A stretch of DNA of 64,000 bases from Patescibacteria group bacterium (lineage in GTDB: Bacteria; Patescibacteriota; Minisyncoccia; UBA6257; JACRHW01): assembly GCA_028865725.1 (NCBI GenBank), contig JAGWJP010000004.1, positions 5,567 through 69,566 on the forward strand, in the 5' to 3' direction. This document shows positions 1-64,000 of this stretch, piece by piece (the stretch's first letter is position 1; every line of letters starts with the position of its first letter). The position numbers were made by a program, and so were the translations under genes. The notes beneath the pieces are model-generated. The model worked only from the letters and a program-made list of their open reading frames with translations, was not told the DNA's origin and made no database searches.

Positions 1-34
1 ACAAGTGTGCTACAATAGTCGAAAGATATGTGCC

Positions 35-679
35 ATGAACATTTCACATCTTGCAGAACGAAAACTGCGTGCCAAGCATATTAACGCGGTGTTGAAACGC
101 CTTTTTCCTCATGCAAAAATGATGCTCCATTATTCCAATAATTGGGAACTCCTTGTTGCGGTCATGTTGTCTGCCCAGTGTACTGACAAAAAAGTGAATG
201 AAGTAACCGCAACGTTATTTAAAAAATATAAAAGACTGGATGATTATGTGCATGCAAATACCAAAGAATTTGAGCGCGATATTCATTCCACCGGATTTTA
301 TCATGCAAAGGCGCGTCATATTCTCGCAAGTGCGAAGATACTATACGAAACGTTTAAAGGAAAGGTCCCGCGTACTATGGATGAGCTGACATCACTTCCT
401 GGTGTGGCGCGAAAAACTGCAAATATTGTACTTGGAAATGCATTTGGCATTGTGGAGGGAATTGCGGTTGATACGCATGTAAAACGCCTCGCTCGCGTTT
501 TGGGGCTTACTGACGAACACGATCCGAACAAGATCGAACGGGATCTTATGCAATTGTTTCCCAAAAAAGATTGGTTTGCACTTACCTACCGACTTATTGA
601 ATATGGCCGGCATTATTGCCCCGCCAAACCACATCATCATGCAGAGTGTCCGCTTACGAAGATCGTGTCATCATTATGA
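35..679 (+). CDS. nth: Endonuclease III (HhH-GPD DNA glycosylase); start may lie at GTG 5 or upstream of the window
   Basis: HhH-GPD hallmark LPGVARKTANIVLG with D in ..AVDTHV.; C-terminal Cys/His cluster region; in-frame ATG at 35. Confidence 0.8.
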   Translation: MNISHLAERKLRAKHINAVLKRLFPHAKMMLHYSNNWELLVAVMLSAQCTDKKVNEVTATLFKKYKRLDDYVHANTKEFERDIHSTGFYHAKARHILASAKILYETFKGKVPRTMDELTSLPGVARKTANIVLGNAFGIVEGIAVDTHVKRLARVLGLTDEHDPNKIERDLMQLFPKKDWFALTYRLIEYGRHYCPAKPHHHAECPLTKIVSSL

Positions 680-897
680 AGATTTATGTTTCTGTGCATA
701 CAAACGCTTCGCACGAAGGAGTGACAAAGATTGACACTCTGCACTACAAGGTTTCTACGCACGCGACCCCGGAAAAAGGAAAAGCAAACCGTAATGTGCG
801 GGAGCTTCTCGGGACCTATTTTCATGTGTCCCCCTCGTGTGTGCATGTCGTGGCGGGAGAATGTGCACACAAGAAGATAATCGAAATTATTAGTTAA
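676..897 (+). CDS. DUF167 (YggU-like) family small protein
   Basis: MKIYVSVHTNASHEGV...STHATPEKGKANRNVRELL...VHVVAGECAHKKIIEI matches DUF167 pattern; ATGA overlap with nth stop. Confidence 0.55.
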   Translation: MKIYVSVHTNASHEGVTKIDTLHYKVSTHATPEKGKANRNVRELLGTYFHVSPSCVHVVAGECAHKKIIEIIS

Positions 898-949
898 TCT
901 TTTCATTGGTTAGAGATATAATGAAACAATAATGAAGAGATAACCATAT

Positions 950-1279
950 ATGTCCATTTCTTATGAAGAGTTCAAAAAGGTGGAACTTCGTGTAGCAAAA
1001 ATAGTGGAGGCCGCACGGATAGAGGGTTCAGAAAAATTATTAAAGCTCAAGGTAGATATAGGAACAAAGGGCATGGAGCGCCAAATTGTTGCCGGAATTG
1101 GCAAGCGTTATGACCCCGAAGTTTTATTGGGAAAGGAGATTATTATCGTCGCGAACTTAGAACCAAGAATACTTATGGGGTTTGAGAGTCAAGGGATGCT
1201 GCTTGCTGCCAATGGTATCGAAGGCCCCGTGATTTTAGGAGTGCAAGAAGAAGTTTCTCCGGGAAGTACGATTCAATAA
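950..1279 (+). CDS. tRNA-binding domain protein (CsaA/EMAP-like OB fold)
   Basis: FKKVELRVAKIVEAARIEGSEKLLKLKVDIG...IVAGI typical of MetG C-terminal/CsaA tRNA-binding domain. Confidence 0.6.
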   Translation: MSISYEEFKKVELRVAKIVEAARIEGSEKLLKLKVDIGTKGMERQIVAGIGKRYDPEVLLGKEIIIVANLEPRILMGFESQGMLLAANGIEGPVILGVQEEVSPGSTIQ

Positions 1280-2184
1280 TGGAGCGGGGCTTCGAGAAAA
1301 CAAATATGCAGCGAATTTCGCATTACATAGTTATTCAATCAGGTATCGTTATCGGAATAGGTCTTGCCATACTTCCTATGTATGTGTATGCGTTTACTAT
1401 TGATCATGTTTCCTCTCGGCCCACGAATAGTTTTACGGTACTTCCCGCACATCTCAGTGTAAACCTCTCATCAACCGATGTGGCATCTACGTCTATTTTT
1501 CTGGTGAATCAAAGCAATAAGACGATTGATTTTTCTGTGAGTGTGCGTGATACATCCGGGCTTGCGCATTCGGCACGCAATTGGATTATACCAGAGATAA
1601 CATCATTTTCTCTGGATCCAGGGCAACGCATTCGATTTGGGATTATGGTGCAGCCCCCCGCCTCGCTTCTTGATGGTGATTATTATGCGTCACTTCTGAT
1701 TGCGGGAACTACGCGTGATGAAACTGCATTGCATTTGATCAGCAGCTTAGAGGTGCCCGTGTTTATCGCCGCCAATAAAGGAGGCACGCTCATCACGAAA
1801 GGGGAGATTACGCGTTTTTATGTGGCACCAGTGCTTTTTTCTTCTCCCATTCATTTTGAGTGGTCCTATCGCAACAAAGGAAATTCCTATGTAAGAACAG
1901 GAGGGGTGATTGTAGTACACGATGTACTGCGCGGTGCGGAGGAGGACATTCCTATCAATATGTTTTATGTTCTTTCGGGAGACACCAAAAATATTGTGAC
2001 GTCCTATGCGCCACGCGTTTCATTCGGTATTTTTACTGCCACGCTTGCGTTATTTGATGAGAAGCCTCACTCAATTATATTTGTGCTCGTTCCGTGGCAA
2101 GAAACAGGTATTGTTCTTGTGTTTATAGTGTTGTGGTGGGTCGGGAATGGGATGCGAAAGAAATCGCATATGAGCGTGAAATAA
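1279..2184 (+). CDS. Membrane-anchored hypothetical protein (N-terminal signal/TM plus C-terminal TM); first gene of surface-protein cluster
   Basis: Hydrophobic segment near N-term (IVIQSGIVIGIGLAILPMYVYAF) and near C-term (IIFVLVPWQETGIVLVFIVLWWV); ATGA coupling to upstream gene; resembles DUF916/DUF3324-type layout (inference). Confidence 0.45.
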   Translation: MERGFEKTNMQRISHYIVIQSGIVIGIGLAILPMYVYAFTIDHVSSRPTNSFTVLPAHLSVNLSSTDVASTSIFLVNQSNKTIDFSVSVRDTSGLAHSARNWIIPEITSFSLDPGQRIRFGIMVQPPASLLDGDYYASLLIAGTTRDETALHLISSLEVPVFIAANKGGTLITKGEITRFYVAPVLFSSPIHFEWSYRNKGNSYVRTGGVIVVHDVLRGAEEDIPINMFYVLSGDTKNIVTSYAPRVSFGIFTATLALFDEKPHSIIFVLVPWQETGIVLVFIVLWWVGNGMRKKSHMSVK

Positions 2185-2227
2185 TGCACATATACATATA
2201 TGCGAGAACCCTATATAATAAAAACAT

Positions 2228-2965
2228 ATGAAGCGCGCATCAACGATCATTAGTATTTTCGCTTATCTTCTTCTCGTTTCTTATGCGGGAGCGGATACGA
2301 TGTCTTCCGCGAACTATAAGATTGTACAGGATTCATTGAATTATGGAGGAAGTGTGAGTTCTTCCACAAACTATAGTCTTAATGATACGGCAGGAGATGT
2401 GGCCCCGGGATCTATCAGTAGCACTAATTATACGATAGGGGGTGGGTACTTGCCCATGAATGAGACGACGCTTTCTATCTCTCTTTTAAGCCCTACATCT
2501 CTTTCATCGCTGCAAGATCAGACATCGGGCTCTTCCACAGATACTTCCCCGGTGACTGTTACCACCGACGACCCCGCAGGATACGCCCTGACGGTGAGTG
2601 CTGCCACATCGCCTCTTCTTGAAAAGGGAAGCGATAGTATTGCTGATTATGCGGAAACGGCGAGTGGAACACCGGAATTTTGGAGTGTAGCCACAGGGGA
2701 CGCCGCGTTTGGTTTTTCTGTGAGCGGGTCTAATGTACCCGGGCTGTTTAAGGATAATGGCAGCGCGTGCGGATCAGGATCTGCAAATGGATTATGTTTT
2801 ATGGGATTCAAAGGAACTAATCCTATTACGATAGGAAGTATGAGCACACGTACATCCACGAGCGGTGACACCACTACGCTTCACTATCAAATGGAAACAA
2901 AAGGAGCAACGATTTCTCCGGGAACTTACGGCGGCACTCTCACGCTTACCGCAACTGCGAATTAA
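2228..2965 (+). CDS. Secreted Ser/Thr-rich protein with three S-x-NY-x-[IL] N-terminal repeats
   Basis: Signal peptide MKRASTIISIFAYLLLVSYAGA; repeats SANYKIV / STNYSLN / STNYTIG; C-terminal GTYGGTLTLTATAN reminiscent of WxL-domain tail (weak). Confidence 0.5.
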   Translation: MKRASTIISIFAYLLLVSYAGADTMSSANYKIVQDSLNYGGSVSSSTNYSLNDTAGDVAPGSISSTNYTIGGGYLPMNETTLSISLLSPTSLSSLQDQTSGSSTDTSPVTVTTDDPAGYALTVSAATSPLLEKGSDSIADYAETASGTPEFWSVATGDAAFGFSVSGSNVPGLFKDNGSACGSGSANGLCFMGFKGTNPITIGSMSTRTSTSGDTTTLHYQMETKGATISPGTYGGTLTLTATAN

Positions 2966-2973
2966 GGGCTATT

Positions 2974-4878
2974 ATGCAAATCAAAAAATATCTTATTACA
3001 GCAGGAAGTAGCGTGGTAATAATAGCGGTATCAGTACAGGCTTCTTTTGTGTGGGGAGCGGGAGGGAGTCCGCCTGTCACGGCGACGACAAGTAATACGA
3101 TTTCAATCACTATTAATGCCGCTTCGGGGGGCTCTACATCGTTGTCTGCGGGGACAACGAGCAACGCAAGTACTCTTCCGGTATCCTCTGCAACGTCCAC
3201 CGCATCATCTTCGTTGCCGTATATTCAACCTGTATCTTCAAGTACGCCCCCTTCAGTTCTCTCTGTCTTAATACAGAATATTACGGATTATTCGGCGGAA
3301 ATAGTAGTAAAGAGCAATGAGAATGTATCGGTAAAAGCAAGCTACAACCCTCTTGGTTTTTTCCAATCAGAATCCATATATGATACTGCAACGAGCACGG
3401 ATCATATCCTCACATTAAATGGATTGGATCCAGAAACGCAATATGTTTTTCAGCTTGTATTAACAAATGAAAATGGATTACAAACATTAGACAAAGCAAG
3501 AGATTTTCGTACTCTTTCTGATATTACCCCCCCCGTTATTACCCATCTGCATGTGTTCGATATCACGGATAGAACTGTACGTTTTGATTTTGATACCAAT
3601 AAGCCTGCGAATGTAACGATTTTATATGGATCTACACCGCGACTCGAGCTTGGAAACTTATTAGTGGGGGGGTTTGATGTAACTCACTCGCTCTTTTTGT
3701 CGGATTTAAAGCCAAGCACCCCATATTATTTACAGGTTGTGGTAGCGGATCATTTTGGAAATAGCGCAAAAAGTACGCAAGTGAATTTTACGACGCTTGC
3801 CGATACATTTCCGCCAAGCAACGTCTATAATGCTCTAGTGAATGTGATGAGCACTAGCACGTTGATTCAATGGCAAAATCCTCCAGAAAACGATTACGCG
3901 CAAACCATTGTAGTACGATCTCCTGTGACATATCCGAAGACACCAAAAGATGGCGTCGTTATATTTGAGGGAACTTCTACTTCATTTGTCGATTCTGTAG
4001 CGACGGAGACTACGAAACATTATTTTTACACCGTCTTTACAAAAGACTCGACAGGAAATGTAGCATCTGGTGCGCTGGCACAACCGCCAGGGACCCCTGG
4101 ATTTTTGGTGACTAAAAATAGTACTATCATTGATACTGGACTCACCGCCCGTGTAGTGCGGGGGAGCATGGATTTGCAAAGCGGACCCCTTTCTGTAGTG
4201 GCGACAAGTCAGGAGGGTTTTCATGCACTTTCCAATACGCCGCTTACGCTCAGCGTCCCCGCGTCGCGCGTCGTGAAAGCTGTACAGTCCGCGTATCTTA
4301 CCGTCGATCGAAATACTTATTTTCTTGCATTGAATCCCATAACCCATGCCTATGAAGGCCTTACCATCACTCCTGTACAGGAAGGGCACTATCCATTTAC
4401 TATCACTTTTCGTTATCGTGACAATACTATTGAACAAATTCCTGGTATTCTTGTGGTGGATCCTACGGGAACCGTTTATGAGATACAAGATAATAAACAC
4501 ATTCCCGTTCCCAACGCGCGTATTGCGTTGTATATGTTGAATTCCGGAACACGGCAATACGATTTGTGGCCCGCAGGTTCTTATCACCAAGTTAACCCGG
4601 AAATGAGCGGGAACGATGGATCCTATGCGTTTTTTGTGCCCGCGGGAACTTATTATATTGAAGTAGCAAAGGAGGGATATTTATCCTATGCGTCAAAACC
4701 TTTTACGGTGGGAAATGAAGCGATACATCTTGATATTCAATTGATGCGTCCAAATAGTATTTCATCATGGATGCGGGGAATCATGCAGCGATTTGCTTCT
4801 TCGAGCCATAAAACTATTATTGAAGCGACAGGTCTTATTACGCTTGTGATTGTGTCGCTTTTGATTCTTTTACTGTAA
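2974..4878 (+). CDS. Large cell-surface protein: signal peptide, S/T-rich linker, three Fn3-like repeats, CarbopepD_reg-like domain, C-terminal TM anchor
   Basis: Three homologous ~90-aa units (ITDYSAEIVV..., VFDITDRTVRFDF..., LVNVMSTSTLIQWQNP...) with Fn3-like conservation; YGSYAFFVPAGTYYIEVAKEGYL (carboxypeptidase regulatory-like); terminal hydrophobic LITLVIVSLLILLL. Confidence 0.6.
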   Translation: MQIKKYLITAGSSVVIIAVSVQASFVWGAGGSPPVTATTSNTISITINAASGGSTSLSAGTTSNASTLPVSSATSTASSSLPYIQPVSSSTPPSVLSVLIQNITDYSAEIVVKSNENVSVKASYNPLGFFQSESIYDTATSTDHILTLNGLDPETQYVFQLVLTNENGLQTLDKARDFRTLSDITPPVITHLHVFDITDRTVRFDFDTNKPANVTILYGSTPRLELGNLLVGGFDVTHSLFLSDLKPSTPYYLQVVVADHFGNSAKSTQVNFTTLADTFPPSNVYNALVNVMSTSTLIQWQNPPENDYAQTIVVRSPVTYPKTPKDGVVIFEGTSTSFVDSVATETTKHYFYTVFTKDSTGNVASGALAQPPGTPGFLVTKNSTIIDTGLTARVVRGSMDLQSGPLSVVATSQEGFHALSNTPLTLSVPASRVVKAVQSAYLTVDRNTYFLALNPITHAYEGLTITPVQEGHYPFTITFRYRDNTIEQIPGILVVDPTGTVYEIQDNKHIPVPNARIALYMLNSGTRQYDLWPAGSYHQVNPEMSGNDGSYAFFVPAGTYYIEVAKEGYLSYASKPFTVGNEAIHLDIQLMRPNSISSWMRGIMQRFASSSHKTIIEATGLITLVIVSLLILLL

Positions 4879-5522
4879 TGAACATACACCTTCGTTCTAT
4901 ATCGAAATATAGTATTGGATTTTTTATAATTGGAATCGTTGCATGTTCTTTGGTATTTGCAGAAGACATGGTTGCTCCGCAGCTTTCCAGAGTTACGATT
5001 ACGGGGAGTATTGCGATAAAACTATATTCAGATGGCGCATTTATTACGTGGGAGAGCAATAGACCCGAACGATACATTCTTTCTTATGGGGATACTCTCG
5101 CGTATGGACAAACAGAGACTTCGCCCTTACTTGTGACACGCCATGAGGCTATTTTGCGCAATCTCCACAGTGCGACGGTTTATCATTTTCGCATTACGCT
5201 TGAAGACGGATACAATCAAGGCATAAGCAGGGATTACAGTTTTACTACGCTTGCACAAGGTGTAGCGTTGCTTCCTCCAATCGGGCTGGAACGTTTTCTT
5301 CTGTATGGGAACAGAGGTGAGGATGTTTTGCGTTTGCAGCAATTTTTAACGAGGGAAAATTTATATACAGGTCCAATCACTGGATTTTACAATCAAGATA
5401 CAAAGATTGCGGTAGAACAATTTCAATGCAGAGAACGCATAGTGTGCGGAAATAGCTTCTATGGTTATGGGGAAGTGTTGCGAAATACTTTTCACGCTAT
5501 CAATGCACTCCTCGGGGCGTGA
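4878..5522 (+). CDS. Secreted Fn3-like plus peptidoglycan-binding (PG_binding_1-like) domain protein
   Basis: N-terminal TM/signal; C-terminal GNRGEDVLRLQQFLTRENLYTGPITGFYNQDTKIAVEQFQ matches PG_binding_1 consensus; ATG overlaps upstream stop (TAATG). Confidence 0.55.
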   Translation: MNIHLRSISKYSIGFFIIGIVACSLVFAEDMVAPQLSRVTITGSIAIKLYSDGAFITWESNRPERYILSYGDTLAYGQTETSPLLVTRHEAILRNLHSATVYHFRITLEDGYNQGISRDYSFTTLAQGVALLPPIGLERFLLYGNRGEDVLRLQQFLTRENLYTGPITGFYNQDTKIAVEQFQCRERIVCGNSFYGYGEVLRNTFHAINALLGA

Positions 5523-5549
5523 TAAGGCAGGGAAGACAAAAATATGAAT

Positions 5550-5576
5550 TTAGCACTCTTGACAATAGAGTGCTAA
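5550..5576 (+). promoter_or_regulatory. CIRCE operator (HrcA binding site) upstream of hrcA-grpE-dnaK-dnaJ
   Basis: Perfect TTAGCACTC-N9-GAGTGCTAA; spacer contains TTGACA (candidate -35) and TAACAT 16 nt downstream. Confidence 0.85.
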
Positions 5577-5649
5577 TTGTTAACATGGATACATATGATA
5601 TTTCTATTGGAGTACCCGTCGTATAACTGGGTTTCCCTAGACGATTGTA

Positions 5650-6384
5650 ATGCATATGATTAGCGAACGTCAGTCTCATATCTTAAAGTTTGCGTTGGAT
5701 GAATATTTGCGTCATAACAACGCAACAACTTCTCAGCTTCTTTTTGAAGAAGGTAATTTGGCATTGAGTTCAGCAACATTACGGTACGAGCTTGCACGAC
5801 TTGATACGATGGGATATTTGTTTCAGTCCCACACTTCGGGAGGGCGATATCCTACCAACAAGGCGCTCCAGTGGTTTTTAGATGAGTTCGTATTTGATGC
5901 TCTGAATCCTGATTATTATCGTGTAGCACTTGAGCGTGAATTTATGGCTGCGCATGTAGATCAACGCCTTTTTTACCATTTTGCCAATTTTGCAGCAGCA
6001 ATGTGTGATGCATTTTGTGGTGTATATGTAGATGAGGTAGGATATCAGGCGGGGCTTAGTGATTTGTTTTCTCGTCTCGAGGTAGATTCTTCAGCTGCTG
6101 CACAAGACATTATACGCGATTTGGAAGGCATCGACACACGGCTTCGGCGTTGCGCAAAACGTATATTTGACGGTGTGACAACTCAGATCTTTATAGGAGA
6201 GGAAAGTCCGATTACAGAGCATGAAGACCTGGCGGTGCTTGTTATGAATATTCACGGAAGGAACCTATCGAATCGAAAAAAAGGATTTGAGGGAGTAGCT
6301 GTCTTGGTTGGTTCAAAGCGGATGCCTTATAAACGCAACATATCATTTTTAGAAGCGTCGAAACATTTTTTTAATTCATTATAA
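5650..6384 (+). CDS. hrcA: Heat-inducible transcription repressor HrcA
   Basis: N-terminal winged-helix ERQSHILKFALDEY...SSATLRYELARLDTMGYL...HTSGGRYPT; gene order hrcA-grpE-dnaK-dnaJ; CIRCE upstream. Confidence 0.85.
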   Translation: MHMISERQSHILKFALDEYLRHNNATTSQLLFEEGNLALSSATLRYELARLDTMGYLFQSHTSGGRYPTNKALQWFLDEFVFDALNPDYYRVALEREFMAAHVDQRLFYHFANFAAAMCDAFCGVYVDEVGYQAGLSDLFSRLEVDSSAAAQDIIRDLEGIDTRLRRCAKRIFDGVTTQIFIGEESPITEHEDLAVLVMNIHGRNLSNRKKGFEGVAVLVGSKRMPYKRNISFLEASKHFFNSL

Positions 6385-6386
6385 TT

Positions 6387-6860
6387 ATGGCAGAGGAACA
6401 TCATAATGAGGAACAAGGGGGTGAAGAGTCTATCGAGCAATTAAAACAAGAACGTGCAGAATATTTGGCAGGATGGCAACGCGCCCGGGCAGATTATGCT
6501 AATTTTCAGAAAGGTGAGGCGGCGCGATTCGCTGAAGTACAGAGGTTCGGCAATGAACGTTTCGTACTCGATCTTCTTACTGTGTTAGATAGTTTTGATG
6601 CCGCACAACAGCTGCTTCAGGATGAGGCGCTTGTGCAGGAGCTCGCGCGCGTGGAAGAGCAGATGAAGAATATTTTAAAACAGCACGGCGTGAGCGAGAT
6701 TGTTGTCGTGCCGTACAAAGAGGCGCAACCTCTTGAGTATGAGGCAATTGAAGCGATACCTTCTGAAGAAGCAAGCGGTACTATCGTGGAAGTGGTTCAG
6801 AAAGGATATGCACTTAATGGAAAAATAATTCGCCCCGCTAAAGTAAAAGTAGCACAATAA
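6387..6860 (+). CDS. grpE: Nucleotide exchange factor GrpE
   Basis: YLAGWQRARADYANFQK...VLDSFD...ALNGKIIRPAKV; position between hrcA and dnaK. Confidence 0.9.
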   Translation: MAEEHHNEEQGGEESIEQLKQERAEYLAGWQRARADYANFQKGEAARFAEVQRFGNERFVLDLLTVLDSFDAAQQLLQDEALVQELARVEEQMKNILKQHGVSEIVVVPYKEAQPLEYEAIEAIPSEEASGTIVEVVQKGYALNGKIIRPAKVKVAQ

Positions 6861-6952
6861 GGCAATAACCTATTGGGGTGGGAACAATATTTTTTTATCC
6901 TAATCGAGTCAAAAATAAAATATAATAACAAACCAATTCATTAATTAAATAT

Positions 6953-8830
6953 ATGTCAAAAATATTAGGAATAGATTTGGGAACGACGAATTCCGCGATT
7001 GCGGTGATTGAGGGAGGCGCACCTAAGATTTTAGAAAATGCAGAAGGTAATCGCACCACTCCTTCCGTGGTAGCGCTTTCAAAATCCGGCGAGCGCGTGA
7101 TGGGTTTGCTTGCAAAACGTCAAGCAGTGACCAATCCGAAAAATACTATTTTTTCCGTCAAACGTCTTATCGGAAGGAAATTTAGTGATCCTGAAGTGAC
7201 TCGCGATAAGACATGGCTTCCTTATGAACTTCGCGCGGCTTCCAATGGAGGAATAGAAATCAAGATGGGTGATGCGTGGTATCGCCCTGAGGAAATTTCT
7301 GCGATGGTACTCCAGAAGCTTAAGGCAGATGCTGAAGCAAAGATCGGAGAACCGATTGAAGAGGCTATTATCACTGTACCGGCATATTTTGACGACAGCG
7401 AACGTCAAGCGACAAAAAACGCGGGGGAAATCGCGGGGTTGAAGGTAAAACGCATTTTGAACGAACCGACAGCAGCGGCACTGGCCTATGGATTAAATAC
7501 AAAGAAAGACGAAAAGATTGTGGTCTATGATTTTGGAGGGGGTACCTTTGATATTTCCGTTCTTGAGATTGGAGATGATGTGATCGAAGTAAAGCGCACG
7601 GGTGGCGATGTGCATCTCGGAGGTGATGATTTTGATAAAATCATCATTGAGTATCTCGTAGGAGAATTCAAAAAACGAGAAGGAATCGATCTTTCTAAAG
7701 ATAGCCTTGCTCTTCAGCGCCTTAAGGAGGCAGCGGAACGCGTCAAACACGAATTATCTACGAGCATGGAATCCGATGTGAATCTTCCTTTTATCACTTC
7801 TGATGCATCGGGACCAAAGCATTTTGAAATGAAAGTGACGCGTGCTACGCTTGAGGGATTAGTACAAGCATTGATCGATCGTTCCGTCGAGCTTACAAAA
7901 AAAACTGTTGAAGAGGCGGGGTATGCATTGTCGGACATCAATGAGATTATTCTCGTAGGTGGGCAGACGCGCATGCCGGCGATACAAGAAGCGGTCAAGA
8001 AGTTGTTTGGCAAAGAACCGCACCAGGGGATTAATCCTGACGAGGTGGTGGCAATAGGCGCCGCAATTCAGGCGGGTATTTTGCAGGGTGATGTGAAAGA
8101 CGTGTTGTTGCTTGATGTGACACCGTTGTCACTTGGTATCGAAACGATGGGGGGAGTGATGACTAAAGTAATCGAAAAGAATACTACTATTCCCACAAGT
8201 CGTTCACAAGTATTTTCAACCGCAAGCGATAACCAACCATCGGTAGAAATTCATGTGTTGCAAGGAGAGCGAGAAATGGCAGGTGACAATCGTACGCTTG
8301 GTAAATTTATGCTCGACGGCATACCTCCCGCACCGCGTGGTATTCCTCAGGTTGAGGTAACATTTGATATCGATGCAAATGGTATTTTGAACGTATCGGC
8401 AAAGGACAAGGCGACACAAAAGACGCAATCGGTGCGTATCGAAGCATCTACGGGACTATCTGATTCCGAAATTGAACGCATGAAAAACGACGCCGCAATG
8501 CATGCCGATGAAGATAAAAAGAAAAAAGAGCTTGTTGAGGCGCGCAACCATGCAGAGAGTACTGTGTATCTGGCAGAGAAAACACTCAGAGAACAGGGGG
8601 AGAAGGTTACTGAAGAGGACAAGAAGGCCATCGATGAAGCGGTAGAGTTCGTGAAAAAGACAAAAGAGACGGATAATGGAGATGAGATTAAAAAAGCAAC
8701 GGATACCTTGATGCAGGCGCTCTCCCGCGTAGGAGAAAAAATGTATAAAGAAAGTGAACAAAAAAAAGAAAACAGTGAACCTACTGCAGACAGTGCGTCT
8801 GAACCAGACAAACAAGAAGATACTAAATAA
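6953..8830 (+). CDS. dnaK: Molecular chaperone DnaK (Hsp70)
   Basis: [36 protein letters not shown] and full-length Hsp70 architecture. Confidence 0.97.
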
Positions 8831-9068
8831 GTAGTATCGTTATGAATCAAAACGATACGGATTGCAGAGACGAAGATGGAATCACAGTGGGGCTTGTCGA
8901 TGCGTTTATTAGCATTGCGCGAATTCTTGCAACGAGACCTTGGGAGCAATCAAGCTGTGCGTGAAGCATTAAAAGATTTCGCCGTGAATGAAGATATTGC
9001 GTTTATAATCGCGAAAAGTAAAGAGGTTTAAGTCCGAGGATAGAAAATTATTGTTAATTATTTAATTA

Positions 9069-10148
9069 ATGAAAGATTATTATTCTTTGCTGGGAGTACA
9101 AAAGAATGCCTCTGAAGAGGAAATTAAAAAAGCATACCGAAAACTGGCACGCGAATACCATCCTGATCGCGCAGGAGGGAATGAACAAAAGTTTAAGGAA
9201 GTTACCGAGGCGTATCAGGTGCTTTCGAATAAAACAAAACGAGACCAATATGATCGTTTCGGAAGGACATTTGAGTCTGGAGGACAATCCGGCGGTTTTA
9301 ACGGGTTTGATTTCCAACAAGGAGGCAGTTTTTCGTTCGAAGGATTTGATGCGTCAGGACTAGGGGATATTTTTGGTGATCTCTTTGGCACCATGAGGGG
9401 GACGGAAGGAAGACATTCGAGGGGCAGAGGAGACGATGTGCTGCAAGAGGTGGAATTGACCCTGGAGGAAGTATTTCACGGGGTGACAAAATCATTCACC
9501 TTTCAAGATTTTGTAGCCTGTGGAGTGTGCGGGGGCACCGGTGCAAAAACAGAAAGAAAGAGGACGTGCGATCGTTGTAAGGGAAAGGGTGAGATACGTG
9601 AGATGAAAAAAAGTTTTTTCGGCACATTTGCTCATGTTGTTATGTGTCCCGAATGTGAAGGGGTAGGATCCGTTCCTGAAGAAAAATGCACCGTCTGCAA
9701 AGGCGCAGGGCGTATAAAAAAACAGAAAAGTATTTCCGTAGAAGTAACGGCAGGAGTTGAGGAGGGACAGCTTGTTAAGGTGGTGGGGGGAGGGTCAGCA
9801 GGTGAACACGGTGCTTCTTCGGGCGACCTCTATCTTCGTATTCACGTGAAGTCTCACGCCACATTTGTGCGCCACGGTGCTGATCTCGTGACTAAAATTA
9901 ATGTAAACGTCGCAGAGGCGCTGTTGGGAAAGGAGGTGCGCATAAAAAATATTGATGAGGAAGATGTGCGTATCACAGTAAAACCATTTCATGATATTCC
10001 ACAAATCATTACCTTGAATGGTAAGGGGCTCCCTTACCTTAATTCCCGACGCCGTGGTAATCTTATAGGAGAGGTTTATATTACGTTTCCGGGCTCGTTG
10101 AACAAGGAAATCCGAGAGTTTTTGGAGCAACATAAACAGCAGTTATAA
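9069..10148 (+). CDS. dnaJ: Co-chaperone DnaJ
   Basis: J-domain with HPD (YRKLAREYHPDR), G/F-rich region, four CxxCxGxG zinc-finger repeats. Confidence 0.93.
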   Translation: MKDYYSLLGVQKNASEEEIKKAYRKLAREYHPDRAGGNEQKFKEVTEAYQVLSNKTKRDQYDRFGRTFESGGQSGGFNGFDFQQGGSFSFEGFDASGLGDIFGDLFGTMRGTEGRHSRGRGDDVLQEVELTLEEVFHGVTKSFTFQDFVACGVCGGTGAKTERKRTCDRCKGKGEIREMKKSFFGTFAHVVMCPECEGVGSVPEEKCTVCKGAGRIKKQKSISVEVTAGVEEGQLVKVVGGGSAGEHGASSGDLYLRIHVKSHATFVRHGADLVTKINVNVAEALLGKEVRIKNIDEEDVRITVKPFHDIPQIITLNGKGLPYLNSRRRGNLIGEVYITFPGSLNKEIREFLEQHKQQL

Positions 10149-10153
10149 GTGTC

Positions 10154-11200
10154 ATGCCATTTCTGTTGGATATCATAGGTGTCGCGGGAATCGTACTCGT
10201 AGGGTATGTAGTGTTTATATTTTCTCGCGACGCAAAGAAACAGACTGAACAATTCAGTGCACAGTTGCGCGCTTCAGAGGAACATTTACATCAGATGAGT
10301 ACGCTTCTGTTTCAACAAATGAATGAATTGACCACTCAAGTCAATGGCCGGCTGCGTGAAGGCACAGACGCGATGCGGCAGTCAACCGAGCTATTCCACA
10401 CCAGAATGCACTCAATCGGGGCGGAGATCACAAAAGTCAGTGAGATTGCAAAAGATATTTCTTCTCTTAAGGATATTCTCTCTGTTCCTAAAATGCGTGG
10501 CGGACTGGGGGAGTTAATGTTGTCCCAACTCTTATCCGAAATTTTGCCTCACGAACATTTTGAAGAGCAGTATACCTTCCATACCGGAGAGACCGTCGAT
10601 GCGGTGATTCGGTTTAAGGATCGACTAGTGGCGATTGATTCAAAATTTCCTCTTGAGGATTTTGCGCGTTTGACGGCTGCAGAGACAGAGGAGGAAAAGG
10701 CGGGATTTCGTAAATCCTTCCTTCGTTCTATGAAAAGTAGGATTGATGAAATTGCCAAGAAATATATTCTTCCCGACGAAAAAACGTTAGAAATCGCATT
10801 TATGTATATCCCTTCCGAGCATATCTACTACGAATTTATTGTGCGCGGGGAAGATGATATTTCTGAATATGCGTTCAAAAAGCATGTGATTCCTGTTTCT
10901 CCTAGTACGCTCTACAGTTATTTACAGATTGTACTCATAGGGTTGCGGGGAATGCAGATTGAACAACAAACACAGGAAATTTTGAATCATCTTTCACGTC
11001 TTCGCGATGATTATTATAAATTCGAAGAGCCATTCTTAAAAATGGGAAAACATCTTGCCCATCTGCGCTCTGCCTACGAAGATTCTGAAAAACGATTGCA
11101 GCGATTTTCTGACAAACTTCTTTCCATTGAACAGGGACATGTTCGGAATCTTGAGGATCCCACTTTTGCGATAGAACATGCACACAATGAAGACGATTAA
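10154..11200 (+). CDS. rmuC: DNA recombination protein RmuC family
   Basis: N-terminal TM, coiled coil, then GELMLSQLLSEILP...TVDAVIRFKDRLVAIDSKFPLEDF typical of RmuC. Confidence 0.75.
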   Translation: MPFLLDIIGVAGIVLVGYVVFIFSRDAKKQTEQFSAQLRASEEHLHQMSTLLFQQMNELTTQVNGRLREGTDAMRQSTELFHTRMHSIGAEITKVSEIAKDISSLKDILSVPKMRGGLGELMLSQLLSEILPHEHFEEQYTFHTGETVDAVIRFKDRLVAIDSKFPLEDFARLTAAETEEEKAGFRKSFLRSMKSRIDEIAKKYILPDEKTLEIAFMYIPSEHIYYEFIVRGEDDISEYAFKKHVIPVSPSTLYSYLQIVLIGLRGMQIEQQTQEILNHLSRLRDDYYKFEEPFLKMGKHLAHLRSAYEDSEKRLQRFSDKLLSIEQGHVRNLEDPTFAIEHAHNEDD

Positions 11201-12164
11201 AAATTATACTTTTTCTTCTCTTGAGGAATCGATCCTTACGACACTTGCTTGTAGTAATGCGTTGAAGATTTATCCCACCTCCTTCGAACTATTTTCACTT
11301 CTACTCAAACCAAAACTTTCTCGTAATTGCGCAGTACGTTCAGTGTCCTATTCTGATGTGATGGGCACGCTCGAACAGCTTGAGGCGCTGGACTTAATTC
11401 ATGTAGACCGGGGTTTTTATTTCTTTTCTTTTTTGCGCCCCCGTACGCGTTCCTTTAGCACCTATCGGATTCAGACCGACAAGCTTCTTGATCAAAAGTG
11501 GAATACCCTCGCGCGATATCTTTCTTGGTTTCGATTTCTTCCTTTTTTGGAGGGGGTATTTGTTTCGGGTTCGCTTACGATCGGGACCGTTCAAGAAGAT
11601 TCAGATTTTGATTTTCTCTTAGTAAGTACACCAGATCATCTTTATACATTGCGTTTGTTTTCAGTGTGCGTGTTTAATCTTTTGGGAATTCGCAGAAAAC
11701 CACACCACAAAGGAAAGACAGCGCGGAATAAGGTGTGTTTAAATCACTATCTTTCGCTCGGCGAGCTTACGATGAAAAATAGGCTTTTCGAAGGCATGCT
11801 TTTAGATACACATCTTGTGCCTGTTTATGTGCGTAATACTAACCTTATTTCTGAATTTTTTAAAGCAAATGAATGGATTCGTGAATATTTTTTTCGTACG
11901 GCGTTTCAAGAGCGTGTACAATATTCGGAGCGCCCTCATATACCATATCGCTTTAGCCTGGTTCGTGAGGGCTTTGAATGGTTTCTGGACGGTCGTATGG
12001 GTAAAATATTTGAACATGCAGTTTACACGTGGCAAAAGAGGAGAATTCCGGAAGGCCAGAATTGTTTCGCCACCCCCCACGAGCTTAATTTACATCCTCA
12101 TCTTGAAGAGCGTTATCATCGACTCGATCGCATACTTCATGAGTATTTTAGACGCCTTTGGTGA
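11178..12164 (+). CDS. Hypothetical protein with nucleotidyltransferase-like motif
   Basis: GVFVSGSLTIGTVQEDSDFDFLLV resembles GS...D.D minimal nucleotidyltransferase fold; overlaps rmuC 3' end by 23 nt. Confidence 0.4.
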   Translation: MHTMKTIKNYTFSSLEESILTTLACSNALKIYPTSFELFSLLLKPKLSRNCAVRSVSYSDVMGTLEQLEALDLIHVDRGFYFFSFLRPRTRSFSTYRIQTDKLLDQKWNTLARYLSWFRFLPFLEGVFVSGSLTIGTVQEDSDFDFLLVSTPDHLYTLRLFSVCVFNLLGIRRKPHHKGKTARNKVCLNHYLSLGELTMKNRLFEGMLLDTHLVPVYVRNTNLISEFFKANEWIREYFFRTAFQERVQYSERPHIPYRFSLVREGFEWFLDGRMGKIFEHAVYTWQKRRIPEGQNCFATPHELNLHPHLEERYHRLDRILHEYFRRLW

Positions 12165-12245
12165 CCCTGGCATTGCAGAGGAGGTGAAGGTTTGGTAAGA
12201 TGCAGAAGGAATATTTTGACAAATCAAGAAAGGGGAGGATTGTGA

Positions 12246-12632
12246 TTGGAAAAGACCGTTCACCATCTGATTCCTAGGAGCAGGTGCGATGAGCTTGGAA
12301 TCAAGCAAAAAAGTGACAAGCGGAACCTTAAGAAGATAAACGGAAAGCTTCATATTGCATGGCATACGCTTTTCACAAACAGAACTCCTTACGAAGTTGT
12401 TTATTTTTTATACATGTTGCGCGCGCTCAATCTTGACGGAATATATATTGCGACAAATATAGAAACATGGAAAGTGCTATTTGGTTATAAGTCTGTTCTT
12501 GAGGCCTGTGCAATTATTGCTAAGGAATGGACTCCTCCGCGATCCTTTTATGAGCCTCATGTGCTTATGGTAAATCATGAAAAATTCTTTTCTTTTTTTA
12601 ATGAATGTTTCGCAAGTAAAGAAAAGAAGTAA
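12246..12632 (+). CDS. Hypothetical protein, TTG start, possible HNH-like remnant
   Basis: ORF begins TTG directly after in-frame TGA; N-terminal HHLIPRSRCDELG resembles HNH core but lacks upstream elements. Confidence 0.3.
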   Translation: MEKTVHHLIPRSRCDELGIKQKSDKRNLKKINGKLHIAWHTLFTNRTPYEVVYFLYMLRALNLDGIYIATNIETWKVLFGYKSVLEACAIIAKEWTPPRSFYEPHVLMVNHEKFFSFFNECFASKEKK

Positions 12633-12647
12633 GCAGACCTATTACCG

Positions 12648-12672
12648 GGGAGCGATTACGCTCTCTTTTTTT
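12648..12672 (+). terminator. Rho-independent terminator candidate after 12246-12632 ORF
   Basis: GGGAGCG-ATTA-CGCTCTC stem-loop followed by TTTTTTT. Confidence 0.5.
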
Positions 12673-12704
12673 CCTCCAGAGAAGAGATTCTGAAGGGCCT
12701 CGTA

Positions 12705-12734
12705 TTGACAAGCAGTTCACTCCTGCCTTACAAT
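12705..12734 (+). promoter_or_regulatory. Sigma70-type promoter of groES-groEL (TTGACA-18-TACAAT)
   Basis: TTGACA at 12705-12710, TACAAT at 12729-12734, CIRCE immediately downstream. Confidence 0.6.
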
Positions 12735-12737
12735 GCA

Positions 12738-12764
12738 TTAGCACTCGTATGTCGAGAGTGCTAA
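12738..12764 (+). promoter_or_regulatory. CIRCE operator upstream of groES-groEL
   Basis: Perfect TTAGCACTC-N9-GAGTGCTAA. Confidence 0.85.
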
Positions 12765-12863
12765 ATCATGTGCTTAGGTTTCCTCGTGTGATAAGTTGCA
12801 AAAGTGACCAAAACAGATCAGAAAACCTAAAAACACATTAATTTAAAAATTTATAAACTAATC

Positions 12864-13157
12864 ATGAAGATTCAACCATTATCTGATCATGTCTTTATCG
12901 AGTCGATGAAGGACGAAATAAAGACAAAGAGTGGTATCGTGTTGCCGGATAGCGCAGAAAAAGAAAAACCAATGAAAGGGAAGGTGATCGCCGTGGGGGC
13001 GGGAAAAGTAAGCGATAAAGGAGAACGAATTGCGATGTCGGTGAAAAAAGGCGATACCGTATTGTTTACTAAATATACACCCCACGAAATCAAAGTGGAC
13101 GGAAAAGAATATTTGGTCGTTCGCGAAAGCGACATTCTCGCGGTGTTATCTGAATAG
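12864..13157 (+). CDS. groES: Co-chaperonin GroES
   Basis: MKIQPLSDHVFIE...KSGIVLPDSA...KGKVIAVGAG...GDTVLF. Confidence 0.95.
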   Translation: MKIQPLSDHVFIESMKDEIKTKSGIVLPDSAEKEKPMKGKVIAVGAGKVSDKGERIAMSVKKGDTVLFTKYTPHEIKVDGKEYLVVRESDILAVLSE

Positions 13158-13195
13158 ATGTCACAGTGACCTATATCCAAAAGCTAAAATTCTAA

Positions 13196-14857
<1,662 letters not shown>

Positions 14858-14889
14858 GTTGAGAAGCTAGAAGTTTTGATGGTACAAAA

Positions 14890-14914
14890 AGTCTCGTTTT
14901 TACGAGGCTTTTTG
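14890..14914 (+). terminator. Terminator candidate after groEL
   Basis: AGTCTCG-TTTTTA-CGAGGCT imperfect hairpin followed by TTTTT. Confidence 0.45.
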
Positions 14915-15223
14915 GTATCCGTGGCGGTCGAGTAGTGTTCGAGCGAAGTCGAGAATATTCTTTTCAAAAACCGTTTTTCTTGTCATTCGTAGAGCATTAA
15001 AAAAGAGGCACATTATGTGAACAGTATGCGAGGTATCAGGGCATACGTTTTATTTTCTGGGTGGCGGCAGGTGTAGAAGGTGCAGATCGCTTATGGGCTG
15101 TTTTGAATGTAATATGGTTTTTCAGCAATCGAAAGGAGGAATTGCTTCTACGTTAGGTGGAGAACGGTATATACGCTGGGGCATGTTTGCCCAGTATTTG
15201 TAAATGAAAGCAGAACGATGTCT

Positions 15224-16348
15224 TTAGAGTTCCTCTTGTGTGATGGGTTGGAGTTTTTTAATCTCGATATATCCTTGACATCCGTGTTCGTAGAATGAGG
15301 CCGAGACGACAAGAAGTAATTTTCCTTGCTCCACAAGCGTGTTAATTTTTCCAAATTCTTGCTTCACGCAAATTGCAGATGCTTCATAGTGTGCATAGTG
15401 AGGATTTATTCCGGGAAACTTGTCCGTAAAATAAGAGGTGAACGGCTCTCCATATGGTCCATTGTCGTACGAAATCGCTAGTTGAGCGGTACCACCCACA
15501 GACAGTGAAAGGACCATGTTTTGTAAAGAAATGTGGGGAAATAGATGATAACGAAATGACATGTTTGAGACAATAATGTCAAAGCGTTCTTTAAAATCTT
15601 GTGGTACATATTCGGCGGCAGCATAGTGATAGAAATCAACGGGAAACATAGAAGGTTCTTGGTCTACGGTGAGTCCGTGTGTTTCTGTGCTTGAGTCAAT
15701 GCGCTTCATATCATCGAGTGCCATTCCCACACCACATCCTACATCGAGTACGGTAAGCGTTTCTCGCTTGGTTGCATTTCGTGTTTCATCAAGAAGGTTT
15801 TTCCATGCGTAATCAGGAAAACCGTAATCTTTTAAGTGGCGTTGCCCGTAACCAGAAAGTCCCACCTTCGTGCTATTTCCTTTCTTCAGGTGTGTTTGGT
15901 TCCATAGGGTGGGGTCAAGAAATTTAACTTTTTCTCGCAACGACAAGGGGATGAGCCCGCCGGACTGTTCTTCTGGGTTTGTGACTACAAGCGTACTTCT
16001 TTCGGGAAATAAGGGATCTTGTATGCGATAGATAACGCCGCAGAGCTGCTGATAGGTTTCGCGATTCAGCGCATAAGAAAGATGGTGTACCAGATATTCT
16101 TTAAGGAGTGTTTTTTCTTGTTCTGGTAGAGGAATAAGTGGCTCGAACCCAAGGTGGATAGTTTCTACGAGGTGTTGGATTTCCTGTGTTGAGAGAGGAA
16201 CAAATGAGCCGGTTTCTAGTCCTTTAAAGAAATGAGAGAGCAAAACACGGTCTTTTTTTAAGGATTCTAAAGTAGACTTGGTTGCTTCGTCGAGGTTAGT
16301 ATCGCCAGAATGCGATTGAAGAGAAGATAATTGAGGAGTTTCGCGCAT
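15224..16348 (-). CDS. Class I SAM-dependent methyltransferase with long N-terminal extension
   Basis: LTVLDVGCGVGMALDD (motif I), later DIIVSNMSF (motif-like); convergent with groEL. Confidence 0.6.
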   Translation of the reverse strand: MRETPQLSSLQSHSGDTNLDEATKSTLESLKKDRVLLSHFFKGLETGSFVPLSTQEIQHLVETIHLGFEPLIPLPEQEKTLLKEYLVHHLSYALNRETYQQLCGVIYRIQDPLFPERSTLVVTNPEEQSGGLIPLSLREKVKFLDPTLWNQTHLKKGNSTKVGLSGYGQRHLKDYGFPDYAWKNLLDETRNATKRETLTVLDVGCGVGMALDDMKRIDSSTETHGLTVDQEPSMFPVDFYHYAAAEYVPQDFKERFDIIVSNMSFRYHLFPHISLQNMVLSLSVGGTAQLAISYDNGPYGEPFTSYFTDKFPGINPHYAHYEASAICVKQEFGKINTLVEQGKLLLVVSASFYEHGCQGYIEIKKLQPITQEEL

Positions 16349-16405
16349 AAAATTGTTATTTTAGTATTTCAAGTATATCATGAGTATGACACAAGAGGAC
16401 ACAGT

Positions 16406-18181
16406 ATGAATACCGCGACGGAGCGTATTAAAGAGCGGATTGATCTTGTGAGTTTTTTACAAGGCTATCTCACGCTGCAAAAAGCCGGGATCAATTATAA
16501 AGGGGTGTGCCCGTTTCACAAGGAAAAGACGCCTTCGTTTTTTGTGTCGCCTGAAAAACAGATTTGGCATTGCTTTGGATGCGGAGTAGGGGGCGATGCA
16601 TTTGGATTTTTGATGAAATTTGAAAATGTGGAGTTCCCCGAAGCATTGCGTATTCTTGCGGATCGCGCCGGCGTCTCTCTCCAGGAGTTCCAAGGCACAG
16701 CGACGCGCGTGGATAAAGATCTTTATGGTATTTGTGATGTTGCCGCGGATTGTTATCATACGCTTCTCTTTCATGATATAGGAAAGGACGCGTTAACGTA
16801 TCTGCGTGCACGCGGTCTTACCGATGAAACGATTCGCGCCTTTCGTGTGGGATATGTACCTTCGCGGTCAGATGTCGTGAAACGTTATTTTGCAACCAAA
16901 CATATTCCCTTCGAAAAGGGAGAAGCGGCGGGTCTTTTTTTACGAAAAAACAATGAGGTGTACGATCGTTTCCGCGGACGCATTATGTTTCCGATCGAAG
17001 ACAGGATGGGGCGCACGGTGGGGTTTACCGGTCGTATTTTTGAAGCGGATCCCGTGCGCCTGAAAGAAAGGGGTGCGCGCGAAGGGAAGTATGTCAATAC
17101 ACCAGAGACGAGTATCTTTAATAAGAGCAAGTTGTTGTATGGATTTTCTGCCACGAAACAAGCGATTCGCGAGCGTGATTATTGTGTGATGGTAGAAGGT
17201 CAGATGGATTTTTTAGTAGCCTATCAAGCAGGATTGCGCAATCTTGTTGCAACATCTGGAACCGCGCTCACTGTTGACCATCTTCGGGCGCTCATGCACC
17301 TTACCAAACATTTGATTTTTATTTTTGATGCGGATGCGGCGGGTGCGCATGCGACTGAACGTGCGATTGATCTTGCACAGTCATTGGGATTTGAGCCGCG
17401 GGTATCCCTTGTGCCGGAAGGAAAAGATCCGGGTGAATATTTTGTCGGGAAAAAGGCTGATATGACGGAACTTGAGAAAGAAAGCTTACCTGCTGCTGCA
17501 TATTTTTATCAATCTCTATTTACTCCAGATGTATTGCGAGATACGAGCTACGAAGGAATGCAGAACAAGTTTACCGCCGTGCGCGCATTTTTAGAAAAAA
17601 TTGCGCGCATCCCTTCTGCGACCGAGCGTGGGTATTGGTTGGGACGGGTGTCTGATGCGGTGCGCGTACGTCTTCTGGATTTGCAGCGCGATCTTGAATC
17701 GGTGATGCAACAACAAGGGAATGCGGACTATGGAAACATGTCAACCGCCCCTGCAGTTCAGGAGATACACGTAGAAACTTCCTCGCGTCTTGACATGTTG
17801 TTTGATGAGATTATTGCGCGTGCGCTCCGCAACGCTGAAGCCGCGACATCTCTAACAGAATTAGTTTCATATTGCCACCCAGTTCATAAGGAATCGTTGC
17901 ATGCGGTGTTGGCTGGTACGTATATTCCCAAAGAACATGATTCGCGACTGCTTTTGATGCAAGGGTATCTTGACTCTTTTCTAGAAGGTACGAATTGGGA
18001 ACGCGAATTACAGATCGTTGCGCGAGAATATAAGCTGGAATCCTTACGGACGCAAATTCAGGAAAAGAATGCCGAAGTGCAGGTAGGTGAGAGTCGGGGC
18101 GATGAAGCGCGCGTGGGTGTATTACTTCTCGAAATCAATAACCTTCTCACTGATTTGCAAAAGGTTGAACTTGAGGACTAA
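16406..18181 (+). CDS. dnaG: DNA primase DnaG
   Basis: Zinc ribbon CPFHKEKTPSFFVSPEKQIWHCFGCG, TOPRIM region VMVEGQMDFL...IFIFDADAAG; ATG at 16406 chosen to avoid overlap with divergent upstream gene. Confidence 0.9.
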   Translation: MNTATERIKERIDLVSFLQGYLTLQKAGINYKGVCPFHKEKTPSFFVSPEKQIWHCFGCGVGGDAFGFLMKFENVEFPEALRILADRAGVSLQEFQGTATRVDKDLYGICDVAADCYHTLLFHDIGKDALTYLRARGLTDETIRAFRVGYVPSRSDVVKRYFATKHIPFEKGEAAGLFLRKNNEVYDRFRGRIMFPIEDRMGRTVGFTGRIFEADPVRLKERGAREGKYVNTPETSIFNKSKLLYGFSATKQAIRERDYCVMVEGQMDFLVAYQAGLRNLVATSGTALTVDHLRALMHLTKHLIFIFDADAAGAHATERAIDLAQSLGFEPRVSLVPEGKDPGEYFVGKKADMTELEKESLPAAAYFYQSLFTPDVLRDTSYEGMQNKFTAVRAFLEKIARIPSATERGYWLGRVSDAVRVRLLDLQRDLESVMQQQGNADYGNMSTAPAVQEIHVETSSRLDMLFDEIIARALRNAEAATSLTELVSYCHPVHKESLHAVLAGTYIPKEHDSRLLLMQGYLDSFLEGTNWERELQIVAREYKLESLRTQIQEKNAEVQVGESRGDEARVGVLLLEINNLLTDLQKVELED

Positions 18182-18274
18182 GAGTGGTATACTACGCGCA
18201 TCAATTTTCTATTTAATACGTTGTCTTGTAGTGAAAAAACTTCAAGGTATGTACGGGCATTTTCAATATTTTTT

Positions 18275-19540
18275 ATGGCAAAATCTATACAAAACAAGAA
18301 AAAAGTAAAGCTGGTTTCTAAAAAGGGAAAGAAACCACACCGCAAGAAAACGATTTCCCAGAAAACAACGAACGTATCCGTATCCGCGGCAAAAAAGAGA
18401 ACAATGCCCGCAAAGAAGATAGCGGCCGCAGAAGAAGATAAATATGAAAAACTCACCGAAGGGCAAAAAGTGGAGCGCGTAGAAGAGTTAATGCGCCGCG
18501 GAAGAGAGCGCGGCTTTGTTACTGAGTCAGAAATTTTACATTCGTTTCCTCGCGTTGAGACTGATCTTGCCCTTCTCGAAGAGCTTTATGATTCGTTTGA
18601 AAAAGCCAATATTGAAATTGTCGAGGCACGCGAATTCTTAGAATTACAGCAACCAGATGAGGTTTCAAAAGAAGAGTTACGCCGCGCGACCGAGGCACCC
18701 CACGGCATGGAGCTTTCTGATGCGGTGCAGGCGTATTTGCGTGAGATTGGAAAGATCCCTCTCCTCACCGCAGAAGAGGAAAAAGCATTTGCGAAGCGCA
18801 TTGAGGCGGGAGATGAAGAGGCGCGCCAAAAGCTGATTCAAGCGAACCTCAAACTTGTGGTGTCGTTTGCGAAGAAATATGTAGGCCGCAGTCCGCACCT
18901 TACGCTCCTCGATCTTATTCAGGAAGGGAATATTGGATTGTCGCGCGCGGTCGATAAGTTTGATTACCGTCGCGGATTTAAGTTTTCGACGTATGCCACA
19001 TGGTGGATTCGGCAGGCTATTACCCGCGCGCTTGCAGATCAAGCGCGTACGATTCGTATCCCGGTGCACATGGTCGAAACTATTTCCAAGTTTTTGCAAG
19101 TAAAGCGTCGTTTGCAGCAAGACTTGGGACGCGAGCCGCTTCCTGCCGAGATTGCGTCCGAGATGGGTATTGATATTGAAAAAGCTCATCATATTATGAA
19201 GATTTCTCAAGAAACGGTTTCGCTTGAATTGCCTATCGGAGAAGATGACAAAGATTCAACATTGGGTGAGTTTATCAAAGACGAAAAAACGATTACGCCC
19301 ATGCAATCCGCATCCCAACGTTTGCTAAAAGACAAACTTGCCGATATTCTGCGCGATCTTACCCCACGTGAACAAAAAATTTTGGGGATGAGATTCGGAC
19401 TCGACGATGGTATTACACATACTCTTGAAGAGGTGGGGAAAGAGTTCGGCGTGACGCGCGAGCGTATTCGTCAAATTGAGGCGAAAGCATTAAGCAAGAT
19501 TCGTGAGCACGATGAGATTAATAAATTAGAGGAGTACTAA
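18275..19540 (+). CDS. rpoD: RNA polymerase sigma factor RpoD (sigma-70) with lysine-rich N-terminal tail
   Basis: Region 2 [40 protein letters not shown]; region 4 [15 protein letters not shown]...[20 protein letters not shown]; alternative TTG start at 18221. Confidence 0.9.
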
Positions 19541-19625
19541 CAAGGATTAAATAGCAGAGAGGAGGCGTGGGAGGAGCGTGCGGGCAGGAAGAGGGATAGG
19601 GTACTAATCATGAAAGACGTCATCT

Positions 19626-21113
19626 ATGAGGAGAGGAATTCAGGAAGCGATTGATGCTATTCTCGTGGGGATTATTGCGGGAGGTCTTGCGGCTCCTTTT
19701 CTGAGTACTTCAGTGACGTGGTATGTGTGCGCAGGGGTTGCCGTGACTGATCTTATAAGTATCGCCGCGTTTCGCAAGGCTATTTCCCTACGAGCCATGC
19801 AAACGTTTGTGGCGCTACAGGTAGTATGTGCGATGGTACTGTACGCGCACTTCTTTGTGGCAGCACAGCAGGCATGGGTCATGCGCATGTGGCAGCCGCG
19901 AGGCACCGTTGCGCTTGAAGGTGTGGTGGCATCTCCACCGGAATCCACAGACAAGGTTACGCGCTTTCTCATCGCAGTGTCCTCTCCGCATGTTACGCGT
20001 GTGAGCGTGGTGGGGGATATCCACACACTCGCCGATATCCGTTATGGAGATGTGGTGGGCGTCGCAGGTGTTGCAGAGACACCGCAAGCGTATACCGCCG
20101 CAAAAGATCCTACTCTACGCGCCGAGTTTGCGTTTCCTCGCGTATCTCTTCTTCATCATGCGGATTCGTTTTCATATTACGCCCGCCTTCTTGAGCTCAA
20201 AACCGTATTTGCTCACAACATTCAACGTAGTATTCCCGATCCTTATGCTTCGTTTGGTATCTCATTGCTTATGGGGAAATCAGGTATTCCTGCAGAACTT
20301 TCTCAAGCCATGCGCCTTACGGGTACCACGCATCTCGTTGCACTTTCCGGTTTTAATATTTCTGTCATGAGCGTATATCTTTTTTCATTTCTGTTGTGGC
20401 TTCGCATACATCGCAAAATAGCATTGCTGCTTTCCGGAATTATTATTATTGTGTTTGTAATCATGATGGGCGCTGAAGCATCTCTGGTGCGTGCGGCAGT
20501 GATGGGAGAGCTTGTGATTGTGGCCGGATTGCTAGGGAGGCCATATTCATTTTGGCGCGCGGTATTATGCGCTGCATGCGGGATGGTAGTATTGAACCCT
20601 GTTATTCTTATAAATGATGTAGGATTTCAACTTTCTTTTCTTGCAACCCTGGGTCTTGCGCTCTTGCTGCCTATTTTTGATACGCGATTCGGCGGGGGGG
20701 AGACAGTCTTTGATTGGAAAATGAATTTTTTTGCGACCTGTGCGAGTCAAATCATGGTATTTCCTATTCTCATAAATACATTTGGGATTTTTTCTCCGCT
20801 TTCTCTTGTCACGAACGTCTTGATCCTTTCTGTGATTCCTGCGACTATGCTTGTAGTATTTATGGTGGGGTTGTGCGGGTTTGTGAGCAGCATGTTTGCT
20901 GCAGCGATAGGACTTATCGCGTCGCTTCTTCTGGGATATGAAATCGGGGTGATCCGATTATTCTCGACCATCCCGCTTACGCTCACCTTTTCTGCCGGTT
21001 TTATGGCGCCACTATTTTTTGTGGTGTACTATATAGGGCTTGCACTCCTGATATCACGATTTTGGAACGTGCGGTATACTATAGATACGTATCATGTTTC
21101 AAGTACAGAATGA
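19626..21113 (+). CDS. comEC: ComEC/Rec2 family competence channel protein (short form, no C-terminal metallo-beta-lactamase domain)
   Basis: Polytopic membrane protein with LTGTTHLVALSGFNISVMSVYL competence-domain signature; ends at 495 aa. Confidence 0.8.
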   Translation: MRRGIQEAIDAILVGIIAGGLAAPFLSTSVTWYVCAGVAVTDLISIAAFRKAISLRAMQTFVALQVVCAMVLYAHFFVAAQQAWVMRMWQPRGTVALEGVVASPPESTDKVTRFLIAVSSPHVTRVSVVGDIHTLADIRYGDVVGVAGVAETPQAYTAAKDPTLRAEFAFPRVSLLHHADSFSYYARLLELKTVFAHNIQRSIPDPYASFGISLLMGKSGIPAELSQAMRLTGTTHLVALSGFNISVMSVYLFSFLLWLRIHRKIALLLSGIIIIVFVIMMGAEASLVRAAVMGELVIVAGLLGRPYSFWRAVLCAACGMVVLNPVILINDVGFQLSFLATLGLALLLPIFDTRFGGGETVFDWKMNFFATCASQIMVFPILINTFGIFSPLSLVTNVLILSVIPATMLVVFMVGLCGFVSSMFAAAIGLIASLLLGYEIGVIRLFSTIPLTLTFSAGFMAPLFFVVYYIGLALLISRFWNVRYTIDTYHVSSTE

Positions 21114-21780
21114 ACAATTTAGCGGCCCTTTTGATGTGCTGCTTACGATGATTGAGGATAAGAAACTCCAGATTACCGAGTTTAGTTTGTCGCGCATTAC
21201 TTCTGATTTCTTAGCATACGTACGCGGGTTGCAGGAGAAAGATTATGCAGAGATCGGCGATTTTTTAGTCGTGGCCGCGCGTTTGATTTTTTTAAAATCA
21301 CGGGAATTGCTGCCAAAGATTTTCTCAGAAGAGGAGGAGGGGGAGGGAAATCTCGAGTTGCAGCTGACGCTCTACCGAGAAATCAAGCAGATGAGCAAGG
21401 TATTGGGTGAACGCTTTGGCCATTATGTCATGCTTGGACGAGGATATCTCTATGGATATGCGCCCGCATTTCTTCCTGGAAAAAATTGTACGCAAGAAGC
21501 GCTTACCAAACACATAGGACGTATAATGGTTGCGCATAACGCTGTGCTTTATACTCGCGTTGAACGTCGTCTCGTGACCATTGAGGAGAAGGTGGCGCAT
21601 ATTTTAGAGCGTCTTGAAGCAGGCGGAGGATTTCATTTTCATGAACTCTCGAAAGAGCAGGACCGTATAGACGTCATCGTACTATTTCTTGCTCTTCTGG
21701 AACTCATGAAATCCGGAATAGTGCACCCTATGCAGGAAAACAATTTTGGCGACATTACGATCGCGAAGCACGTTGCATGA
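21094..21780 (+). CDS. scpA: Segregation and condensation protein A
   Basis: FSGPFDVLLTMIEDKKLQITEFSLSRITSDFLAY; overlaps comEC by 20 nt; scpB nearby. Confidence 0.8.
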   Translation: MFQVQNEQFSGPFDVLLTMIEDKKLQITEFSLSRITSDFLAYVRGLQEKDYAEIGDFLVVAARLIFLKSRELLPKIFSEEEEGEGNLELQLTLYREIKQMSKVLGERFGHYVMLGRGYLYGYAPAFLPGKNCTQEALTKHIGRIMVAHNAVLYTRVERRLVTIEEKVAHILERLEAGGGFHFHELSKEQDRIDVIVLFLALLELMKSGIVHPMQENNFGDITIAKHVA

Positions 21781-21893
21781 AGCGTGGTAAAAAAGTCTGA
21801 CGAGATCAAGTGGGGTTGATCTTTTTTAGAGGATGTGATATATACGTGTCAGACCCAAAGCTACTTTGGGGACTTGAAAAGGAGGAAGAAAGG

Positions 21894-22451
21894 ATGAACA
21901 TTGTCGGATGGATTCGGACACACATCTTTTTGTTGATTTTGCTGGCAACGGGGATCATTACCGTCACTATTACGTTCAACAATCCCTTTGCGAGAAATAC
22001 TGCTCCTGCAAAAGAGAAGGCTTTTGTATTTGTACCTAATGCGGAACACCCCGACCTGGTCGCACACTGGATTACGAACGATCTCGACAACCCGTCTCTT
22101 CATAATGACATTTCTGTATTTTTGTTCCGTGTGGGTGCACATGATCAACAGAGCGTCGCAGACATTATTCAAAGATATTCGCCCTGGATGCTTTATAGGT
22201 GGGATGGAGACTCAGATGATAACAATACAGCATGGCAAGGAACCTTTCTTTTTGTCGCAACAGAGAAAAACGATTCTCCGATTATGCTGGTAAAAATAAT
22301 TGGTATTCATGATATGTCTAGAACGAGTGCGTATTATTCTCAAGCATGTTTTTGGTTCAGTCGTCTCGTAGCGTGGAAAAAAACCTGGTTTACCCTCGAC
22401 AAAGATGGTAACACCGATATGTATCGAATGCTGCCGACACAGTTGCCGTAG
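21894..22451 (+). CDS. Hypothetical membrane protein
   Basis: ATG at 21894 preceded by strong RBS AAAGGAGGAAGAAAGG; N-terminal TM IFLLILLATGIITVTI. Confidence 0.4.
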   Translation: MNIVGWIRTHIFLLILLATGIITVTITFNNPFARNTAPAKEKAFVFVPNAEHPDLVAHWITNDLDNPSLHNDISVFLFRVGAHDQQSVADIIQRYSPWMLYRWDGDSDDNNTAWQGTFLFVATEKNDSPIMLVKIIGIHDMSRTSAYYSQACFWFSRLVAWKKTWFTLDKDGNTDMYRMLPTQLP

Positions 22452-22470
22452 AAAATCTTATATGAATACA

Positions 22471-22494
22471 CCGAGGAAACTCGGTTTTTTGTTT
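22471..22494 (+). terminator. Rho-independent terminator
   Basis: CCGAG-GAAA-CTCGG then TTTTTTGTTTT. Confidence 0.65.
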
Positions 22495-22890
22495 TGCCAC
22501 TCGGGAGTAGGACTTTTGCGTGGAGCAGAAAATGAACTTCTTTTTGGCATATGCTTCTGGTTTCGTTGTATGTCTCTGGATAGGAACCAAAGAAACCAAT
22601 CGTGCAAAGTCGTGTAGCCTCTATGGAATGCTTGTTGAAAGTATGTTAGACTCCCAACCCTTTTTGTCTAACTCACCCCCAGCCTTATCCGGTAATTTAT
22701 CCTTCATCTAACGATCGTCAGATAAGGGATAATAATAAATACGACACGAAACACGCATAAGGTTTTTTACATAGCTAATCCAGGACCCGTGAGCCTCAAT
22801 TCATACCAGACAGTTCGATCATACATCTTATGTTCTATGATCCATGGTTGAGTGACAAATAGATTAAGATACACTATAATCGTGATAATT

Positions 22891-23433
22891 ATGGATACGG
22901 CACGTAACAAGCGCAATATTGAGGCACTTCTCTTTGTGCATGGAGAGCCCCTCACTCTTAAAAAAATAGGAGCAGTCTTGGAAATTTCAGAGGAAGAAGT
23001 GCGCCGCGTGGTGGATGAGCTTGTGCATGAATATGCAGAGAGAGGTATTGTGATTACCGAGCAGGCAGGAGAAGTTGCATTTTCCACACATCCTGCTACG
23101 AGCGAGAATGTCCTTTCGTTTATCGGGCGCGTGCTTGAAGATCCGCTTACTCCTGCGGCGCTTGAGACGTTATCTATTATTGCGTACTGCGGACCCCTTG
23201 CGAAGATTGATATTGATGAAATGCGCGGAGTGAATTCTTATTTCATATTGAAAAATTTGTCAGTACGCGGATTGATTGAAAAAACGGAGGATAGAGCAAA
23301 AAATATGGTTTATGATATTACGCTTGACGCATTGCGTCATTTGGGTGTGTCCCGCAAAGAAGAGCTTACTTCGTATGAAGAGTTTCGCACGCGATTGAAC
23401 GAAATTCGAATCACAGGCGGAAAAACGGAGTAG
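22891..23433 (+). CDS. scpB: Segregation and condensation protein B
   Basis: NIEALLFVHGEPLTLKKIGAVLEISEEEVRRVVDEL winged-helix ScpB signature; TATAAT at 22875-22880 upstream. Confidence 0.8.
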   Translation: MDTARNKRNIEALLFVHGEPLTLKKIGAVLEISEEEVRRVVDELVHEYAERGIVITEQAGEVAFSTHPATSENVLSFIGRVLEDPLTPAALETLSIIAYCGPLAKIDIDEMRGVNSYFILKNLSVRGLIEKTEDRAKNMVYDITLDALRHLGVSRKEELTSYEEFRTRLNEIRITGGKTE

Positions 23434-23517
23434 GATGAGATGTGAGGTGTCATGATTTTCGTTCGCGGTGTGGTTGCGGGGTATGGTATATGCTGCGCGC
23501 ATTAGTTTTTACGATTT

Positions 23518-24579
23518 ATGGAACAAAAAGATTGTCCTACACACGAAGATATGTCTCGCGGTTCTCATGAGAATATCAAAGAACAAGGAACACATACGCA
23601 TGCTGCAATGGGTAGTGTGGTGTTGCGCATAGGCCTCACGGTATGCGTGGGGTTGAGTGTGTGGGTCATGGGAAGCAGCTGGTATGCTTCTCGCGTTTCT
23701 GTGCGTGGGGAGGGGCTCAAGAACATGGGCGTTGAGAGTATGACAGGCTCAAGCACCGTGCGCGACAGTGCGCGACTGGCCCCGCTTGAACAGCCCGACT
23801 TTTCATCGGCACGCCCTCCGCTCACCGCGCTTATTAGTAACTTCGATACTCTTCCAATGCAGATCGAAGCACAAGCCGTACTTGTTGCCGATCTTACTAC
23901 GCACGTTGAACTCTTTGAAAAGAATCCCGACAAAGTATGGCCCATTGCCTCCATTACCAAACTTCTTACCGCATCTGCAGCTGAAGAGCTTGCCACGAGC
24001 ACGAGCATGGTTACCATTACCGATCACGCACTTACTGTGGAAGGTGTCGCGGGAAATCTTGAAGCAGGTGAGCAATTCAAGCTCCACGATCTTATTCAAT
24101 TAATGTTATTCGTGTCTTCAAATAGAGCTGCGGAGGCGATTGGTGATGCGTTTAGCCCTAATCTTTTACCAAAGATCCAAGCTATTATTGACGGGCTTGG
24201 GCTTACGCATACTCACATTGGAGAGGTGACAGGACTTTCACCGCAGAACGTATCAACTCCACGCGAATTAAAAAGTATAGTAGAATACGTATACGAGGTG
24301 CACCCGGAGCTTCTCCGCATGACTATCCCGAAAGAAATCATCGTGGATTCATCGCTCAAAACGCACAAGCTGATCAATATCGACTATCTTTCTTTGCATC
24401 CCGATCTCGGGTTTTTAGGGGGAAAAACAGGGACGATTGATCAGTCGGGAGAGAATATCGTTGCGGTGTTTGCGTACCATAATCATCAAATTGCCGTGAT
24501 CTTGCTAGGGAGCAATGATAGGTTTAATGAAGTGATGCACCTTCTTGAGTGGGTAAAACGAGCTTATATTTTTCGATAA
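23518..24579 (+). CDS. D-alanyl-D-alanine carboxypeptidase (peptidase S11, PBP5-like), membrane anchored
   Basis: AQAVLVADLTTHVELFEKNPDKVWPIASITKLLTA with SxxK active site; SNR-like FVSSNRAAEAIG; adjacent to mraY. Confidence 0.75.
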   Translation: MEQKDCPTHEDMSRGSHENIKEQGTHTHAAMGSVVLRIGLTVCVGLSVWVMGSSWYASRVSVRGEGLKNMGVESMTGSSTVRDSARLAPLEQPDFSSARPPLTALISNFDTLPMQIEAQAVLVADLTTHVELFEKNPDKVWPIASITKLLTASAAEELATSTSMVTITDHALTVEGVAGNLEAGEQFKLHDLIQLMLFVSSNRAAEAIGDAFSPNLLPKIQAIIDGLGLTHTHIGEVTGLSPQNVSTPRELKSIVEYVYEVHPELLRMTIPKEIIVDSSLKTHKLINIDYLSLHPDLGFLGGKTGTIDQSGENIVAVFAYHNHQIAVILLGSNDRFNEVMHLLEWVKRAYIFR

Positions 24580-24582
24580 CGT

Positions 24583-25626
24583 ATGCTATTAATTCAAGCG
24601 ATTCGTCTTTTAACTCTTGGGACGCTTTCTTTTTTGTTTGCCATGCTTGTTTCAGGTCCCGTGCTTCACATCTTAAAGAATTATCAATTTGGCAAACAAA
24701 TACGTCCAGAGGCGGATGCGCCTGTTTTTGCCAAGTTTCATAAAAAGAAAGAAGGAACCCCTACGATGGGCGGGGTGATTATATGGGGTACCACGCTTGC
24801 TCTTGCGATCTTGTTTGGAATCGGCAACTACCTTTTTAATGGTGTATTTCACCATCTCAATTTTATCAATCGCGCCGAAACCTACTTGCCGCTTGCCGCA
24901 CTTTTTTTTGCCGCGGTCGTAGGACTTGTTGACGATCTTATGGGTGTATTGAAATGGGGACCGAAAGGAGGAGGGTTAAGCATGAAAGGAAAACTGGTAT
25001 TGTATGTCGCGATTGCCGCGCTGGGATCATTATGGTTTTATTTTCGTCTCGGGTGGAACACTATGCATATTCCACTGTGGGGCGATCTTACGATAGGCGT
25101 GTGGTATATCCCCTTATTTATTTTCGTGCTTACCGCATCTGCGTTTTCAACGAATGAGACAGACGGATTGGATGGTCTCGCGGCAGGAGTGTTGATGTGT
25201 TCGTTCGCAGCGCTTGGCGTCGTCGCATTTGCAAATCACAAATATGATCTTTCCGCCTTTATCGTGGTATTGGTGGGAGCTCTTGTTGCATTTTTATGGA
25301 ATAATGTGTATCCGGCAAAATTCTTTATGGGAGACACGGGTGCTATGTCGCTTGGCATCGTCCTTGGCATTATTGCGATGCTGACGAATACCGTACTTCT
25401 TCTTCCTTTTTTCAGTTTTATTTTAGTCGTGGAATCGTTATCGGTAATTATCCAAATGGCAAGCAAAAAGTTTCGTCACAAAAAAGTATTTTTTTCGACG
25501 CCTATTCATCATCATTTTGAGGCATTGGGGTTTCCTGAAACGAACATTACGATGAAATTTTGGATTATCTCAGGAATTTCTGCGGGGCTGGGATTGATCA
25601 TCTTTTTTCTTGACAAATATCACTAG
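24583..25626 (+). CDS. mraY: Phospho-N-acetylmuramoyl-pentapeptide transferase MraY
   Basis: FHKKKEGTPTMGGVII, NETDGLDGLA, GDTGAMSLG motifs; 10 TM profile. Confidence 0.93.
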   Translation: MLLIQAIRLLTLGTLSFLFAMLVSGPVLHILKNYQFGKQIRPEADAPVFAKFHKKKEGTPTMGGVIIWGTTLALAILFGIGNYLFNGVFHHLNFINRAETYLPLAALFFAAVVGLVDDLMGVLKWGPKGGGLSMKGKLVLYVAIAALGSLWFYFRLGWNTMHIPLWGDLTIGVWYIPLFIFVLTASAFSTNETDGLDGLAAGVLMCSFAALGVVAFANHKYDLSAFIVVLVGALVAFLWNNVYPAKFFMGDTGAMSLGIVLGIIAMLTNTVLLLPFFSFILVVESLSVIIQMASKKFRHKKVFFSTPIHHHFEALGFPETNITMKFWIISGISAGLGLIIFFLDKYH

Positions 25627-25687
25627 AAGAGTTGATTTTCTTTTGTGATCATGATATCAATAACTATTCTGAATGGAGGAGGTAGAC

Positions 25688-26173
25688 ATGACTATTAAAT
25701 CCAGCAGTACTGCAAGGAAGCTTGTTATTCCGCTCCCCGTGAGTAGCATGGGGACTGTCACCACACGATCACTTCGTTGGTGCAAGGAGCTTCATGCCGC
25801 ACTAAATCCATTGTTGCAATACAAGCTTCAGGATGGAAGTGCTGCAGTAGGGTGGTATGTCTTTGCTGGCCATAATGATTTGGTGGCGTTAGGTGGTACT
25901 AGTTTTGAAGAAACTTTGGAGCGGCCTTTGATATGGAATTGTGTACCCAAAGAACATAGAAATCGTGTAGTATGCAAGATAGTGCTTTTTTCTGAGGCGT
26001 GCATCTGTGAGAGAGAAGAGTGGTTTATACTTGAAGATTTTTTTGCGGATGCCGCAGGCGCGAGAGAAAAGTTTGCGCGCGTGATAGCGCACCTTGAGCA
26101 GCACGCAGTGCCGCCGGTGGCACCTCAAAATATCGTGCGCGCTCTTGCTGCGCTCAAAAGGAACGAGAAATAG
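25688..26173 (+). CDS. Hypothetical protein
   Basis: ATG at 25688 with RBS GGAGGAGG; no recognisable domain. Confidence 0.4.
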   Translation: MTIKSSSTARKLVIPLPVSSMGTVTTRSLRWCKELHAALNPLLQYKLQDGSAAVGWYVFAGHNDLVALGGTSFEETLERPLIWNCVPKEHRNRVVCKIVLFSEACICEREEWFILEDFFADAAGAREKFARVIAHLEQHAVPPVAPQNIVRALAALKRNEK

Positions 26174-26190
26174 AGAATTACTAACGTCAC

Positions 26191-26214
26191 GAACCCATCG
26201 GGGGTTCTTTTTTT
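26191..26214 (+). terminator. Rho-independent terminator
   Basis: GAACCC-ATCG-GGGGTTC then TTTTTTTT. Confidence 0.7.
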
Positions 26215-26281
26215 GACGCGCGGGAGGTACCAGTAGTATGATTGGGTAAAGGTTAATCTTGATAGGACTACGTTATTTTGT

Positions 26282-27604
26282 ATGTTAGACGTTAAATTTA
26301 TTAGGGAACATCAGGACGAGGTACAAACCGCTGCGCGAAACAAGGGTATTGATTTAGATGTAGCGGAGCTGTTGCGGTGTGACGTGGCGCAAAGCACGCT
26401 TTTGCATGAGATTGAGAATCTAAAAAAGCAAAAGAATGAATTGAATGATGCCATGAAGTCAGCCAAAGACGGCGAAGAACGCGCAGTAATTATCGAAAAA
26501 GGAAAAGCGGTGAAAGAACAACTGGACGCATTGGAACCACAATATCGCGAAGCACTTGCCGCATTTCGTGCGTTTATGGTGCAGGTGCCCACTATTCCTT
26601 CTTCCGATACTCCGATAGGAAAGAATGGAGATGATAATGTAGAGATTATGCGCTGGGGTGCAAGTCATGAATTTGATTTCATCCCAAAAGATTATAGTCA
26701 ACTCGGAAAAGATTTGGATCTCATTGATATGGAAAAGGGCGCGAGGGTGGCGGGATTTCGCGGATATTATCTCAAAAACGATGGTGTCTCGCTTGTGATG
26801 GCAATGATGATGTACGCGATCAATAAAATGATTGCCAAAGGCTATAAGCCATTTATCCCCCCCACGCTTGTGAACGGGTTTGCGTTATTTGGCAGCGGTT
26901 ATTTTAAGGGGTTGGAGTATAATCCTGAGATCGATGAGATTTATCAGATTGCGTCAACGGACAAAGAAGCGACAGGCGAGACAAGTAAAGAGAAAAAGTT
27001 CTTGGTGGGAACCGCAGAGCCATCCCTGCTTGCATATTATGCCGATGAAGTATTGAAAGAGGAAGATTTGCCGATACGCGTATTTGGATTTAGTCCGTGT
27101 TATCGAAGCGAAATTGGCAGTTATGGAAAAGACACGAAAGGAATGTATCGTGTACATGAGTTTATGAAAGTGGAACAGGTGGTGGTCACTAAAGCAAACG
27201 TCGAAGAATCAACCTTGCTTCAAGAGGAAATGGTGGCAATTGCAAAGGAGATCCATGAGGATCTTGGGTTGCCCTATCGGGTAGTTCAGATTTGTACCGG
27301 CGACATGTCCGCGGGAAAATATCGGGCATTTGATATCGAGGCATGGCTTCCAGGATCACAACGTTGGGCAGAGACAGGTTCCGCAAGCAATTTCCTTGAT
27401 TGGCAGGCGCGCAGATTGAATATTAAATATGTGGATACCAAAGGAAATAAAAAATTTGCTTATTTGTTAAACGATACCGCCCTTCCTTCTGTGCGTCCGT
27501 TTCTTGCTATTCTCGAAAACTATCAGCAACAAGATGGCTCTGTGATTGTTCCGGAAGTTCTCCGTCCTTATATGCACGGAAAGGAAATTATAACGCCGTG
27601 GTAA
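26282..27604 (+). CDS. serS: Seryl-tRNA synthetase
   Basis: N-terminal coiled-coil arm MLDVKFIREHQDEV...; class II core with FSPCYRSE, GDMSAGKYRAFDIEAWLPG. Confidence 0.95.
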   Translation: MLDVKFIREHQDEVQTAARNKGIDLDVAELLRCDVAQSTLLHEIENLKKQKNELNDAMKSAKDGEERAVIIEKGKAVKEQLDALEPQYREALAAFRAFMVQVPTIPSSDTPIGKNGDDNVEIMRWGASHEFDFIPKDYSQLGKDLDLIDMEKGARVAGFRGYYLKNDGVSLVMAMMMYAINKMIAKGYKPFIPPTLVNGFALFGSGYFKGLEYNPEIDEIYQIASTDKEATGETSKEKKFLVGTAEPSLLAYYADEVLKEEDLPIRVFGFSPCYRSEIGSYGKDTKGMYRVHEFMKVEQVVVTKANVEESTLLQEEMVAIAKEIHEDLGLPYRVVQICTGDMSAGKYRAFDIEAWLPGSQRWAETGSASNFLDWQARRLNIKYVDTKGNKKFAYLLNDTALPSVRPFLAILENYQQQDGSVIVPEVLRPYMHGKEIITPW

Positions 27605-27612
27605 GAGGTTTC

Positions 27613-28743
27613 ATGAAGAAAAATTATACGCTACGTACCTGGGTGGAAATCAACCAGACTGCATTGCGGCACAATGTGAGTCAATTCAAACATCTTCTGA
27701 AAAAGAAGACGAAGTTTGGAGCGGTCGTAAAATCGAATGCATACGGACATGGGCTTCTTACTGTCGCACAGATTTTAAAATCATACGTGGATTGGTTTTT
27801 AGTAGATACGTTTATTGAGGGCTTTCACTTAAGAAAAGCGGGGATTCGTAACAATATCTTGGTGCTTGGGCATACGCTTCCTGTGCATTTTGAATCAGCA
27901 GTTGCAGAGAATATCAGTCTTACTGTATCTCAATTCGAGAGCCTTACCCATATTATTGGAATGCGTCGTCCTCCTGCTATTCATCTTAAGTTTGATACGG
28001 GCATGCACCGCCAAGGATTTTATGCCGCACAGAGTGCCGAAGTGGGTGCGCTCTGTCGTCGCAATCCTACATGTGTGGAAGGAATTTATACTCATTTCGC
28101 AGCCGCAAAGGATATGACTTATCCGCACTATACCGCAAAGCAGCTTCGTATATTTCAAGAAATCAAGGAGGTTTTTTCTGCGCCTCAGTATCCGCATCTC
28201 ATCTCTCATGCGGCGGCATCCGGAGGGGTGCTGGTGTCCCCCGCAAGCCATTTTGATCTCGTGCGGGTAGGAATGGGGATGTACGGATACTATCCTTCCC
28301 CAGAATTAAAAGAGCAGACACGGTGGTATCTTAAAGAACCGATTCGATTAACACCTGTGTTATCGTGGAAAGCGTTGGTGTCAGAAGTAAAGCAGGTTCC
28401 TGCGGATGAGCCTATTGGCTATGATCTTACTGAATATATGACGAGTCCTACGACAATAGGCATTCTTCCTATAGGATATTGGCATGGATTTGATCGGGGA
28501 TTGTCCTCTGTAGGCGAAGTGTTGATGCATGGGATGCGTTGTGCGGTCAAAGGAAGGGTGTCTATGGATATGATTGCCGTTGCAGTGCCTACACGCACGA
28601 GAGTGTATGATGTCGCAACCCTTGTGGGTAATGATGGGCGTGAATCAATTTTTGCAGATGAGATTGCGCGAAAGCTGGGTACGAGTCCTTACGAAATACT
28701 CACGCGCATCAACCCTCTCATTGAACGAGTACTCACTCAATAA
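27613..28743 (+). CDS. alr: Alanine racemase
   Basis: AVVKSNAYGHGL PLP-lysine motif; ATG at 27613 behind RBS AAGAGG (ORF track begins GTG 27598, overlapping serS stop). Confidence 0.9.
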   Translation: MKKNYTLRTWVEINQTALRHNVSQFKHLLKKKTKFGAVVKSNAYGHGLLTVAQILKSYVDWFLVDTFIEGFHLRKAGIRNNILVLGHTLPVHFESAVAENISLTVSQFESLTHIIGMRRPPAIHLKFDTGMHRQGFYAAQSAEVGALCRRNPTCVEGIYTHFAAAKDMTYPHYTAKQLRIFQEIKEVFSAPQYPHLISHAAASGGVLVSPASHFDLVRVGMGMYGYYPSPELKEQTRWYLKEPIRLTPVLSWKALVSEVKQVPADEPIGYDLTEYMTSPTTIGILPIGYWHGFDRGLSSVGEVLMHGMRCAVKGRVSMDMIAVAVPTRTRVYDVATLVGNDGRESIFADEIARKLGTSPYEILTRINPLIERVLTQ

Positions 28744-28892
28744 GATAATACGGCTATTACGGAACTATCTGATCATGCGATAAGGCTGTTTTATCAGGCA
28801 ATCATGACTACTGAAAAAAATAATGAAGAAATACCGCCCGCGAGCCGGTTCTTTGTTTGTACTCAAGATGCACGGATTGTTATAATAGGAGT

Positions 28893-29714
28893 ATGAAATC
28901 CTATGTACCTCCCCATATACGGCGGCGCGAAATGATCTACAGACGTATCCGTGTGGCAGCGTATGTGTTGTGCGGTGCGGGGTGCGGTATCGCGATTTGG
29001 TATGTTCTTTTTTTAAGCCCTCTTTTTTTGATTACGCATCTTACTGTTTCACCCGAGAACGGCGCGTGGTTTAATGCGGCGCAGCATATTCTTGAAAAGA
29101 AACGGATAGTGGGAGGCATGGTTCCAGGAAATAATATGCTTTTTTTTCGTGAAAGCGATTTTGAAGAATTACGCATGGGGCACCCCGAGTTAAAAGACAT
29201 CACTATGAGTAAAGATTTTTTTCATCATACGCTACACATTACACTTACCATGCGTTCTCCCGCTGGTGTGTGGTGCGGCGATGGTCGATGTGCTGTGTTT
29301 GACGGAGATGGAGTACTTTATAGAAGCCTTATGGATGGAGAAGCCTCGAGTTCTGTGGGGATTGTAGTTGAAGATTCAGATCAATTTGTTTCTCTTCTTA
29401 CAAGTAGTTCTTCATCGTCTGAAGTACGGAAACAAATTCTTGATACGGTTATTACCACGCAGGATATTACTCTGTTTAAGGACTTAGGAGCGCTTTTTAC
29501 GGAGCTTGGTATGGGAACGAGTACTGTAGTGCGAGAGAATGCATCTGCACGAGATGTCGTGTTTAAGTTTCCTGGATCTTATATTGTAATTATCAATAAA
29601 GAAGAGTCATTTGAGGAGGTACGTGTTACTCTCCTTGCCGCAAAAGGACGTCTCGATCTTGTGCATGCGCATTTCATTGATTTGCGCATCCCGCAACGGA
29701 TTTATATCCAATAA
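28893..29714 (+). CDS. Membrane-anchored hypothetical protein (possible FtsQ/DivIB-like topology)
   Basis: RBS AGGAG before ATG 28893; short cytoplasmic N-term, one TM (VAAYVLCGAGCGIAIWYVLFL), extracytoplasmic remainder; call by topology only. Confidence 0.3.
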   Translation: MKSYVPPHIRRREMIYRRIRVAAYVLCGAGCGIAIWYVLFLSPLFLITHLTVSPENGAWFNAAQHILEKKRIVGGMVPGNNMLFFRESDFEELRMGHPELKDITMSKDFFHHTLHITLTMRSPAGVWCGDGRCAVFDGDGVLYRSLMDGEASSSVGIVVEDSDQFVSLLTSSSSSSEVRKQILDTVITTQDITLFKDLGALFTELGMGTSTVVRENASARDVVFKFPGSYIVIINKEESFEEVRVTLLAAKGRLDLVHAHFIDLRIPQRIYIQ

Positions 29715-29731
29715 CAATACTCGTGCGTTAC

Positions 29732-29771
29732 AAAAAACGACCCAGTGCACCACCTGGATCGTTTGTTTTTT
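29732..29771. terminator. Bidirectional terminator between convergent genes
   Basis: AAAAAA-CGACCCAG-loop-CTGGATCG-TTTGTTTTTT. Confidence 0.5.
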
Positions 29772-29798
29772 ATATGACGTGTTGTTCTCCGGTGTTTT

Positions 29799-30227
29799 TT
29801 AAGGTTTCAATTTGTGATACAAAGAATCGCTGCAGAGATAAAGCGTCACAAAAAGGAAAGAGAGCAAACCCATGCCAATGAGTATATCCCCGATACTTAC
29901 CGTTATTGATATAGAAAAATTGCGGATAAACGGATTAGTGTTCGTGATACACACATTAATAAAGTCACAAAGTAGGGGAAGTTGTGTAGTATTTCCTCCC
30001 ACACAATGAGTACTAATCTCTCCGTTTTGTAGCATATCCCCAGCCAGTAGATAGACTGGCATTTTGTTGTGATTTGCGTACCGTACCGAAAAATTGAGTA
30101 TGCCACCCAACGCGACCAAACATAACGGAATTGCAAAAGCGGGATCTACTTCTCTTGCAAAAAAGATAGCGCCCATCATGATGAAAATGACCGTAAGGAC
30201 GGCGTATACAACGAGCATTGTATCCAC
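29799..30227 (-). CDS. Hypothetical polytopic membrane protein
   Basis: Four hydrophobic segments; immediately downstream (same strand) of GT39 gene. Confidence 0.4.
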   Translation of the reverse strand: MDTMLVVYAVLTVIFIMMGAIFFAREVDPAFAIPLCLVALGGILNFSVRYANHNKMPVYLLAGDMLQNGEISTHCVGGNTTQLPLLCDFINVCITNTNPFIRNFSISITVSIGDILIGMGLLSFLFVTLYLCSDSLYHKLKP

Positions 30228-30291
30228 TTCTCTTTCGTGAGATGAGGAGCTATTTTTTTATATCACGCATCAAACAAGGAGTCCAGCAATA

Positions 30292-32073
30292 TTATGGAAT
30301 ATGGTAGATGAAGATTGAAGCTCCTGCACGTGCAATAGGAGTATATTTTTTTAGCCATGCATAAGAGTTGTCAGTCGTAAGAGGGGGCTCGGCAGGAGAG
30401 GAAGCAAGCTGGAGCTTATTAACAGAGATCGCAAAGAATCCTTGGGGCACGCCTTTCGCGCTCCACCACGGTTCGAATGCGCCCCCTAAATAGTAGGAAG
30501 GAGAGCCTCCTCCAAAATAATCTACTGCAATGTGATCGACATGGTGTGTGTGTGTCCATGCCGCAAGGCGCTTGAGGTCTTGGCCCCAATCGTAATTTGA
30601 ATCAGTTACAATATGATAGCCGCTCCATGTTCCTCCCGCAAACTCATTGAAATACGAGAGAAAGAGCGGTGCAGCGGAAAATGTTTCTACGCAGTACCAC
30701 ACAAGAAGAAGAATAATACTGATAAGGCGTATGCCGTTTTTCTTAAATTCGATAATGATTTCTTGGAATCCTCCTACCGGTTTCCATGCGGTCCACTGTT
30801 TGAGTTCTTTTGCGGTGAGCATGTAAAAAAACGGGATGGTGGGGAGGATGTGGCGAAGACCGATGTTTAAGTTGGACGCCATTGCATTTGCAAAATACAG
30901 TACTGCAAACAGAAGCATGGTAAATTCAGTAAAATGGAAACGGATAAAAGAATGGATTACGCGCCCCCACATGCGCGGTGCGCATCTCATCAGTGAAGAA
31001 AGGCTGAGCAGGAATGCCCACCCCATCAGGATAAGACTTGGAATTGGTTCTTTGTAAAAAAAGACTACGGGAAAGTAGTACCAATGCGCAAAGTTGGCAA
31101 CATTCCCAAGGAAATAGGCGGTATTACCCCCCACTGTCCGCTGGACGACCATTGCCACGCCGAGAAAATATTCTCCAAAAGGACGAAGGAAGGAAGAGGA
31201 TGCCATTGTAATAATGGCATGAGTAAGAAGCGGGTTATTGATTCCTGATAACAGTGTGGCAGTGTCGGCGATTTGGCGATAAATGGGGTAGTGAAGTGTG
31301 GTCAGGAAGTAGGGGATGTAGATTGTGACGCCGGCAATGAGAAAGACCCACACGAGCATCGCAAGATAGGTGCGTCGAGAGTAACGATGTGTCGTAAGAG
31401 CGTGGATGATCACAAGGAGCACAAAGAACGGAGGGAGAAGAATCGTTGAGAATTTCATCAATTCTGCGATTCCCAATGCAATTCCAGCACGAATGACATT
31501 GCCGCGGCTGTTCTCCTCTAAAAGGTGGCAGAAAAAGTAGAGGCCTATTACAAATCCAAACACTGCGGCTACATCAGTCGTCACATAGTGTCCGTTACCA
31601 AGAAAGTTTGGAGAAAATAGAGTAAGAAGTGCAGGGAGAAGCGCCCACCATGTTCCTAGGAATTCCGAAGACCATACATAGATGAAAATACCGAGGACGA
31701 GCGTGAGGAGAATGGGGGCAAGCCGTGCGACAAAGAGAATGGTGTCCGCATTGTTTCCTGAATTGTAGAGAAACTGGGTTCCCATATCCCATTGTCCATT
31801 GACTTCGGTGGTCCAACTTTTGTCATTTGTCGGAAAATTGAGATGGAGGAAAAGTAGGGGAAAGGCCGCAGCTGCTTTTAGCAAGGGCGGGTGTTCAGGG
31901 TTCAAGCGATAGTCAAGCTGGCTTACATATCCGTATCCCGCAGGAATATGAGCCTGTTCATCTGCGATTGCAGAGTCTCCGCGTGCGGCAATCAGCATGA
32001 GTATGAGTGCGGTGAGGACAATGAGCACCAGAATATAAGAGGGTATGCGTCGGATAAGGGTAACAAGAAACAT
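30292..32073 (-). CDS. Glycosyltransferase family 39 (PMT/ArnT-like) membrane protein
   Basis: N-terminal AARGDSAIADEQAHIPAGYGYV...HPPLLK region resembling the PMT/ArnT DE-motif loop; >10 TM segments; 593 aa. Confidence 0.65.
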   Translation of the reverse strand: MFLVTLIRRIPSYILVLIVLTALILMLIAARGDSAIADEQAHIPAGYGYVSQLDYRLNPEHPPLLKAAAAFPLLFLHLNFPTNDKSWTTEVNGQWDMGTQFLYNSGNNADTILFVARLAPILLTLVLGIFIYVWSSEFLGTWWALLPALLTLFSPNFLGNGHYVTTDVAAVFGFVIGLYFFCHLLEENSRGNVIRAGIALGIAELMKFSTILLPPFFVLLVIIHALTTHRYSRRTYLAMLVWVFLIAGVTIYIPYFLTTLHYPIYRQIADTATLLSGINNPLLTHAIITMASSSFLRPFGEYFLGVAMVVQRTVGGNTAYFLGNVANFAHWYYFPVVFFYKEPIPSLILMGWAFLLSLSSLMRCAPRMWGRVIHSFIRFHFTEFTMLLFAVLYFANAMASNLNIGLRHILPTIPFFYMLTAKELKQWTAWKPVGGFQEIIIEFKKNGIRLISIILLLVWYCVETFSAAPLFLSYFNEFAGGTWSGYHIVTDSNYDWGQDLKRLAAWTHTHHVDHIAVDYFGGGSPSYYLGGAFEPWWSAKGVPQGFFAISVNKLQLASSPAEPPLTTDNSYAWLKKYTPIARAGASIFIYHIP

Positions 32074-32213
32074 AATACTAAAATTATTGTTATGCGATGC
32101 GGATATTTGTACAAATGTGGAAAAATGAGCGTTCGCTTTTTTACACGTGTTGCATTATACTAATCATATAGTGATAGTATACGGGATTTGTTTATTTTTT
32201 AATAGAGTTATTT

Positions 32214-32693
32214 ATGCAGGAACAACAATCATTGCAAAATCTTGAGCGGCAAATGGCGGTACTTCAGGAAGAGATACAAGCACGCAAACGTGAGCTTCAG
32301 AAGCAACGGGAGGCTGAAGGAGAAGTATCTCCTATGCCGCACGACAAAGATATCGCACACGAAGTGATAGGAAAAAAATTAGAAGCGGCTCAAAAAGCAC
32401 TTCCCCGCTCGCCCGAAAATCCGTTTGCTTCTGCCGAGGAAGAGTCACGAGACGTGGGTGCGGGTCTTCGTCCTCAAAAGCTTCATCAAGAGCAACCCTC
32501 GTACGAATCTCCCGAGCTTGTGGATCCTTTGCGGCCATTTCAAGAACTTGTGGTGCGGCAGAATCTTGATACGGCGATGAGTGCCATTGCAGCAACTCGC
32601 AATCCTGCGCTTATTGATGCGTTTCATGATTGGCTGGTAGAGCAGGCTTATCAATTTTTAGTGAAAAAAGGCGATCTTGATATAGTGGTGTAA
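32214..32693 (+). CDS. Hypothetical coiled-coil protein
   Basis: Charged, Q/E-rich N-terminus; 7 nt upstream of coupling-protein gene. Confidence 0.4.
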   Translation: MQEQQSLQNLERQMAVLQEEIQARKRELQKQREAEGEVSPMPHDKDIAHEVIGKKLEAAQKALPRSPENPFASAEEESRDVGAGLRPQKLHQEQPSYESPELVDPLRPFQELVVRQNLDTAMSAIAATRNPALIDAFHDWLVEQAYQFLVKKGDLDIVV

Positions 32694-32700
32694 CTTCTTA

Positions 32701-35175
32701 ATGTCTTTTGTTTTTTTTATTGTTGCGTGCGTAATCCTTCTCATATTGTTCGTGATAGGACTTCTTATGCTTTCGCGCTTCCGTGCGCGTGGAGCCCTGG
32801 CGCGCGGGCTTAATATGACGCTTTTTTCAGTACGTGTGGCACGTGAATTTTCAGAGCGTGGCGGTCAATCCGGAGAGCAACAGCAGAAACAAGAAAAAGA
32901 CCTCATTGCGGTTACTGAACAGATGCTTTCCTCAATGAGCAGTCTTCATTCTAAAGGATGGAAAAAATTTTTATACGGAGAACCTTATGTTGTATTTGAG
33001 ATAGGGGTGCATCATATCGGCGAAGAAATTAGCTTTTATGTAGCGACGCCCAATGCATATTCCGAACTTATTGAAAAACAGATTCATTCATTTTATCCGA
33101 CTGCAGAGATTGCGCCCGCGACAGACTATAATATTTTTAATCCTGCGGGTATAAGCGTGGGTGCATATATGATCCTCAAGGGGTATCAAGTGCTCCCTTT
33201 TCGTACGTATCAGATGCTTCCCGCAGATCCGCTTGGTGATATTTTGACAGCCATGTCAAAATTGTCACGCGAAGGGGAGGGTGCCGCATTTCAGGTCTTA
33301 ATTCGCCCATCGCACAAAAAGCATTATGCAAAAGAATCGTCCCGTATTCTCAAAGAGTTGCAAAAAGGGGTTTCTTGGAAGGAGGCGTTGCATAAAGTAG
33401 GATCATCATTTGGCACCGAAGTGCTCCAGGAAATAAATCGGGCGGTAAATCCTCTTGTCGAAACGTCAGGAGAAAAAAGGGAGGAGCCGCGGCAGGTACT
33501 CCCTCATCACCAAGAGTTGATAAAAGCGGTTGCGAATAAATTTTCCAAGCCGGCATTTGATGTGAATGTACGACTTGTTGCCTCTGCGCCTACTGAAATG
33601 AAAGCAGAAGAAATCTTGCGCGACATGCAGAGCGCGTTTGTTCAATTTGAAGCTCCGGATTTTAATGCATTTCATGCAGTGGCGATGAAAGGAAAAGCTC
33701 GCGACGCATTCATGCGCGATTATTCATTCAGAATTTTTAATGAACAGTACGCCATGTTTTTAGGTACGGAGGAAATAGCAAGTTTTTATCACTTTCCGCT
33801 TCCCACCACCGCGACACCTCGTGTACGGTTTCTCAAAGCAAAACCGGCAGAACCTCCGCGCGATCTCCCCGAAGCAGGAGTTATTTTGGGAACTAACGTG
33901 TATCGCGGACAGGAAACGCTCGTACGTATTCACGGAGAAGATCGCCGTCGGCACATGTATATTATTGGACAGACAGGGACAGGTAAATCAACCCTTTTAA
34001 AGCACATGATCCGTCAGGACATTGCGGCGGGGCATGGTATTGCAGTACTTGATCCGAATGGCGATCTGGTGGATGCGGCGCTTTCATATGTGCCCAAAGA
34101 ACGGGCTGATGATGTTATTGTGTTTGATCCGAGCGATGTGGCGCACCCTATGGGATTGAACTTTTTAACGATTGATCCCGCAAAGCCTACCCAAAAAACG
34201 GATGTGATCGATGAGTTTTATAAGATTTTAAAAGCAGTATATAAAGATCAGCCGGAGGGGTTCGGTCCGCTGTTTGAAAAATATTTTCGCTATGCCTTAA
34301 TGCTGTTGCTTGATGATTATGAAAATGAAATTCCTACTATCGCCGAAGTAGGAAGAGTATTTGCAGATGAAGCTTATCGTGAAGCAAAATTGAGCCGCGA
34401 AAAAAATCCTGATATCAAGCGTTTTTGGAAGTTTGAGGCGGAGCAAGCACAAGGTGATTGGTCGTTATCCAACATGTCAGCATATATTACCTCAAAATTT
34501 GCGCCGTTTCTGGGAAATGATTATATGCGTCCTATTATTACCCAGCAAAAGAGCGCGTTTGATTTTCGAAAAATGATGGACGAAAAAAAGATTCTTCTCG
34601 TGAAATTGCCGAAAGGTATTGTAGGAGAATTGAATGTCGCGCTCATCGGTATGATTATGGTTTCTCGCTTGATGCTTGCCGCGTTTTCGCGCGCCGATCT
34701 TTCCCCGGAAGACCAAAAGAAAGCTCCGGATTTTTTTGTGTATATCGACGAGTTTCAGGATTTTAGTACGGATTCATTAGCAACCATTCTTGCACAAGGA
34801 CGCAAATACCACATTGATCTTATTATGGCGCACCAGTTTATCGCCCAGCTTACCGATAAGGTGCGTGAAGCGGTATTTGGAAACGTGGGCACCCTGCTCG
34901 CGTTTCGTATTAGTCCGGATGATGCAGAAAAACTGAAAATTCAATTTCAGCCCGTGTTTTCTCCGGCAGATATTGTGAGCATTGATAATTTTAATTGTTA
35001 TATTAAACTTCTTATTGATGGTGCGCCGAGCAGACCTTTTAATATTCAATTCGGGTTTCCTCTGGAAGGCAATATGAAGCTTGCAGGGCAAATCGAAGAG
35101 CTTTCTCGCCTGAAATACGGAAGAGATCGGGAAGACGTTGAACGTGAATATTATGAACGAAGCGCCTCCGAGTAG
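32701..35175 (+). CDS. VirD4/TraD/TrwB-like type IV secretion coupling ATPase (T4SS DNA-binding domain family), N-terminal TM
   Basis: Walker A IIGQTGTGKSTLLKHM; Walker B/DEF region FFVYIDEFQDFSTDSLATILAQGRKYHIDLIMAHQFIAQL typical of TraG/TraD C-terminal domain. Confidence 0.7.
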   Translation: MSFVFFIVACVILLILFVIGLLMLSRFRARGALARGLNMTLFSVRVAREFSERGGQSGEQQQKQEKDLIAVTEQMLSSMSSLHSKGWKKFLYGEPYVVFEIGVHHIGEEISFYVATPNAYSELIEKQIHSFYPTAEIAPATDYNIFNPAGISVGAYMILKGYQVLPFRTYQMLPADPLGDILTAMSKLSREGEGAAFQVLIRPSHKKHYAKESSRILKELQKGVSWKEALHKVGSSFGTEVLQEINRAVNPLVETSGEKREEPRQVLPHHQELIKAVANKFSKPAFDVNVRLVASAPTEMKAEEILRDMQSAFVQFEAPDFNAFHAVAMKGKARDAFMRDYSFRIFNEQYAMFLGTEEIASFYHFPLPTTATPRVRFLKAKPAEPPRDLPEAGVILGTNVYRGQETLVRIHGEDRRRHMYIIGQTGTGKSTLLKHMIRQDIAAGHGIAVLDPNGDLVDAALSYVPKERADDVIVFDPSDVAHPMGLNFLTIDPAKPTQKTDVIDEFYKILKAVYKDQPEGFGPLFEKYFRYALMLLLDDYENEIPTIAEVGRVFADEAYREAKLSREKNPDIKRFWKFEAEQAQGDWSLSNMSAYITSKFAPFLGNDYMRPIITQQKSAFDFRKMMDEKKILLVKLPKGIVGELNVALIGMIMVSRLMLAAFSRADLSPEDQKKAPDFFVYIDEFQDFSTDSLATILAQGRKYHIDLIMAHQFIAQLTDKVREAVFGNVGTLLAFRISPDDAEKLKIQFQPVFSPADIVSIDNFNCYIKLLIDGAPSRPFNIQFGFPLEGNMKLAGQIEELSRLKYGRDREDVEREYYERSASE

Positions 35176-35179
35176 CATT

Positions 35180-35842
35180 ATGCAGATCGTTTCTCTTATC
35201 ACTAAGGATGGTGTGCGCATCGCAGGGGACTATTATGCTCCGCGTCGAGAGAGTAATCGTGGCGCGTTGTTGATCCACATGATGCCTGCGACGCGAGTAT
35301 CGTGGCGCAGGCTCGCCCCACGGATAGAGGAAGAGGGCATGCATGTGCTTGCAATTGACTTGCGTGGGCATGGAGAGTCGGAGGGCGGACCTCAAGGCTA
35401 CACGTCATTTAGTGACGCGGAACATAAGAAGAGCATCTTTGATCTTGAGGCGGGAGTCGAGTTTTTGTGTCAGAAAGGCGTAGATAGAGAGCACCTTTCT
35501 CTCGTGGGAGCATCGATTGGCGCTAATCTAGTGCTCCAATATGGAGCTACACACAAAGTTTCAGCACTTGTGCTCCTTTCCCCCGGGTTGGACTATCGAG
35601 GCATCACTACCCTTCCTTTTCTCTCGCACCTGGTACCGGGACAACGCGTGTTCTTGGCAAGTTCTGAAGATGATGAGCGAAGCGGAGGCAGTAGCGCAGA
35701 TATGACTCGTACGATTGCCGAACATATCCCTCGGAGCATCGATAAAAAAATCGTTATGTATCACAACGCCGGACACGGTACTGATATGTTCGGTAAGGAG
35801 GATCCGGATCTTGAACAGGAAATTCTCTTTTTTCTGTCCTAG
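35180..35842 (+). CDS. Alpha/beta hydrolase (dienelactone-hydrolase-like)
   Basis: HVLAIDLRGHGES and nucleophile elbow LVGASIGAN. Confidence 0.6.
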   Translation: MQIVSLITKDGVRIAGDYYAPRRESNRGALLIHMMPATRVSWRRLAPRIEEEGMHVLAIDLRGHGESEGGPQGYTSFSDAEHKKSIFDLEAGVEFLCQKGVDREHLSLVGASIGANLVLQYGATHKVSALVLLSPGLDYRGITTLPFLSHLVPGQRVFLASSEDDERSGGSSADMTRTIAEHIPRSIDKKIVMYHNAGHGTDMFGKEDPDLEQEILFFLS

Positions 35843-35849
35843 AAAAAAT

Positions 35850-36275
35850 ATGTTTTACATTTCACCCGCATTAAAAAAGATATCTCGGTTTGCAGTGATC
35901 GGAGTGATGAATACGGCCGTTGATTTTGGTGTGTTGAATCTTGAGCTTTTTCTTTTCCCCGCGCACCTCAATTTAGCGGTGTTATTTAATACCATTTCGT
36001 TTAGCATCGCCGTGACGAATAGTTATTTTTGGAACAAATATTGGACATTTGAAGGAAAAGGGGAAGCACATGCATCCGAATTCTTCGAATTTTTAGTGGT
36101 GAGCGTGATTGCGCTCGGGATCAATGATGCTGTTCTCTACGCATTGACGAGCACCGTCAAAATCGCTACCATCAAACCAACCCTTTTGATTAACGGGGCA
36201 AAGCTCGTGGGGACACTCGTTTCTATGACATGGAATTTTCTTGGGTATCGTTTCATTTTTAGAATCAATGATTAA
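35850..36275 (+). CDS. GtrA family membrane protein
   Basis: RFAVIGVMNTAVDFGVLNLELF...NSYFWNKYWTF typical GtrA-like motif; four TM helices. Confidence 0.65.
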   Translation: MFYISPALKKISRFAVIGVMNTAVDFGVLNLELFLFPAHLNLAVLFNTISFSIAVTNSYFWNKYWTFEGKGEAHASEFFEFLVVSVIALGINDAVLYALTSTVKIATIKPTLLINGAKLVGTLVSMTWNFLGYRFIFRIND

Positions 36276-36276
36276 A

Positions 36277-36310
36277 TCTCTGCGGGGTCGTCTCACTTGC
36301 CCCGCAGAGA
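36277..36310 (+). terminator. Hairpin after GtrA gene (no clear U-tract)
   Basis: TCTCTGCGGGG-12 nt loop-CCCCGCAGAGA perfect 11-bp stem. Confidence 0.4.
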
Positions 36311-36537
36311 TGTAGGGGAATCTATTCTTGAAAACTCCGAAGGTCGGCACTACGTGGAAATTACAAAACTTTTGCCTCAGGGCCGTTTAGAACCGGCATC
36401 ACAAAGGGGATGTGTTTTCAACGAGGAAGGGTCGTCCTTGGAAAACTGTGTGTTTTGAAACATGCGTAGATGCCAAAGGTACGAGAGTCCGCGAAAAACA
36501 AGTAAAAAGATGGCACGGAGATAATGCGTTGAAAGTA

Positions 36538-36635
36538 CTTCTCGGCAAAGCTGCCGGATCGTCTAATGGTAGGACAGCGGCCTTTGAAGCCGTGAATCTT
36601 GGTTCGATTCCAGGTCCGGCAGCTTTGCCGAGAAG
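36538..36635. repeat. Perfect 21-bp inverted repeat arms (36538-36558 and 36615-36635) enclosing the tRNA-Gln
   Basis: CTTCTCGGCAAAGCTGCCGGA is the exact reverse complement of TCCGGCAGCTTTGCCGAGAAG. Confidence 0.8.
36552..36622 (+). tRNA. tRNA-Gln (anticodon UUG)
   Basis: Manual cloverleaf: acceptor TGCCGGA/TCCGGCA, anticodon loop CTTTGAA with UUG, T-loop TTCGATT, discriminator G, U1-A72 as in bacterial tRNA-Gln; no encoded CCA. Confidence 0.85.
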
Positions 36636-36658
36636 AGATAAATCTGGCGGGGTGAAGT

Positions 36659-36711
36659 GGGACAGCGGCCTTTGAAGCTGTATATACAAAGTTCAATTCT
36701 TTTCCCCGCAG
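36659..36711 (+). pseudogene. Degraded partial copy of tRNA-Gln 3' two-thirds
   Basis: 19-nt exact repeat GGACAGCGGCCTTTGAAGC (36572-36590 vs 36660-36678), followed by diverged GTTCAATTCT...CCCGCAG versus GTTCGATTCC...CCGGCAG. Confidence 0.55.
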
Positions 36712-36802
36712 TCACATGGAATTCTCTAGCGTTTACGGTATCGTTTCACAAAATTTTCTTTAAACCGATTTAGAATTTTTGTTTTAAATTTAAATGTAAT
36801 TT

Positions 36803-37060
36803 ATGGAAAAAATAGAAAAATCAAAAGATGTTTGGAAGGGTACAAAATTCTGGACCGATCAGATAAAAGATGCAGGAGTTTATAATAAGATTAAACACTT
36901 TAATGATGTCATAACTGGGAAAGAGGCGCCTCACCCACAAGGATATGGTGATCCGGTTCTTACGGATATTGTGTTGGACGGAAAACGCTGTGATATTTAC
37001 CATACTGATAAAAAACCAGGCGATTCGGGTCATAGAATATACATCCATATTAAAGAATAG
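36803..37060 (+). CDS. Hypothetical small protein (85 aa)
   Basis: ORF only; no signal peptide; lies next to tRNA remnant. Confidence 0.35.
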   Translation: MEKIEKSKDVWKGTKFWTDQIKDAGVYNKIKHFNDVITGKEAPHPQGYGDPVLTDIVLDGKRCDIYHTDKKPGDSGHRIYIHIKE

Positions 37061-37783
37061 TGTCAGGGCAAATAATCTCATTCGTTCATGGCAAAAGCAG
37101 GGTAGCGATAGAAACACTCGCTTTGTTTTTGCAATAAAACTGCTCTAATATCGTTCAAGAAATTAATTCAAAAAAGCCTTCGGCACAATGTTGCTGGAGG
37201 ATTTTTTCTTTTTGAATTCTTTTGATACGATGATCTTGTCCGCCTAACGAAGCAATAGTTATTCAGGCAATATTAAATCAAAGATTGCTTTTCAGAACAA
37301 AGGAGACAGCATATTTGACAGATAAACCGGAATACAATATATTTCATTTTAGTTATTGTTTAAGCAAGGAAAAGAGGGATTTTGTGGGACCAATTAGGAG
37401 ATGTGGTATATCTTTTCGTTCTGTAGAACATTTTCGTTGGTTTCGCGGGAGTATAGTGTCTTTTTGCCTCTTTCTGATATACATACTCCTGGTTCATGTG
37501 TGGAGCATGAGTATCGAATGGCAGAAGGCAATGTGTGTGCTCTTAGGAATCTATCATCTTTTTATCTCTTTTTTGGCCATTATCGTTACTGATTGGGGAA
37601 AAAACAATGGTCCTATTTTTTCCGTTGACTGTATTTGGTTTAATGCGCTGATGGCTTCCGTGTATGCGTGTTTTTTCTTGAGCACGTGTTATGTGTGATA
37701 AAAAGATTCTTAATGTACCCCACTCCAACAAAATGAGTGGTTTTTTATTTTTTGAAGTCTTTAGGTTACAATAAACATGATCT

Positions 37784-39013
37784 GTGAATAATGCACAGGA
37801 ACGTTTAACTATCTTTATTGTTATGGAAGGAAATGCGCCGCATCATCAAAAAATAAGTTCTGAGAAGGCCTTTGAACGGCAATATACTAAACACTACACC
37901 GCAGAGGAACGTGCGCAATTAGCCAAAGAAGTTCGTGAGGAACACGCAAAGATTCTTGCCGAGAAGAAGGGTTTACGAGAAAAGATTTCTTCTTTGAGTG
38001 AGGCAATAGAGGGAAATCTTTTAAAACTTAACGAAGTAGTGAAGAAGGAGAATGATTTAGAAGAGGAGCTTGAGGGGCGCACACAATCATTTCTTCGTGA
38101 ATTTTTGAATAGGAAACGAGTGAAGGCACTGCGGGGCGAGATTGGTGTTACCGAGCAATCTCATGCGCGTATCGAGGAGAAGTATACACAACAGGTAGCA
38201 GAAATAATCGAAATGAAAGCTCTTCTTAGCGACAGAAACCGTCTTCATAATTTGCGCGCGCGCATTCGCGATTTTTATGGCATTTCAAAGGAGGATTTGG
38301 AAAAGAAAAAAGGAGAACGCAACGTGCGTGATGTCAGTACTCTCTATAACGTGCTCGTGGTACACGCAATGAAACACAATTCGAGTTTACTTGCGAGTAC
38401 GCTCACGAAGTTGGATTTCGAAACAAAACTTAAAGTCGTACTCGGTCTTGAGCCGAGTATCGCAGCGTCTACTATTGCAGCAGGCGGGGATATTACAAAT
38501 GTGATTGCATCGCAAGGAGTGATAGTAAGAACGGGTGATATTCAATATGCACGCAGGAGTGATGCCTATAGTGGCGTAGAGGGCGGACTCAGGGGAAATA
38601 GGGTTCCTGCAGGAGGGATTCCGGAAGATCAGAATATTGCGCATGAACTTGATGCCGCTATTTTAAAAAAAGGAGAACAAGGATATAACGAACTTGGCAT
38701 TAAAAATCCAGAAGTCGCAGGGATTTATATGATATTCAATAAGCAAGGCGTGTTTGATGAGAGAGCATCTGCGGCGCCGGAAGAAGAGTTACATGCTGTT
38801 GCTGCACGTTATCACATCCCCGTGTTTGGAATACAGGAGGGTACTCCCCACGAGGCGAGTTACTCTGAAGAAATGAAACATTATGTGCTTGGCAGATCGA
38901 TTACAGTGGAAGAGGTTTTGAATAATAGTTTTCATGTTTCTGATAATGAGAGGGAGAAGCTTATGCAGGAAGTAATCGAGGAAGAAGTAGTGAACAAAGA
39001 ACTGCTGCCGTAG
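37784..39013 (+). CDS. Hypothetical protein with coiled-coil N-terminal half (GTG start; first in-frame ATG at 37823)
   Basis: ORF only; charged heptad-like N-terminus. Confidence 0.4.
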   Translation: MNNAQERLTIFIVMEGNAPHHQKISSEKAFERQYTKHYTAEERAQLAKEVREEHAKILAEKKGLREKISSLSEAIEGNLLKLNEVVKKENDLEEELEGRTQSFLREFLNRKRVKALRGEIGVTEQSHARIEEKYTQQVAEIIEMKALLSDRNRLHNLRARIRDFYGISKEDLEKKKGERNVRDVSTLYNVLVVHAMKHNSSLLASTLTKLDFETKLKVVLGLEPSIAASTIAAGGDITNVIASQGVIVRTGDIQYARRSDAYSGVEGGLRGNRVPAGGIPEDQNIAHELDAAILKKGEQGYNELGIKNPEVAGIYMIFNKQGVFDERASAAPEEELHAVAARYHIPVFGIQEGTPHEASYSEEMKHYVLGRSITVEEVLNNSFHVSDNEREKLMQEVIEEEVVNKELLP

Positions 39014-39043
39014 TGTGGGGCAGAAATTTTTCAAAAAACATAT

Positions 39044-40054
39044 ATGCGAAATGGAGCGAAACTTATTGGCGCGATTCTGGTGTGCGAGCTTGTAGGAGTG
39101 GCGGGTGCCTTTTTTACTGCCTCCGCGATTCGTTCTCACTGGTATGCTGCGCTTCTAAAACCTACGCTTACTCCGCCGCCGTGGGTGTTTGGTTCTGTGT
39201 GGATTGCACTCTATGCGCTGATGGGTATTGCGTGGTGGGTTATATCGCGGCAGAGTAACAGCACGGAGAAGCGTTATGCGTTGATGATATTCGCGATTCA
39301 ATTAGTACTAAACGCGGCGTGGTCGCCTGTCTTTTTTGGAGCGCACGCGGTACGTGCCGCGTTTTTTGTGATTGTGATGCTATGGATTGCAGTTGTGGCA
39401 ATGATTATTGCCGCCAGACGCGTTTCTTTGCTTGCGGCATGGATATTGGTGCCCTACTTGTTGTGGATGACATGGGCGTTGTATTTAAATTACGCATTGT
39501 GGCATCTCAATCCGGAGATGCCTAGGGAAGGAGTGGCGTGTACTCAAGAGGAAAAAATCTGTCCAGATGGTTCTGTGGTTCATCCCATAGGGCAAAACTG
39601 TAAATTTGCGGCATGCCCTGATGTTACCAAGTTTTGGAAAATTATTACCGACCCCAAGACGGGAGCGACATTTAAATACCCCGAATCATTTTCTACTACT
39701 TACCTATATCCCATCGATTGGCCGCCTGCAGTTCAGATCATTCATCAAGCGTTTACATGTAAAGAGGCGGGGAGTGAATTCGGGCGAGCAGGAGAAACGC
39801 GCCGCCGTGTTATAAAGGGAATGACCTTTTGTGTAACAAAGGAAAGCGAGGGAGCAGCGGGGAGCATTTATACACACTATGCCTATGCGTTTGGCGTACA
39901 CGATAACACCGTCATTCTTACGTTTAGTACGCGTAGGGTTCAATGCGCAAACTATGAGGCACCCACACAACAGATATGTGAAGGGGAACGGAATTCATTT
40001 GATCTCGACGGGCTCCTCGATGAAATCGCGCAACATCTGACCTTTTCCTCGTAA
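39044..40054 (+). CDS. tspO: TspO/MBR family protein with extra Cys-rich C-terminal domain
   Basis: WYAALLKPTLTPPPWVFGSVWIALYALMGIAWWV and five TM helices in first ~160 aa; C-terminal ~175 aa soluble region with 8 Cys. Confidence 0.7.
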   Translation: MRNGAKLIGAILVCELVGVAGAFFTASAIRSHWYAALLKPTLTPPPWVFGSVWIALYALMGIAWWVISRQSNSTEKRYALMIFAIQLVLNAAWSPVFFGAHAVRAAFFVIVMLWIAVVAMIIAARRVSLLAAWILVPYLLWMTWALYLNYALWHLNPEMPREGVACTQEEKICPDGSVVHPIGQNCKFAACPDVTKFWKIITDPKTGATFKYPESFSTTYLYPIDWPPAVQIIHQAFTCKEAGSEFGRAGETRRRVIKGMTFCVTKESEGAAGSIYTHYAYAFGVHDNTVILTFSTRRVQCANYEAPTQQICEGERNSFDLDGLLDEIAQHLTFSS

Positions 40055-40085
40055 GACGGGCAATAGTGCGATATGATGAAACTTT

Positions 40086-42038
40086 ATGAGTATATTACAT
40101 AATATGGACAACAAAACGCGCGCTGCCGTAACCGGAATTATTAGCATTACTTCAAAAGGAGTGGGATATGTGACCGTTGTCGACTTGCCGGACGATATTC
40201 AGATTGAACCCTCCTCACTCAATACCGCACTTCATGGAGACGAAGTGGAGGTGTTTGTGTTTCCCGCCCTTGAACAAGAGAAGCCAACAGGAGAGGTTAC
40301 CCGTATTGTGAAGCGCGAAAAAGTGCAATTCGTAGGGACTGTTGACAAGCGTGAAGGAGGCGCGGTTGCATTCGTATTACCCGATGATAAGCGTATGTAT
40401 AGCGATATCTTTTTGCCGCCTAAAGAATCAAGAAAAGTAAAGGGTGGGTACAAAGTACTCGTAGAGATCATAAAATGGGATGATCCGAAAAAGAATCCAG
40501 AAGGTCGCGTGGAAAAGCTCATCGGAAAAAAGGGGGAGAACAACGTAGAGATGGAGTCAATCGTTCTTGAGAAAGGGTTTGCGGTCGGGTTTCCCAAACC
40601 AGTCACACGAGAAGCAGACACGATAGGGCGCCATGCGACACCTATTTCTCAAAAAGAAAACACACGTCGTAGGGATTTTAGAAATGCGACGACATTTACC
40701 ATTGACCCTGAAGATGCCAAAGACTTTGACGATGCGCTGTCATTCAAAAGAAAAGCGGATGGTATGATTGAGGTAGGCATACATATTGCTGATGTCTCAT
40801 ATTATGTACGTCCGGGAACTGCTCTTGATAAGGAAGCACAGCGGAGAGGTGTGTCTATTTATCTTGTCGACAGGACGATTCCCATGCTTCCCGAAGTTCT
40901 TTCAAATGGCGTATGCAGCCTAAATCCCAATGAAGACAAGCTCACATTTTCAGCGGTGATTACACTTGCAGAGGACGGCACTGTGCATGAAGTATGGATG
41001 GGAAGGACGATCATAAATTCTAATAAGCGGTTTGTATACGAAGAAGCACAGCGCGTCCTTGATGCAGGCGCAGGACCGTATTACGAAGAACTGCACGCAC
41101 TGAATTCTTTAGCGCATATATTTACGAAACAGCGAAGCGCGATGGGTGCGCTTGATTTTGAACGTGAGGAAGTGAAATTTAAGCTAGATGCGAATGGTGT
41201 TCCGATTGCGGTGACGCAAAAACCGCGGCTCGATATTCATCGGCTTGTTGAGGAGTTTATGGTGCTTGCAAACAAAGAGGTTGCGTCTTACTTAAGCAAT
41301 GAGATACGGCGCATTCGCAAGGGCGCATCTTTATATCGGGTGCATGATGTGCCGAAAAAGGAATCGATGAACGAGCTTCTTTTTTTACTGCGTTCATTAG
41401 GGCATACCATCGAGGCAGAAGGAGGGCATGTTTCCTCCAAAGAATTGAATGCATTATTTGAACGCATCAAGGGGACTTCGGAGGAAGCCTTAATAAAAAC
41501 TGTAGCACTGCGCTCAATGGCGAAGGCGGTGTATTCCACCCGCAATATTGGTCACTATGGCTTGGCACTCGAAAACTATACGCACTTTACTTCACCGATT
41601 CGCCGTTACGCTGATCTCATTGTGCATCGGACTCTGCAGAAGCATCTGGACGGCGGACATCTTACTGATGAGGAGGTGGGTTGGTTGCACAGTTTTGCAG
41701 TAGCGCTCTCAGCTCGAGAAATGGATGCGGTTGATGCGGAGCGTACTTCGATTGCGTATAAACAAGTAGAATATATGAAAGAGAGGGTGGGTAATAGTTA
41801 TGAGGGCATAATTTCAGGTATTGCCAATTGGGGCGTCTATGTGGAAGAGAAAGAAACAATGGCAAGCGGGATGGTGAAGCTCAAGGATATGAGCGATGAT
41901 TTTTATGTGTTTGAAAAAGGAAAGTATTCGCTTGTCGGTACCCATACTCACAAGCGGTATGCGGTCGGGGATTGCGTGAAGATTAAGGTGGTGGGCGCCG
42001 ATCTTGAAAAGCGCACGCTTGATTTTGTGTTTGTATGA
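40086..42038 (+). CDS. rnr: Ribonuclease R (RNase II/R family, VacB)
   Basis: RNB motif HIADVSYYVRPGTALDKEAQRRGVSIYLVDRTIPMLPE; C-terminal S1 domain; N-terminal cold-shock-like OB. Confidence 0.9.
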   Translation: MSILHNMDNKTRAAVTGIISITSKGVGYVTVVDLPDDIQIEPSSLNTALHGDEVEVFVFPALEQEKPTGEVTRIVKREKVQFVGTVDKREGGAVAFVLPDDKRMYSDIFLPPKESRKVKGGYKVLVEIIKWDDPKKNPEGRVEKLIGKKGENNVEMESIVLEKGFAVGFPKPVTREADTIGRHATPISQKENTRRRDFRNATTFTIDPEDAKDFDDALSFKRKADGMIEVGIHIADVSYYVRPGTALDKEAQRRGVSIYLVDRTIPMLPEVLSNGVCSLNPNEDKLTFSAVITLAEDGTVHEVWMGRTIINSNKRFVYEEAQRVLDAGAGPYYEELHALNSLAHIFTKQRSAMGALDFEREEVKFKLDANGVPIAVTQKPRLDIHRLVEEFMVLANKEVASYLSNEIRRIRKGASLYRVHDVPKKESMNELLFLLRSLGHTIEAEGGHVSSKELNALFERIKGTSEEALIKTVALRSMAKAVYSTRNIGHYGLALENYTHFTSPIRRYADLIVHRTLQKHLDGGHLTDEEVGWLHSFAVALSAREMDAVDAERTSIAYKQVEYMKERVGNSYEGIISGIANWGVYVEEKETMASGMVKLKDMSDDFYVFEKGKYSLVGTHTHKRYAVGDCVKIKVVGADLEKRTLDFVFV

Positions 42039-42113
42039 AAGAGGAGTGTTGACATTTTGTTATAGGTATAATAATGTGATCTTGGCTCCATACACCAAAA
42101 GGAGGAAGCAAAA

Positions 42114-42443
42114 ATGCTCGAAACGCATGGGATGGAGTATGGAGAATTATTGCAGAAGACACGTACCGTCGTGAGTGAAGTTAATGTGAAAACACTATCT
42201 CCTGGCACTGTGGTTTATGTACGGACAGAATCCGGAAATGAATATCTTTTGGAAGTTGTGGATCCGAGTAGGGGCACTGCACATGTGGTGCGGAGGGCAG
42301 CACGCGGTGCTGCGCGGGCAGGATACCTTGGGGTACGCACCATTCTTGACCGCCTTGTTATTCATCAAAAGCTCTGGCACCAGAGTCCTCGTGGAATTTC
42401 AAACACAAGCCCTATTAACGCACTCGCGTTGATTGCACAATAG
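42114..42443 (+). CDS. Hypothetical small protein
   Basis: Strong RBS AAAGGAGGAAG; TTGACA at 42049-42054 upstream; terminator downstream. Confidence 0.4.
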   Translation: MLETHGMEYGELLQKTRTVVSEVNVKTLSPGTVVYVRTESGNEYLLEVVDPSRGTAHVVRRAARGAARAGYLGVRTILDRLVIHQKLWHQSPRGISNTSPINALALIAQ

Positions 42444-42452
42444 CATGAGCGA

Positions 42453-42478
42453 AGTCACCCTCTGCGGTGGCTTTTTTA
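42453..42478 (+). terminator. Rho-independent terminator (plus strand)
   Basis: AGTCACC-CTCTGC-GGTGGCT then TTTTTT. Confidence 0.55.
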
Positions 42479-42483
42479 TAATA

Positions 42484-42512
42484 ATAAAAAACCCTCGTGA
42501 ATATTCGAGGGT
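42484..42512 (-). terminator. Rho-independent terminator (minus strand) for histidine phosphatase gene
   Basis: On minus strand ACCCTCG-AATATTCA-CGAGGGT followed by TTTTTTATTATTAT. Confidence 0.65.
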
Positions 42513-42529
42513 GGCTGGGAGGCGCCTAT

Positions 42530-43336
42530 CTATATGTTATCAACCGTACGTTGCACTGCTTCTGCAAGCGACAGGAGGTCTTCATTTGAATAACGAATAC
42601 GCACAATAGGCTTCCAATCGCTGACCCACACGGGATTTTCTGTGGGGCGGATGATGCGCACCCATCCCATATGGGGCAGGAGAATCTTGGTTGCAGGATC
42701 GCGCCGCGTATAGTGTAGGATCTGGCAATTGTAGATTTTACTGCTTCGTTCGCGAGAACGTACCGTGCGGCGAAATTGTTCTTGCGACCAGCGCTCCAAG
42801 CGCATCTGGCCAGCACGCATGGTTTCTCCATGAGTCACTGCGATGACTCGTTGATTGCTGCACTCTCGATGAAGCGTATCAAGAAATCGATCAAAGCGCA
42901 GACATACGTCCGCGAGAGATTCTCCGTTTCGCGGACGCCACAAAAATGGATCCGCCTCTCTTCGTTTAAACAGGTCGGCGAAATATTGCTGCTGTTCATC
43001 TTGAGAAAAAATATCAAGATCACCCCAACTGCGCTCGATGAGATAAGGATCGGGGAACCAGGATGCACCAGAGAGACCAAGGTTTCCTGCAGTTTCCATG
43101 GCACGAATATGCGTTGAGGTAACATAACGATCAAACGAACCAAGGTGTTCATGAATCCATACTCCTGTTCGTTGCGCTTGTATGATTCCTTGGGTAGTAA
43201 GGCGAAAACTTGAGGAGTGGCGGCTGCGAAATTCTTCTGTAAAGGCGCTATGATCGCCTTGTTCCGAACGGCGTTTCGCCACATTTCCTTCTGACTGCCC
43301 GTGACGCACGAGTACGAGATCGATGGGAAGTGCCAT
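42530..43336 (-). CDS. Histidine phosphatase family protein (phosphoglycerate mutase-like) with C-terminal extension
   Basis: LVLVRHGQSEGN catalytic RHG motif; later VTHGETM; RBS AAAGGAGGA before ATG at 43336. Confidence 0.65.
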   Translation of the reverse strand: MALPIDLVLVRHGQSEGNVAKRRSEQGDHSAFTEEFRSRHSSSFRLTTQGIIQAQRTGVWIHEHLGSFDRYVTSTHIRAMETAGNLGLSGASWFPDPYLIERSWGDLDIFSQDEQQQYFADLFKRREADPFLWRPRNGESLADVCLRFDRFLDTLHRECSNQRVIAVTHGETMRAGQMRLERWSQEQFRRTVRSRERSSKIYNCQILHYTRRDPATKILLPHMGWVRIIRPTENPVWVSDWKPIVRIRYSNEDLLSLAEAVQRTVDNI

Positions 43337-43465
43337 CGCCCTATCCTCCTTTTTAAGATCTGCATAGAACATAGTGCATTCTATGCTATTTGTCCAGTTG
43401 AATTTGACGTGTTAAGAACTATATGATAATCTCTATAGAGAGAAAGAAGTGAGGAGCGTATTGTA

Positions 43466-43669
43466 ATGGACGGTGTTGCAACCCCTCTTTTTATTTTTGA
43501 GACAGTAGTAACATTTTTTGTTTTGATTGTGCTCGTAGTGACCGTAGTCGATGATTGGATACATCGCCCGGAGAAACGGCGTGGATTGTTTTTTTGTCTT
43601 ACGATAAGCGCGATAATTTGCACTCTCCTCTTTGGTTTTGAAGCGCGGCAGTGTTGCACGTTCGTGTAG
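43466..43669 (+). CDS. Hypothetical small membrane protein
   Basis: ORF with two hydrophobic helices; weak. Confidence 0.25.
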   Translation: MDGVATPLFIFETVVTFFVLIVLVVTVVDDWIHRPEKRRGLFFCLTISAIICTLLFGFEARQCCTFV

Positions 43670-43681
43670 GGAGGTGATGGA

Positions 43682-43867
43682 ATGAAGATAAATGAAGAAC
43701 GTCTTTCAAGGTGGGGAAGTATTCTTGTAATTCTTGCCATAGTTCTGATATTCATCGTTGTTTTGTCGGGTTCCTATTTTCATATTATTACTGGGAATAC
43801 TGAAATCTTTGTTCTCTGTTTGATGCGGGTTTTTTCTTTTCCGTGGTATACTTTTCGTAATCGATAG
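43682..43867 (+). CDS. Hypothetical small membrane protein
   Basis: ORF with one TM helix; weak. Confidence 0.25.
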   Translation: MKINEERLSRWGSILVILAIVLIFIVVLSGSYFHIITGNTEIFVLCLMRVFSFPWYTFRNR

Positions 43868-43879
43868 CTGTTTTTATGT

Positions 43880-44797
43880 ATGAATAATGACCCTACTGAT
43901 GTTTCCGGTGCGGAGACGCGAACATATGATGGTGCTGAGTCGAATACGATGACTTCTAAGTCGCGCATGTATGTGTATGCCACCGAGATGGTGGCGGAGT
44001 ATTATGCTCGACTTGATCTTAAGGATAAATCCATACTCACTGTTGTTGGATCGGGGGATCAGATTATTAATGCATATTTTTTTGGTGCAAAAGAGGTGAT
44101 TGGGTTTGACATTAATACGCGCGCTCCCCTGTTTGCGGATTTAAAGATAAACGCACTTAGGGAGCTTTCGTATGAGGAGTTCTTAAGTTTTTTTGGACAC
44201 ACATTTTCTGATGGTATGTTTGATGAAGCGCTCTACATTCGTTTTCGTGATGCGCTGCGGGTCGAGACACAAGAATTTTTCGATGCGTGTTACGCAACCA
44301 TGAAAGGAAGCGAATTTTTGTCATCGGAGTTCTTTCGACAGCGTTCAGTCCTTACCATTTCACCCACAACGGTAAATGCATATTTACGTGATGAGGCGGC
44401 ATATGGCACCACAAAGCGGGCCCTTCTTGTTCACGAGCCTCGTTGCGTAGCGTGTGAGATTCAAGACCTCCCCGCATGTTTTAGGGGGAAGACATTTGAT
44501 ATGATTAATATTTCAAATATTCCAAATTATTTCGTAAGAAAATCAGAAGAACGCGTAAAAGAATTTTTGTCTGTGCTTCGCGCCTTACACACGTTGCTTG
44601 CGCCACGTGGCTTCATCTTTTTCTATACCTATTCTCCTCTTTCGTACGATGAAGGCACTTTGCCACTTGCATCACGCGATATTACGCTTCAGCGCATCAG
44701 AGATATGGATCGTTTCGATATGAGTGAGTATTCATTTTCGTCCCTTATCGTAAGTGGGGATAAAGACAAAATTATTGTATTAAAAAAACGAGTTTAG
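43880..44797 (+). CDS. DUF3419-like (BtaA-like) SAM-dependent methyltransferase-fold protein
   Basis: ILTVVGSGDQIINAYFFGAKEVIGFDINTRAPLFADLKINALRELSYEEFLSFFG matches DUF3419 N-terminal pattern. Confidence 0.5.
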   Translation: MNNDPTDVSGAETRTYDGAESNTMTSKSRMYVYATEMVAEYYARLDLKDKSILTVVGSGDQIINAYFFGAKEVIGFDINTRAPLFADLKINALRELSYEEFLSFFGHTFSDGMFDEALYIRFRDALRVETQEFFDACYATMKGSEFLSSEFFRQRSVLTISPTTVNAYLRDEAAYGTTKRALLVHEPRCVACEIQDLPACFRGKTFDMINISNIPNYFVRKSEERVKEFLSVLRALHTLLAPRGFIFFYTYSPLSYDEGTLPLASRDITLQRIRDMDRFDMSEYSFSSLIVSGDKDKIIVLKKRV

Positions 44798-44882
44798 CGC
44801 TTTTATAGCGCTCCCGCCGTTCATGGATGGACGTTCAATGTGATACAATGAGTGCATTGTCAGAGTATTATTTTTTCGAGTT

Positions 44883-46127
44883 ATGTTTGAGACGGCTGCT
44901 ATTTTATTGACTGCCGCGGCAATTTTTTCGTATATTAACGTGAAATATTTGCGGCTTTCCGATTCCGTAGGACTTACTATCCTTTCGATGGCGTTTTCAT
45001 TTCTCTTGGTGATCTGGGGGCGGCTTGGGTTTGAACATATTCAGAGCCAGGCGCTTGCATTTGTTTCGGGGATTAATTTTAGCCAAACATTTTTGGTGGG
45101 CATGCTGGGATATCTCCTCTTCGCGGGCGCATTGCAGATTGATGTGAATGAGTTGTGGGATAATCGGTTCGAGATCGGCGTATTTTCGACGTTTGGTGTC
45201 CTGGCGTCAACGCTTCTTGTGGGACTCTTTACGCATAGCGTGTTGCGAGGGCTGGGGATAGAGATGAGCCTCGTATATTGTTTTCTTTTTGGCGCGCTGA
45301 TTTCTCCCACCGATCCCATTCTCGTCCTTGCTGTTTTGAAATCGGTAGGAGCGCGACGCGGCTTGCAGGCAAAGATTGCGGGCGAGGCATTGTTTAATGA
45401 TGGCGTCGGTATCGTGGTGTTTCTTCTTATCGCGGGCATTGCACAAGGAGGAAGCATAAGCCTGGGGAGCGCGACTGGGCTTTTTCTTGCGGAATCGTTG
45501 GGAGGATTTGTGCTCGGGTTTTTAGCGGGCTATATTGGTCTTCATTTTTTGAATCAAGTCGCGAATTATAAAGTCGAAGTATTGATTACGCTCGCGCTTG
45601 TCACAAGCGGGTACGCGCTCGCCTCGTGGCTTCATATTTCGGGAGCAATCGCCATGATTACCGCAGGATTGCTGATCGGGAATCGCGGCCGGTTTTTTGC
45701 GATGTCCGATGAAGCGCGTCATAATTTGCGCAATTTTTGGGATCTTATTGATGACATGTTGAACTCTCTTCTTTTCGTAATTATTGGGCTTGAGCTCGTA
45801 GTGATTCCTATTTCCGCACAGTATGCTCTCGCAGGCGCATGCGCCATCGCGGTCGTGCTTGCAGCGCGGTGGATGAGCATCGCATTTCCTGTTTCTCTGT
45901 TTAGAATAGCTGGAAGAGCGGTGGGAGAGGGAACGACGCGCATTATGACGTGGGGAGGTTTGCGCGGCGGTATTCCTGTTGCGCTCGCGTTATCGCTCCA
46001 GGCTACGCCGGAGCGAAACCTTATTTTAACGATGACGTATATCGTCGTTGCGTTTTCTATTATTGTTCAAGGCTCCACCATTCGGAGATTTGTCGCATCA
46101 ATTTATCAACATACACCACTCTCATGA
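44883..46127 (+). CDS. Cation:proton antiporter (CPA1, NhaP-type Na+/H+ exchanger)
   Basis: 12-13 TM helices; conserved FNDGVGIVVF and LFVIIGLEL motifs. Confidence 0.8.
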   Translation: MFETAAILLTAAAIFSYINVKYLRLSDSVGLTILSMAFSFLLVIWGRLGFEHIQSQALAFVSGINFSQTFLVGMLGYLLFAGALQIDVNELWDNRFEIGVFSTFGVLASTLLVGLFTHSVLRGLGIEMSLVYCFLFGALISPTDPILVLAVLKSVGARRGLQAKIAGEALFNDGVGIVVFLLIAGIAQGGSISLGSATGLFLAESLGGFVLGFLAGYIGLHFLNQVANYKVEVLITLALVTSGYALASWLHISGAIAMITAGLLIGNRGRFFAMSDEARHNLRNFWDLIDDMLNSLLFVIIGLELVVIPISAQYALAGACAIAVVLAARWMSIAFPVSLFRIAGRAVGEGTTRIMTWGGLRGGIPVALALSLQATPERNLILTMTYIVVAFSIIVQGSTIRRFVASIYQHTPLS

Positions 46128-47005
46128 ATCAACACGATCACGAGATAAAAAACATTCGCACAAAAGCGCTTCTTTTGTGCCCCGACAACGATGCTGAGGC
46201 CCATATGATTTTACTCCTCGCCGAGAAGGCGGGGATTGAGACCATTCGTTCTTCTCAGCCGCATGGCGCACGCCTTGAGTTTGAGGAGGACGTGGAAGAG
46301 AAGGTTCGCGCGACGGGAAAAAATAGGTTGTGGATTGTCGAGATTCCAGGACCCGATACGGAGCGCAGATTAAAAGATCATGGGATTCAAATTACGATTA
46401 TTGATCACCATACGTATGGAAGTCTCGATCGTTTATCGGATCCCATATCAGGTAAGAAGAAACCAAGTTCGCTTGAACAATTTTTGGAGGTGGCGCATAT
46501 CGAAGATCGGGAAATGAAGGAATGGGGTTTTGATCCATATCTTGTGCGTGGGATAGGCATTATGGACGCACGTTTTATCGAGGGGCTCCGAGAAGAAGGG
46601 TACACCCGTGATGAAATAAAACACACATTGCGTTTCAGCGAGAAGCTTATTCAGGAGGTGAATCCGCTTTGGAAACATACCATGGCGCGTGCAGAAGAAG
46701 AGTGGGGCCGTCGCACCAGGGAGGGGTCTTATCTGGTGATACGTTCTCAGTACGGAGGAGAGATACGAGGAGCGCTTTCGTACTGTGCTGCGGCAGATAA
46801 TCAGGATACGGTTCCCACGATTATTAGTGTGGATAATGGCGAAGGAATCAGTGTGCAGAACATTTCTTTTTCTATCGTTGAACGCCTGAAGCGTGCGTTC
46901 CCCGAAGCGAGTTACACATTTGGCTCAGGACGGTGCTGGGGGGTTAGCAATAGAAATCGAGAAGTAAAAGTGACTATTAACGATATTTTGTGTGCCTTAC
47001 TGTAG
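46124..47005 (+). CDS. Degenerate DHH-family phosphoesterase-like protein
   Basis: LLLCPDNDAEAHM (motif I-like), ITIIDHH (DHH motif), FGSGRCWGV (degenerate GGGH); ATGA overlap with antiporter stop. Confidence 0.4.
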   Translation: MNQHDHEIKNIRTKALLLCPDNDAEAHMILLLAEKAGIETIRSSQPHGARLEFEEDVEEKVRATGKNRLWIVEIPGPDTERRLKDHGIQITIIDHHTYGSLDRLSDPISGKKKPSSLEQFLEVAHIEDREMKEWGFDPYLVRGIGIMDARFIEGLREEGYTRDEIKHTLRFSEKLIQEVNPLWKHTMARAEEEWGRRTREGSYLVIRSQYGGEIRGALSYCAAADNQDTVPTIISVDNGEGISVQNISFSIVERLKRAFPEASYTFGSGRCWGVSNRNREVKVTINDILCALL

Positions 47006-47087
47006 CGCGCACTTTTCTTACAAAGAAGAAGAGTTTTCCACATTTCTTGAGGGAGTTTGCTCAAGAAATGTGGTAGACTAGAACTAT

Positions 47088-47516
47088 ATGGAAAATAAAC
47101 ACACGCGGATATTACGCGAACTTGCAAAATTTTTTTCAGGGGTAGTGGTTTCTGATATTCTCGTAGGATTATGGATAGGATCCGGAGGGGTGGGCGCACA
47201 ACAGTTTTTGGGTATCTCGTTTACTCCCACGGGTATTATAGGGGGAATTGTGTTTGACTTGTTGGTACTGGTCCTGCTGGTACACTACGCATGGGGTGTG
47301 GAGTTGCCGCTTTCACAATCAAAGAAATCATTTTTTATGCTTGGTGGATTTATATTTTTAGCAGTAGCCTTGCTTCACTTGTGGCGTCTGGTTCTTGCGG
47401 TTCCTGTGGAGATCGGCTCACTTACGCTTCCGTTTTGGTTGAGTGGGGTAGGATTTGTCGTAGCGGGTTTTTTGAGTTATACCAGTTTTCATTTTGCGCG
47501 CGTTACGCGCCAGTAG
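47088..47516 (+). CDS. Hypothetical membrane protein
   Basis: Four predicted TM helices. Confidence 0.35.
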   Translation: MENKHTRILRELAKFFSGVVVSDILVGLWIGSGGVGAQQFLGISFTPTGIIGGIVFDLLVLVLLVHYAWGVELPLSQSKKSFFMLGGFIFLAVALLHLWRLVLAVPVEIGSLTLPFWLSGVGFVVAGFLSYTSFHFARVTRQ

Positions 47517-47522
47517 ACATCT

Positions 47523-47918
47523 ATGAAGGGATACGTTGCGAACATAGAACAGGAGTCATTGGAGAATGAAAATTTTAGACGCGTGTTATATACTGCTCCG
47601 CACTGCCAGCTTGTAGTAATGAGTTTGAAACCGCAGGAGGATATTGGGTCTGAGGTGCATCATCTTGATCAGTTTATACGCTGCGAAGCAGGAGAGGGGA
47701 AGGCGGTATTGAATGATATCGAGCATGAGATACGCGAAGGATTCGTCGTGATCGTACCGGCAGGAACCAAACATAATATCGTCAATACCTCAACTACCGC
47801 AGCGATGAAATTGTATACGCTTTACGCACCGCCGAATCATCGTGACGGAGTTGTGCATACCACAAAAGCAGATGCTGAAGCCGATCATGAACATTTTGAC
47901 GGCGTGACGACCGAATAA
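47523..47918 (+). CDS. Cupin domain protein
   Basis: SEVHHLDQFIRCEAGEGKAVL...VVIVPAGTKHNI two-motif cupin signature. Confidence 0.55.
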   Translation: MKGYVANIEQESLENENFRRVLYTAPHCQLVVMSLKPQEDIGSEVHHLDQFIRCEAGEGKAVLNDIEHEIREGFVVIVPAGTKHNIVNTSTTAAMKLYTLYAPPNHRDGVVHTTKADAEADHEHFDGVTTE

Positions 47919-47934
47919 TTCTCCGCTGTAATTT

Positions 47935-48342
47935 ATGCACCTTCCTCGTTACGCGTCTCTCATTATTATTTTTTCAAGTATCGGCGTCCTCGATACGCTC
48001 TATTTGTCGTATCACGCAATTACCAAAACGCCTGTGGCGTGTTGGTTTTTTCCCGATGCATGGTGTAGGGCCGTTCAGTTTAGCAAACAGAGTAAGATAG
48101 TGGGGATTCCCAACGCCTTTCTCGGTCTTGGCATGAACGTTGCCATCTTGCTTCTTCTTGCGGGGTATTTGAAAGAGATGTTTCCTTTCTGGCCGGTGCA
48201 AGCCGTGGTGATGATAGGATTTTTATTCTCGTGTTACTTTATCTATATACAGGCGGCAGTACTTAAGGCGTTCTGTACGTGGTGCGTGCTCTCTGCATTT
48301 AATTTTTTTATTTTGTTCGGATCTGTCTATTTTTGGCGTTAG
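47935..48342 (+). CDS. Vitamin K epoxide reductase (VKOR) family membrane protein
   Basis: Loop Cys pair C..C (ACWFFPDAWC), GIPNAFLG, active-site CTWCV (CxxC) in last TM. Confidence 0.65.
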   Translation: MHLPRYASLIIIFSSIGVLDTLYLSYHAITKTPVACWFFPDAWCRAVQFSKQSKIVGIPNAFLGLGMNVAILLLLAGYLKEMFPFWPVQAVVMIGFLFSCYFIYIQAAVLKAFCTWCVLSAFNFFILFGSVYFWR

Positions 48343-48351
48343 GAATAATTT

Positions 48352-48615
48352 ATGATGTCGCAACATACCGTAACGCTCACGTGGTGGCACATCGCGATGA
48401 TCACGCTCTCTGTCTTATCGATCGGAATTGCCATAGGAGCCTTTTTTTCGCGAACACTATTTTCGTATACACTCTCATTTGTAAGTTTTGGGGTTGTTTT
48501 GGGAGGGTATTCCCTAATCAAGCTCCTTAAAAGAGGGCCCAAGAAGGAGCTTGACTTTAAATGTGAGATATGCTATACTATACCCAAGAATGAAGAAAGG
48601 AGGTCTTTCAAATGA
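48352..48615 (+). CDS. Hypothetical small membrane protein
   Basis: Two TM helices; followed by structured region. Confidence 0.3.
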   Translation: MMSQHTVTLTWWHIAMITLSVLSIGIAIGAFFSRTLFSYTLSFVSFGVVLGGYSLIKLLKRGPKKELDFKCEICYTIPKNEERRSFK

Positions 48616-48698
48616 TCGTGATGATTTGGAAGAACCGAGGGTGGCGGAACATGCCCGTCGACACCCTCCAGGCCTTCCTCCGCAAGTGAGGAGGGCAA

Positions 48699-48722
48699 GC
48701 CCCCGCGGAGCGGGGGCTTTTT
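48699..48722 (+). terminator. Rho-independent terminator
   Basis: GCCCCCGC-GGA-GCGGGGGC then TTTTT. Confidence 0.75.
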
Positions 48723-48769
48723 AATTTCTATAAAAACTTCTTTTGATTGTGTTGAAGAATAGATTTGCT

Positions 48770-48797
48770 AAAAAAACCACGATATGACGATCGTGGT
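48770..48797 (-). terminator. Rho-independent terminator for minus-strand protease gene
   Basis: On minus strand ACCACGAT-CGTCAT-ATCGTGGT followed by TTTTTTT. Confidence 0.6.
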
Positions 48798-48820
48798 GTT
48801 GTGCGAAATAGTTTTTGTTT

Positions 48821-49543
48821 TTACGGATTTGCGGCGTGAAGAACAGGATGAATTCCTTGAGAAAGAAGCGCTTGAATAAGGGCGACGTTCGGTGTCGCGT
48901 TACGAACCATAAATCCGTTGCTCCTGAAAACATATTCGCCTTGAAGCATCCCGGTTACGAACCCGTCCGTGCTAAACACAGGCGCCCCAGAACATCCGCT
49001 TACTGTAAAATTGGTAATCAGATCCCGCCACACATGATGCGAAGGATACCACACGCATGCCAAGAAGTTTCCTATGATTACCGGATTTTTGTGTTGTGCC
49101 TCATAGCGGTTTATGATGAACAAGGGATCGGTAAATTGGGGAGGGGTACGTTCGATTTCCGATGCATTCAAGGGATAATGCTCTGTACTTGAGAGAATCG
49201 CGATATTATTAGGCTCATCATACGATCTTAGGATAAAACTGTATTGCGTCGCGGGGTCGAATGAAACAGGACCTACGCACCAGATATTCGTCAGGGGCTT
49301 ATGCGTCCTGTCATCGAGAACGCAATGTGCGGCGGTGATCGCAATCGTACCTGGATAATCTGTTTTTACCACCCACGCACTCCCGACCCAATAAGAGAGA
49401 TTGCGCAATCGATAGGTTCGGCTTTCAAGAAATCGTCTCCATCCTGCGTAGGGATCTTGCGTGATATTGTCGCTCGCAAACGTGGCGTAGGATATGGCAA
49501 TGACAAAAAAATAGAGCAGGACACCCATGCTGATTCGTTTCAT
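48821..49543 (-). CDS. Secreted trypsin-like (S1 family) serine protease
   Basis: Signal peptide MKRISMGVLLYFFVIAISYATFA; ITAAHCV catalytic His motif; GCSGAPV in place of GDSGGP. Confidence 0.6.
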   Translation of the reverse strand: MKRISMGVLLYFFVIAISYATFASDNITQDPYAGWRRFLESRTYRLRNLSYWVGSAWVVKTDYPGTIAITAAHCVLDDRTHKPLTNIWCVGPVSFDPATQYSFILRSYDEPNNIAILSSTEHYPLNASEIERTPPQFTDPLFIINRYEAQHKNPVIIGNFLACVWYPSHHVWRDLITNFTVSGCSGAPVFSTDGFVTGMLQGEYVFRSNGFMVRNATPNVALIQALLSQGIHPVLHAANP

Positions 49544-49713
49544 TTCGTATGCTCCTTTTATGATATCAAGGTTCCTTGAAAGTATAAAAAAGAAATTGCA
49601 CGGAAGCAAGTTCTGCATAATTATATTCTTGCATGAAAAAAATGTCGGTTTTATACTATAGAAAAAGATGTGTAATAAATTTTTAACCAATTAAATAATC
49701 ATTTATCAACCAT

Positions 49714-50028
49714 ATGACCGTAGAAGAGCTCAAAGAAAAATTAAATAAAGGGGAGGACATGATGATGCTCGATGTGCGCGAAAAAGATGAAGCGGAAGCA
49801 GCGGGGGATATGATCCAGGGTTCGGAAAATGTCCCCATGGGGAAAGTATTTGTAGAGGCTGCGCAAGGTAAGCTTCCTAAAGACAAAAAGATTGTCACTA
49901 TCTGTAAAACAGGAGGGCGATGTGAAATTGTCGCCCGTGAATTGAAAGAGAAAGGATATGATATTGATCACCTTGAAGGAGGCATTGAGGCGTGGAAGAA
50001 AAGTGCGCCTACCGGTACTGCTGAATAG
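49714..50028 (+). CDS. Rhodanese-like single-domain sulfurtransferase
   Basis: Active-site loop CKTGGRC; DVREKDE...HLEGGIEAWK. Confidence 0.75.
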   Translation: MTVEELKEKLNKGEDMMMLDVREKDEAEAAGDMIQGSENVPMGKVFVEAAQGKLPKDKKIVTICKTGGRCEIVARELKEKGYDIDHLEGGIEAWKKSAPTGTAE

Positions 50029-50109
50029 TAGTCTGTGCTATGCAAAAATTATCTTTTAGTTTTTGGGCGGCTTTTGCGTAGGCGCGTAGAAACAAGGAAG
50101 TATATAATT

Positions 50110-50607
50110 ATGAAGATAACCCGCAGAGCGTACCGGTGGCATACTCCGGTTCCCGCAGCCTATTTTGTGGTATCCCAACCCTACTTGCAAGAAGACTGGG
50201 CACTCTACCCGAAGTTCGGACATCATATCGGGGTAGATTATGGAGGTCACGGGAGGACAGGGATTCCTATTATCGCGTGTGCGGCAGGAGTGATCGTATA
50301 TCGCGATACCGAAGATTCACCGTGGGGCAAGACGCTGGGCAATCATATCGCGTTGTATGTACCTTCTGTTGATCGTTCATTTTTATATTGTCATTTGGAA
50401 GAACATCCTCGTGCGTTCACGTATGTGCGCCAAGGAGTACGCCTCGGTACGATGGGAAATACAGGTGCGAGCGTAGGCGGAGCGATCCATCTTCATCTCG
50501 AAGGGTTTTACGGACGTTTTGCCATTGCAATGCGTTCGTTTACTTCGTTCGACGATATCATTTCAAAGACATTTGATGCGGATTCTTTTCTTCGTGCGAT
50601 GATTTGA
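50110..50607 (+). CDS. M23 family metallopeptidase
   Basis: HHIGVDYGG (HxxxD), GNTGASVGGAIHLHLE (HxH) zinc ligands. Confidence 0.75.
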   Translation: MKITRRAYRWHTPVPAAYFVVSQPYLQEDWALYPKFGHHIGVDYGGHGRTGIPIIACAAGVIVYRDTEDSPWGKTLGNHIALYVPSVDRSFLYCHLEEHPRAFTYVRQGVRLGTMGNTGASVGGAIHLHLEGFYGRFAIAMRSFTSFDDIISKTFDADSFLRAMI

Positions 50608-50666
50608 TAATAATCCAATTTTGCGTTATCCTGTTTCTTGGTTCATTGTGAAGCGAGGACACAAGA

Positions 50667-51452
50667 ATGAACGAGCTCAAGATGCCTTATATTGGCGTAA
50701 CGGGTGTTATGAAAAGAGAGGAATCATCTTATCTTTCGCGTCTCATACCTCGAGACGGATGCCGGCAGCTTATGGTGGGCGTTCTCGCAAGTTTAAACAC
50801 GCTTCGCGGAAAAGGGCATAATCGTTCCAACCGTTATCCGCTTTCGTGTGCGATGGCAGATATTTTTTTTGGTACTCACTCGTCCTGGCCGCCGACACTT
50901 AATCTTATTCATTATGCAACGAACGAGCCGGATACTCTCTATGATCAATTGGTTGAAGTAGATAGGCAAGGAGGATGGTGTTGTGATGGCGTACAGTTGA
51001 ATATGGTATGGCCACAGGCATCGGTACTCGAGGCATATCGGATGCGAAACAGCTGGGCTGAAAGAACGATCGTTCTTCAGGTGGGCGCCGGCGCGTTTCG
51101 CGCTATCCATTCTCCGAAAGAACTTGTGCAAAAAATCCATGAATATGAAGGAATCATAGATTATGTGCTTCTTGATTTGAGCGGAGGATTAGAAAAATCG
51201 CTGGACGAGAACTGTTTGCGCCCTTATCTAGAAGCATTATATGGGGCATCTCTTGCCCTCCGTGTTGGTGTTGCAGGAGGACTTGGGCCGGATACGCTTC
51301 ATCTCGTCGAACCCCTTCTTGTTGCGTTTCCTGATTTGAGCATTGATGCAGAAAGCAAATTGAGAAACAGCGATGATTGCTTGGATATCGTGCGGGCCGA
51401 AGAATACGTGAAGCAAGGCATGGTGCTTTGCAATCATTGCGCCGTACAATAA
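50667..51452 (+). CDS. Hypothetical TIM-barrel-like protein with PRAI (TrpF)-like C-terminus
   Basis: VGVAGGLGPDTLHLVEPLLVAFPDLSIDAESKLRN resembles PRAI C-terminal GGL..N...DVSSGVE region; weak. Confidence 0.3.
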   Translation: MNELKMPYIGVTGVMKREESSYLSRLIPRDGCRQLMVGVLASLNTLRGKGHNRSNRYPLSCAMADIFFGTHSSWPPTLNLIHYATNEPDTLYDQLVEVDRQGGWCCDGVQLNMVWPQASVLEAYRMRNSWAERTIVLQVGAGAFRAIHSPKELVQKIHEYEGIIDYVLLDLSGGLEKSLDENCLRPYLEALYGASLALRVGVAGGLGPDTLHLVEPLLVAFPDLSIDAESKLRNSDDCLDIVRAEEYVKQGMVLCNHCAVQ

Positions 51453-51463
51453 ATAAAAACTTA

Positions 51464-51490
51464 AACCGGCAGAAGCCGGTTTTTTGTTTT
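51464..51490 (+). terminator. Rho-independent terminator
   Basis: AACCGGC-AGAA-GCCGGTT then TTTTTGTTTT. Confidence 0.75.
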
Positions 51491-51536
51491 GGTGCGCTTG
51501 ACCGTCGTTTCAAAAAAGGAGTAGGCTCTAAACACT

Positions 51537-54416
51537 ATGAAAATGACCGGAATTATTGCAGGAATTTGCTTTTTGTTGAGCTTTGGGTTCGCGCACGCGG
51601 CACGCACCACGTTCTTTACTGGCCCACATCCCGCTCAATCACTTGTGTGGGGGTACGGGTCGCATACCACCGCAGACAGAGTCGCCGAGGAATACACACC
51701 TTCATCTGACGAAGAGATATGCGAAGTAGATCATGCTTTGTATCGTTCATTGAACGCTTCAGGAGAGGTAATATTATCCGTATATGAGGGCGGTACAGAA
51801 CCTGAGTCGGGCACTTTGATCGCCACATCTTCTCTTTCAAGTGATGCCGTTCCTGTTTCGACGGTTTCGCACAATACTGTCTTTACTCTTGATTCGTGTA
51901 TGAATCTTGTTGCGCACACGTCATATTGGTTTGTCATGACGCGCACGAGACTGCAGTACGGTGCGGGATTTTATTCTCTCTATGGGGCACATGGGGATGA
52001 GGCATCTTCTTCCTACTGGGAGTTTGATACGTTTGGTCCGTATGGATGGCAGAAGCACGCAGATCGGGACTGGTCGTTGGAACTTAAAGGATCCGCACCC
52101 CTAAAAGAGCCCGTGATCATTGTTCCCGGGATTGCGGGAAGCGAACTTTATAATGGCGATGATCTGATCTGGGCAGATCTTACTCAGATGTTGTTTAGCG
52201 CGAGCGATCAATTTATGACCGATAATCTTGCGCTTGATAGCCAAGGAAAGTCGCTCAAATCCATTGAAGCGAAAGATGTAATTGAATCTATTTTGAATGT
52301 TCCACTACTTAGCGTTAATATTTTTAAAAACCTTCACGATGATTTAGTTACGAATAATTATACACTTGGTCAAGATCTCTTTCTTTTCCCCTACGATTGG
52401 CGCCTTAATCTTGATGTTACAGAGGATGCCTTAGCCGAAAAAATCAATGATGTATTGACGCAGACCGGCGCGGATAAGGTAACGATTATCGCGCATAGCA
52501 TGGGAGGACTTTTGGTCAAGGATTATATTCGTCATCATGGCGGGGCAGAGATCGACAAATTGATCTTTGTAGGTACGCCGCATCTTGGCGCACCGGAGGC
52601 GGGTCGCATTATGCTCTATGGCGATACAATGGGTATCCCATGGTTAAATCCTGCGCGCGTGCAGGAGATTACGGCATATTCTCCGGCGACCTACGAGCTC
52701 TTGCCGAGCAGCGCGTATTTTGAGTACTCTCCGGGATATCTTTTGACTGCGAGCTCGAGTACGTTTCTAGACAATGCTGCTTCGCGCGATGCTTTGCTTG
52801 CGCGCGGCGCACATGAGCCGATTATGGGGCTTGCGGATATGTTTTGGAATGAAAATCTCGAGAATCTCGATTTCTCTGGTATTGATACCTACAATATCGC
52901 GGGGTGTGGTACGGGGACGGAGTCTGCCTATGCAATAAAGAGCGATAACGCGCTTGGAAATATTGATTATACCTCAGGCGACGGTACGGTGCCGCTTGTA
53001 AGCGCAGATGCGATCGCCATTCCTTCCGATCACAAATGGTATGTAAAGAATGTAAAACATGCGGAGTTACCGAGCGCTATTGATGTGCGGAGTGTGATTG
53101 CACAAATCTTGTTAGACGGGTCGGTAACGCCTACGGGAAACATCACCGTGAGCGCCACGGATTGTGGTATTCAAGGTAAGGAGATTTCCTGGCATAGCCC
53201 TGTTGAGATTCATGTGTATGATACAGAAGGGCGGCATACCGGCCCCACCGGCAATAATGCAATTGAGTATGGTATTCCAGGTGTGGAGTATACAGTGGCG
53301 GGGCATGACAAGTTTGTTTTCCTGCCAAGTGGCGGCGAGTCGTACCACCTTGTGATGAAGGGGCTTGATAGCGGCTCGTTTGACATGAAAGTCGCCCAAA
53401 ACGTGAATGGCGCAGTAGGTGAAACGGCGGTGTTTAACGATGTGCCGATTACGGCTTCAAGCACGGGAACGATGGATATTACCGATACCAGCACTGACGA
53501 TACGTTGCAGGTTGATTCGGGTGAAGGAGAAAGTCCGTCTATGATTTTGGCGTCTTCTCATCTTGCGGCAGGCGAGGAGGGTGATGTCACGCCGCCCACG
53601 ACATCGCTTGAAATTGAGGGGGCAAGAGACAATGGGGCGTACCAAGGCCCAACGACTGTTTCGCTTACCGCAACAGATGATAATGCCGGAGTCGCGGAAA
53701 CATATGTTGCGCGTGATGGCGGCGACACAGAAGCGTACCGCGGGCCATTAGTGCTTTCTGATCTCGGTGCGCACACTCTTCGTTACTACTCAGTTGATAA
53801 CGCGGGAAATGACGAAACTTTGCAGGAAATTCATTTTAGCATTGAGGCCTCTTCACACGAATTGCGCGCACAATCTATTACGTTTGACGCGATTCCCGAT
53901 GCCGAGCTTGGTACTGCAGATATCGCACTTGTTGCCACATCCACTTCGGGACTCTCGTTGCAGTTTTTTTCGGAGAGTACCGGCACGTGTACTCTCGCGA
54001 GCTCCTCGGTGCATCTTGTGAGCGCAGGAACGTGCACGGTACGCGCGGAGCAGAGCGGAAGTGATTCTTATAGGGCGGCTTCGAGTTCTCAGTCGTTTGC
54101 AGTTCTCGCAGTACCGGTAGATTCTTCTTCAGAGGAGGAGCCGGCGATGAAAGAGGGAGCACATGGAAGTGGGAGTATCTACTTGCCAGTCGCGGCTGAA
54201 CAGCCGGCCGTGGTTGCCGCAGCAGTATCGGCGCCTCTTACGCACGCCACATCAAGCACGTGGGATATTACGGGCGATGGTGCGATTGATATTCATGATT
54301 TTAATACGCTCTGTATAAATTGGGGTGCGCTCGGACAAGGCCCTGCAGATCTGAACCATGATGGAGTGGTCGATATTTTTGACTTTAATGCGCTCATGGC
54401 GCATTGGGGTATGTAG
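51537..54416 (+). CDS. Secreted 959-aa protein: alpha/beta-hydrolase lipase-like domain (PGAP1/LCAT-like), beta-rich repeats, C-terminal dockerin-like domain
   Basis: Signal peptide; VIIVPGIAGSELY and nucleophile elbow IIAHSMGGLL; CHB_HEX_C-like repeat (RYYSVDNAGNDE); C-terminal tandem D-x-[TN]-x-DG-x-[IV]-D repeats DITGDGAIDIHDFN / DLNHDGVVDIFDFN. Confidence 0.6.
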   Translation: MKMTGIIAGICFLLSFGFAHAARTTFFTGPHPAQSLVWGYGSHTTADRVAEEYTPSSDEEICEVDHALYRSLNASGEVILSVYEGGTEPESGTLIATSSLSSDAVPVSTVSHNTVFTLDSCMNLVAHTSYWFVMTRTRLQYGAGFYSLYGAHGDEASSSYWEFDTFGPYGWQKHADRDWSLELKGSAPLKEPVIIVPGIAGSELYNGDDLIWADLTQMLFSASDQFMTDNLALDSQGKSLKSIEAKDVIESILNVPLLSVNIFKNLHDDLVTNNYTLGQDLFLFPYDWRLNLDVTEDALAEKINDVLTQTGADKVTIIAHSMGGLLVKDYIRHHGGAEIDKLIFVGTPHLGAPEAGRIMLYGDTMGIPWLNPARVQEITAYSPATYELLPSSAYFEYSPGYLLTASSSTFLDNAASRDALLARGAHEPIMGLADMFWNENLENLDFSGIDTYNIAGCGTGTESAYAIKSDNALGNIDYTSGDGTVPLVSADAIAIPSDHKWYVKNVKHAELPSAIDVRSVIAQILLDGSVTPTGNITVSATDCGIQGKEISWHSPVEIHVYDTEGRHTGPTGNNAIEYGIPGVEYTVAGHDKFVFLPSGGESYHLVMKGLDSGSFDMKVAQNVNGAVGETAVFNDVPITASSTGTMDITDTSTDDTLQVDSGEGESPSMILASSHLAAGEEGDVTPPTTSLEIEGARDNGAYQGPTTVSLTATDDNAGVAETYVARDGGDTEAYRGPLVLSDLGAHTLRYYSVDNAGNDETLQEIHFSIEASSHELRAQSITFDAIPDAELGTADIALVATSTSGLSLQFFSESTGTCTLASSSVHLVSAGTCTVRAEQSGSDSYRAASSSQSFAVLAVPVDSSSEEEPAMKEGAHGSGSIYLPVAAEQPAVVAAAVSAPLTHATSSTWDITGDGAIDIHDFNTLCINWGALGQGPADLNHDGVVDIFDFNALMAHWGM

Positions 54417-54479
54417 ATTACTCAATACCATACATCTTCTCGTTTTCCGTAAACCAAGGTAGAATAAGACAAATTTTAT

Positions 54480-54758
54480 ATGAGCATTAATTTAAAAATA
54501 TTTTTATTCTTTGTTGTTTTACCGATTTTACTTGCATACATAAATGCCAGTTTTGTTAATTATAGAAATTTCAACTGGGGATATAATCATGTAAATGAAA
54601 TTAGTATTTTCCTGTTTACAATTGCTTCTTTTGTCGGAGCTTATATAACTTTAAGTAAAAAAAGTTCTACAGGGTTACGAATCTTATCGGGACTAGTTTT
54701 TGTCTTTTCGTTAGTATCAATTTATATTATTCATTCATTTTTGCATTTTGGATTTTAA
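54480..54758 (+). CDS. Hypothetical small membrane protein
   Basis: Three hydrophobic helices; AT-rich. Confidence 0.25.
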   Translation: MSINLKIFLFFVVLPILLAYINASFVNYRNFNWGYNHVNEISIFLFTIASFVGAYITLSKKSSTGLRILSGLVFVFSLVSIYIIHSFLHFGF

Positions 54759-54833
54759 GGAGTGTACGTAGGGTGTGGGGTAATGTTGTGTGATATACTT
54801 AGGTCAGCTTTTTTAAAAATTGGAGCGATACAC

Positions 54834-55433
54834 ATGCACAATCCTTTTCACAAACCTATTCTTTTTGTCGATTTTGATCGCACCTTGTGTCATGACAGAT
54901 TTTGGAGAAGCGCGAACCCCCATCTTTATAGTCAGATTCAGAACGTATTGTTTGGCGATCACCGCATAAGGGTACATGCATGGATGGAAGGCGTGTATAC
55001 GAGTGAAGACATTGTAGAATTTCTGGCGCAAGAATGTAGCGTGCCGTTTCGTGATCTTTGGGATATATTAGTCCATGATTGTGAGACGATGCATGTTTCT
55101 CTGCGTACCTTGGCGGATATCAACGCACTTCGTGATCATTTTTGGGTTGTGTTATTTACTGACAATATGGATTGTTTTTCTCGTTTTACCGTTCCCGCGC
55201 TTCATCTGAATGATTATTTTGATGAGATTATGAATTCTTATGACGCAAAGACGCTGAAGAAGAATCTTCTCCCGCAAATGATGGCAAGTGTTCCAGATCA
55301 GACTTGCTGTCTTATTGATGACGGTGAGGCGATCTGCATGTTGTGTGAGGAGCTTGGTGGAGTAGCCTATCGCATCACCTCTGAAAAAACTCTTGATCAC
55401 CACCTCGCCGTGATCGCTGCAGAAAAGAATTGA
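54834..55433 (+). CDS. HAD-superfamily hydrolase
   Basis: ILFVDFDRTL (DxDxT motif I) right after ATG 54834 with RBS GGAG; later LFTDN and IDDGE. Confidence 0.55.
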   Translation: MHNPFHKPILFVDFDRTLCHDRFWRSANPHLYSQIQNVLFGDHRIRVHAWMEGVYTSEDIVEFLAQECSVPFRDLWDILVHDCETMHVSLRTLADINALRDHFWVVLFTDNMDCFSRFTVPALHLNDYFDEIMNSYDAKTLKKNLLPQMMASVPDQTCCLIDDGEAICMLCEELGGVAYRITSEKTLDHHLAVIAAEKN

Positions 55434-55502
55434 CTGAAGCGCATAAATCCGGGTATAGTACTCATGGTTCATTGACAGGTAAAGAAGAGAGGATGTAATG
55501 CA

Positions 55503-56792
55503 ATGCAAGTGAAACACGTACTCGACATGGCGTTTGGCGATAGCGGCAAGGGAAAAATTACCGACTATCTCGCGGCACAGCCTTCGACGCGCGGCATCGT
55601 GCGCTATCACGGAGGAAACAATGCGGGGCATACCGTTCAGAACGAGCTCGGTACATTTCCTTTGCATCTCGTTCCCTGCGGAATCTTTAACATACATGCC
55701 GATGTGTTTATGACAAACGGCATGGTGCTGAACCTGGAAGTACTGGTGAATGAACTTGATATGCTGCGCCGCGTGCTTCCTGATTTTACGCATCGGTTGT
55801 ATATCTCTCCGCGTGCGCATGTCATTATGCCGTATCACACCGTGCTCGACGGGCTCTATGAGGCGGCAAAAGGTAAGAAGAAGACAGGTACTACCGGGCG
55901 TGGTATTGGGCCTTGCCATGCGGATAAGGTTTCTTATCATGGAATTCGCGTGGGAGATCTTGAAAACGAGGAGGGATTTGAAGAGCTTCTCTCCGTACAG
56001 CTTGAGATGAAAAACAAGATCATTGTTGCGCTTGGGGGGCACGCGTTGGATTTTCGTGTGGTGCGTGAAACGATCCTGCGTTATTATGCCCACCTTCGTC
56101 CCTATGTGAAGGAGCCATTTCCGCGCATTCAGCATCTGCTCCGGTCTTCGCCATTTGGGGGTGATCTTCTTCTCGAGGGGGCGCATGGTCTTTTTCTTGA
56201 CACAGATTGGGGGACGTATCCTTATGTGACCGCATCTTCGATTGTACCAGGATACGCAAATGCGGGAGCCGGAATTCCGGTAAGGCACATTACTAATGTT
56301 CTCGGGGTAGTGAAGGCCTATACGACGCGCGTGGGCAGCGGACCATTTCCTACAGAGCTGAATGACGGGGTAGGGGCAGAATTGCGCGAGCGGGGCCATG
56401 AGTTTGGTACGACGACGGGACGTTCTCGACGATGCGGGTGGTTGGATCTTGAGCTTCTCCGCTTTGGTAGCGCACTCTGCGGCGTCGACGAACTTGCAAT
56501 CACCAAGCTCGATGTGCTGGATGGGTTCGAAACGCTGAAGATATGCGTGGGATATGCGCGGCATGGGGCGCAAGTGATGTATGAGGATGCAATAACCGAA
56601 GATCTTTTCGAAGTAGAGCCGATTTATATAGAACTTCCTGGATGGAGTGCATCAACGCGCGGAGTCATGCGGTGGAAGGATCTTCCGCCGGAAGCACAAC
56701 GGTATCTTTTCTTCATTCACGGATTTACCCGTATCCCTATTCATTATGTTTCGACAGGACCTGCCCGCCATGAAATAATCACAGTGAAATAG
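55503..56792 (+). CDS. purA: Adenylosuccinate synthetase
   Basis: P-loop FGDSGKGKITDYL, GHTVQN, TTGRGIGP, GTTTGRSRRCGWLD hallmark motifs. Confidence 0.93.
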   Translation: MQVKHVLDMAFGDSGKGKITDYLAAQPSTRGIVRYHGGNNAGHTVQNELGTFPLHLVPCGIFNIHADVFMTNGMVLNLEVLVNELDMLRRVLPDFTHRLYISPRAHVIMPYHTVLDGLYEAAKGKKKTGTTGRGIGPCHADKVSYHGIRVGDLENEEGFEELLSVQLEMKNKIIVALGGHALDFRVVRETILRYYAHLRPYVKEPFPRIQHLLRSSPFGGDLLLEGAHGLFLDTDWGTYPYVTASSIVPGYANAGAGIPVRHITNVLGVVKAYTTRVGSGPFPTELNDGVGAELRERGHEFGTTTGRSRRCGWLDLELLRFGSALCGVDELAITKLDVLDGFETLKICVGYARHGAQVMYEDAITEDLFEVEPIYIELPGWSASTRGVMRWKDLPPEAQRYLFFIHGFTRIPIHYVSTGPARHEIITVK

Positions 56793-56895
56793 GAGTTCTC
56801 CATGCTGCCGAGCGAGGCAGCTTTTTGTATGTATACAAGCGTTGACAAGGGAGGATAGGATGATACACTTATTTTGGTTTATCGGAGGTGTGCAA

Positions 56896-57090
56896 ATGAA
56901 ATATTGTCCTGATTGCGGAACGATGATGCGCCTACTGCAGCAAGGAGATGGATGTGGGGGTATAGGGAAAACAGTAGCGTGTGTGTTCTGTGAAACCATA
57001 TGGAAGAAAACAGGCCGATCTTATGGATCTGTACAAGAAGTATGGTCAAAAGAGAAATTTCGGGCGCGAAGCGATAAGGAAAGGAGGTGA
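56896..57090 (+). CDS. Small zinc-ribbon protein (64 aa)
   Basis: CPDCG...CVFC pair; RBS GGAGGTG before ATG 56896. Confidence 0.4.
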   Translation: MKYCPDCGTMMRLLQQGDGCGGIGKTVACVFCETIWKKTGRSYGSVQEVWSKEKFRARSDKERR

Positions 57091-57096
57091 TGCGTT

Positions 57097-57300
57097 ATGC
57101 GATGCCAACTCGTGAGTAAACTCACCAGCGCAAGCGGCGCAATGCATGGTCTTACTGTAGGGGCTACTGTTCGTTTGGCCGCTGACAACGAAGAAGATCG
57201 AGCTAGCCTTCAGACATTCGTGCAAATTATGAAGGAACAAGGTGTCGATCCGGGTCTTGCTTTTTCTCCGCAGTATATCGAACTTACGTTTCGCTGTTAA
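57097..57300 (+). CDS. Hypothetical small protein (67 aa)
   Basis: RBS AAGGAAAGGAGGTG; immediately upstream of lexA promoter. Confidence 0.35.
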   Translation: MRCQLVSKLTSASGAMHGLTVGATVRLAADNEEDRASLQTFVQIMKEQGVDPGLAFSPQYIELTFRC

Positions 57301-57413
57301 TTGATGCACAACTATTGAGTAAGTCGGGAAGAAACATAATTAAAAACATACACCAGGAAAGGTGTATATTTTGTTTTCTCGCCGCTACAAGTTTCACTTT
57401 TCCACAGTTTGTG

Positions 57414-57448
57414 TGTATACAGAATGGTTTATAATGTGTATATACACA
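57414..57448 (+). promoter_or_regulatory. Candidate LexA operator(s) overlapping lexA promoter: TGTATACA (57414-57421), TATAAT -10 (57430-57435), perfect palindrome TGTGTATATACACA (57435-57448)
   Basis: 14-bp perfect palindrome of TGT-N8-ACA type with AT-rich centre abutting -10 hexamer, 18 nt upstream of lexA ATG. Confidence 0.45.
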
Positions 57449-57465
57449 TCTTCTTACCCACTCTT

Positions 57466-58146
57466 ATGTCACACGTATCTCACAAACCAACTAAACTTCA
57501 ACAAAAGGTGCTCGATGTTATTATGCGCTATCATGAAAAACACAATGCGGCACCCACTATTTATGAAATCCAGAAAAAACTTGCGCTTATCTCGTCTCGC
57601 TCGGTCACTCAGCATCTTGAAGCGCTCGAGAAAAAAGGATTCATTCACCGTACGCGATATAAAAACAGGGGTATTATGTTAACGAGTACTCTCAAAGATG
57701 GGGAGATGGTACTGTTACCCGTATTTGCTTCAGCAGGATGTGGAAGTCCTGCGGTGATTGCCGAGCGCGCGTTCGATGAGTTTATGGAAGTTGCGTCCAA
57801 CCTCCTTAAAGGGAAAAAGAAAGAGGACTTGTTTGTGATGAAGGCCATAGGAAATTCAATGAACGAAGCCGGAATTCGGGACGGAGATTATGTGCTCGTC
57901 GAGCGTATCGTCGATCAAGATTTTGAAATGGGAGATTCAGTGGTAGCTATCATTGATGATCATGCGGTTATCAAGCGTTATACTCGCGCGGATGATTTGA
58001 TTATTCTGCAGCCTGTCTCATCGGATCGTGCGCACCGCGCTATTATTTTAGGGGGTGATGCGACGTATAAAATTTTTGGCAAAGTTATCCGCACAATCCA
58101 TATGCCCAAAACACGGGATATTCAGTACGCACCTGTGGTATCATAG
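57466..58146 (+). CDS. lexA: LexA repressor (S24 peptidase)
   Basis: N-terminal winged HTH (TIYEIQKKLALISSRSVTQHLEALEKKGFI), cleavage-site region, catalytic GNSM and K in C-terminal domain. Confidence 0.85.
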   Translation: MSHVSHKPTKLQQKVLDVIMRYHEKHNAAPTIYEIQKKLALISSRSVTQHLEALEKKGFIHRTRYKNRGIMLTSTLKDGEMVLLPVFASAGCGSPAVIAERAFDEFMEVASNLLKGKKKEDLFVMKAIGNSMNEAGIRDGDYVLVERIVDQDFEMGDSVVAIIDDHAVIKRYTRADDLIILQPVSSDRAHRAIILGGDATYKIFGKVIRTIHMPKTRDIQYAPVVS

Positions 58147-58153
58147 AGATGAT

Positions 58154-58498
58154 ATGAATGTGGATACGATCGCTGAACAGAATATCGCGTGCCCTCGTTG
58201 CGGTGCGGAAGAAAGAGCAGAGGCGTACTTTTGTTCGTACTGCGGCGCGGCTTTGCGAGAAAAGCCTCCAAGTACCACACTTGGCGCACAGCTCAAAGTA
58301 TATCTTATTGCATTATTGGTGCCTCCTTTTGGATTGTGGTATGGATGGAAATATGGAAAATGGGATGATCAGAAATCAAGATGGATTGCGCTTACCGCCT
58401 CACTGCTCACCCTTCTTTCGCTGTGGGCAACATGGTGGGTGATACAAAGTTTGATGTCATCATTAACTACGACACTGAACGCTATGGTGGGGATTTAA
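58154..58498 (+). CDS. Zinc-ribbon plus two-TM small membrane protein
   Basis: CPRCG...CSYCG N-terminal ribbon, then two hydrophobic helices; directly downstream of lexA. Confidence 0.45.
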   Translation: MNVDTIAEQNIACPRCGAEERAEAYFCSYCGAALREKPPSTTLGAQLKVYLIALLVPPFGLWYGWKYGKWDDQKSRWIALTASLLTLLSLWATWWVIQSLMSSLTTTLNAMVGI

Positions 58499-58555
58499 TT
58501 TACGGTAAGGTAAAACATTTCCACATCTTTTTTATCATATAATCTTTTTATTTTT

Positions 58556-59521
58556 ATGAATGTTTGTATTACACATCCTATTCCAGGATCCGGACCAGAG
58601 ATATTGCGGAGACAAGGATTTCATGTCACTGTCCTCGAACAGGACACTCCGTATACAAAAAGCGAGCTTCTTGCCTTAGTTCAGCACGAACAATATGATG
58701 CGGTGCTTTCTCTTCTTACTGATCCTATCGATGGGGAGGTGATTGGTGCCTTAGGTGCTCAATGCAAAATTATTGCCAATTATGCAGTCGGTTTTGATAA
58801 TATTGACATCAAGGAAGCACACAAGCGCGGAATTGTGGTAACGTATACTCCGGGGGTTCTGACGGATGCGGTTGCAGGGCACACTATTGCACTAATCCTT
58901 GCACTCTCGCGTCGTGTAGTGGAAGGAGATATATTCATACGTTCCGGAGAATTTAAAGGGTGGACATCTACACTGCTCCTTGGGGAAGACATCAAAGGAA
59001 AAACATTGGGTGTGGTGGGGTTGGGACGCATTGGATCGGAAGTTGCGCGGCGCATGAAGGCTGCATTTGATATGAATATTCTCTATTATGATGTGCGGCG
59101 TAATAGTGACGCGGAACGCCTCTGTGGAGCCAGGTTTTGTGAGTTGGACGCGCTGCTTCAGTCAGCGGATGTGGTAAGTCTCCACACAAACCTTACTCCA
59201 GAAACTCGTCACATGATAGATACCGAACGGCTGGCGCTCATGAAAAAAACAGCTTACCTCGTGAATACCTCACGAGGTGCGGTCATTGACGAAGCAGCAC
59301 TTGTTGTCGCACTTCAAGGACAACATATTGCCGGCGCGGCGCTTGATGTGTTGGAACACGAACCTACGCCTGCCGCGGGACTTTTAGATCTTCATAATGT
59401 AGTGCTCACTCCTCACATCGCTTCCGCCTCGCGGCATGCGCGTGAAACAATGTCAGAAATGTCCGCCCACGATATTATTGAAGTCCTGGAGGGGCGGCCC
59501 GCTCTTCATAGCGTGAAATAA
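58556..59521 (+). CDS. D-isomer-specific 2-hydroxyacid dehydrogenase (glycerate/phosphoglycerate dehydrogenase family)
   Basis: NAD-binding GVVGLGRIGSEVARR, catalytic R/E/H arrangement (...TSRG..., ...HIAS...). Confidence 0.85.
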   Translation: MNVCITHPIPGSGPEILRRQGFHVTVLEQDTPYTKSELLALVQHEQYDAVLSLLTDPIDGEVIGALGAQCKIIANYAVGFDNIDIKEAHKRGIVVTYTPGVLTDAVAGHTIALILALSRRVVEGDIFIRSGEFKGWTSTLLLGEDIKGKTLGVVGLGRIGSEVARRMKAAFDMNILYYDVRRNSDAERLCGARFCELDALLQSADVVSLHTNLTPETRHMIDTERLALMKKTAYLVNTSRGAVIDEAALVVALQGQHIAGAALDVLEHEPTPAAGLLDLHNVVLTPHIASASRHARETMSEMSAHDIIEVLEGRPALHSVK

Positions 59522-59525
59522 TATC

Positions 59526-60671
59526 ATGTCATTTTCGTACCGAACGTATGAATTCGCACCAAAAGAAGTAATACATATTTCCGAAGATCTTATATCACGG
59601 GCACGGCGGGAGCACCGTTTTTATGATGTGGCAGAGTCCACCATGTTGGGCTTGCTCTCTGATCTGATTCCAGGTTCAGCGCTTGCGTCCTCGTTTTTAG
59701 AGGAGTGGAAACGATTTGAGGCGGATGAGGGAGGCCTAAACTACGGTATTTATTTTTTGTATCCTCGCACCAATCATCTTGTGCGATTTGCCCCTCTGTA
59801 TTGGCATAGACTCGCGCTTCTTATGCGTAACACGACACTGTTTTTAGATCCTGCCATGCAGTATTCATGGGAAGAGGTGAGGAAGTGTTTTGATAACGTG
59901 GTGGTGGGGATTGCAGGATGTAGTGTGGGTAATAGTATTGCCCACGCGCTCGTAGGAGATCTTCGTTTGGGACACTTAAAAATTGCAGATCCTGATTGTT
60001 ATTACTTGCATAATGCAAATCGTGTCCGCCTCTCTCATGAGGATTTAGGGAGAAATAAGAGTGTAGTAACGGCGGAGCAAATTCATGCCCTTGATCCTTA
60101 TTGCGCACTCTCTGTCTTTAGCGAAGGAGTGCATGAACACAATGTGAAAGATTTTATTAAAGGAAATACCGCGCGCGATGAACCCGAAAGTACGGTGATT
60201 GTGGAAGAAACAGATAGTCCGGATATGAAACTGTTTATTCGGGAACAAGCACGTAGCCACAGAAAGCCGGTAGTGATGGTGACGGATTTGGGGTCGGCCG
60301 TACAACGCGATGTTCGACGGTTTGATCTTATTCCCGACCTTCCTTTGACGTATGGAGTCAGTGATCAAGAACTCTACGCAACGCGGGATGCGTGGCGCGC
60401 CGATTTGGCTAACAAGGACCGATTTTTTGAATTCGCGTTTGCGCTTGCGGGGACACACCACAATCGTCTCCCGGAGCTCAAACGTATTATTCTCAAAGAG
60501 CAGCCTCCTCTTTTTGGATGTGTGCCGCAGCTTGGTTCCACTGCAATGATGGCGGGCGGTGTTGCCTCGGAGGCCGTGGTGCGGCTTGTATTGGGGCATG
60601 CGCTTTGCGAGCGATTATTTATTAATAAACATACAGGAGAGGTCGTGGCAGAAGGAGAGATATTTGTATGA
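59526..60671 (+). CDS. E1-like (ThiF/MoeB/MccB-like) protein with degenerate Gly-rich loop and ~120-aa N-terminal extension
   Basis: VVVGIAGCSVGNSIAHALVGDLRLGHLKIADPDCYYLHNANRV parallels ThiF VxVxGxGGxGS...LxLxDxDxVxxSNLNRQ; downstream VVMVTD parallels ThiF VLDCTD. Confidence 0.5.
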   Translation: MSFSYRTYEFAPKEVIHISEDLISRARREHRFYDVAESTMLGLLSDLIPGSALASSFLEEWKRFEADEGGLNYGIYFLYPRTNHLVRFAPLYWHRLALLMRNTTLFLDPAMQYSWEEVRKCFDNVVVGIAGCSVGNSIAHALVGDLRLGHLKIADPDCYYLHNANRVRLSHEDLGRNKSVVTAEQIHALDPYCALSVFSEGVHEHNVKDFIKGNTARDEPESTVIVEETDSPDMKLFIREQARSHRKPVVMVTDLGSAVQRDVRRFDLIPDLPLTYGVSDQELYATRDAWRADLANKDRFFEFAFALAGTHHNRLPELKRIILKEQPPLFGCVPQLGSTAMMAGGVASEAVVRLVLGHALCERLFINKHTGEVVAEGEIFV

Positions 60672-61726
60672 AGAATTATGACGCATGGAACATAGAGCCG
60701 CTTCGTGATATGGGCGACAGGCATGCACTGTATCTGAATCTTATTCAATGGGCAATCTTGGCGCCCAATTCGCACAATGTACAACCTTGGCGGTTTGTGA
60801 TACGCGCGCGTGATCATGAAATTGTTCTCTACGTTGCGAAGGAGGGAATTCTTCCCGCATCAGATATAATAGGGAGACAAGCGCATATCAGTGTGGGGTG
60901 TGCACTCGAAAATCTTGCGCAAGCCGCAGCATATTATGGCATGACCATCGTTCCGCATATTACCCACACCGAGGACAAGGAGACGTGTGTGAGGATAGTA
61001 TGTTCCGATCCTTCCGCGCATGCTGAAGAGCACGATGGAGTATCGCTTGATTCTATGCGCCAGCGTCGCGTGAACCGCGGAAAATTCGATACGGCGCGCA
61101 ACCTTCCCGAGGCACTTATCCAATCTTTTCATACGTATGCACAAGCAGGCGGACTTATATTTGATAGCATCCGTGATATCCCTACGCGTCTTGCGATCGC
61201 GCAATTTCAGGAGCAAGCAGAAAAGTATGTTTTAGCGCATGATGCGTTTCGTAAGGAGTTGGGTAATTATTTTCTTCCTAACGCTACGGAGGAGGGGCGA
61301 GGAATGCCGGGAAATACATTTGGACTGGGAGATGAGACGTCTTTGCGTGTTCACCGCGCTTTACAACAGGAGGGACCGTTCGACCCCGATCTCGCAAACG
61401 GCATGGCGGTCTCAGCGCGTGATGCTATGAAACATTCCCCGCTTATCGGTATTATTAGTATAGAGGAAGATATGCCGTTCTATTGGATTCAAGCGGGAAG
61501 GGTATTGCAACGCAACCTTCTTGAAGCTGAGCGGTACGGAGCAAGTACTTCGATTCACGCAGCGTTGATAGAAGTAAATTTTTTTAATAAGTTATTACGA
61601 TTGCGTTTGAAGAGAAGCGCGCGTCCGACTGTGTTATTTAGAGCGGGATTTTGTACAGAAGAGAGACCTCATGCGCCACGGGCGCCCATAGAAGGGGTAG
61701 TTACCGTGGAGAAAGATCGTGTTTGA
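60668..61726 (+). CDS. Long nitroreductase-family (FMN-dependent, SagB/McbC-like length) protein
   Basis: LAPNSHNVQPWRFVI matches nitroreductase S..N.QPW.F.V signature; 352 aa (longer than classical NfsB-type); ATGA coupling to upstream gene. Confidence 0.6.
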   Translation: MKNYDAWNIEPLRDMGDRHALYLNLIQWAILAPNSHNVQPWRFVIRARDHEIVLYVAKEGILPASDIIGRQAHISVGCALENLAQAAAYYGMTIVPHITHTEDKETCVRIVCSDPSAHAEEHDGVSLDSMRQRRVNRGKFDTARNLPEALIQSFHTYAQAGGLIFDSIRDIPTRLAIAQFQEQAEKYVLAHDAFRKELGNYFLPNATEEGRGMPGNTFGLGDETSLRVHRALQQEGPFDPDLANGMAVSARDAMKHSPLIGIISIEEDMPFYWIQAGRVLQRNLLEAERYGASTSIHAALIEVNFFNKLLRLRLKRSARPTVLFRAGFCTEERPHAPRAPIEGVVTVEKDRV

Positions 61727-61727
61727 T

Positions 61728-62837
61728 ATGGCAAAGAAACTTATTTCGTCTCACCGGTCTACGCGTTTACGAAAGCTTGCACAAGCAATACCGTCTCCTC
61801 TTGCGACCTATCGCAAGGGAGACGTATTGTTTTATGTCTATCGTGCGAAAAATCTTTTTTCTCCTACTTGGGATCATCCCGTGCTCAAAAAGCTCGTCGC
61901 GGAAGCGAGGCGCGAATCGTATTACCGGTATGGAGATATTGCGGAATTTGATGCGTATGACAGCAAGGCCGTGGTGTACGTGGCGCGCGTTGTATATAAC
62001 GATGTGCGCGGAACCATAGCATACCCAGTAGAAGAATGGGCTACGATGCGTTTTGTCCCTCGGGATGGCGTGCCTCACGACATTGAAGATTTCAAGGAGT
62101 ATGAGTTGCATGGGCAACCAATGGGAAGCTCTGCACATAATTCTCTTTTTTCCGCGCATCAGTTGACTGCAGATAATGTGATTTCCGGATCACGTCTCTC
62201 GGGAATCCGTTCCTATTGTCTTCGGAAATATGATGAGCATGATTCAAAACATATTCCCCGTTTTTGCTATTTTAGAGAATGTTTCGTTTTGATGCATCAT
62301 GCATTTCTGAAGCTCAATGTTGCGCGCAATACATTTCGTTACCGTGTGGCACAGACCTCTCACGAGTTTATTGAGAGAGTTCTTACATTTACCGTACGTG
62401 GACAACGCATCGCGCTCACGTGTACGCCAGCGCATCGTATGCTTCATGTAGCGCCGCATGCGATACGATTACAAAGAAAGGGAATCGTATTTCAATATCC
62501 GGCCTATTTTTTGAACCAAAAGGAGCTTTATCTTCTTTTTTCTTCTCTGGTAAAAAAGAATCTGCTGACTTCGAATACGCTGCGCCATTATTTTTCCGCT
62601 TCGTGCACGCAAAATTCGTTTCTCACTCAGCATCAATTTACCTTTTTCCAAGCACGCCTCCTGGGGACATTATGCAGTGCGGAGGGGACTCTTTACGGCA
62701 CTCTACTTACCGGAGAGGAACTTCGCGTGTTGGTGCGCGACATAAGCGATGGGCCTTTTTTATCCATTACCCCCCTTGATACAGTGGAAAAAAATATTGA
62801 GTTATTTATGCGCGAAGAACATATTACGCGTATTTAA
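61728..62837 (+). CDS. Hypothetical protein, last gene of E1-like/nitroreductase operon
   Basis: ATG 1 nt after upstream stop; no recognisable motif. Confidence 0.4.
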   Translation: MAKKLISSHRSTRLRKLAQAIPSPLATYRKGDVLFYVYRAKNLFSPTWDHPVLKKLVAEARRESYYRYGDIAEFDAYDSKAVVYVARVVYNDVRGTIAYPVEEWATMRFVPRDGVPHDIEDFKEYELHGQPMGSSAHNSLFSAHQLTADNVISGSRLSGIRSYCLRKYDEHDSKHIPRFCYFRECFVLMHHAFLKLNVARNTFRYRVAQTSHEFIERVLTFTVRGQRIALTCTPAHRMLHVAPHAIRLQRKGIVFQYPAYFLNQKELYLLFSSLVKKNLLTSNTLRHYFSASCTQNSFLTQHQFTFFQARLLGTLCSAEGTLYGTLLTGEELRVLVRDISDGPFLSITPLDTVEKNIELFMREEHITRI

Positions 62838-62869
62838 TAGTCTGCTCTACAGTATGGTATGATGAAGCC

Positions 62870-64000
62870 ATGGTAATAATACAAAACATTTTTGCATTTA
62901 TTGTTGTAGCCTATTTGGGCATTTCCGTGTTGTTACGCGACCCCAAAAGCGCCACGCATCGGCTGTTTTTTCTCCTTGCTTTTCTTCAGGATGTCTATAT
63001 TGTAACGAACTATTTTTCGTTATATCCTCCTCTCCCGACTATTGCTGATCAACTGATATGGATTCGTTTAGTCATGCTGGTAGGCGCTTTTGTGGGTCCC
63101 ACCTTGTTTCTTCTTGCCATTACGTTTCCCCGAAATACGATACCGCTTCCTTTGTTGTATCGGGTAGGTATTGTGGTGCTCGCATGCGGTACGGCCTTTG
63201 CGACACTGATGCCGCTTGTGTTCTCGGCTCTCGTATTTGATCGTGGAATGCCCGTCCCTATTCCGGGTCCTTGGATCGGTCTTTATTTTCTCGACGTTCC
63301 CGGGCTTTTTATCGCGAGTTTCGTGGTTTTATTTTTAAAATATCGGCGGACGCGGGGAACGGAGAAGATCAAAAATCTTTATTTATTTTTAGGAATATCG
63401 ATAAGTTTTCTTCTTCTTATCGTGACTACGTTTATTGCGGTTGTGATGTTTCATCGTTCCGATTTGGTCGGGTGGGGGCCCTTTTTTCCCGTGCTTCTTG
63501 TCGGTACCATTGCGTACGCAGTCGTAAAACATCATTTTCTCGATATGCGGCCTTTTATTTTACGTTCTGCAACTTTTCTTCTTCTTATTATTATGCTGGC
63601 GCTTGTTGCGGGGATCTTGTTTCTGGGTATTGTGAATCATTTCGTTCCTATTGATCGCGTTACTTTTATTGTATTTTTGGTGGTAATGACTATTGTGGCG
63701 CTTGTGTTCCACCCCCTTACAGAATTGTTGGGCACATTTACGAATCGAATTTTTTTTAAGGGACAGTATAATACCGATCTTCTCCTTTCTCGACTGACGC
63801 GTATTATGGCAAGCACGATTGATTTTAATGTGCTGACTGCACAGATATTGAAAACATTGATCGAGGAATTGCGTGTCACTAAAGCCGCATTGCTTCTTGT
63901 CACAAATCACTCGATTACGGAAACAAGAGTAAAAGAATATGATACGCATATCTTTGAGAAAAAAGATTTTGAAGACATCGCGTTTCATCGTGGAGGTACT
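62870..64000 (+). CDS. Sensor protein N-terminus: 7TM (His_kinase-N7-like) domain plus GAF-like start; truncated by window end
   Basis: Seven hydrophobic helices; YAVVKHHFLDMRPFILRSATFLLLIIML resembles conserved helix of 7TM receptor-kinase N-domains; then LLSRLTRIMASTIDFNVLTAQILKTLIEEL GAF-like; no stop before 64000. Confidence 0.5.
   Translation, partial: MVIIQNIFAFIVVAYLGISVLLRDPKSATHRLFFLLAFLQDVYIVTNYFSLYPPLPTIADQLIWIRLVMLVGAFVGPTLFLLAITFPRNTIPLPLLYRVGIVVLACGTAFATLMPLVFSALVFDRGMPVPIPGPWIGLYFLDVPGLFIASFVVLFLKYRRTRGTEKIKNLYLFLGISISFLLLIVTTFIAVVMFHRSDLVGWGPFFPVLLVGTIAYAVVKHHFLDMRPFILRSATFLLLIIMLALVAGILFLGIVNHFVPIDRVTFIVFLVVMTIVALVFHPLTELLGTFTNRIFFKGQYNTDLLLSRLTRIMASTIDFNVLTAQILKTLIEELRVTKAALLLVTNHSITETRVKEYDTHIFEKKDFEDIAFHRGGT

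Follow-up and report, generated by a model that had tools for sequence, protein, structure and literature searches.

A tRNA-Gln(UUG) gene in the genome of a patescibacterium stands on a long helix that runs on flush from its acceptor stem, and compensatory changes at homologous loci argue strongly that this helix is a real and evolutionarily maintained structure. The gene lies in a 64-kbp stretch of DNA (the window) whose gene content is bacterial and that of a small-genome bacterium. We favor, with about even confidence, an explanation in which a nuclease-associated insertion cassette with its own replacement tRNA sits in a tRNA-Gln locus and the stem acts at the RNA level. The inverted repeat would then be the closing stem of the tRNA-Gln at the 3' end of a small GIY-YIG cassette, located between two partial tRNA-Gln copies. 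The host, presumably a Parcubacteria-type CPR bacterium, would obtain its working tRNA from this cassette, which either interrupts the resident tRNA-Gln gene or has replaced it.

The two arms of the repeat (Table 1) are 100% complementary, lie 56 nt apart and contain no G.U pairs, bearing out the claim of a perfect 21-nt inverted repeat made in an earlier note on this DNA, and no longer local inverted repeat is present in the 64 kb. The note had also proposed that the acceptor stem is extended by 14 bp. There are indeed 14 extra Watson-Crick pairs (chance probability 3.7e-9), but the discriminator G73 is itself in the duplex, and the 21 bp thus comprise 7 bp of acceptor stem, the C-1:G73 pair and 13 flank pairs. 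The predicted RNA fold agrees with the precursor pictured there, as the cloverleaf is retained atop the 21-bp helix (z = -5.2). A search of the 64-kb window for the 14-nt arm, allowing 2 mismatches, found no second copy; a MITE or other dispersed palindromic repeat was rejected because the arm is confined to one locus.

The tRNA itself scores 61.2 bits with the Rfam tRNA model (threshold 29), and is the only tRNA gene in the window. The identity of bacterial tRNA-Gln resides in the U1-A72 pair and the G73 discriminator, and these elements are present (T at 36552, A at 36621 and G at 36622). CCA is not encoded, positions 74-76 being CTT.

Table 1. Features of the tRNA-Gln locus in the window, and the arms of the four homologous helices.
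Feature	Coordinates	Strand	Sequence or description	Basis
Mini-hairpin	36273-36314 (core 36281-36308)	+	15-nt arms, 93% complementary	Repeat finder, sequence
GIY-YIG nuclease pseudogene	36310-36551	+		tblastx, jackhmmer, alignment with L152
5' arm of inverted repeat	36538-36558	+	CTTCTCGGCAAAGCTGCCGGA, 21 nt	Repeat finder
Extension part of 5' arm	36538-36551	+	CTTCTCGGCAAAGC; equals the final codons (L-L-G-K-A) of the nuclease reading frame	
tRNA-Gln(UUG)	36552-36622	+	71 nt including discriminator G73; U1-A72	ARAGORN (anticodon ttg); Rfam
3' arm of inverted repeat	36615-36635	+	TCCGGCAGCTTTGCCGAGAAG, 21 nt	Repeat finder
Extension part of 3' arm	36623-36635	+	CTTTGCCGAGAAG; with G73 pairs to positions -1 to -14	
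D-arm-less tRNA-Gln-like copy	36646-36711	+	TGGCGGGG-TGAA-GTGGGAC...CCCCGCAG	
Decayed duplicate of GtrA gene 3' end	36714-36790	+	Original at 36228-36275; lies beyond the tRNA block	
Window helix			5' arm cttctcggcaaagc; 3' arm gctttgccgagaag	
L140 helix			5' arm ttcctcggcaaggc; 3' arm gccttgccgaggaa	
L152 helix			5' arm tttttaggcaaagc; 3' arm gctttgcctaaaaa	
L154 helix			5' arm tttcttgctaaagc; 3' arm gctttagctggaaa	

Because the source is a metagenome-assembled genome (MAG), we considered whether the repeat could be an artefact of assembly. A Logan contig from an independent assembly of another run (L030; SRR32006840) equals the window exactly over 35290-36586, a span that includes the whole 5' arm together with half of the tRNA (its 5' part); their junction is thus identical in both assemblies. 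The communities of SRR32006840 and SRR32006850 both harbor the strain of the window. The 3' arm is known from MAG contigs only, and a search by way of the downstream ORF found no independent short-read contig over it. The same architecture is nevertheless present in unrelated NCBI, ENA and JGI assemblies, and we regard an artefact as scarcely credible.

The 5' arm is also part of a protein-coding frame, that of a GIY-YIG nuclease pseudogene. Its lesions include a TAG as the codon next to the ATG at 36310, a deletion of 7 nt close to the start, recognized from the DNA alignment with the homologous locus L152, and a frameshift near 36380. The gene can be recognized in two frames (...SILENSEGRHYVEITKLL...RLE and RHHKGDVFSTRKGRPWK...REKQVKRWHGDNALKVLLGKA), and its C-terminal half (36391-36551) remains in frame through the tRNA to a stop at 36673-36675. 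In a tblastx comparison with L140, window positions 36394-36642 show 53% identity over 83 codons (E = 4e-21), and jackhmmer with the window nuclease gave E = 9e-21 and 4e-12. Taken alone, the 53-aa C-terminal fragment of the window has no Pfam match; it matches intact homologues with E = 9e-21, and these match PF01541. The L140 frame is a GIY-YIG domain (PF01541, 53.5 bits) that is stop-free into the tRNA and through the 3' arm, and a 23S_rRNA_IVP gene adjoins the module at that locus.

The relatives have an intact nuclease gene, whose frame stays open across the tRNA and the 3' arm. Used as a protein query, the read-through frame recovered six distinct clusters (P0121-P0126) of intact GIY-YIG proteins of 110-118 aa, all of which read through a tRNA-Gln, with the pattern '...LGKA|AGSSNGRT...SPA|ALPK/R...'. 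P0122 departs from this with 'LAKA ... ALAG', in which G is replaced by A and, correspondingly, P by A, as a swap from G:C to C:G in the stem would appear at the protein level. The nucleases consist of a catalytic domain of ~80 aa plus the tRNA-encoded tail, have no recognizable DNA-binding domain, and are 46-51% identical when the tail is left out. In at least 8 lineages a GIY-YIG gene either stops 4-7 nt short of a tRNA-Gln or overlaps with it. Several such GIY-YIG-tRNA modules (L005, L143, L131 and L077) have no helix, showing that fusion and stem are separable. In the window the nuclease gene is dead, and the tRNA and the stem are intact.

The distribution of the helix among relatives is patchy. 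RNase R of the window (40086-42038) is 100% identical to a protein on JAGWUQ010000006.1 of the MAG GCA_028868355.1 ('Patescibacteria group bacterium'), its next relatives are 70-71% identical, and Candidatus Azambacteria follow at ~67%. The closest relatives L017, L018 and L020, together with L022, have an ordinary tRNA-Gln at the syntenic site. This syntenic tRNA-Gln lies between an alpha/beta-hydrolase gene and RNase R in L017, L018 and L020, and also in L022, L023 and Azambacteria. The leaders in the syntenic relatives are A/T-rich and end in T, a -10-like hexamer is positioned 11-14 nt upstream of the tRNA in most of them, and most encode CCA (L022 and L023 do not). Comparison of the intergenic flanks with those of close relatives, in search of an ancestral arm, gave nothing alignable. 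The helix is also absent in ten GTDB species with an identical tRNA-Gln core (identity meaning the 48 specified positions of a 51-nt search pattern; an eleventh locus, L013, is cut at a contig end), which have at most a G.U pair at -1:73, and several of which encode CCA.

A wider sample was drawn by metagenome scans. The first of these, using the whole tRNA, gave zero matches, and one with a 30-nt core pattern gave 120 loci, from which 114 distinct tRNA-Gln genes with an intact acceptor stem were placed in fixed register. Pairing of the flanks over the first 14 positions is bimodal in these 114 genes: most pair at 2-9 positions (mode 5) and 12 pair at 10-14, where ~1.5 are expected by chance, so that ~10% of related CPR tRNA-Gln genes have a leader-trailer helix of 13-18 bp. 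Eleven of the 12 strongly pairing genes have G-2 C-1 / G73 C74, and in all of these the helix ends 13-18 bp from the tRNA; these eleven, with L152 and L154, constitute the 13 helix-bearing loci referred to below. CCA is encoded in none of the 13, as against 45 of 103 ordinary genes. The arms are often unrelated in sequence between lineages and yet are complementary. Thirty-one other tRNAs in the same contigs show background pairing only, in a sample that was built round tRNA-Gln and is silent on other isoacceptors. The earlier note had suggested that a lack of such arms on other tRNAs, together with ordinary leader and trailer processing, would speak for coincidence or a DNA-level feature, but this absence is not diagnostic, since close relatives are without arms while more distant lineages have homologous ones.

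L152 illustrates this pattern, as it is distant from the window (36% identity in SerRS, 45% in the coupling ATPase) and has the module, whereas L017, L018 and L020 are closer (SerRS 78-80%, coupling ATPase 64-73%) and lack it. Such patchiness fits the cycle of gain, decay and loss of homing elements and is by itself no proof of lateral transfer; a direct comparison, in which the nuclease is 46% identical and housekeeping proteins 36-45%, is not decisive. As expected of a homing element, the nuclease gene lies beside a conserved target gene and is patchy among relatives.

The nuclease-tRNA unit is bordered by further pieces of tRNA-Gln. The core of the upstream mini-hairpin, TGCGGGG-TCGTCT-CACTTG-CCCCGCA-G, corresponds to tRNA-Gln positions 1-13 joined to the acceptor 3' strand, and its helix continues into the flanks, beginning at the GtrA stop codon and ending just ahead of the nuclease start codon. 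L152 (9969-9996) and L154 have a corresponding block immediately ahead of the start codon of their GIY-YIG gene. The anticodon arm of the downstream D-arm-less copy is identical to that of the intact tRNA at 23 of 25 positions; this copy scores 22.1 bits with the Rfam tRNA model over 36647-36710, below threshold, is conserved in L152 and L154, and is seen as '...GGVK' in P0121 and P0122.

In L152 the module starts with TGCGGGA-TCGTCT-AACTTG-CCCCGCC, followed after 6 nt by the nuclease ATG; next come the 5' arm, which provides the last nuclease codons, the tRNA-Gln, and a 3' arm that terminates in a TAA stop codon. After a further ~10 nt the module closes with TGGCGGGG-TTAA-GTAGGAC..., which runs on as far as the 3' end of the tRNA. 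A perfect 11-bp inverted repeat formed by CCCCGCCAAAT and ATTTGGCGGGG encloses all that lies between the two partial copies. The outer pieces of L152 (positions 1-15 and 18-71) are, where present, identical to the inner tRNA and sum to one tRNA-Gln split in the D loop, which suggests that the cassette interrupts, or has replaced, the resident gene. Over the whole module, L152 and L154 can be aligned with the window in successive blocks, and the hairpin at 36273-36314 and the copy at 36646-36711 are thus conserved module parts and not local debris. As to whether the outer pieces are one split gene or two decayed tandem copies, the former is clear in L152, L036, L048 and L145, and the window itself is ambiguous.

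A nested layout is found at four loci that have no nuclease gene (L036, L048, L089 and L145), where an intact tRNA tips a long imperfect hairpin inside a second tRNA-Gln copy. The insertion lies in the D loop, within the anticodon arm, or at the equivalent of position 37/38, and the outer copy keeps T at -1, CCA and a terminator, yet is disrupted or decayed. Partial tRNA-Gln copies lie near 8 of 11 helix-bearing genes, compared to 4 of 103 others (Fisher p = 1e-7); the Rfam tRNA model is blind to interrupted outer copies. No further tRNA-Gln fragments were found elsewhere in the 64-kb window.

Several ordinary CPR tRNA-Gln genes have short copies of the tRNA 3' end 100-250 nt downstream, and tRNA genes are common integration targets, so that the arms could in principle be recombinase sites that invert or excise the tRNA core, or attachment-site remnants of an integrated element. 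The former resembles the suggestion in the earlier note of recombination sites around a 56-bp core, which is not supported: there is no recombinase gene near, no integrase or invertase is among the annotated genes of the window, and the tRNA core has the same orientation in 13 of 13 helix-bearing loci. A 56-bp spacer is also very short for inversion, and the arms differ between lineages yet stay complementary, as would be expected of a nucleic-acid helix and not of a site bound by a protein. We consider this reading very improbable, and the attachment-site remnant was rejected on the absence of an integrase and of distant tRNA fragments in Pfam scans and searches of the 64-kb window.

Four homologous helices, those of the window, L140, L152/L153 and L154, can be compared directly, with L152/L153 and L154 being the DNA of two of the protein clusters. 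In a fixed alignment of these four, both sides have changed at 8 of 15 extension pairs and 95% of cells are paired. Slid controls gave 35-47% paired cells and 0-2 double-changed pairs over the whole structure, and shuffles failed to reach the observed values on four of five measures, with 1 of 500 doing so on the fifth. The corresponding count on eleven helix-bearing genes is 14 of 16 pairs, but these rows were chosen for pairing and many of their arms are non-homologous; the case therefore rests on the four homologues and the bimodal distribution.

These data bear on the simplest origin for the repeat, a neutral and young one-off template switch that copied one flank onto the other and has neither function nor history. 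Perfect arms without G.U pairs would be expected of such an event, as would the absence of the extension in the four nearest syntenic relatives as well as in the ten GTDB species, and the position of the sole -10-like hexamer, 26 nt upstream as against 11-14 nt in most close relatives, would fit a 14-nt insertion. However, this supposed promoter hexamer, GATAAT, is inside the nuclease reading frame, the class recurs in ~10% of sampled genes, and compensatory homologous arms are found in L140, L152/L153 and L154 and are implied by the six protein clusters. The homologous arms with paired changes contradict a unique young template-switch mutation, which was dropped, and a one-off event of this kind is improbable.

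Under the favored explanation, that of a cassette whose stem acts in RNA, the tRNA would be made within a longer RNA that also carries the nuclease frame and the tRNA look-alike fragments, because it lacks a promoter of its own in the usual position and CCA is not encoded. Within such an RNA the leader-trailer duplex of 14-15 bp could clamp the ends together, so that the real tRNA folds apart from the look-alike fragments. In relatives with a live nuclease there is no stop in the frame until past the 3' arm, and the stem would therefore link nuclease translation with tRNA processing. Fold-back (template-switch) copying, with the acceptor stem as primer, is the probable origin of the stem itself.

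How such a precursor might be matured is constrained by the behavior of RNase P. Two leader-to-3'-end pairs that extend the acceptor stem lower kcat/Km of the bacterial enzyme ~13-fold, and the extension must be unwound (PMC9433436); given this cost, an extension of 14 bp should block direct access of RNase P. The duplex would presumably block 3' trimming as well, and a double-strand-specific first cut before RNase P can reasonably be inferred, with an RNase III-type endonuclease probably cutting the stem and RNase P, 3' trimming and the CCA-adding enzyme then completing maturation. In the window the frame is dead and no ribosome opens the helix, and the cell must therefore process the closed form if this is its sole tRNA-Gln(UUG). 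Pfam scans of the 64 kb found neither RNase III (rnc) nor any tRNA-processing enzyme among the genes of the window. Precursors without CCA are RNase Z substrates in bacteria such as Bacillus subtilis, and the uniform lack of CCA fits substrates of this kind. We speculate that a staggered RNase III-type cut at +1 leaves C74 as the 3' end, which fits the invariant G-2:C74 pair.

More tentatively, these loci may represent a class of selfish element, although we hold this to be a possibility and not the expectation. A minimal GIY-YIG nuclease would home into the D-loop region of tRNA-Gln and survive there by way of an in-frame replacement tRNA; the stem of 14-15 bp would make release of the tRNA dependent on double-strand RNA cleavage and couple translation to maturation, and the processed nuclease mRNA, being stopless, would limit the nuclease.

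The same architecture can also be read with the stem acting in DNA, which we judge somewhat unlikely but deserving of serious consideration. The palindrome would be kept by template-switch conversion, perhaps as a hairpin or cruciform that the GIY-YIG nuclease cuts; cuts would start breaks that copy or rearrange the cassette, and the tRNA would be matured despite the stem and not through it. The sense strand gives no sign of a bias of G.U over A.C, there being 7 G.U and 12 A.C among the non-Watson-Crick positions in 13 helices (n = 19, too few to be informative); a DNA hairpin thus fits the covariation equally well, and constraint at the RNA level is not demonstrated by it. Rearrangement scars and partial duplications at helix-bearing loci point in the same direction, as do nucleases that are bare catalytic domains, and structure specificity is a property of stand-alone Slx1-type GIY-YIG/URI nucleases. 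Published work documents that template switching can create, lengthen and homogenize inverted repeats (PMC8794818, PMC8604942, PMC13100816), and tRNA genes are duplicated by SegB-induced breaks (PMC13096335). A DNA-level role does not readily account for a helix that is always flush with the mature tRNA ends, or for a window stem that is still perfect despite the dead nuclease gene. The missing CCA in the helix-bearing genes, although the helix could hold one, points to RNA 3'-end processing, and a 14-bp perfect duplex in the precursor of an essential tRNA should be counter-selected unless it can be processed.

The nearest published case is that of the non-intron insertions in CPR rRNA genes, which encode GIY-YIG and IVP proteins, together with IVS-type insertions that RNase III cuts (PMC11270868). 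The cassette proposed here is similar in being located in a structural RNA gene, in the involvement of the GIY-YIG and 23S_rRNA_IVP families, in its long closing stems, and in not being a group I or group II intron. A group I intron was rejected for this locus, as Rfam intron models gave no match with E ≤ 1 over 36200-36850 and none with E ≤ 10 at nine related loci. The rRNA IVS stems are cut by RNase III without religation (PMC11270868). In contrast, the host gene here is a tRNA, which is useless in pieces, and the insert therefore carries a complete replacement tRNA, to which the nuclease frame is fused. The paper on CPR rRNA insertions makes no mention of tRNA genes (PMC11270868).

A second parallel is the GIY-YIG endonuclease SegB, which sits among the tRNA genes of phages T4 and T6 and drives their duplication via breaks and recombination (PMC13096335). 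There too a GIY-YIG gene is directly beside a tRNA gene, the breaks duplicate a segment with the tRNA and the SegB gene, and microhomology between the tRNA 5' end and the nuclease-gene 3' end has been noted (PMC13096335). SegB is a larger, free-standing phage protein, whereas the CPR proteins, known from sequence, are ~80-110 aa and chromosomal; their genes adjoin the tRNA or overlap it, with a conserved joining stem in this subfamily. A phage origin of the locus was considered and rejected, as a phage collection gave no match and the viral-contig matches are unrelated phage tRNAs.

The stem also resembles the processing stems of 16S and 23S precursors, in which the flanks of a mature stable RNA likewise pair, prolong the terminal helix and covary, and a long covarying helix formed by sequences flanking the mature RNA is what is found here. 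The difference is that cleavage by RNase III is in our case a prediction. We know of no natural bacterial tRNA with its own leader-trailer processing stem of the rRNA type.

Archaeal split, permuted and intron-containing tRNAs are likewise disrupted tRNA genes in which long complementary flanks hold the pieces together (PMC3978253, PMC4390854), and the insertions in the D loop and at 37/38 (L036, L145 and L152) recall non-canonical archaeal intron sites. Unlike archaeal BHB tRNAs, however, the CPR loci are bacterial, their duplex is bulge-free, and the outer pieces are decayed in most loci and are thus not spliced back together. We rejected an archaeal-type BHB intron or split tRNA for the window, as the helix is perfect and without a bulge and the gene content is bacterial. 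Hairpins generated by template switching (PMC8794818) share with the window a perfect extension that starts exactly at the end of an existing stem, as fold-back priming predicts; this model explains the origin of the stem but not its persistence at equal length, with paired changes, across lineages whose SerRS are 36% identical.

Full-text searches on GIY-YIG genes with tRNAs in CPR/Patescibacteria and on tRNA genes flanked by inverted repeats turned up no account of the arrangement, although coverage was incomplete and a prior description is possible. If the favored explanation is correct, the locus provides a tRNA-gene counterpart of the nuclease-bearing insertions known from CPR rRNA genes, and indicates that a selfish insert can occupy a gene intolerant of fragmentation by bringing a spare copy. 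It would also provide a natural bacterial tRNA precursor with its acceptor stem locked in a 21-bp duplex, presumably unopenable by RNase P, and offer a direct test of whether RNase III or some other enzyme feeds tRNA maturation in reduced genomes. There are practical consequences for annotation, in that gene callers annotate the read-through frames as proteins of 110-118 aa, which are already in public records (P0121-P0126). Transfer RNA finders, for their part, report the D-arm-less relic as a second tRNA-Gln, as ARAGORN does in L152, where it calls the relic a tRNA-Gln of 66 nt.

The entire tRNA module of the window appears to have been inserted into the 3' end of a GtrA-like gene or to have been imported along with that 3' end. 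The last ~15 codons of the gene lie on one side of the module and a decayed repeat of them lies beyond it (see table), and the GtrA gene is not present at the corresponding locus of the close relatives L017, L018, and L020. Neither of the two ORFs of 137 and 409 aa that separate the module from the TspO gene has a match in Pfam. The L017 interval lacks counterparts of both of these ORFs, of ORF 36803-37060, and of the TspO gene, with its tRNA followed directly by RNase R.

Exact copies of the tRNA 3' end often trail ordinary CPR tRNA-Gln genes, and at loci L058, L073, L099, L106, and L128 such a copy, 16-20 nt in length, is found 100-250 nt downstream of the tRNA. Integration at tRNA genes classically leaves such a footprint, and the tRNA-Gln locus is therefore a general insertion hotspot. 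Three further loci (L066, L077, and L131) contain copies of tRNA positions 1-12 upstream and have no flush helix continuing the acceptor stem; in L066 and L077, positions 58-71 are also duplicated on the downstream side of the intact gene, and in L077 and L131 a GIY-YIG gene abuts. These three may represent nested modules of another type.

At L140, a locus with a homologous helix and GIY-YIG-tRNA module, a gene for a 23S_rRNA_IVP protein is located just upstream of the module. The GIY-YIG and 23S_rRNA_IVP families have also been reported side by side in CPR rRNA-gene insertions (PMC11270868). The ~60-nt direct repeat on both sides of the L140 nuclease-plus-tRNA unit is hairpin-rich in itself, and the anticodon loop of the unit's outer tRNA copy appears to be where it is located.

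Coordinates of features in the window and at other tRNA-Gln loci
Feature	Locus	Position	Details
RmuC-family gene	window	10154-11200	
GtrA-like gene, 3' end	window	36228-36275	last ~15 codons (TWNFLGYRF...)
Decayed repeat of GtrA-like 3' end	window	36714-36790	TWNSLAFTVSF...; beyond tRNA module
ORF	window	37285-37698	137 aa; between tRNA module and TspO
ORF	window	37784-39013	409 aa; between tRNA module and TspO
Hairpin	window	47032-47079	20-nt arms, 90% complementary, 8-nt loop; just past ORF 45950-47005
LexA gene	window	57409-58146	
Long palindrome	L048	about 12957-13051	long perfect hairpin
23S_rRNA_IVP protein gene	L140	300-629	PF05635, 124.5 bits
Direct repeat, ~60 nt	L140	752-812 and 1181-1240	GACCTTTTCCGCCGGAGGCGGACTCGC...GGGAG

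Two kinds of entry in public data are annotation artefacts. The read-through frames of the six GIY-YIG protein clusters P0121-P0126 are deposited as proteins of 110-118 aa, in which the C-terminal ~30 residues come from translation of the tRNA sequence, and ARAGORN reports the D-arm-less relic at 10338-10403 of L152 as a second tRNA-Gln.

The hairpin beyond ORF 45950-47005, probably a terminator-like element, ranks second in length among the local inverted repeats of the window. The palindrome at L048 gives sub-threshold matches to many microRNA precursor models on both strands. The window also encodes LexA and a member of the RmuC family; RmuC has been linked to restraining rearrangements at short inverted repeats.

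Follow-up and report, generated by a model that had tools for sequence, protein, structure and literature searches.

A tRNA gene that is followed closely by a second, incomplete copy raises the question of whether a mobile element once passed through the locus, and of which kind. We considered this question for a tRNA-Gln gene in a 64,000-nucleotide stretch of DNA (the window) from a metagenome-assembled genome of a Patescibacteria group bacterium. ARAGORN and Rfam call a single tRNA-Gln(UUG) here, at 36552-36623 on the forward strand (Rfam 61.2 bits; acceptor TGCCGGA/TCCGGCA, variable loop GAAT), and this tRNA is all that Rfam finds in the whole window at gathering thresholds. The 19-mer GGACAGCGGCCTTTGAAGC occurs exactly twice in the window, within the gene at 36572-36590 and again at 36660-36678, and none of 100 shuffles of the window reached two matches. 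The downstream copy runs on into a diverged T-arm and CCCCGCAG. The initial annotation had pointed out both the exact repeat and the diverged T-arm/acceptor remnant behind it, and we confirm both; it had explained them as a degraded partial duplicate of the 3' portion of the tRNA, made by an integrase. Our analysis leads to a different explanation, in which the remnant would be what is left of the original gene.

Identity over these 19 nt reflects the conservation of tRNA-Gln and is no sign of recent duplication, because the 19-mer is part of a 32-mer, TCGTCTAAYGGTAGGACAGCGGCCTTTGAAGC, that is invariant in more than 120 metagenome contigs among the matches listed. The earlier reading had counted on a rare 19-mer, and it is rare only within the window, with its two copies. 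Nor is the second copy limited to a 3' portion. The sequence at 36647-36711 on the forward strand scores 30.8 bits with nhmmer (E 5e-8), and 36647-36710 aligns end to end with the Rfam tRNA model, covering model positions 1-71 at 22.1 bits (E 0.053), below the gathering score of 29. It has a 5' acceptor strand of its own, GCGGGG (36647-36652), which pairs with CCCCGC (36704-36709), and pairing is still possible in its acceptor, anticodon arm and T-arm. Its defects are a D-arm short by about 6 nt and an extra G in the 5' acceptor strand. With no ARAGORN call, a sub-gathering Rfam score and a D-arm that is deleted in the alignment, 36647-36711 does not pass as a functional tRNA, and we refer to it as the relic.

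The relic is not a decayed copy of the intact gene, because paired changes separate the two in the acceptor stem (4:69 and 7:66) and the T-stem, and their variable loops differ as well; the 3' acceptor strand, for example, is CCCCGCA in the relic and TCCGGCA in the intact tRNA-Gln. The paired changes therefore imply two separately functional lineages. The closest relative of this genome (L002; 71-82% amino acid identity, with synteny through GtrA) bears on which of them is older. Its GtrA orthologue (66% amino acid identity) is followed by a single tRNA-Gln, without a GIY-YIG gene and without a relic, and synteny ends at this tRNA-Gln. Among 89 unique tRNA-Gln sequences, only the syntenic gene of L002 shares the variable loop ATAT(A) of the relic, and by similarity to the 3' part of the relic the L002 gene ranks second and the intact gene of the window 48th. 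The intact gene has 1 mismatch to the tRNA-Gln of L097, an unrelated Patescibacterium, versus 8 to the syntenic gene of L002, the relative of the window genome. Because the ATAT loop is common only to the relic and the syntenic L002 gene, we infer that the relic is the older resident tRNA-Gln and that the intact tRNA is the newcomer, not the parent of a duplicate as initially proposed. This polarity, and the direction of transfer that it suggests, rests on few characters because only one close relative exists. Where GtrA homologues share 53% identity or less, gtrA is followed by a pilin-like gene instead of a tRNA, and the Yanofskybacteria and other loci found in a scan with an 824-aa protein are without the tRNA.

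A second piece of the resident gene appears to lie upstream of the intact tRNA. The upstream neighbour, at 35850-36275 on the forward strand, encodes a GtrA-family protein of 141 aa (Pfam PF04138), and the exact protein, P0001, is present in public data. It is followed at 36281-36293, on the same strand, by TGCGGGGTCGTCT, which is identical to positions 1-13 (the 5' strands of the acceptor and D-stem) of TGCGGGG-type tRNA-Gln genes, such as those of L112 and L118, and complementary to the 3' end of the relic at 36704-36710. Between this 5' fragment and the intact tRNA is a forward-strand GIY-YIG endonuclease pseudogene (~36310-36537). A family HMM built from 13 GIY-YIG ORFs adjacent to tRNA-Gln matches it in two frames, at HMM positions 6-28 and 28-77. 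The N-terminal half is at 36324-36392 and the C-terminal half, in another frame, at 36391-36537 (22.8-24.1 bits, E 5e-5 in a 1.68-Mb six-frame search), and the ATG at 36310 is directly followed by a stop. The stitched translation matches Pfam PF01541 at E 0.011 and 16.5 bits, under the family cut-off, with the Tyr of the first motif and the conserved His both substituted. A search for a close intact homologue, and hence a possible donor, found none, the best being only ~38% identical. The order along the window is 5' fragment, GIY-YIG pseudogene, intact tRNA with a perfect 21-bp helix, and nearly full-length relic. The junction after the 5' fragment, TCGTCT/CA, matches that of L142, where TCGTCT/CAT ATG is the start of the GIY-YIG gene.

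This anatomy bears directly on the integrase explanation, which holds that a tyrosine or serine integrase element entered tRNA-Gln, that the 3' part was duplicated as attL and attR, and that the interior was later deleted to ~40 nt. In its favour, mobile elements classically integrate at tRNA genes, the intact tRNA has a direct repeat of tRNA sequence beside it, and synteny with L002 breaks at tRNA-Gln. However, no integrase family is present among the genes called from ~7 kb upstream to ~13 kb downstream (~29 kb to 50 kb in the window). Att repeats come from one crossover and match the reconstituted gene; here the repeat amounts to an entire tRNA-like unit that includes a 5' acceptor strand, and the intact gene does not share its variable loop, its T-stem or its 3' acceptor strand. 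Its start, moreover, is in the D-stem, whereas an att repeat would begin in the anticodon loop, in the T-loop or at the 3' end. The 5' fragment and the upstream pseudogene are left unexplained: the interior that was supposedly lost between the copies lies upstream, and includes the intact tRNA and the GIY-YIG pseudogene. We therefore regard an integrase element as very improbable. What survives of the earlier footprint interpretation is a mobile-element scar at a tRNA gene, which is lineage-specific, as the tandem arrangement is missing from L002; the integrase mechanism does not survive, and L002 has no integrase family either.

The junctions contain further copies of local sequence. A perfect 21-nt inverted repeat surrounds the intact tRNA (36538-36558 with 36615-36635). 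Its leader strand (36538-36551, overlapping the 3' end of the pseudogene) and trailer strand (36624-36635), both given on the forward strand, form an extended helix of 14 consecutive pairs past the acceptor stem, where 112 of 119 tRNA-Gln loci have 0-2. Behind gtrA, a forward-strand hairpin at 36273-36314 (inverted repeat I3, 15 nt, 93% complementary) has the arms TAAATCTCTGCGGGG and CCCCGCAGAGATGTA, and its 3' arm is an inverted copy of the tRNA 5' flank plus acceptor strand. The inserted segment has imperfect terminal inverted repeats without assigned strand, the left at 36289-36315 and the right, compared as its reverse complement, at 36634-36664; the right one holds TAAATCT and GGCGGGGT, a copy of the resident tRNA 5' flank and acceptor strand. 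Their alignment score of 24 was reached by none of 1,000 shuffles (11.6 +/- 2.4). Right after the relic, at 36713-36781 on the forward strand, is a decayed, frameshifted duplicate of the GtrA 3' end (copy B). It aligns to copy A (36227-36282, forward strand), which consists of the functional 3' end of the gene (the last ~50 nt) and the spacer TAAATCT, with a score of 43 versus 22.4 +/- 3.9 for shuffled sequence (reached by 0 of 1,000). In the GtrA frame, a 7-nt insertion in copy B destroys the family C-terminal motif (WNFLGYRF). These inverted and displaced copies would fit break repair better than conservative site-specific recombination.

The segment does not classify as a MITE or an IS. Its imperfect inverted repeats of 21-26 nt are copies of the local tRNA flank, its ends and leader have no other copies in the window, and there is no transposase; the hairpin arm, the leader strand and the 19-mer likewise have no further window copies beyond chance. 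A megablast search of 50,697 phage records with 35000-38500 gave no match, and a promoter and terminator scan of 35800-37100 gave nothing informative. Two candidate readings were dropped. The 3' arm of the hairpin is not a relic of a tRNA 3' end, since its complementarity continues into non-tRNA flank (ATCT/AGAT), and an arrangement of three tandem units, each of a gtrA end and a tRNA, fails because the sequence after the hairpin scores 14 against the gtrA end, versus 13.6 +/- 2.0. In all, three tRNA-Gln-derived pieces and two gtrA-end copies are packed into 560 nt.

Dead tRNA-Gln fragments next to an intact tRNA-Gln are also present at 12 other loci (L094, L096, L108, L113/L187, L142, L148, L162, L168, L169, L180, L197 and L208), several of which have an intact ~80-aa GIY-YIG ORF between the 5' fragment and the intact tRNA-Gln. 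The gene has this position, as in the window, in L094, L108, L142, L169 and L180. The two halves of the target flank both sides in the window, L096, L113, L142 and L208, and fragments are found on one side only in L094, L108, L162, L168, L169 and L180. Dead and live copies are of different acceptor types in L142, L148, L168, L208 and L220, and of the same type in L096, L113 and L214. The end-points of the fragments vary: the window and L142 share position 13, and other loci end after ~20, 21, ~26, 27 or ~34. Small GC-rich palindromes occur at TCGTC^TAA in L142, L180 and L214. Leader/trailer helices recur in other nested loci with differing sequences, and the family HMM detects no decayed endonuclease gene in the other long-helix loci (L096, L113, L133, L147, L166 and L177).

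The linkage between this GIY-YIG family and tRNA-Gln is tight. In a sample anchored on tRNAs (1.68 Mb of Patescibacteria loci), we counted 12 distinct, intact GIY-YIG ORFs that adjoin tRNA-Gln, all on the same strand, and none that adjoins any of 50 other tRNAs; a GIY-YIG gene adjoins ~10% of the sampled tRNA-Gln(UUG) loci. A profile search found 5,969 homologues of ~80 aa. Seven of these, picked by rank and contig size without reference to tRNAs, all lie 18-740 nt downstream of a tRNA-Gln (UUG or CUG), in neighbourhoods that are otherwise unrelated. The intact ORFs, including those of L094, L108, L142 and L168, match Pfam with E 1e-14 to 1e-17. They are 78-92 aa long and filled by the catalytic domain, with no extra DNA-binding or specificity region. 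The family profile matches the UPF0213 structures PDB 1zg2 (BH0048; E 5e-23) and 1ywl (EF2693; E 9e-20), versus ~2e-4 for SLX1 and 9e-3 for the catalytic domain of I-TevI, and we accordingly describe the proteins as bare UPF0213-type domains. L110 and L181 have 89% nucleotide identity up to the same tRNA-Gln 3' end, after which only L110 has the GIY-YIG gene; the two differ by more than that gene, and no clean pair of filled and empty sites was found. Full-text literature searches found no description of tRNA-Gln-linked GIY-YIG genes or of nested tRNA genes in Patescibacteria.

A rival explanation is that slippage or unequal crossing-over duplicated the resident tRNA-Gln in place, as an ordinary local event, and that the redundant copies then decayed; the GIY-YIG pseudogene would be an unrelated neighbour. 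The density of tRNA-Gln pieces and gtrA ends within 560 nt agrees with such an origin, the shared acceptor types of dead and live copies in L096, L113 and L214 indicate that in-place duplication occurs, and SegB-type endonucleases provoke tandem duplication (PMC13096335). Nevertheless, duplication does not account for compensated pairs in two stems, nor for the rare ATAT loop of the orthologue being in the relic and not in the intact gene, which is instead nearly identical to that of an unrelated genome (L097). The position of the pseudogene, precisely flanked by the 5' fragment and the intact tRNA, is that of the genes in the five loci noted above (L094, L108, L142, L169 and L180), and the tRNA-Gln linkage of all seven homologues sampled is hard to square with a chance neighbour. 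We consider local duplication unlikely.

Because the source is a metagenome-assembled genome, two strain variants of the tRNA-Gln locus might have been joined through the 19-25 nt of anticodon-arm sequence that they share. An independent Logan assembly (SRR32006840, L083) is base-identical over the left half; its contig stops in the anticodon arm of the intact tRNA, within the shared 19-mer. This end-point is what a false join would lead one to expect, but the left part is confirmed by an independent run. A second long contig is reported with the same flanking genes on both sides. Moreover, the left border of the relic repeats, in inverted orientation, sequence found 350 nt upstream on the same contig, and copy B follows the relic, which is hard to obtain by a chimeric join, and the same nested architecture is found in many unrelated assemblies. 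We give an assembly artefact hardly any credence.

The nested arrangement might also be a functional RNA, in which the outer halves and the inner tRNA are co-transcribed, the insert is handled as an intron or processing cassette would be, and the outer tRNA remains in use. A predicted 451-nt fold keeps the outer acceptor stem (36280-87 with 36704-11), the closing helix and the anticodon and T arms of the relic, and puts the inner tRNA on a 23-bp stem (z-score -3.95), with the nesting retained in the centroid. Leader/trailer helices in other nested loci, despite their differing sequences, agree with this, and group I introns are known in Patescibacteria tRNA genes (PMC13011429). However, at E values up to 10, an Rfam search of 36150-36850 gave only two tRNA matches (one of them the sub-threshold relic) and two chance hits, with no match to the group I intron covariance model and no other intron, riboswitch or other RNA. 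Duplicated acceptor strands are bound to produce the closing helix. Outer fragments elsewhere are truncated, without an anticodon loop, or full of GC-rich palindromic inserts and thus dead, and a working outer tRNA would make the inner replacement needless. A functional nested RNA is, in our judgement, quite unlikely.

We think it probable that a homing-endonuclease-like GIY-YIG cassette broke the resident tRNA-Gln in its D-arm and supplied a replacement tRNA-Gln; the cleavage and its target specificity are putative. The resident tRNA-Gln(UUG) would have stood just after gtrA, with the acceptor TGCGGGG/CCCCGCA and the variable loop ATATA. A segment of ~366 nt (~36294-36659) would interrupt it in the D-arm, after position 13 (TCGTCT), and would comprise a small (~80 aa), free-standing GIY-YIG gene and then a complete tRNA-Gln(UUG) gene from a different lineage. 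As a candidate series of events, the endonuclease would cut tRNA-Gln genes in the invariant D-arm region, and repair of the break would copy in the endonuclease gene. Because the target tRNA gene is essential and usually single-copy, the insertions that survive would be those that also deliver a working tRNA-Gln. After fixation of the cassette, the endonuclease gene would decay through frameshifts and loss of the conserved Tyr and His, and the broken resident gene would decay into the 13-nt 5' fragment and the relic. Template-switching repair synthesis at the broken end could have produced the hairpin, the imperfect terminal inverted repeats and the displaced copy of the gtrA 3' end, and the perfect 14-bp leader/trailer extension is perhaps another of its products. 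Alternatively, this helix may be under selection, either because it helps the new tRNA to fold beside competing relic strands or because it serves as a processing site.

Several points run against the cassette reading. The endonuclease of the window is a pseudogene, with a sub-cut-off Pfam score of 16.5 bits and a nearest intact homologue at ~38% identity. The independent assembly supports the arrangement of the locus over its left half only. Site-specific cutting is putative for UPF0213-type bare domains without a DNA-binding domain, and we know of no UPF0213 proteins of other bacteria that are mobile. Fragment end-points vary among loci, and classical homing is more precise in its insertion point. 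Simple homing would not predict the 5' acceptor-like strand of the relic, the duplicated TAAATCT flank or copy B. Finally, the incoming tRNA has the same D-arm sequence as the presumed target, so it should itself be cleavable. The same paradox exists for SegB of phage T4, whose own genome keeps cleavable tRNA sites (PMC2330249).

For the phylum as a whole, the proposal is evenly balanced between being right and wrong: thousands of ~80-aa UPF0213-type GIY-YIG genes would be selfish elements specialised on the invariant D-arm of tRNA-Gln, which break the resident gene, install themselves together with all or part of a replacement tRNA-Gln, and leave tRNA-within-tRNA relics, with the new gene marked by a long leader/trailer helix.

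A precedent exists in phage T4, whose free-standing GIY-YIG endonuclease SegB targets a motif conserved among tRNA genes and propagates itself along with the tRNA genes next to it (PMC2330249); it also drives tandem amplification of a tRNA-segB segment via microhomology (PMC13096335). SegB of T4 and T6 resembles the present case in having a GIY-YIG nuclease gene among tRNA genes and in the local duplication of tRNA plus endonuclease (PMC2330249, PMC13096335). Unlike the ~80-aa bare domains here, SegB has ~220 aa with regions beyond the catalytic domain, and it targets a T-arm motif of many phage tRNA genes, whereas the scars here are in the D-arm and anticodon stem. The present loci also differ in belonging to cellular Patescibacteria genomes, in involving one tRNA species (Gln, both isoacceptors), in that nuclease activity is putative for their proteins, and in that a complete replacement gene is nested within what is left of the resident gene. 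I-TevI and the Seg proteins have a DNA-binding or specificity region besides the catalytic domain. The family has the size and single-domain build of the UPF0213 proteins of PDB 1zg2 (BH0048) and 1ywl (EF2693), whose depositors named them 'hypothetical' and gave no function; to our knowledge, neither has been reported as mobile or tRNA-linked. SLX1 is a structure-specific nuclease that works with a partner.

At tRNA genes that host genomic islands or prophages, with their attL/attR repeats, there is likewise an intact tRNA by a partial or decayed copy, a break in synteny and an element that restores the function of its target gene. In contrast to these, the present locus has no integrase, its repeat is not the 3' part of a reconstituted gene, a whole foreign gene appears to be the replacement, and the junctions carry inverted and displaced local copies. 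Fungal mitochondria offer another parallel, in that small GC-rich palindromic elements occur at the same sites as the endonuclease ORFs; GC-rich double-hairpin elements are found in the same mitochondrial genomes as ORFs of the Allomyces type. Paquin, Laforest and Lang reportedly described, in 1994, an Allomyces atp6 gene with a GIY-YIG ORF that had brought a replacement end of the invaded gene. There, as is proposed here, an endonuclease sits in an essential gene, the foreign segment keeps the function and the resident segment is a downstream pseudogene, but it is an organelle protein-coding gene that is partly replaced, and here a whole bacterial tRNA gene. Within Patescibacteria, group I introns interrupt the anticodon loop of tRNA-Asn and tRNA-Asp; they are self-splicing and mostly without endonuclease genes, and share with the present loci the phylum and interrupted tRNA genes missed by standard tools (PMC13011429). 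That mSystems 2026 survey of tRNA introns in the phylum makes no mention of tRNA-Gln or GIY-YIG (PMC13011429).

For annotation, a sub-threshold tRNA-like sequence by a Patescibacteria tRNA gene may be the original and the annotated tRNA an import, and confusing the two matters for tRNA-based phylogeny and for the interpretation of 'integration sites'. If the cassette reading is right, these loci would be cases in which reduced genomes undergo target-replacement homing at an essential tRNA gene, and would provide the first biological role or functional context for stand-alone UPF0213 nucleases. As homing endonucleases, the proteins would be the smallest known, with a defined and highly conserved candidate target of ~20-30 bp, which raises three questions: what confers specificity on a bare catalytic domain, by what means a minimal genome keeps an essential single-copy tRNA gene that is under attack, and whether tRNA genes are often replaced horizontally in Patescibacteria. 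The apparent tie of a GIY-YIG family of ~6,000 members to tRNA-Gln genes is in itself a new lead on a large protein family. These ~6,000 clustered homologues of ~80 aa are at present annotated merely as 'GIY-YIG nuclease family protein'.

The locus occupies a 527-nt gap between a gtrA-family gene (35850-36275) and an 85-aa ORF without a family (36803-37060) in a metagenome-assembled Patescibacteria (CPR) genome, whose relatives are Paceibacterota and Yanofskybacteria bins. Upstream of gtrA lie an alpha/beta hydrolase gene and the gene for an 824-aa DUF8128/TrwB-like ATPase. The sole tRNA called in the 64-kb window is tRNA-Gln(UUG), at 36552-36623. As the initial annotation reported, the 19-mer GGACAGCGGCCTTTGAAGC within it is repeated: there are exactly two copies in the window, at 36572 and 36660, which is beyond chance. 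The second copy is larger than the 3' remnant for which it had been taken: at 36647-36710 it matches the tRNA model of Rfam from position 1 to 71, most of the D-arm being deleted, with 22.1 bits, which falls short of the gathering score (29). The segment folds by itself, with an acceptor helix GCGGGG/CCCCGC, a retained anticodon arm and a T-arm AAAG/CTTT. The 19-mer is uninformative on the age of the repeat, since it belongs to a 32-mer, TCGTCTAAYGGTAGGACAGCGGCCTTTGAAGC, that makes up the core of D-arm and anticodon arm, invariant among tRNA-Gln(UUG) genes of the phylum, and is present in at least 120 metagenome contigs and three viral-collection contigs; variation among 89 distinct tRNA-Gln genes is confined to the acceptor stem, variable loop and T-arm. 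An independent Logan assembly of the window sequence (L083, from SRR32006840, 1297 nt) stops inside the 19-mer of the intact tRNA, where coverage may be low or strains may vary.

Four bases past the gtrA stop codon, at 36281-36293, is a 5' fragment of tRNA-Gln, TGCGGGGTCGTCT, identical to positions 1-13 of TGCGGGG-type tRNA-Gln genes and complementary to the 3' end of the relic. Next comes a decayed GIY-YIG gene (approximately 36310-36537), found by HMM and Pfam matches. A family HMM built from 13 GIY-YIG ORFs adjoining tRNA-Gln genes in other loci matches the window at 36324-36392 (profile 6-28) and then, in the next frame, at 36391-36537 (profile 28-77). The C-terminal half, the window's only match in a six-frame search of 1.68 Mb, scored 22.8-24.1 bits (E 5e-5), and the Pfam GIY-YIG model matched the stitched translation over positions 6-75 of 78, below cut-off at E 0.011. 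In the family alignment, six invariant residues are kept while the first-motif Tyr and a conserved His are lost. A perfect 21-bp inverted repeat, 36538-36558 pairing with 36615-36635, adds 14 pairs to the acceptor stem of the intact tRNA; its leader strand is provided by the end of the pseudogene. This helix may be a mutational by-product, an acceptor-stem palindrome lengthened by template switching, or it may be selected, either for letting the new tRNA fold properly despite competition from the relic strands or for giving a processing site. Its perfection, next to a nuclease gene that has decayed so far, tentatively favours selection or else a recent event.

The only close relative, L002 (66-82% amino acid identity), aligns at the nucleotide level through gtrA to window position 36248. 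Its gtrA is followed by one tRNA-Gln only, which has acceptor strands TGCGGGA/TCCCGCA and variable loop ATAT. In the relic, the acceptor strands are of TGCGGGG type and the variable loop is ATAT(A); among the 89 distinct tRNA-Gln sequences, loop ATAT occurs in L002 only. For the 3' two-thirds of the relic, L002 ranks second of the 89 and the window's intact gene 48th. The intact gene (acceptor TGCCGGA/TCCGGCA, loop GAAT) has eight differences to L002 and one to L097, a contig with no synteny and little similarity with the window. Compensated changes at acceptor pairs 4:69 and 7:66 and in the T-stem separate the relic from the intact copy, a pattern not explained by neutral decay of a duplicate. 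The loop, the ranking, the distances to L097 and L002 and the compensated changes suggest, from few characters and a single relative, that the initially proposed polarity should be reversed, the relic being the vertically inherited resident gene and the intact tRNA an import. Plain local duplication clearly happens in this system (loci L096, L113 and L214), but as the origin of the window's second copy it fails against the compensated differences, the L002-specific loop and the position of the nuclease pseudogene.

Rather than having been lost between the two copies, as first supposed, the element interior is an inserted segment at approximately 36294-36659 that holds the GIY-YIG pseudogene and the intact tRNA. 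Imperfect inverted repeats mark its two ends: 36289-36315 aligns to the reverse complement of 36634-36664 with a score of 24, a value attained by none of 1000 shuffles (11.6 +/- 2.4). The hairpin directly after gtrA has arms TAAATCTCTGCGGGG and CCCCGCAGAGATGTA; flank and acceptor strand recur inverted in its 3' arm, which was ruled out as a tRNA 3' end because the pairing runs on into non-tRNA flank. The relic is directly followed by a second, frameshifted copy of the gtrA 3' end (36713-36781 versus 36227-36282; score 43, versus 22.4 +/- 3.9 in shuffles, 0 of 1000). Error-prone template-switching synthesis at broken ends, as in break repair and quasipalindrome template switching, yields inverted or displaced copies of nearby sequence; to our knowledge, conservative site-specific recombination does not. 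We infer that the junction repeats are probably products of such synthesis at a broken end. Neither homing nor integration, in simple form, predicts the gtrA duplicate, which may have been left behind by a tandem duplication that a break induced. The initial interpretation as a mobile-element scar was borne out, but integrase integration at tRNA-Gln fails, as the anatomy does not fit and no integrase is among the genes called from about 29 to 50 kb of the window. Misassembly is unlikely to have produced the arrangement, because sequence from 350 nt upstream reappears, inverted, as the border of the relic, and because an independent run reproduces the left half.

In a 1.68-Mb tRNA-anchored sample, 12 distinct intact GIY-YIG ORFs abut tRNA-Gln, all on the same strand, with their end 4-19 nt before it or their start 1 to about 100 nt after it; the 50 other tRNAs in that sample have no such neighbour. 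Because this sample is biased towards tRNA-Gln, we took a reverse sample that started from the protein family. A profile search (E <= 1e-8) returned 5969 proteins of about 80 aa, those with a source name being from Patescibacteria bins. Seven homologues were picked by rank and contig size, and in all seven cases a tRNA-Gln (five CUG, two UUG) precedes the gene by 18-740 nt; this tRNA-Gln is the only tRNA of its locus, and the neighbourhoods are otherwise unrelated. The family consists of stand-alone UPF0213 GIY-YIG proteins (1zg2, 1ywl), distant kin of SLX1 and the I-TevI catalytic domain. Contigs L110 and L181 share 89% identity as far as the 3' end of one and the same tRNA-Gln, directly after which L110 has a GIY-YIG gene and L181 a 278-aa methyltransferase gene. 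This position 3' of tRNA-Gln behaves as a variable slot, and the GIY-YIG gene is accessory there.

Other tRNA-Gln loci, fetched with the 32-mer and examined by nhmmer profile and direct reading, have the same architecture. In L096, a complete gene whose helix is extended stands between a 5' part (1-20) and a 3' part (16-71), and in L113/L187 a 5' part (1-27) and a 3' part (36-70) lie on either side of a complete gene. The TGCGGGG-type resident gene of L142 is broken at TCGTCT|CAT ATG by an insert of an intact GIY-YIG ORF and a TGGGAGA-type gene with a 12-bp helix. A 5' fragment, an intact GIY-YIG ORF and an intact tRNA follow one another in L094, L108, L169 and L180, while L168 has an intact tRNA, a GIY-YIG ORF and a 3' fragment of a gene with another acceptor type. 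Dead tRNA-Gln fragments adjoin the intact gene in L148, L162, L197 and L208. From the reverse sample, L214 has a GIY-YIG gene, a dead tRNA, an intact tRNA of the same type and a second GIY-YIG gene, and L220 has a dead tRNA-Gln(CUG), an intact gene of another acceptor type and a GIY-YIG gene. The dead copies, often truncated or carrying small GC-rich palindromic inserts, are for that reason non-functional. Long leader/trailer duplexes go with doubly nested loci: -29.7 kcal/mol in the window, -31.1 in L096, -32.4 in L113, -21.6 in L142 and -18.8 in L208, against a median of -9.7 over 119 loci, 112 of which have 0-2 consecutive pairs beyond the acceptor stem. A functional nested RNA is suggested by the nesting predicted when the whole transcript is folded, but the duplicated strands account for such a fold, and in other loci the outer copies are plainly dead.

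The anatomy of the locus, its absence in L002, its recurrence and the linkage of the GIY-YIG family to tRNA-Gln are direct observations, for which a homing-endonuclease-like cassette is the best-supported reading. From these we infer cleavage, its site and the direction of transfer: the nuclease would cut tRNA-Gln genes within the conserved D-arm region, and its gene would be copied in during repair. Because the target is essential, surviving insertions would also bring a working tRNA-Gln, as a whole gene in the window and L142; a hybrid or duplicated gene may serve instead at other loci. Fixation would be followed by decay of the nuclease gene, the usual life cycle of homing-endonuclease-like genes. 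Some endonuclease ORFs bring a replacement piece of the invaded gene, and the window cassette resembles them. The weak points of the homing reading are that the proteins are bare catalytic domains without a specificity region, that fragment end-points differ, and that the incoming tRNA has the same presumed target, a paradox shared by T4 SegB (PMC2330249). The free-standing GIY-YIG endonuclease SegB is associated with tRNA genes, is propagated together with them and induces duplications locally (PMC2330249, PMC13096335); by analogy, the cassette may act in a similar mode. It differs from known systems in its cellular CPR host, protein size and UPF0213 family, restriction to tRNA-Gln, scars in the D-arm, and tRNA-within-tRNA relics with a leader/trailer clamp. 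We found no description of the GIY-YIG/tRNA-Gln arrangement in the literature covered, with a minority of subscription-journal papers, or in a recent tRNA-intron survey of the phylum. A lone relic is a modest finding; it leads here to a widespread, directly testable association.

The GC-rich palindromic inserts (CCTCGGCCGTAG...CTACGGGCGAGG) lie within dead tRNA-Gln at approximately 1178-1260 in L142 (oriented), approximately 1470-1530 in L180 and 870-925 in L214, and occur also in L094, L108, L168, L169, L208 and L220. In three unrelated contigs they sit at one same point, TCGTC^TAAYGG. This may be where cutting occurs; alternatively, the inserts may represent a distinct miniature element that is site-specific. 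Leader/trailer helices of -20 to -37 kcal/mol also surround tRNA-Gln in L133, L147, L165, L166 and L177, near which neither relic nor endonuclease gene is detectable. All tRNAs with long leader/trailer helices have GC at -2/-1, where ordinary loci have AT. Two GIY-YIG genes each are present in L180, L142 and L214. In L180 (oriented), a segment of about 150 nt 3' of the intact tRNA-Gln (approximately 1875-2030), starting TGGGAGA and ending GGTCCAAGTCTCCCAAC, looks like a further, heavily interrupted tRNA-Gln relic, which suggests repeated invasions at one locus.

The operon of ATPase, hydrolase and GtrA (32701-36275; L002-L089) is kept across many Patescibacteria, with more than 100 relatives of the ATPase in a genome scan; relatives whose GtrA is 53% identical have a prepilin-like gene after the operon, in place of a tRNA. 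Synteny with L002 stops at tRNA-Gln (window 36712-40054 versus L002 9810-12247), past which the window has ORFs of no known family, TspO and RNase R, and L002, from reading translations, has apparent genes for a CsoR-type repressor and a copper ATPase. GC in the window drops to 0.40 in the 36-38 kb interval, versus approximately 0.45 elsewhere.

Follow-up and report, generated by a model that had tools for sequence, protein, structure and literature searches.

A predicted LCAT/LPLA2-type hydrolase with a C-terminal dockerin in a Patescibacteria group bacterium, and its possible tethering to a cohesin anchor

Overall architecture of the 959-residue protein

The stretch of 64,000 nucleotides analysed here (hereafter the window) harbors a complete gene on the forward strand (51537..54416, +), which starts with ATG and encodes 959 residues followed by a stop codon. 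The product is predicted to be an LCAT/LPLA2-like hydrolase that carries a C-terminal dockerin and is probably secreted. A previous reading of the DNA letters alone (the sequence-only reading) had already assigned a 959-residue frame to this gene, and both the frame and the motifs it quoted were confirmed, with IVPGIAGSELY at residues 195-205 and IIAHSMGGL at residues 317-325. The encoded protein is identical to an “alpha/beta fold hydrolase [Patescibacteria group bacterium]” of the NCBI metagenome-assembled genome (MAG) GCA_028868355.1, and the same 959 residues recur, unchanged, on contigs of the NCBI MAG and of Logan assemblies of sequencing runs.

The N-terminus resembles a signal peptide (residues 1-22, MKMTGIIAGICFLLSFGFAHA/A; 51537..51602, +), with a basic n-region, a hydrophobic core of mean Kyte-Doolittle value 2.24 (residues 5-19) and an AXA site; moreover, residues 2-21 are helical in the AlphaFold2 (AF2) model of the 959-residue protein. 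No further transmembrane (TM)-like stretch was found after this core, the Kyte-Doolittle maximum of the remaining protein being 1.34. Judging from these N-terminal features, the protein is apparently exported, as had been claimed. Downstream lies a 92-residue open reading frame with three TM segments (54480..54758, +) at the site where relatives have a cohesin gene; it matched no family, is not a cohesin, and is given as context only. The NCBI contig ends ~257 bp beyond the left border of the window, and the ~5 kb to the right are mostly occupied by a histidine-kinase gene.

The catalytic domain resembles LPLA2 and LCAT

Residues 191-540 (52107..53156, +) form a putative α/β-hydrolase domain of the LCAT/LPLA2 type. 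It matches PF02450 (LCAT) with 85 bits (E 8.3e-24, residues 211-392), well above the gathering threshold of 21 bits. Alignment of 120 homologs places the catalytic triad at Ser321 (52497-52499), Asp482 (52980-52982) and His508 (53058-53060), all on the forward strand. The surrounding segments AHS321MGG, SGD482GTVP and H508AELP are invariant in 120/120 aligned homologs, and the first of them agrees with the nucleophile elbow G/A-x-S-x-G. In the AF2 model, the pLDDT exceeds 90 over the hydrolase domain and over residues 45-775.

Structural similarity search using Foldseek revealed that the model resembles LPLA2 (PDB 4x92 and 4x90) and LCAT (4x96), with E values of ~1e-15 and TM-scores of 0.71-0.75 (normalised to target). 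The alignments extend over 383-397 columns against LPLA2/LCAT chains of 375-378 residues, that is, over the whole chain including the family-specific insertions. Altogether, the triad and the whole-chain equivalence of the predicted fold assign the domain to the LCAT/LPLA2 family, which supports the earlier description of an LCAT/PGAP1-like enzyme. Members of this family (PF02450; 4x92, 4x90, 4x96 and 5txf) and the present protein have in common the Ser-Asp-His triad and its similar spacing. However, the identity is only 19-22%, and the present protein is bacterial, from the candidate phyla radiation (CPR). It also differs in being a multidomain protein of 959 residues, predicted to be secreted, with an N-terminal β-sandwich and four C-terminal modules. 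By family membership, it would be expected to act as a phospholipase A or acyltransferase on glycerophospholipids. The hydrolase family comprises more than 1400 matches, of which the named ones come from Patescibacteria or from MAGs of an unclassified “bacterium”. A weak match of 13.4 bits to the extracellular PHA depolymerase PhaZ7 was also recorded for the 959-residue protein.

β-rich modules flank the catalytic domain

The “beta-rich surface repeats” of the sequence-only reading are better described as discrete β-sandwich modules, at residues 541-690, 691-775 and 776-870. The first (53157..53606, +) is all-β, modelled with pLDDT above 93 and conserved family-wide in the homolog alignment; a Pfam scan of this segment found no family. 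It is followed by a small β-barrel of the OmpL47 or CHB_HEX_C_1 type (residues 691-775; 53607..53861, +), which matches NCBIfam barrel_OmpL47 with 67.8 bits (cutoff 40) and, when scanned alone, CHB_HEX_C_1 with 23.9 bits (cutoff 22). The third is an Ig-like module peculiar to this protein (residues 776-870; 53862..54146, +), weakly similar to Big_3_5 (17.3 bits, cutoff 35.5), with pLDDT below 50 in the full-length model. A low-complexity linker rich in Ala, Ser, Pro and Glu (residues 871-909; 54147..54263, +) is unstructured in the AF2 model and leads to the C-terminal tail. Residues 775-959 remain unfolded in the full-length model because none of the aligned homologs has this C-terminus, and the tail was modelled separately.

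On the other side of the hydrolase, an all-β N-terminal sandwich (residues ~45-190; 51669..52106, +; pLDDT mostly 80-95) weakly resembles “choice-of-anchor R”, with 25 bits to NCBIfam choice_anch_R against a cutoff of 30. Scanned alone with Pfam, it gave no match.

The C-terminal tail is a predicted dockerin

The last 50 residues (910-959; 54264..54413, +) form a putative dockerin module that reaches the C-terminus. It contains two calcium loops, each followed by a helix: loop 1, DITGDGAIDIHD (residues 910-921; 54264-54299, +), and loop 2, DLNHDGVVDIFD (residues 938-949; 54348-54383, +). The repeat segments originally quoted are DITGDGAIDIHDFN (residues 910-923; nt 54264-54305) and DLNHDGVVDIFDFN (residues 938-951; nt 54348-54389). 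Each loop runs into a helix FN(T/A)L...W, and these helices correspond to residues 17-25 and 45-53 of the tail model. The two 22-residue segments are identical to one another at 11/22 positions. The tail has the tandem organization of dockerins, a duplicated ~22-residue segment with a 12-residue calcium loop and a helix in each copy, the loop having its ligands at D1, D/N3, D5, D/N9 and D12. From the loop residues, it would bind two Ca2+ ions. A six-frame regular-expression search of the 64 kb found this paired loop only once, and the only other match, to a single loop, lies inside DnaK.

The Pfam evidence depends on the segment scanned. Dockerin_1 (PF00404) scores 16.4 bits in the full-length protein, below the gathering threshold of 22.9, an outcome for which the sequence-only reading had allowed, but 26.5 bits for the 57-residue tail alone. 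NCBIfam dockerin_GC is also sub-threshold in the full-length protein (23.3 bits, cutoff 29), and EF-hand_1, EF-hand_5 and EF-hand_6 match the tail alone at similar scores (24.5-24.7 bits). Among the tails of the subfamily, 55/55 match Dockerin_1 (best E 9.5e-11), and most database relatives of the tail have a precomputed PF00404 annotation. All 12 near-invariant positions of the subfamily (12/12) are present in the tail. As a single sequence, the tail has a sarcoplasmic Ca-binding protein as its top PDB match. A profile of the tail subfamily instead ranked the bona fide, cohesin-binding dockerins 2jnk/2ozn, 5nrk, 2y3n and 5lxv first, across both repeats, whereas calmodulins were matched over one loop only.

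The separate AF2 model of the tail has a pLDDT of 93.5. Structural similarity search with this model showed that the best 16 PDB matches are all dockerins, with TM-scores of 0.76-0.87, in agreement with the dockerin fold of two antiparallel helices and F-hand loops. The model can be superposed on dockerins whose structures were determined in complex with cohesins. The closest is 2y3n_B (TM 0.87/0.83, RMSD of 1.0 Å), and 2ozn_B reaches 0.76; calmodulin and S100 stay at or below 0.30, and EF-hand proteins at ~0.3. On the basis of the subfamily profile, Dockerin_1 on the tail alone and the predicted fold, which bear out the earlier dockerin assignment, the tail is best regarded as a genuine dockerin and not merely a generic EF-hand pair.

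Compared to type I dockerins (PF00404), such as those of Pseudobacteroides cellulosolvens Cel48 (2y3n_B) and A. cellulolyticus DocCel5 (5nrk), the tail shares the duplicated ~22-residue segment, the 12-residue loop pattern D-x-[DNT]-x-D-G-x-[IV]-D-x-x-D followed by a helix, and the C-terminal position behind a linker. It differs in the short spacing of 28 residues between loop starts, in the helix motif D-F-N-x-L-M-x-N-W-G that terminates the protein, and in its borderline Pfam score. Moreover, its cargo is a putative lipid hydrolase of a non-cellulolytic CPR symbiont. The best PDB sequence match of the tail is the dockerin of Clostridium perfringens NagH, known with the NagJ cohesin (2ozn, 2jnk), which aligns ungapped over both loops with the same spacing (profile E 7e-7; fold TM 0.76). 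As proposed for the present one, the NagH dockerin sits on a secreted, non-cellulolytic enzyme that attacks a host. In C. perfringens the cohesin is part of another secreted enzyme, giving toxin complexes, whereas in the CPR relatives it lies on a dedicated TM-anchored stalk protein whose gene adjoins that of the cargo. Two further NCBIfam entries, NF041540 “GC-type dockerin domain-anchored protein” and NF041539 “choice-of-anchor R”, gave sub-threshold matches at the corresponding protein ends. Distant tail relatives in Phycisphaerales are likewise named GC-type dockerin; however, the present tail lacks the Cys pattern of GC-type and “GPCP” relatives.

Related dockerins are paired with probable membrane-anchored cohesins

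A word-index search with the tail alone retrieved only a 34-residue fragment and was replaced by exhaustive HMMER and profile searches, of which the former identified 3080 relatives. For the related loci, the search used a 10-member subset of the 55-member tail alignment, and 64 of the 80 genome loci fetched, mostly from Patescibacteria, contain a tail-bearing frame. In these 64 loci, 67 secreted proteins, 115-1463 residues long, have the tail at their very C-terminal end, with subtilase, β-helix, CBM and Ig-like modules as cargoes, mostly non-CAZymes. Named “DFN-type” here, the dockerin appears from these comparisons to be a Patescibacteria-wide subfamily that serves as a general tag on diverse secreted proteins. 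A seeming class of tail-only mini-proteins was discarded: at least one of them (P0272) is the terminal piece of a giant gene that has been split, and the majority of the rest come from very short contigs.

One neighbor family directly follows the cargo gene on the same strand in 56/64 loci, with a gap of -37 to +58 nt. For W-type tails, to which the present one belongs, the next gene is of this family in 57/59 cases. The partner proteins, small type-I membrane proteins of ~250 residues in total, consist of a signal peptide, one divergent, putative cohesin domain, a Pro/Thr/Glu stalk, a C-terminal TM helix (49/52 partners) and a basic tail (51/52), and there is typically one partner per cargo gene. 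Their top Pfam family is Cohesin (PF00963), which 22/47 match at E<=1 (best E 1.3e-9), while 25/47 have no match; the first member, aligned to positions 4-120 of the 139-position profile, scores 22.5 bits against a cutoff of 24.1. A profile of the whole partner retrieved from the PDB only spurious N-terminal Big_2-like matches; with a profile of the globular domain alone, cohesins ranked first, CaCohA2 (6kgc/6kg8) being the best match, end to end, at E ~0.04. Some partners are named “cohesin domain-containing protein” in UniRef and NCBI. Altogether, these similarities make a moderately strong case that the neighbor family is a cohesin.

The pairing supports a single-cohesin membrane anchor as the receptor of DFN-type dockerins, to which they would physically bind. 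The proposal of the sequence-only reading that a dockerin implies a cohesin is thus supported at the level of the subfamily, by the 57/59 W-type genes that adjoin a membrane-anchored cohesin gene, but has no counterpart beside the present gene or in the 64 kb. Its cellulosome-like display system was overstated: each partner known from related genomes bears one predicted cohesin on a TM-anchored stalk, unlike scaffoldins with their several cohesins, and shows no connection with cellulose degradation, and at the present locus the window contains no scaffoldin and the cargo is a putative lipid hydrolase. Single-cohesin surface anchors, attached by SLH domains or sortase, exist in cellulosomal bacteria, such as OlpA and OlpC of C. 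thermocellum and ScaE of R. flavefaciens. In these, one cohesin on a cell-bound stalk captures dockerin proteins directly at the surface, and the CPR partners look suited to the same function, but differ in the C-terminal TM helix and basic tail, the strong divergence and the one-to-one gene pairs with the cargo.

The gene has no adjoining cohesin and its fusion is unique among the relatives examined

A cohesin was sought within the 64-kb window, and none was found: PF00963 had no match among ~50 open reading frames at E<=1e-3 or E<=1, and an HMM of the CPR cohesin family had none in the six frames (best E 0.37). The gene is a rare exception for its tail type, of which about 1-2/59 lack an adjoining cohesin. 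A cohesin within the protein itself, suggested by a Foldseek match of the full model to the cohesin-FN3 construct 2w1n, was rejected (RMSD of 20 Å, TM 0.27).

The dockerin tail is present in 0/119 of the closest LCAT-like homologs; the entire C-terminal ~185 residues have no counterpart there, and these homologs bear at least three other C-terminal modules. Nor does a second LCAT-dockerin fusion occur among the ~450 relatives compared, made up of ~330 proteins with the tail and 120 homologs of the LCAT-like enzyme. The absence of the tail from these homologs, together with that of any other LCAT-bodied tail protein, suggests that the fusion is recent, and it may not form part of a functioning system.

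A putative role in lipid acquisition

CPR bacteria, or Patescibacteria, account for a substantial part of bacterial diversity and have a host-attached way of life. We consider it reasonably probable, at roughly 60%, that an exported LCAT/LPLA2-type lipid hydrolase is tethered here via its dockerin to a cohesin anchor, in a calcium-dependent manner, and serves lipid acquisition; surface tethering of a lipid-attacking enzyme in a lipid-auxotrophic symbiont is its most likely function. In this model, a lipid-active serine hydrolase (phospholipase A and/or acyltransferase) would leave the CPR cell by Sec export, itself devoid of a membrane anchor. The last 50 residues of the protein, presumably with two Ca2+ ions, would fold into the CPR-specific DFN dockerin and plug non-covalently into a TM-anchored cohesin. 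As relatives have a cohesin receptor and the present locus has none, the proposed docking is onto an anchor encoded elsewhere in the genome. Held on a stalk at the symbiont surface, the lipase could attack host or neighbor membranes and supply acyl chains or lysolipids to the lipid-auxotrophic cell. Patescibacteria lack lipid synthesis, and their route of lipid acquisition is unidentified (PMC11665869); secreted phospholipases have been proposed for it (PMC8080830).

The main alternative, which we regard as unlikely, is an orphan dockerin with a non-cohesin target, such as glycans of the host wall, the S-layer or wall of the symbiont itself, or a different surface protein, by which the lipase would be aimed at the host envelope. 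It would account for a window free of cohesins, where the near-universal downstream gene is missing, and it has parallels in the “...NFGK” variant tails, which also occur without an adjoining cohesin, and in a dockerin-domain protein of a cultivated Saccharibacterium, speculated to target host glycans (PMC10633639). However, the present tail retains all the near-invariant positions of the subfamily that pairs with cohesins, its identity to paired tails is 50-60%, and a non-cohesin ligand of the DFN subtype has no direct support.

It is improbable that the tail and Ig-like module are a non-functional remnant of recent recombination, leaving a freely diffusing exoenzyme or toxin. The uniqueness of the fusion, the missing local cohesin and the ~185 C-terminal residues absent from the 119 closest homologs, with their at least three other modules, would fit such a history. 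Against it, the frame is intact to the natural end of the subfamily (...HWGM-stop), the tail has lost none of its conserved Ca-ligand and hydrophobic positions and folds confidently in AF2, and the protein is identical in the NCBI MAG and Logan assembly contigs. We give an equally small chance to a tethered enzyme of other chemistry, which would remodel lipids or lipoproteins of its own envelope or hydrolyze environmental polyesters or esters. α/β-Hydrolases are promiscuous, the resemblance to LPLA2/LCAT is at fold and family level only (19-22% identity), and PhaZ7, an extracellular PHA depolymerase, is weakly matched (13.4 bits); nevertheless, alignment of the whole LPLA2/LCAT chain favors phospholipid chemistry or acyl transfer over a generic esterase. 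Least probable of all are EF-hand-like Ca2+ sites that stabilize or regulate the enzyme C-terminus without docking, a reading compatible with the EF-hand scores of the tail alone (24.5-24.7 bits), its sarcoplasmic PDB match and the sub-threshold full-length Dockerin_1 score, but at odds with EF-hand matches over one loop against both repeats for dockerins, with a predicted fold at TM 0.76-0.87 to dockerins and ~0.3 to EF-hand proteins, with the ~135 residues of Ig-like module and flexible linker between enzyme and tail, and with the same module on unrelated cargoes, genomically coupled to cohesins.

Beyond the tethered lipase favored here, a broader reading is more tentative: Patescibacteria might have a phylum-wide minimal cohesin-dockerin display, in which the DFN-type cargoes (proteases, β-helix proteins and adhesin-like giants) are each co-transcribed with their own TM-anchored single-cohesin stalk. 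The present enzyme would then be a “trans-loaded” phospholipase/acyltransferase client that gained its tag by module swapping and strips lipids from host membranes. If so, it is a concrete candidate for the step that is still missing in accounts of how lipid-auxotrophic CPR bacteria obtain lipids, and the gene a specific one, for a proposed surface-tethered LCAT/LPLA2-type enzyme of the family of more than 1400 members. The literature searched contains only passing mentions of a cohesin-dockerin system in CPR bacteria or of LCAT-like enzymes from them. If confirmed, the pair would help to identify, by sequence alone, which proteins of uncultivated CPR bacteria belong to the surface proteome, and would offer a small orthogonal protein pair for engineering, with a tag of ~55 residues and a receptor domain of ~135 residues. 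The two-gene module of a dockerin-tagged cargo and a TM-anchored cohesin is conserved in most of the 64 tail-bearing loci, which suggests how wall-bearing ultra-small cells may keep exoenzymes and adhesins on their surface.

An LCAT-like enzyme with a module-swapped C-terminus

The open reading frame at 51537-54416 of the window (+ strand) starts with ATG and encodes 959 residues, as previously read, and all motifs quoted in the sequence-only reading could be located, at residues 195-205, 317-325, 910-923 and 938-951. An identical protein from an NCBI metagenome-assembled genome (GCA_028868355.1, contig JAGWUQ010000006.1) is named ‘alpha/beta fold hydrolase [Patescibacteria group bacterium]’. 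In agreement with the initial proposal, the N-terminus (MKMTGIIAGICFLLSFGFAHA/A) is laid out like a Sec signal peptide, with n-, h- and c-regions, and no further hydrophobic segment follows in the protein, so that it is probably secreted and, once mature, would have no anchor of its own.

Pfam assigned the protein to PF02450 (LCAT) with 85 bits, and the catalytic triad, composed of Ser321 (AHSMGG), Asp482 (SGDGTVP) and His508 (HAELP), is invariant in an alignment of 120 homologs. An AlphaFold2 model built from this alignment is very confident for residues 45-775 (pLDDT mostly >90), and its catalytic part aligns to the complete chains of lysosomal phospholipase A2 (LPLA2; 4x92, 4x90) and LCAT (4x96, 5txf), with a TM-score of 0.71-0.75 (normalised to the target) and an E-value of ~1e-15. 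Classical bacterial lipases score far more poorly against the model. Altogether, the profile, the triad and the predicted fold support the earlier assignment to the LCAT-like alpha/beta-hydrolases. In addition, the protein has an N-terminal β-sandwich that weakly resembles ‘choice-of-anchor R’, below threshold, a family-conserved β-sandwich (residues 541-690) and an OmpL47-type/CHB_HEX_C_1 barrel (residues 691-775).

This LCAT-like family has 1421 matches, the named ones being Patescibacteria (CPR) or unclassified ‘bacterium’ MAGs. Its closest 119 members (P0002-P0120) display alternative C-terminal modules of at least three kinds, ‘...FLQIxTxKGKIEYII’, ‘...LEKEYNKGNINEQAYNLLKEDIEWLL’ and ‘...YYSVDxAGNNEE...’ plus a Lys-rich tail, and some carry N-terminal β-helix (PF13229) inserts; their sequences show extensive module swapping around a conserved lipase core.

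The tail of the present protein is absent from these 119 homologs, which bear the other modules instead, and an LCAT-like body occurs in none of about 330 proteins that carry the tail. The last ~185 residues, comprising an Ig-like module, a linker and the tail, occur in this protein alone, and the full-length AlphaFold2 model left them unfolded for that reason. These comparisons mark the tail as a swapped-in module.

The C-terminal tail resembles dockerins in profile and predicted fold

The full-length protein scored below threshold with both Dockerin_1 (16.4 bits, cutoff 22.9) and NCBIfam dockerin_GC (23.3 bits, cutoff 29), whereas the 57-aa tail scanned alone reached 26.5 bits with Dockerin_1, above threshold; the Dockerin_1 (PF00404) match suggested earlier thus holds for the isolated tail and falls short for the whole chain. 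Searching 1.84 billion representatives exhaustively with HMMER yielded 3080 tail relatives. Database relatives for the most part carry a precomputed PF00404 annotation; the name of one of them is ‘dockerin type I domain-containing protein [Candidatus Berkelbacteria]’. About 58 of the best 150 constitute a tight subfamily, termed DFN, which terminates at the protein C-terminus and has the consensus D-x-N-x-DG-x-VDI-x-DFN-x-LM-x-NWG in repeat 1 and aD-x-N-x-DG-x-VDIFDFN-x-LM-x-NW-x-x in repeat 2. Every near-invariant position of the subfamily is kept in the present tail, and Dockerin_1 is matched by 55/55 aligned tails (best E-value 9.5e-11).

Searched against the PDB, the subfamily profile best matched, with both repeats aligned, dockerins from solved cohesin-dockerin complexes, led by Clostridium perfringens NagH (2jnk/2ozn, E-value 7e-7) and followed by 5nrk, 2y3n and 5lxv, whereas calmodulins were matched over a single loop only. 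The AlphaFold2 model of the tail is confident (pLDDT 93.5), and dockerins occupy the first 16 places among its Foldseek matches, with a TM-score of 0.87 and an RMSD of 1.0 Å over 54 columns to 2y3n_B, and a TM-score of 0.76 to 2ozn_B, compared to TM-scores of ≤0.30 for EF-hand proteins. The profile and predicted-fold evidence therefore disfavors a generic EF-hand module. We conclude that the tail is a predicted dockerin, as first proposed, on the basis of its architecture and modelled fold, and that it lies at the borderline of the curated HMM threshold.

Among the database relatives, the 59-aa ‘dockerin-only’ protein P0272 of Parcubacteria GW2011_GWC1_43_61 lies directly after ORFs of 2026 and 276 residues with YDG/MBG_2/Big_13/Big_5 domains (L003:3121-10180). 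The protein is probably the C-terminal fragment of a giant adhesin-like gene that has been split, which implies that many ‘tail-only’ database proteins may be fragments.

In relatives, the tail gene is paired with a cohesin-like gene

With the tail as query, 80 loci were obtained from GTDB species genomes, almost all of them in lineages of the Patescibacteria, namely Nealson-, Magasanik-, Jorgensen-, Doudna-, Yanofsky-, Nomura-, Wolfe-, Vogel-, Azam-, Campbell- and Liptonbacteria, Paceibacterota and Microgenomates, with two copies in one complete 647-kb Nealsonbacteria genome. We collected 67 tail-bearing ORFs of 115-1463 residues from 64 loci, nearly all with a signal peptide and with the tail at the very C-terminus. 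Their cargoes comprise subtilases, β-helix/NosD, CBM_4_9, Ig-like and adhesin-type modules, and many unknowns. Such diverse cargoes, together with the C-terminal position in secreted proteins, indicate that the tail behaves as a general sorting or anchoring tag. The mature part of many small tail-bearing CPR proteins opens with a P(G)IPHQFYG / PQFPHxFYG motif (loci L016, L024, L028, L053, L059, L063, L069, L070, L033 and L035), which by sequence marks a recurrent, uncharacterised cargo domain.

All-against-all clustering of the neighboring ORFs revealed one dominant family, with 64 ORFs in 56/64 loci; 62 of these 64 ORFs lie immediately downstream on the same strand. The gaps between tail gene and partner range from -37 to +58 nt for 56 directly adjacent ORFs, with wider exceptions of 75 and 151 nt. 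In the partner, a signal peptide precedes a conserved ~135-aa β domain and a linker rich in Pro, Thr and Glu; a C-terminal TM helix is present in 49/52 and a basic tail in 51/52. Cohesin is the top Pfam model for this family (22/47 at E≤1, best 1.3e-9), spanning profile positions 4-120 of 139 in member 1. With the domain-only profile, the top PDB match is the cohesin CaCohA2 of C. acetobutylicum (6kgc/6kg8), aligned end-to-end and with a marginal E-value of ~0.04; UniRef/NCBI label some members ‘cohesin domain-containing protein’ and others ‘hypothetical’.

Among genes whose tail is, like the present one, of the W-type, 57/59 are followed by the cohesin gene, the exceptions being one contig-end gene and a true orphan, L042. 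Examples of the two-gene module are L034:9461-10926, L014:7037-10957 and L046:6128-10923 (set L004-L083). A variant tail, ‘...D(F/Y)N..L..NFGK’, with Phe for Trp, occurs in large secreted proteins that usually have no adjacent cohesin gene (L044, L050, L057, L065, L068 and L076, from MAGs auto-labelled ‘uncultured Gammaproteobacteria’); in some of these loci, cohesin-family matches sit elsewhere. Moreover, L047 contains two dockerin/cohesin pairs (L047:5762-7227 and L047:9479-10919), of which one combines a main-type tail with a main-type cohesin, and the other a divergent ‘VDKYDF(S/A)LMM’ tail with a very different, Cys-containing cohesin, hinting at co-diverged, matched specificities.

The domain families themselves are already known and partly auto-annotated. 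Dockerin or cohesin domains in Patescibacteria have been mentioned in passing, for SEML1_0315 (PMC10633639) and, elsewhere in the literature, for a Shapirobacterales MAG; we found no description of a cargo-dockerin/TM-cohesin gene pair in the searchable literature. New are the fusion of an LCAT-like lipid enzyme to a dockerin, the CPR-specific DFN dockerin subtype and the one-to-one cargo/TM-cohesin gene pairs in relatives.

A surface-held lipid enzyme as the best-supported reading

The present gene departs from the tail-then-cohesin rule. At the position of the cohesin gene in relatives, 64 nt after the lipase gene, lies a 92-aa ORF predicted to have three TM segments (54480-54758, + strand), and neither this ORF nor a 223-aa ORF further downstream has a family match. 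In the 64-kb window, beyond which the NCBI contig continues for just ~257 bp on the left side and ~5 kb on the right, the partner-family HMM found nothing in any frame (best E-value 0.37), Pfam cohesin matched none of about 50 ORFs even at E≤1, and a six-frame scan gave no second paired Ca-loop module. The expectation that a dockerin implies a cohesin is thus borne out by the W-type relatives and not within the window.

We consider it probable, at roughly 0.6, that the LCAT/LPLA2-like enzyme is exported, that its dockerin binds, in a Ca2+-dependent manner, a cohesin stalk with a TM anchor, whose gene lies elsewhere in the genome, and that a phospholipase or acyltransferase would thereby be held at the symbiont surface, acting on host or neighbor membranes. 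An orphan dockerin with a non-cohesin target would suit the lack of cohesin matches in the window, and seems unlikely given that the tail keeps every near-invariant position of the cohesin-paired subfamily. Two further readings are each improbable: a non-functional graft, which would agree with a tail foreign to the enzyme family and sits poorly with its preserved near-invariant positions, and the same docking with different enzymology, to be weighed against the fold match to the whole LPLA2/LCAT chain. A purely structural Ca module, for which the sub-threshold Dockerin_1 score of the full-length protein speaks, is least plausible beside the dockerin matches.

By analogy, the surface-docked enzyme would work like a non-cellulosomal cohesin-dockerin pair. 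C. perfringens NagH/NagJ is the closest analogue in sequence and structure, and the closest functional analogue we take to be the single-cohesin surface anchors of cellulosomal bacteria. The cellulosome-like display suggested earlier did not hold up, as the system has neither a multi-cohesin scaffoldin nor carbohydrate-active cargo. A surface-held lipid enzyme fits the biology of the phylum, because Patescibacteria lack lipid biosynthesis; their route of lipid acquisition is unidentified, with neighbor lysolipids having been proposed as a source and secreted phospholipases as agents (PMC11665869; PMC8080830). More tentatively, the tail and its cohesin might constitute a phylum-wide minimal display system, with the lipase as a client that is loaded in trans and serves to harvest host lipids.

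Genomic surroundings

The gene content of the window is that of an ordinary CPR chromosome, and nearly all genes share one strand; among them are dnaK/dnaJ/grpE, groEL, dnaG, rpoD, comEC, scpAB, mraY, serS, alr, RNase R, purA, lexA and one tRNA-Gln. Across 1-64000, nearly all long ORFs read on the + strand, every 2-kb bin shows positive GC skew and cumulative GC skew climbs monotonically; the window seems to occupy a single replichore in which genes run in the direction of replication. An 824-aa VirD4/TraG-type coupling ATPase (32214-35175, +), preceded by a 159-aa unknown ORF, and the ComEC competence channel (19626-21113, +) belong to the DNA-uptake or transfer machinery that CPR genomes typically carry.

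Four ORFs in a row at 1279-5522 (+) possibly represent a surface or cell-wall cluster: 301 and 245 aa without Pfam family, 634 aa with fn3 and CarboxypepD_reg/PEGA, and 214 aa with PG_binding_1; none of the four is cohesin- or dockerin-like. At 59526-62837 (+), a ThiF/E1-like (381 aa), a nitroreductase-like (352 aa) and an unknown ~370-aa ORF are consecutive, followed by a 7TM-HisKA kinase and preceded upstream by tiny ORFs of 76 and 67 aa (about 56860-57300) and a LexA-like repressor; this group of genes could be a peptide-modification (RiPP-like) cluster.
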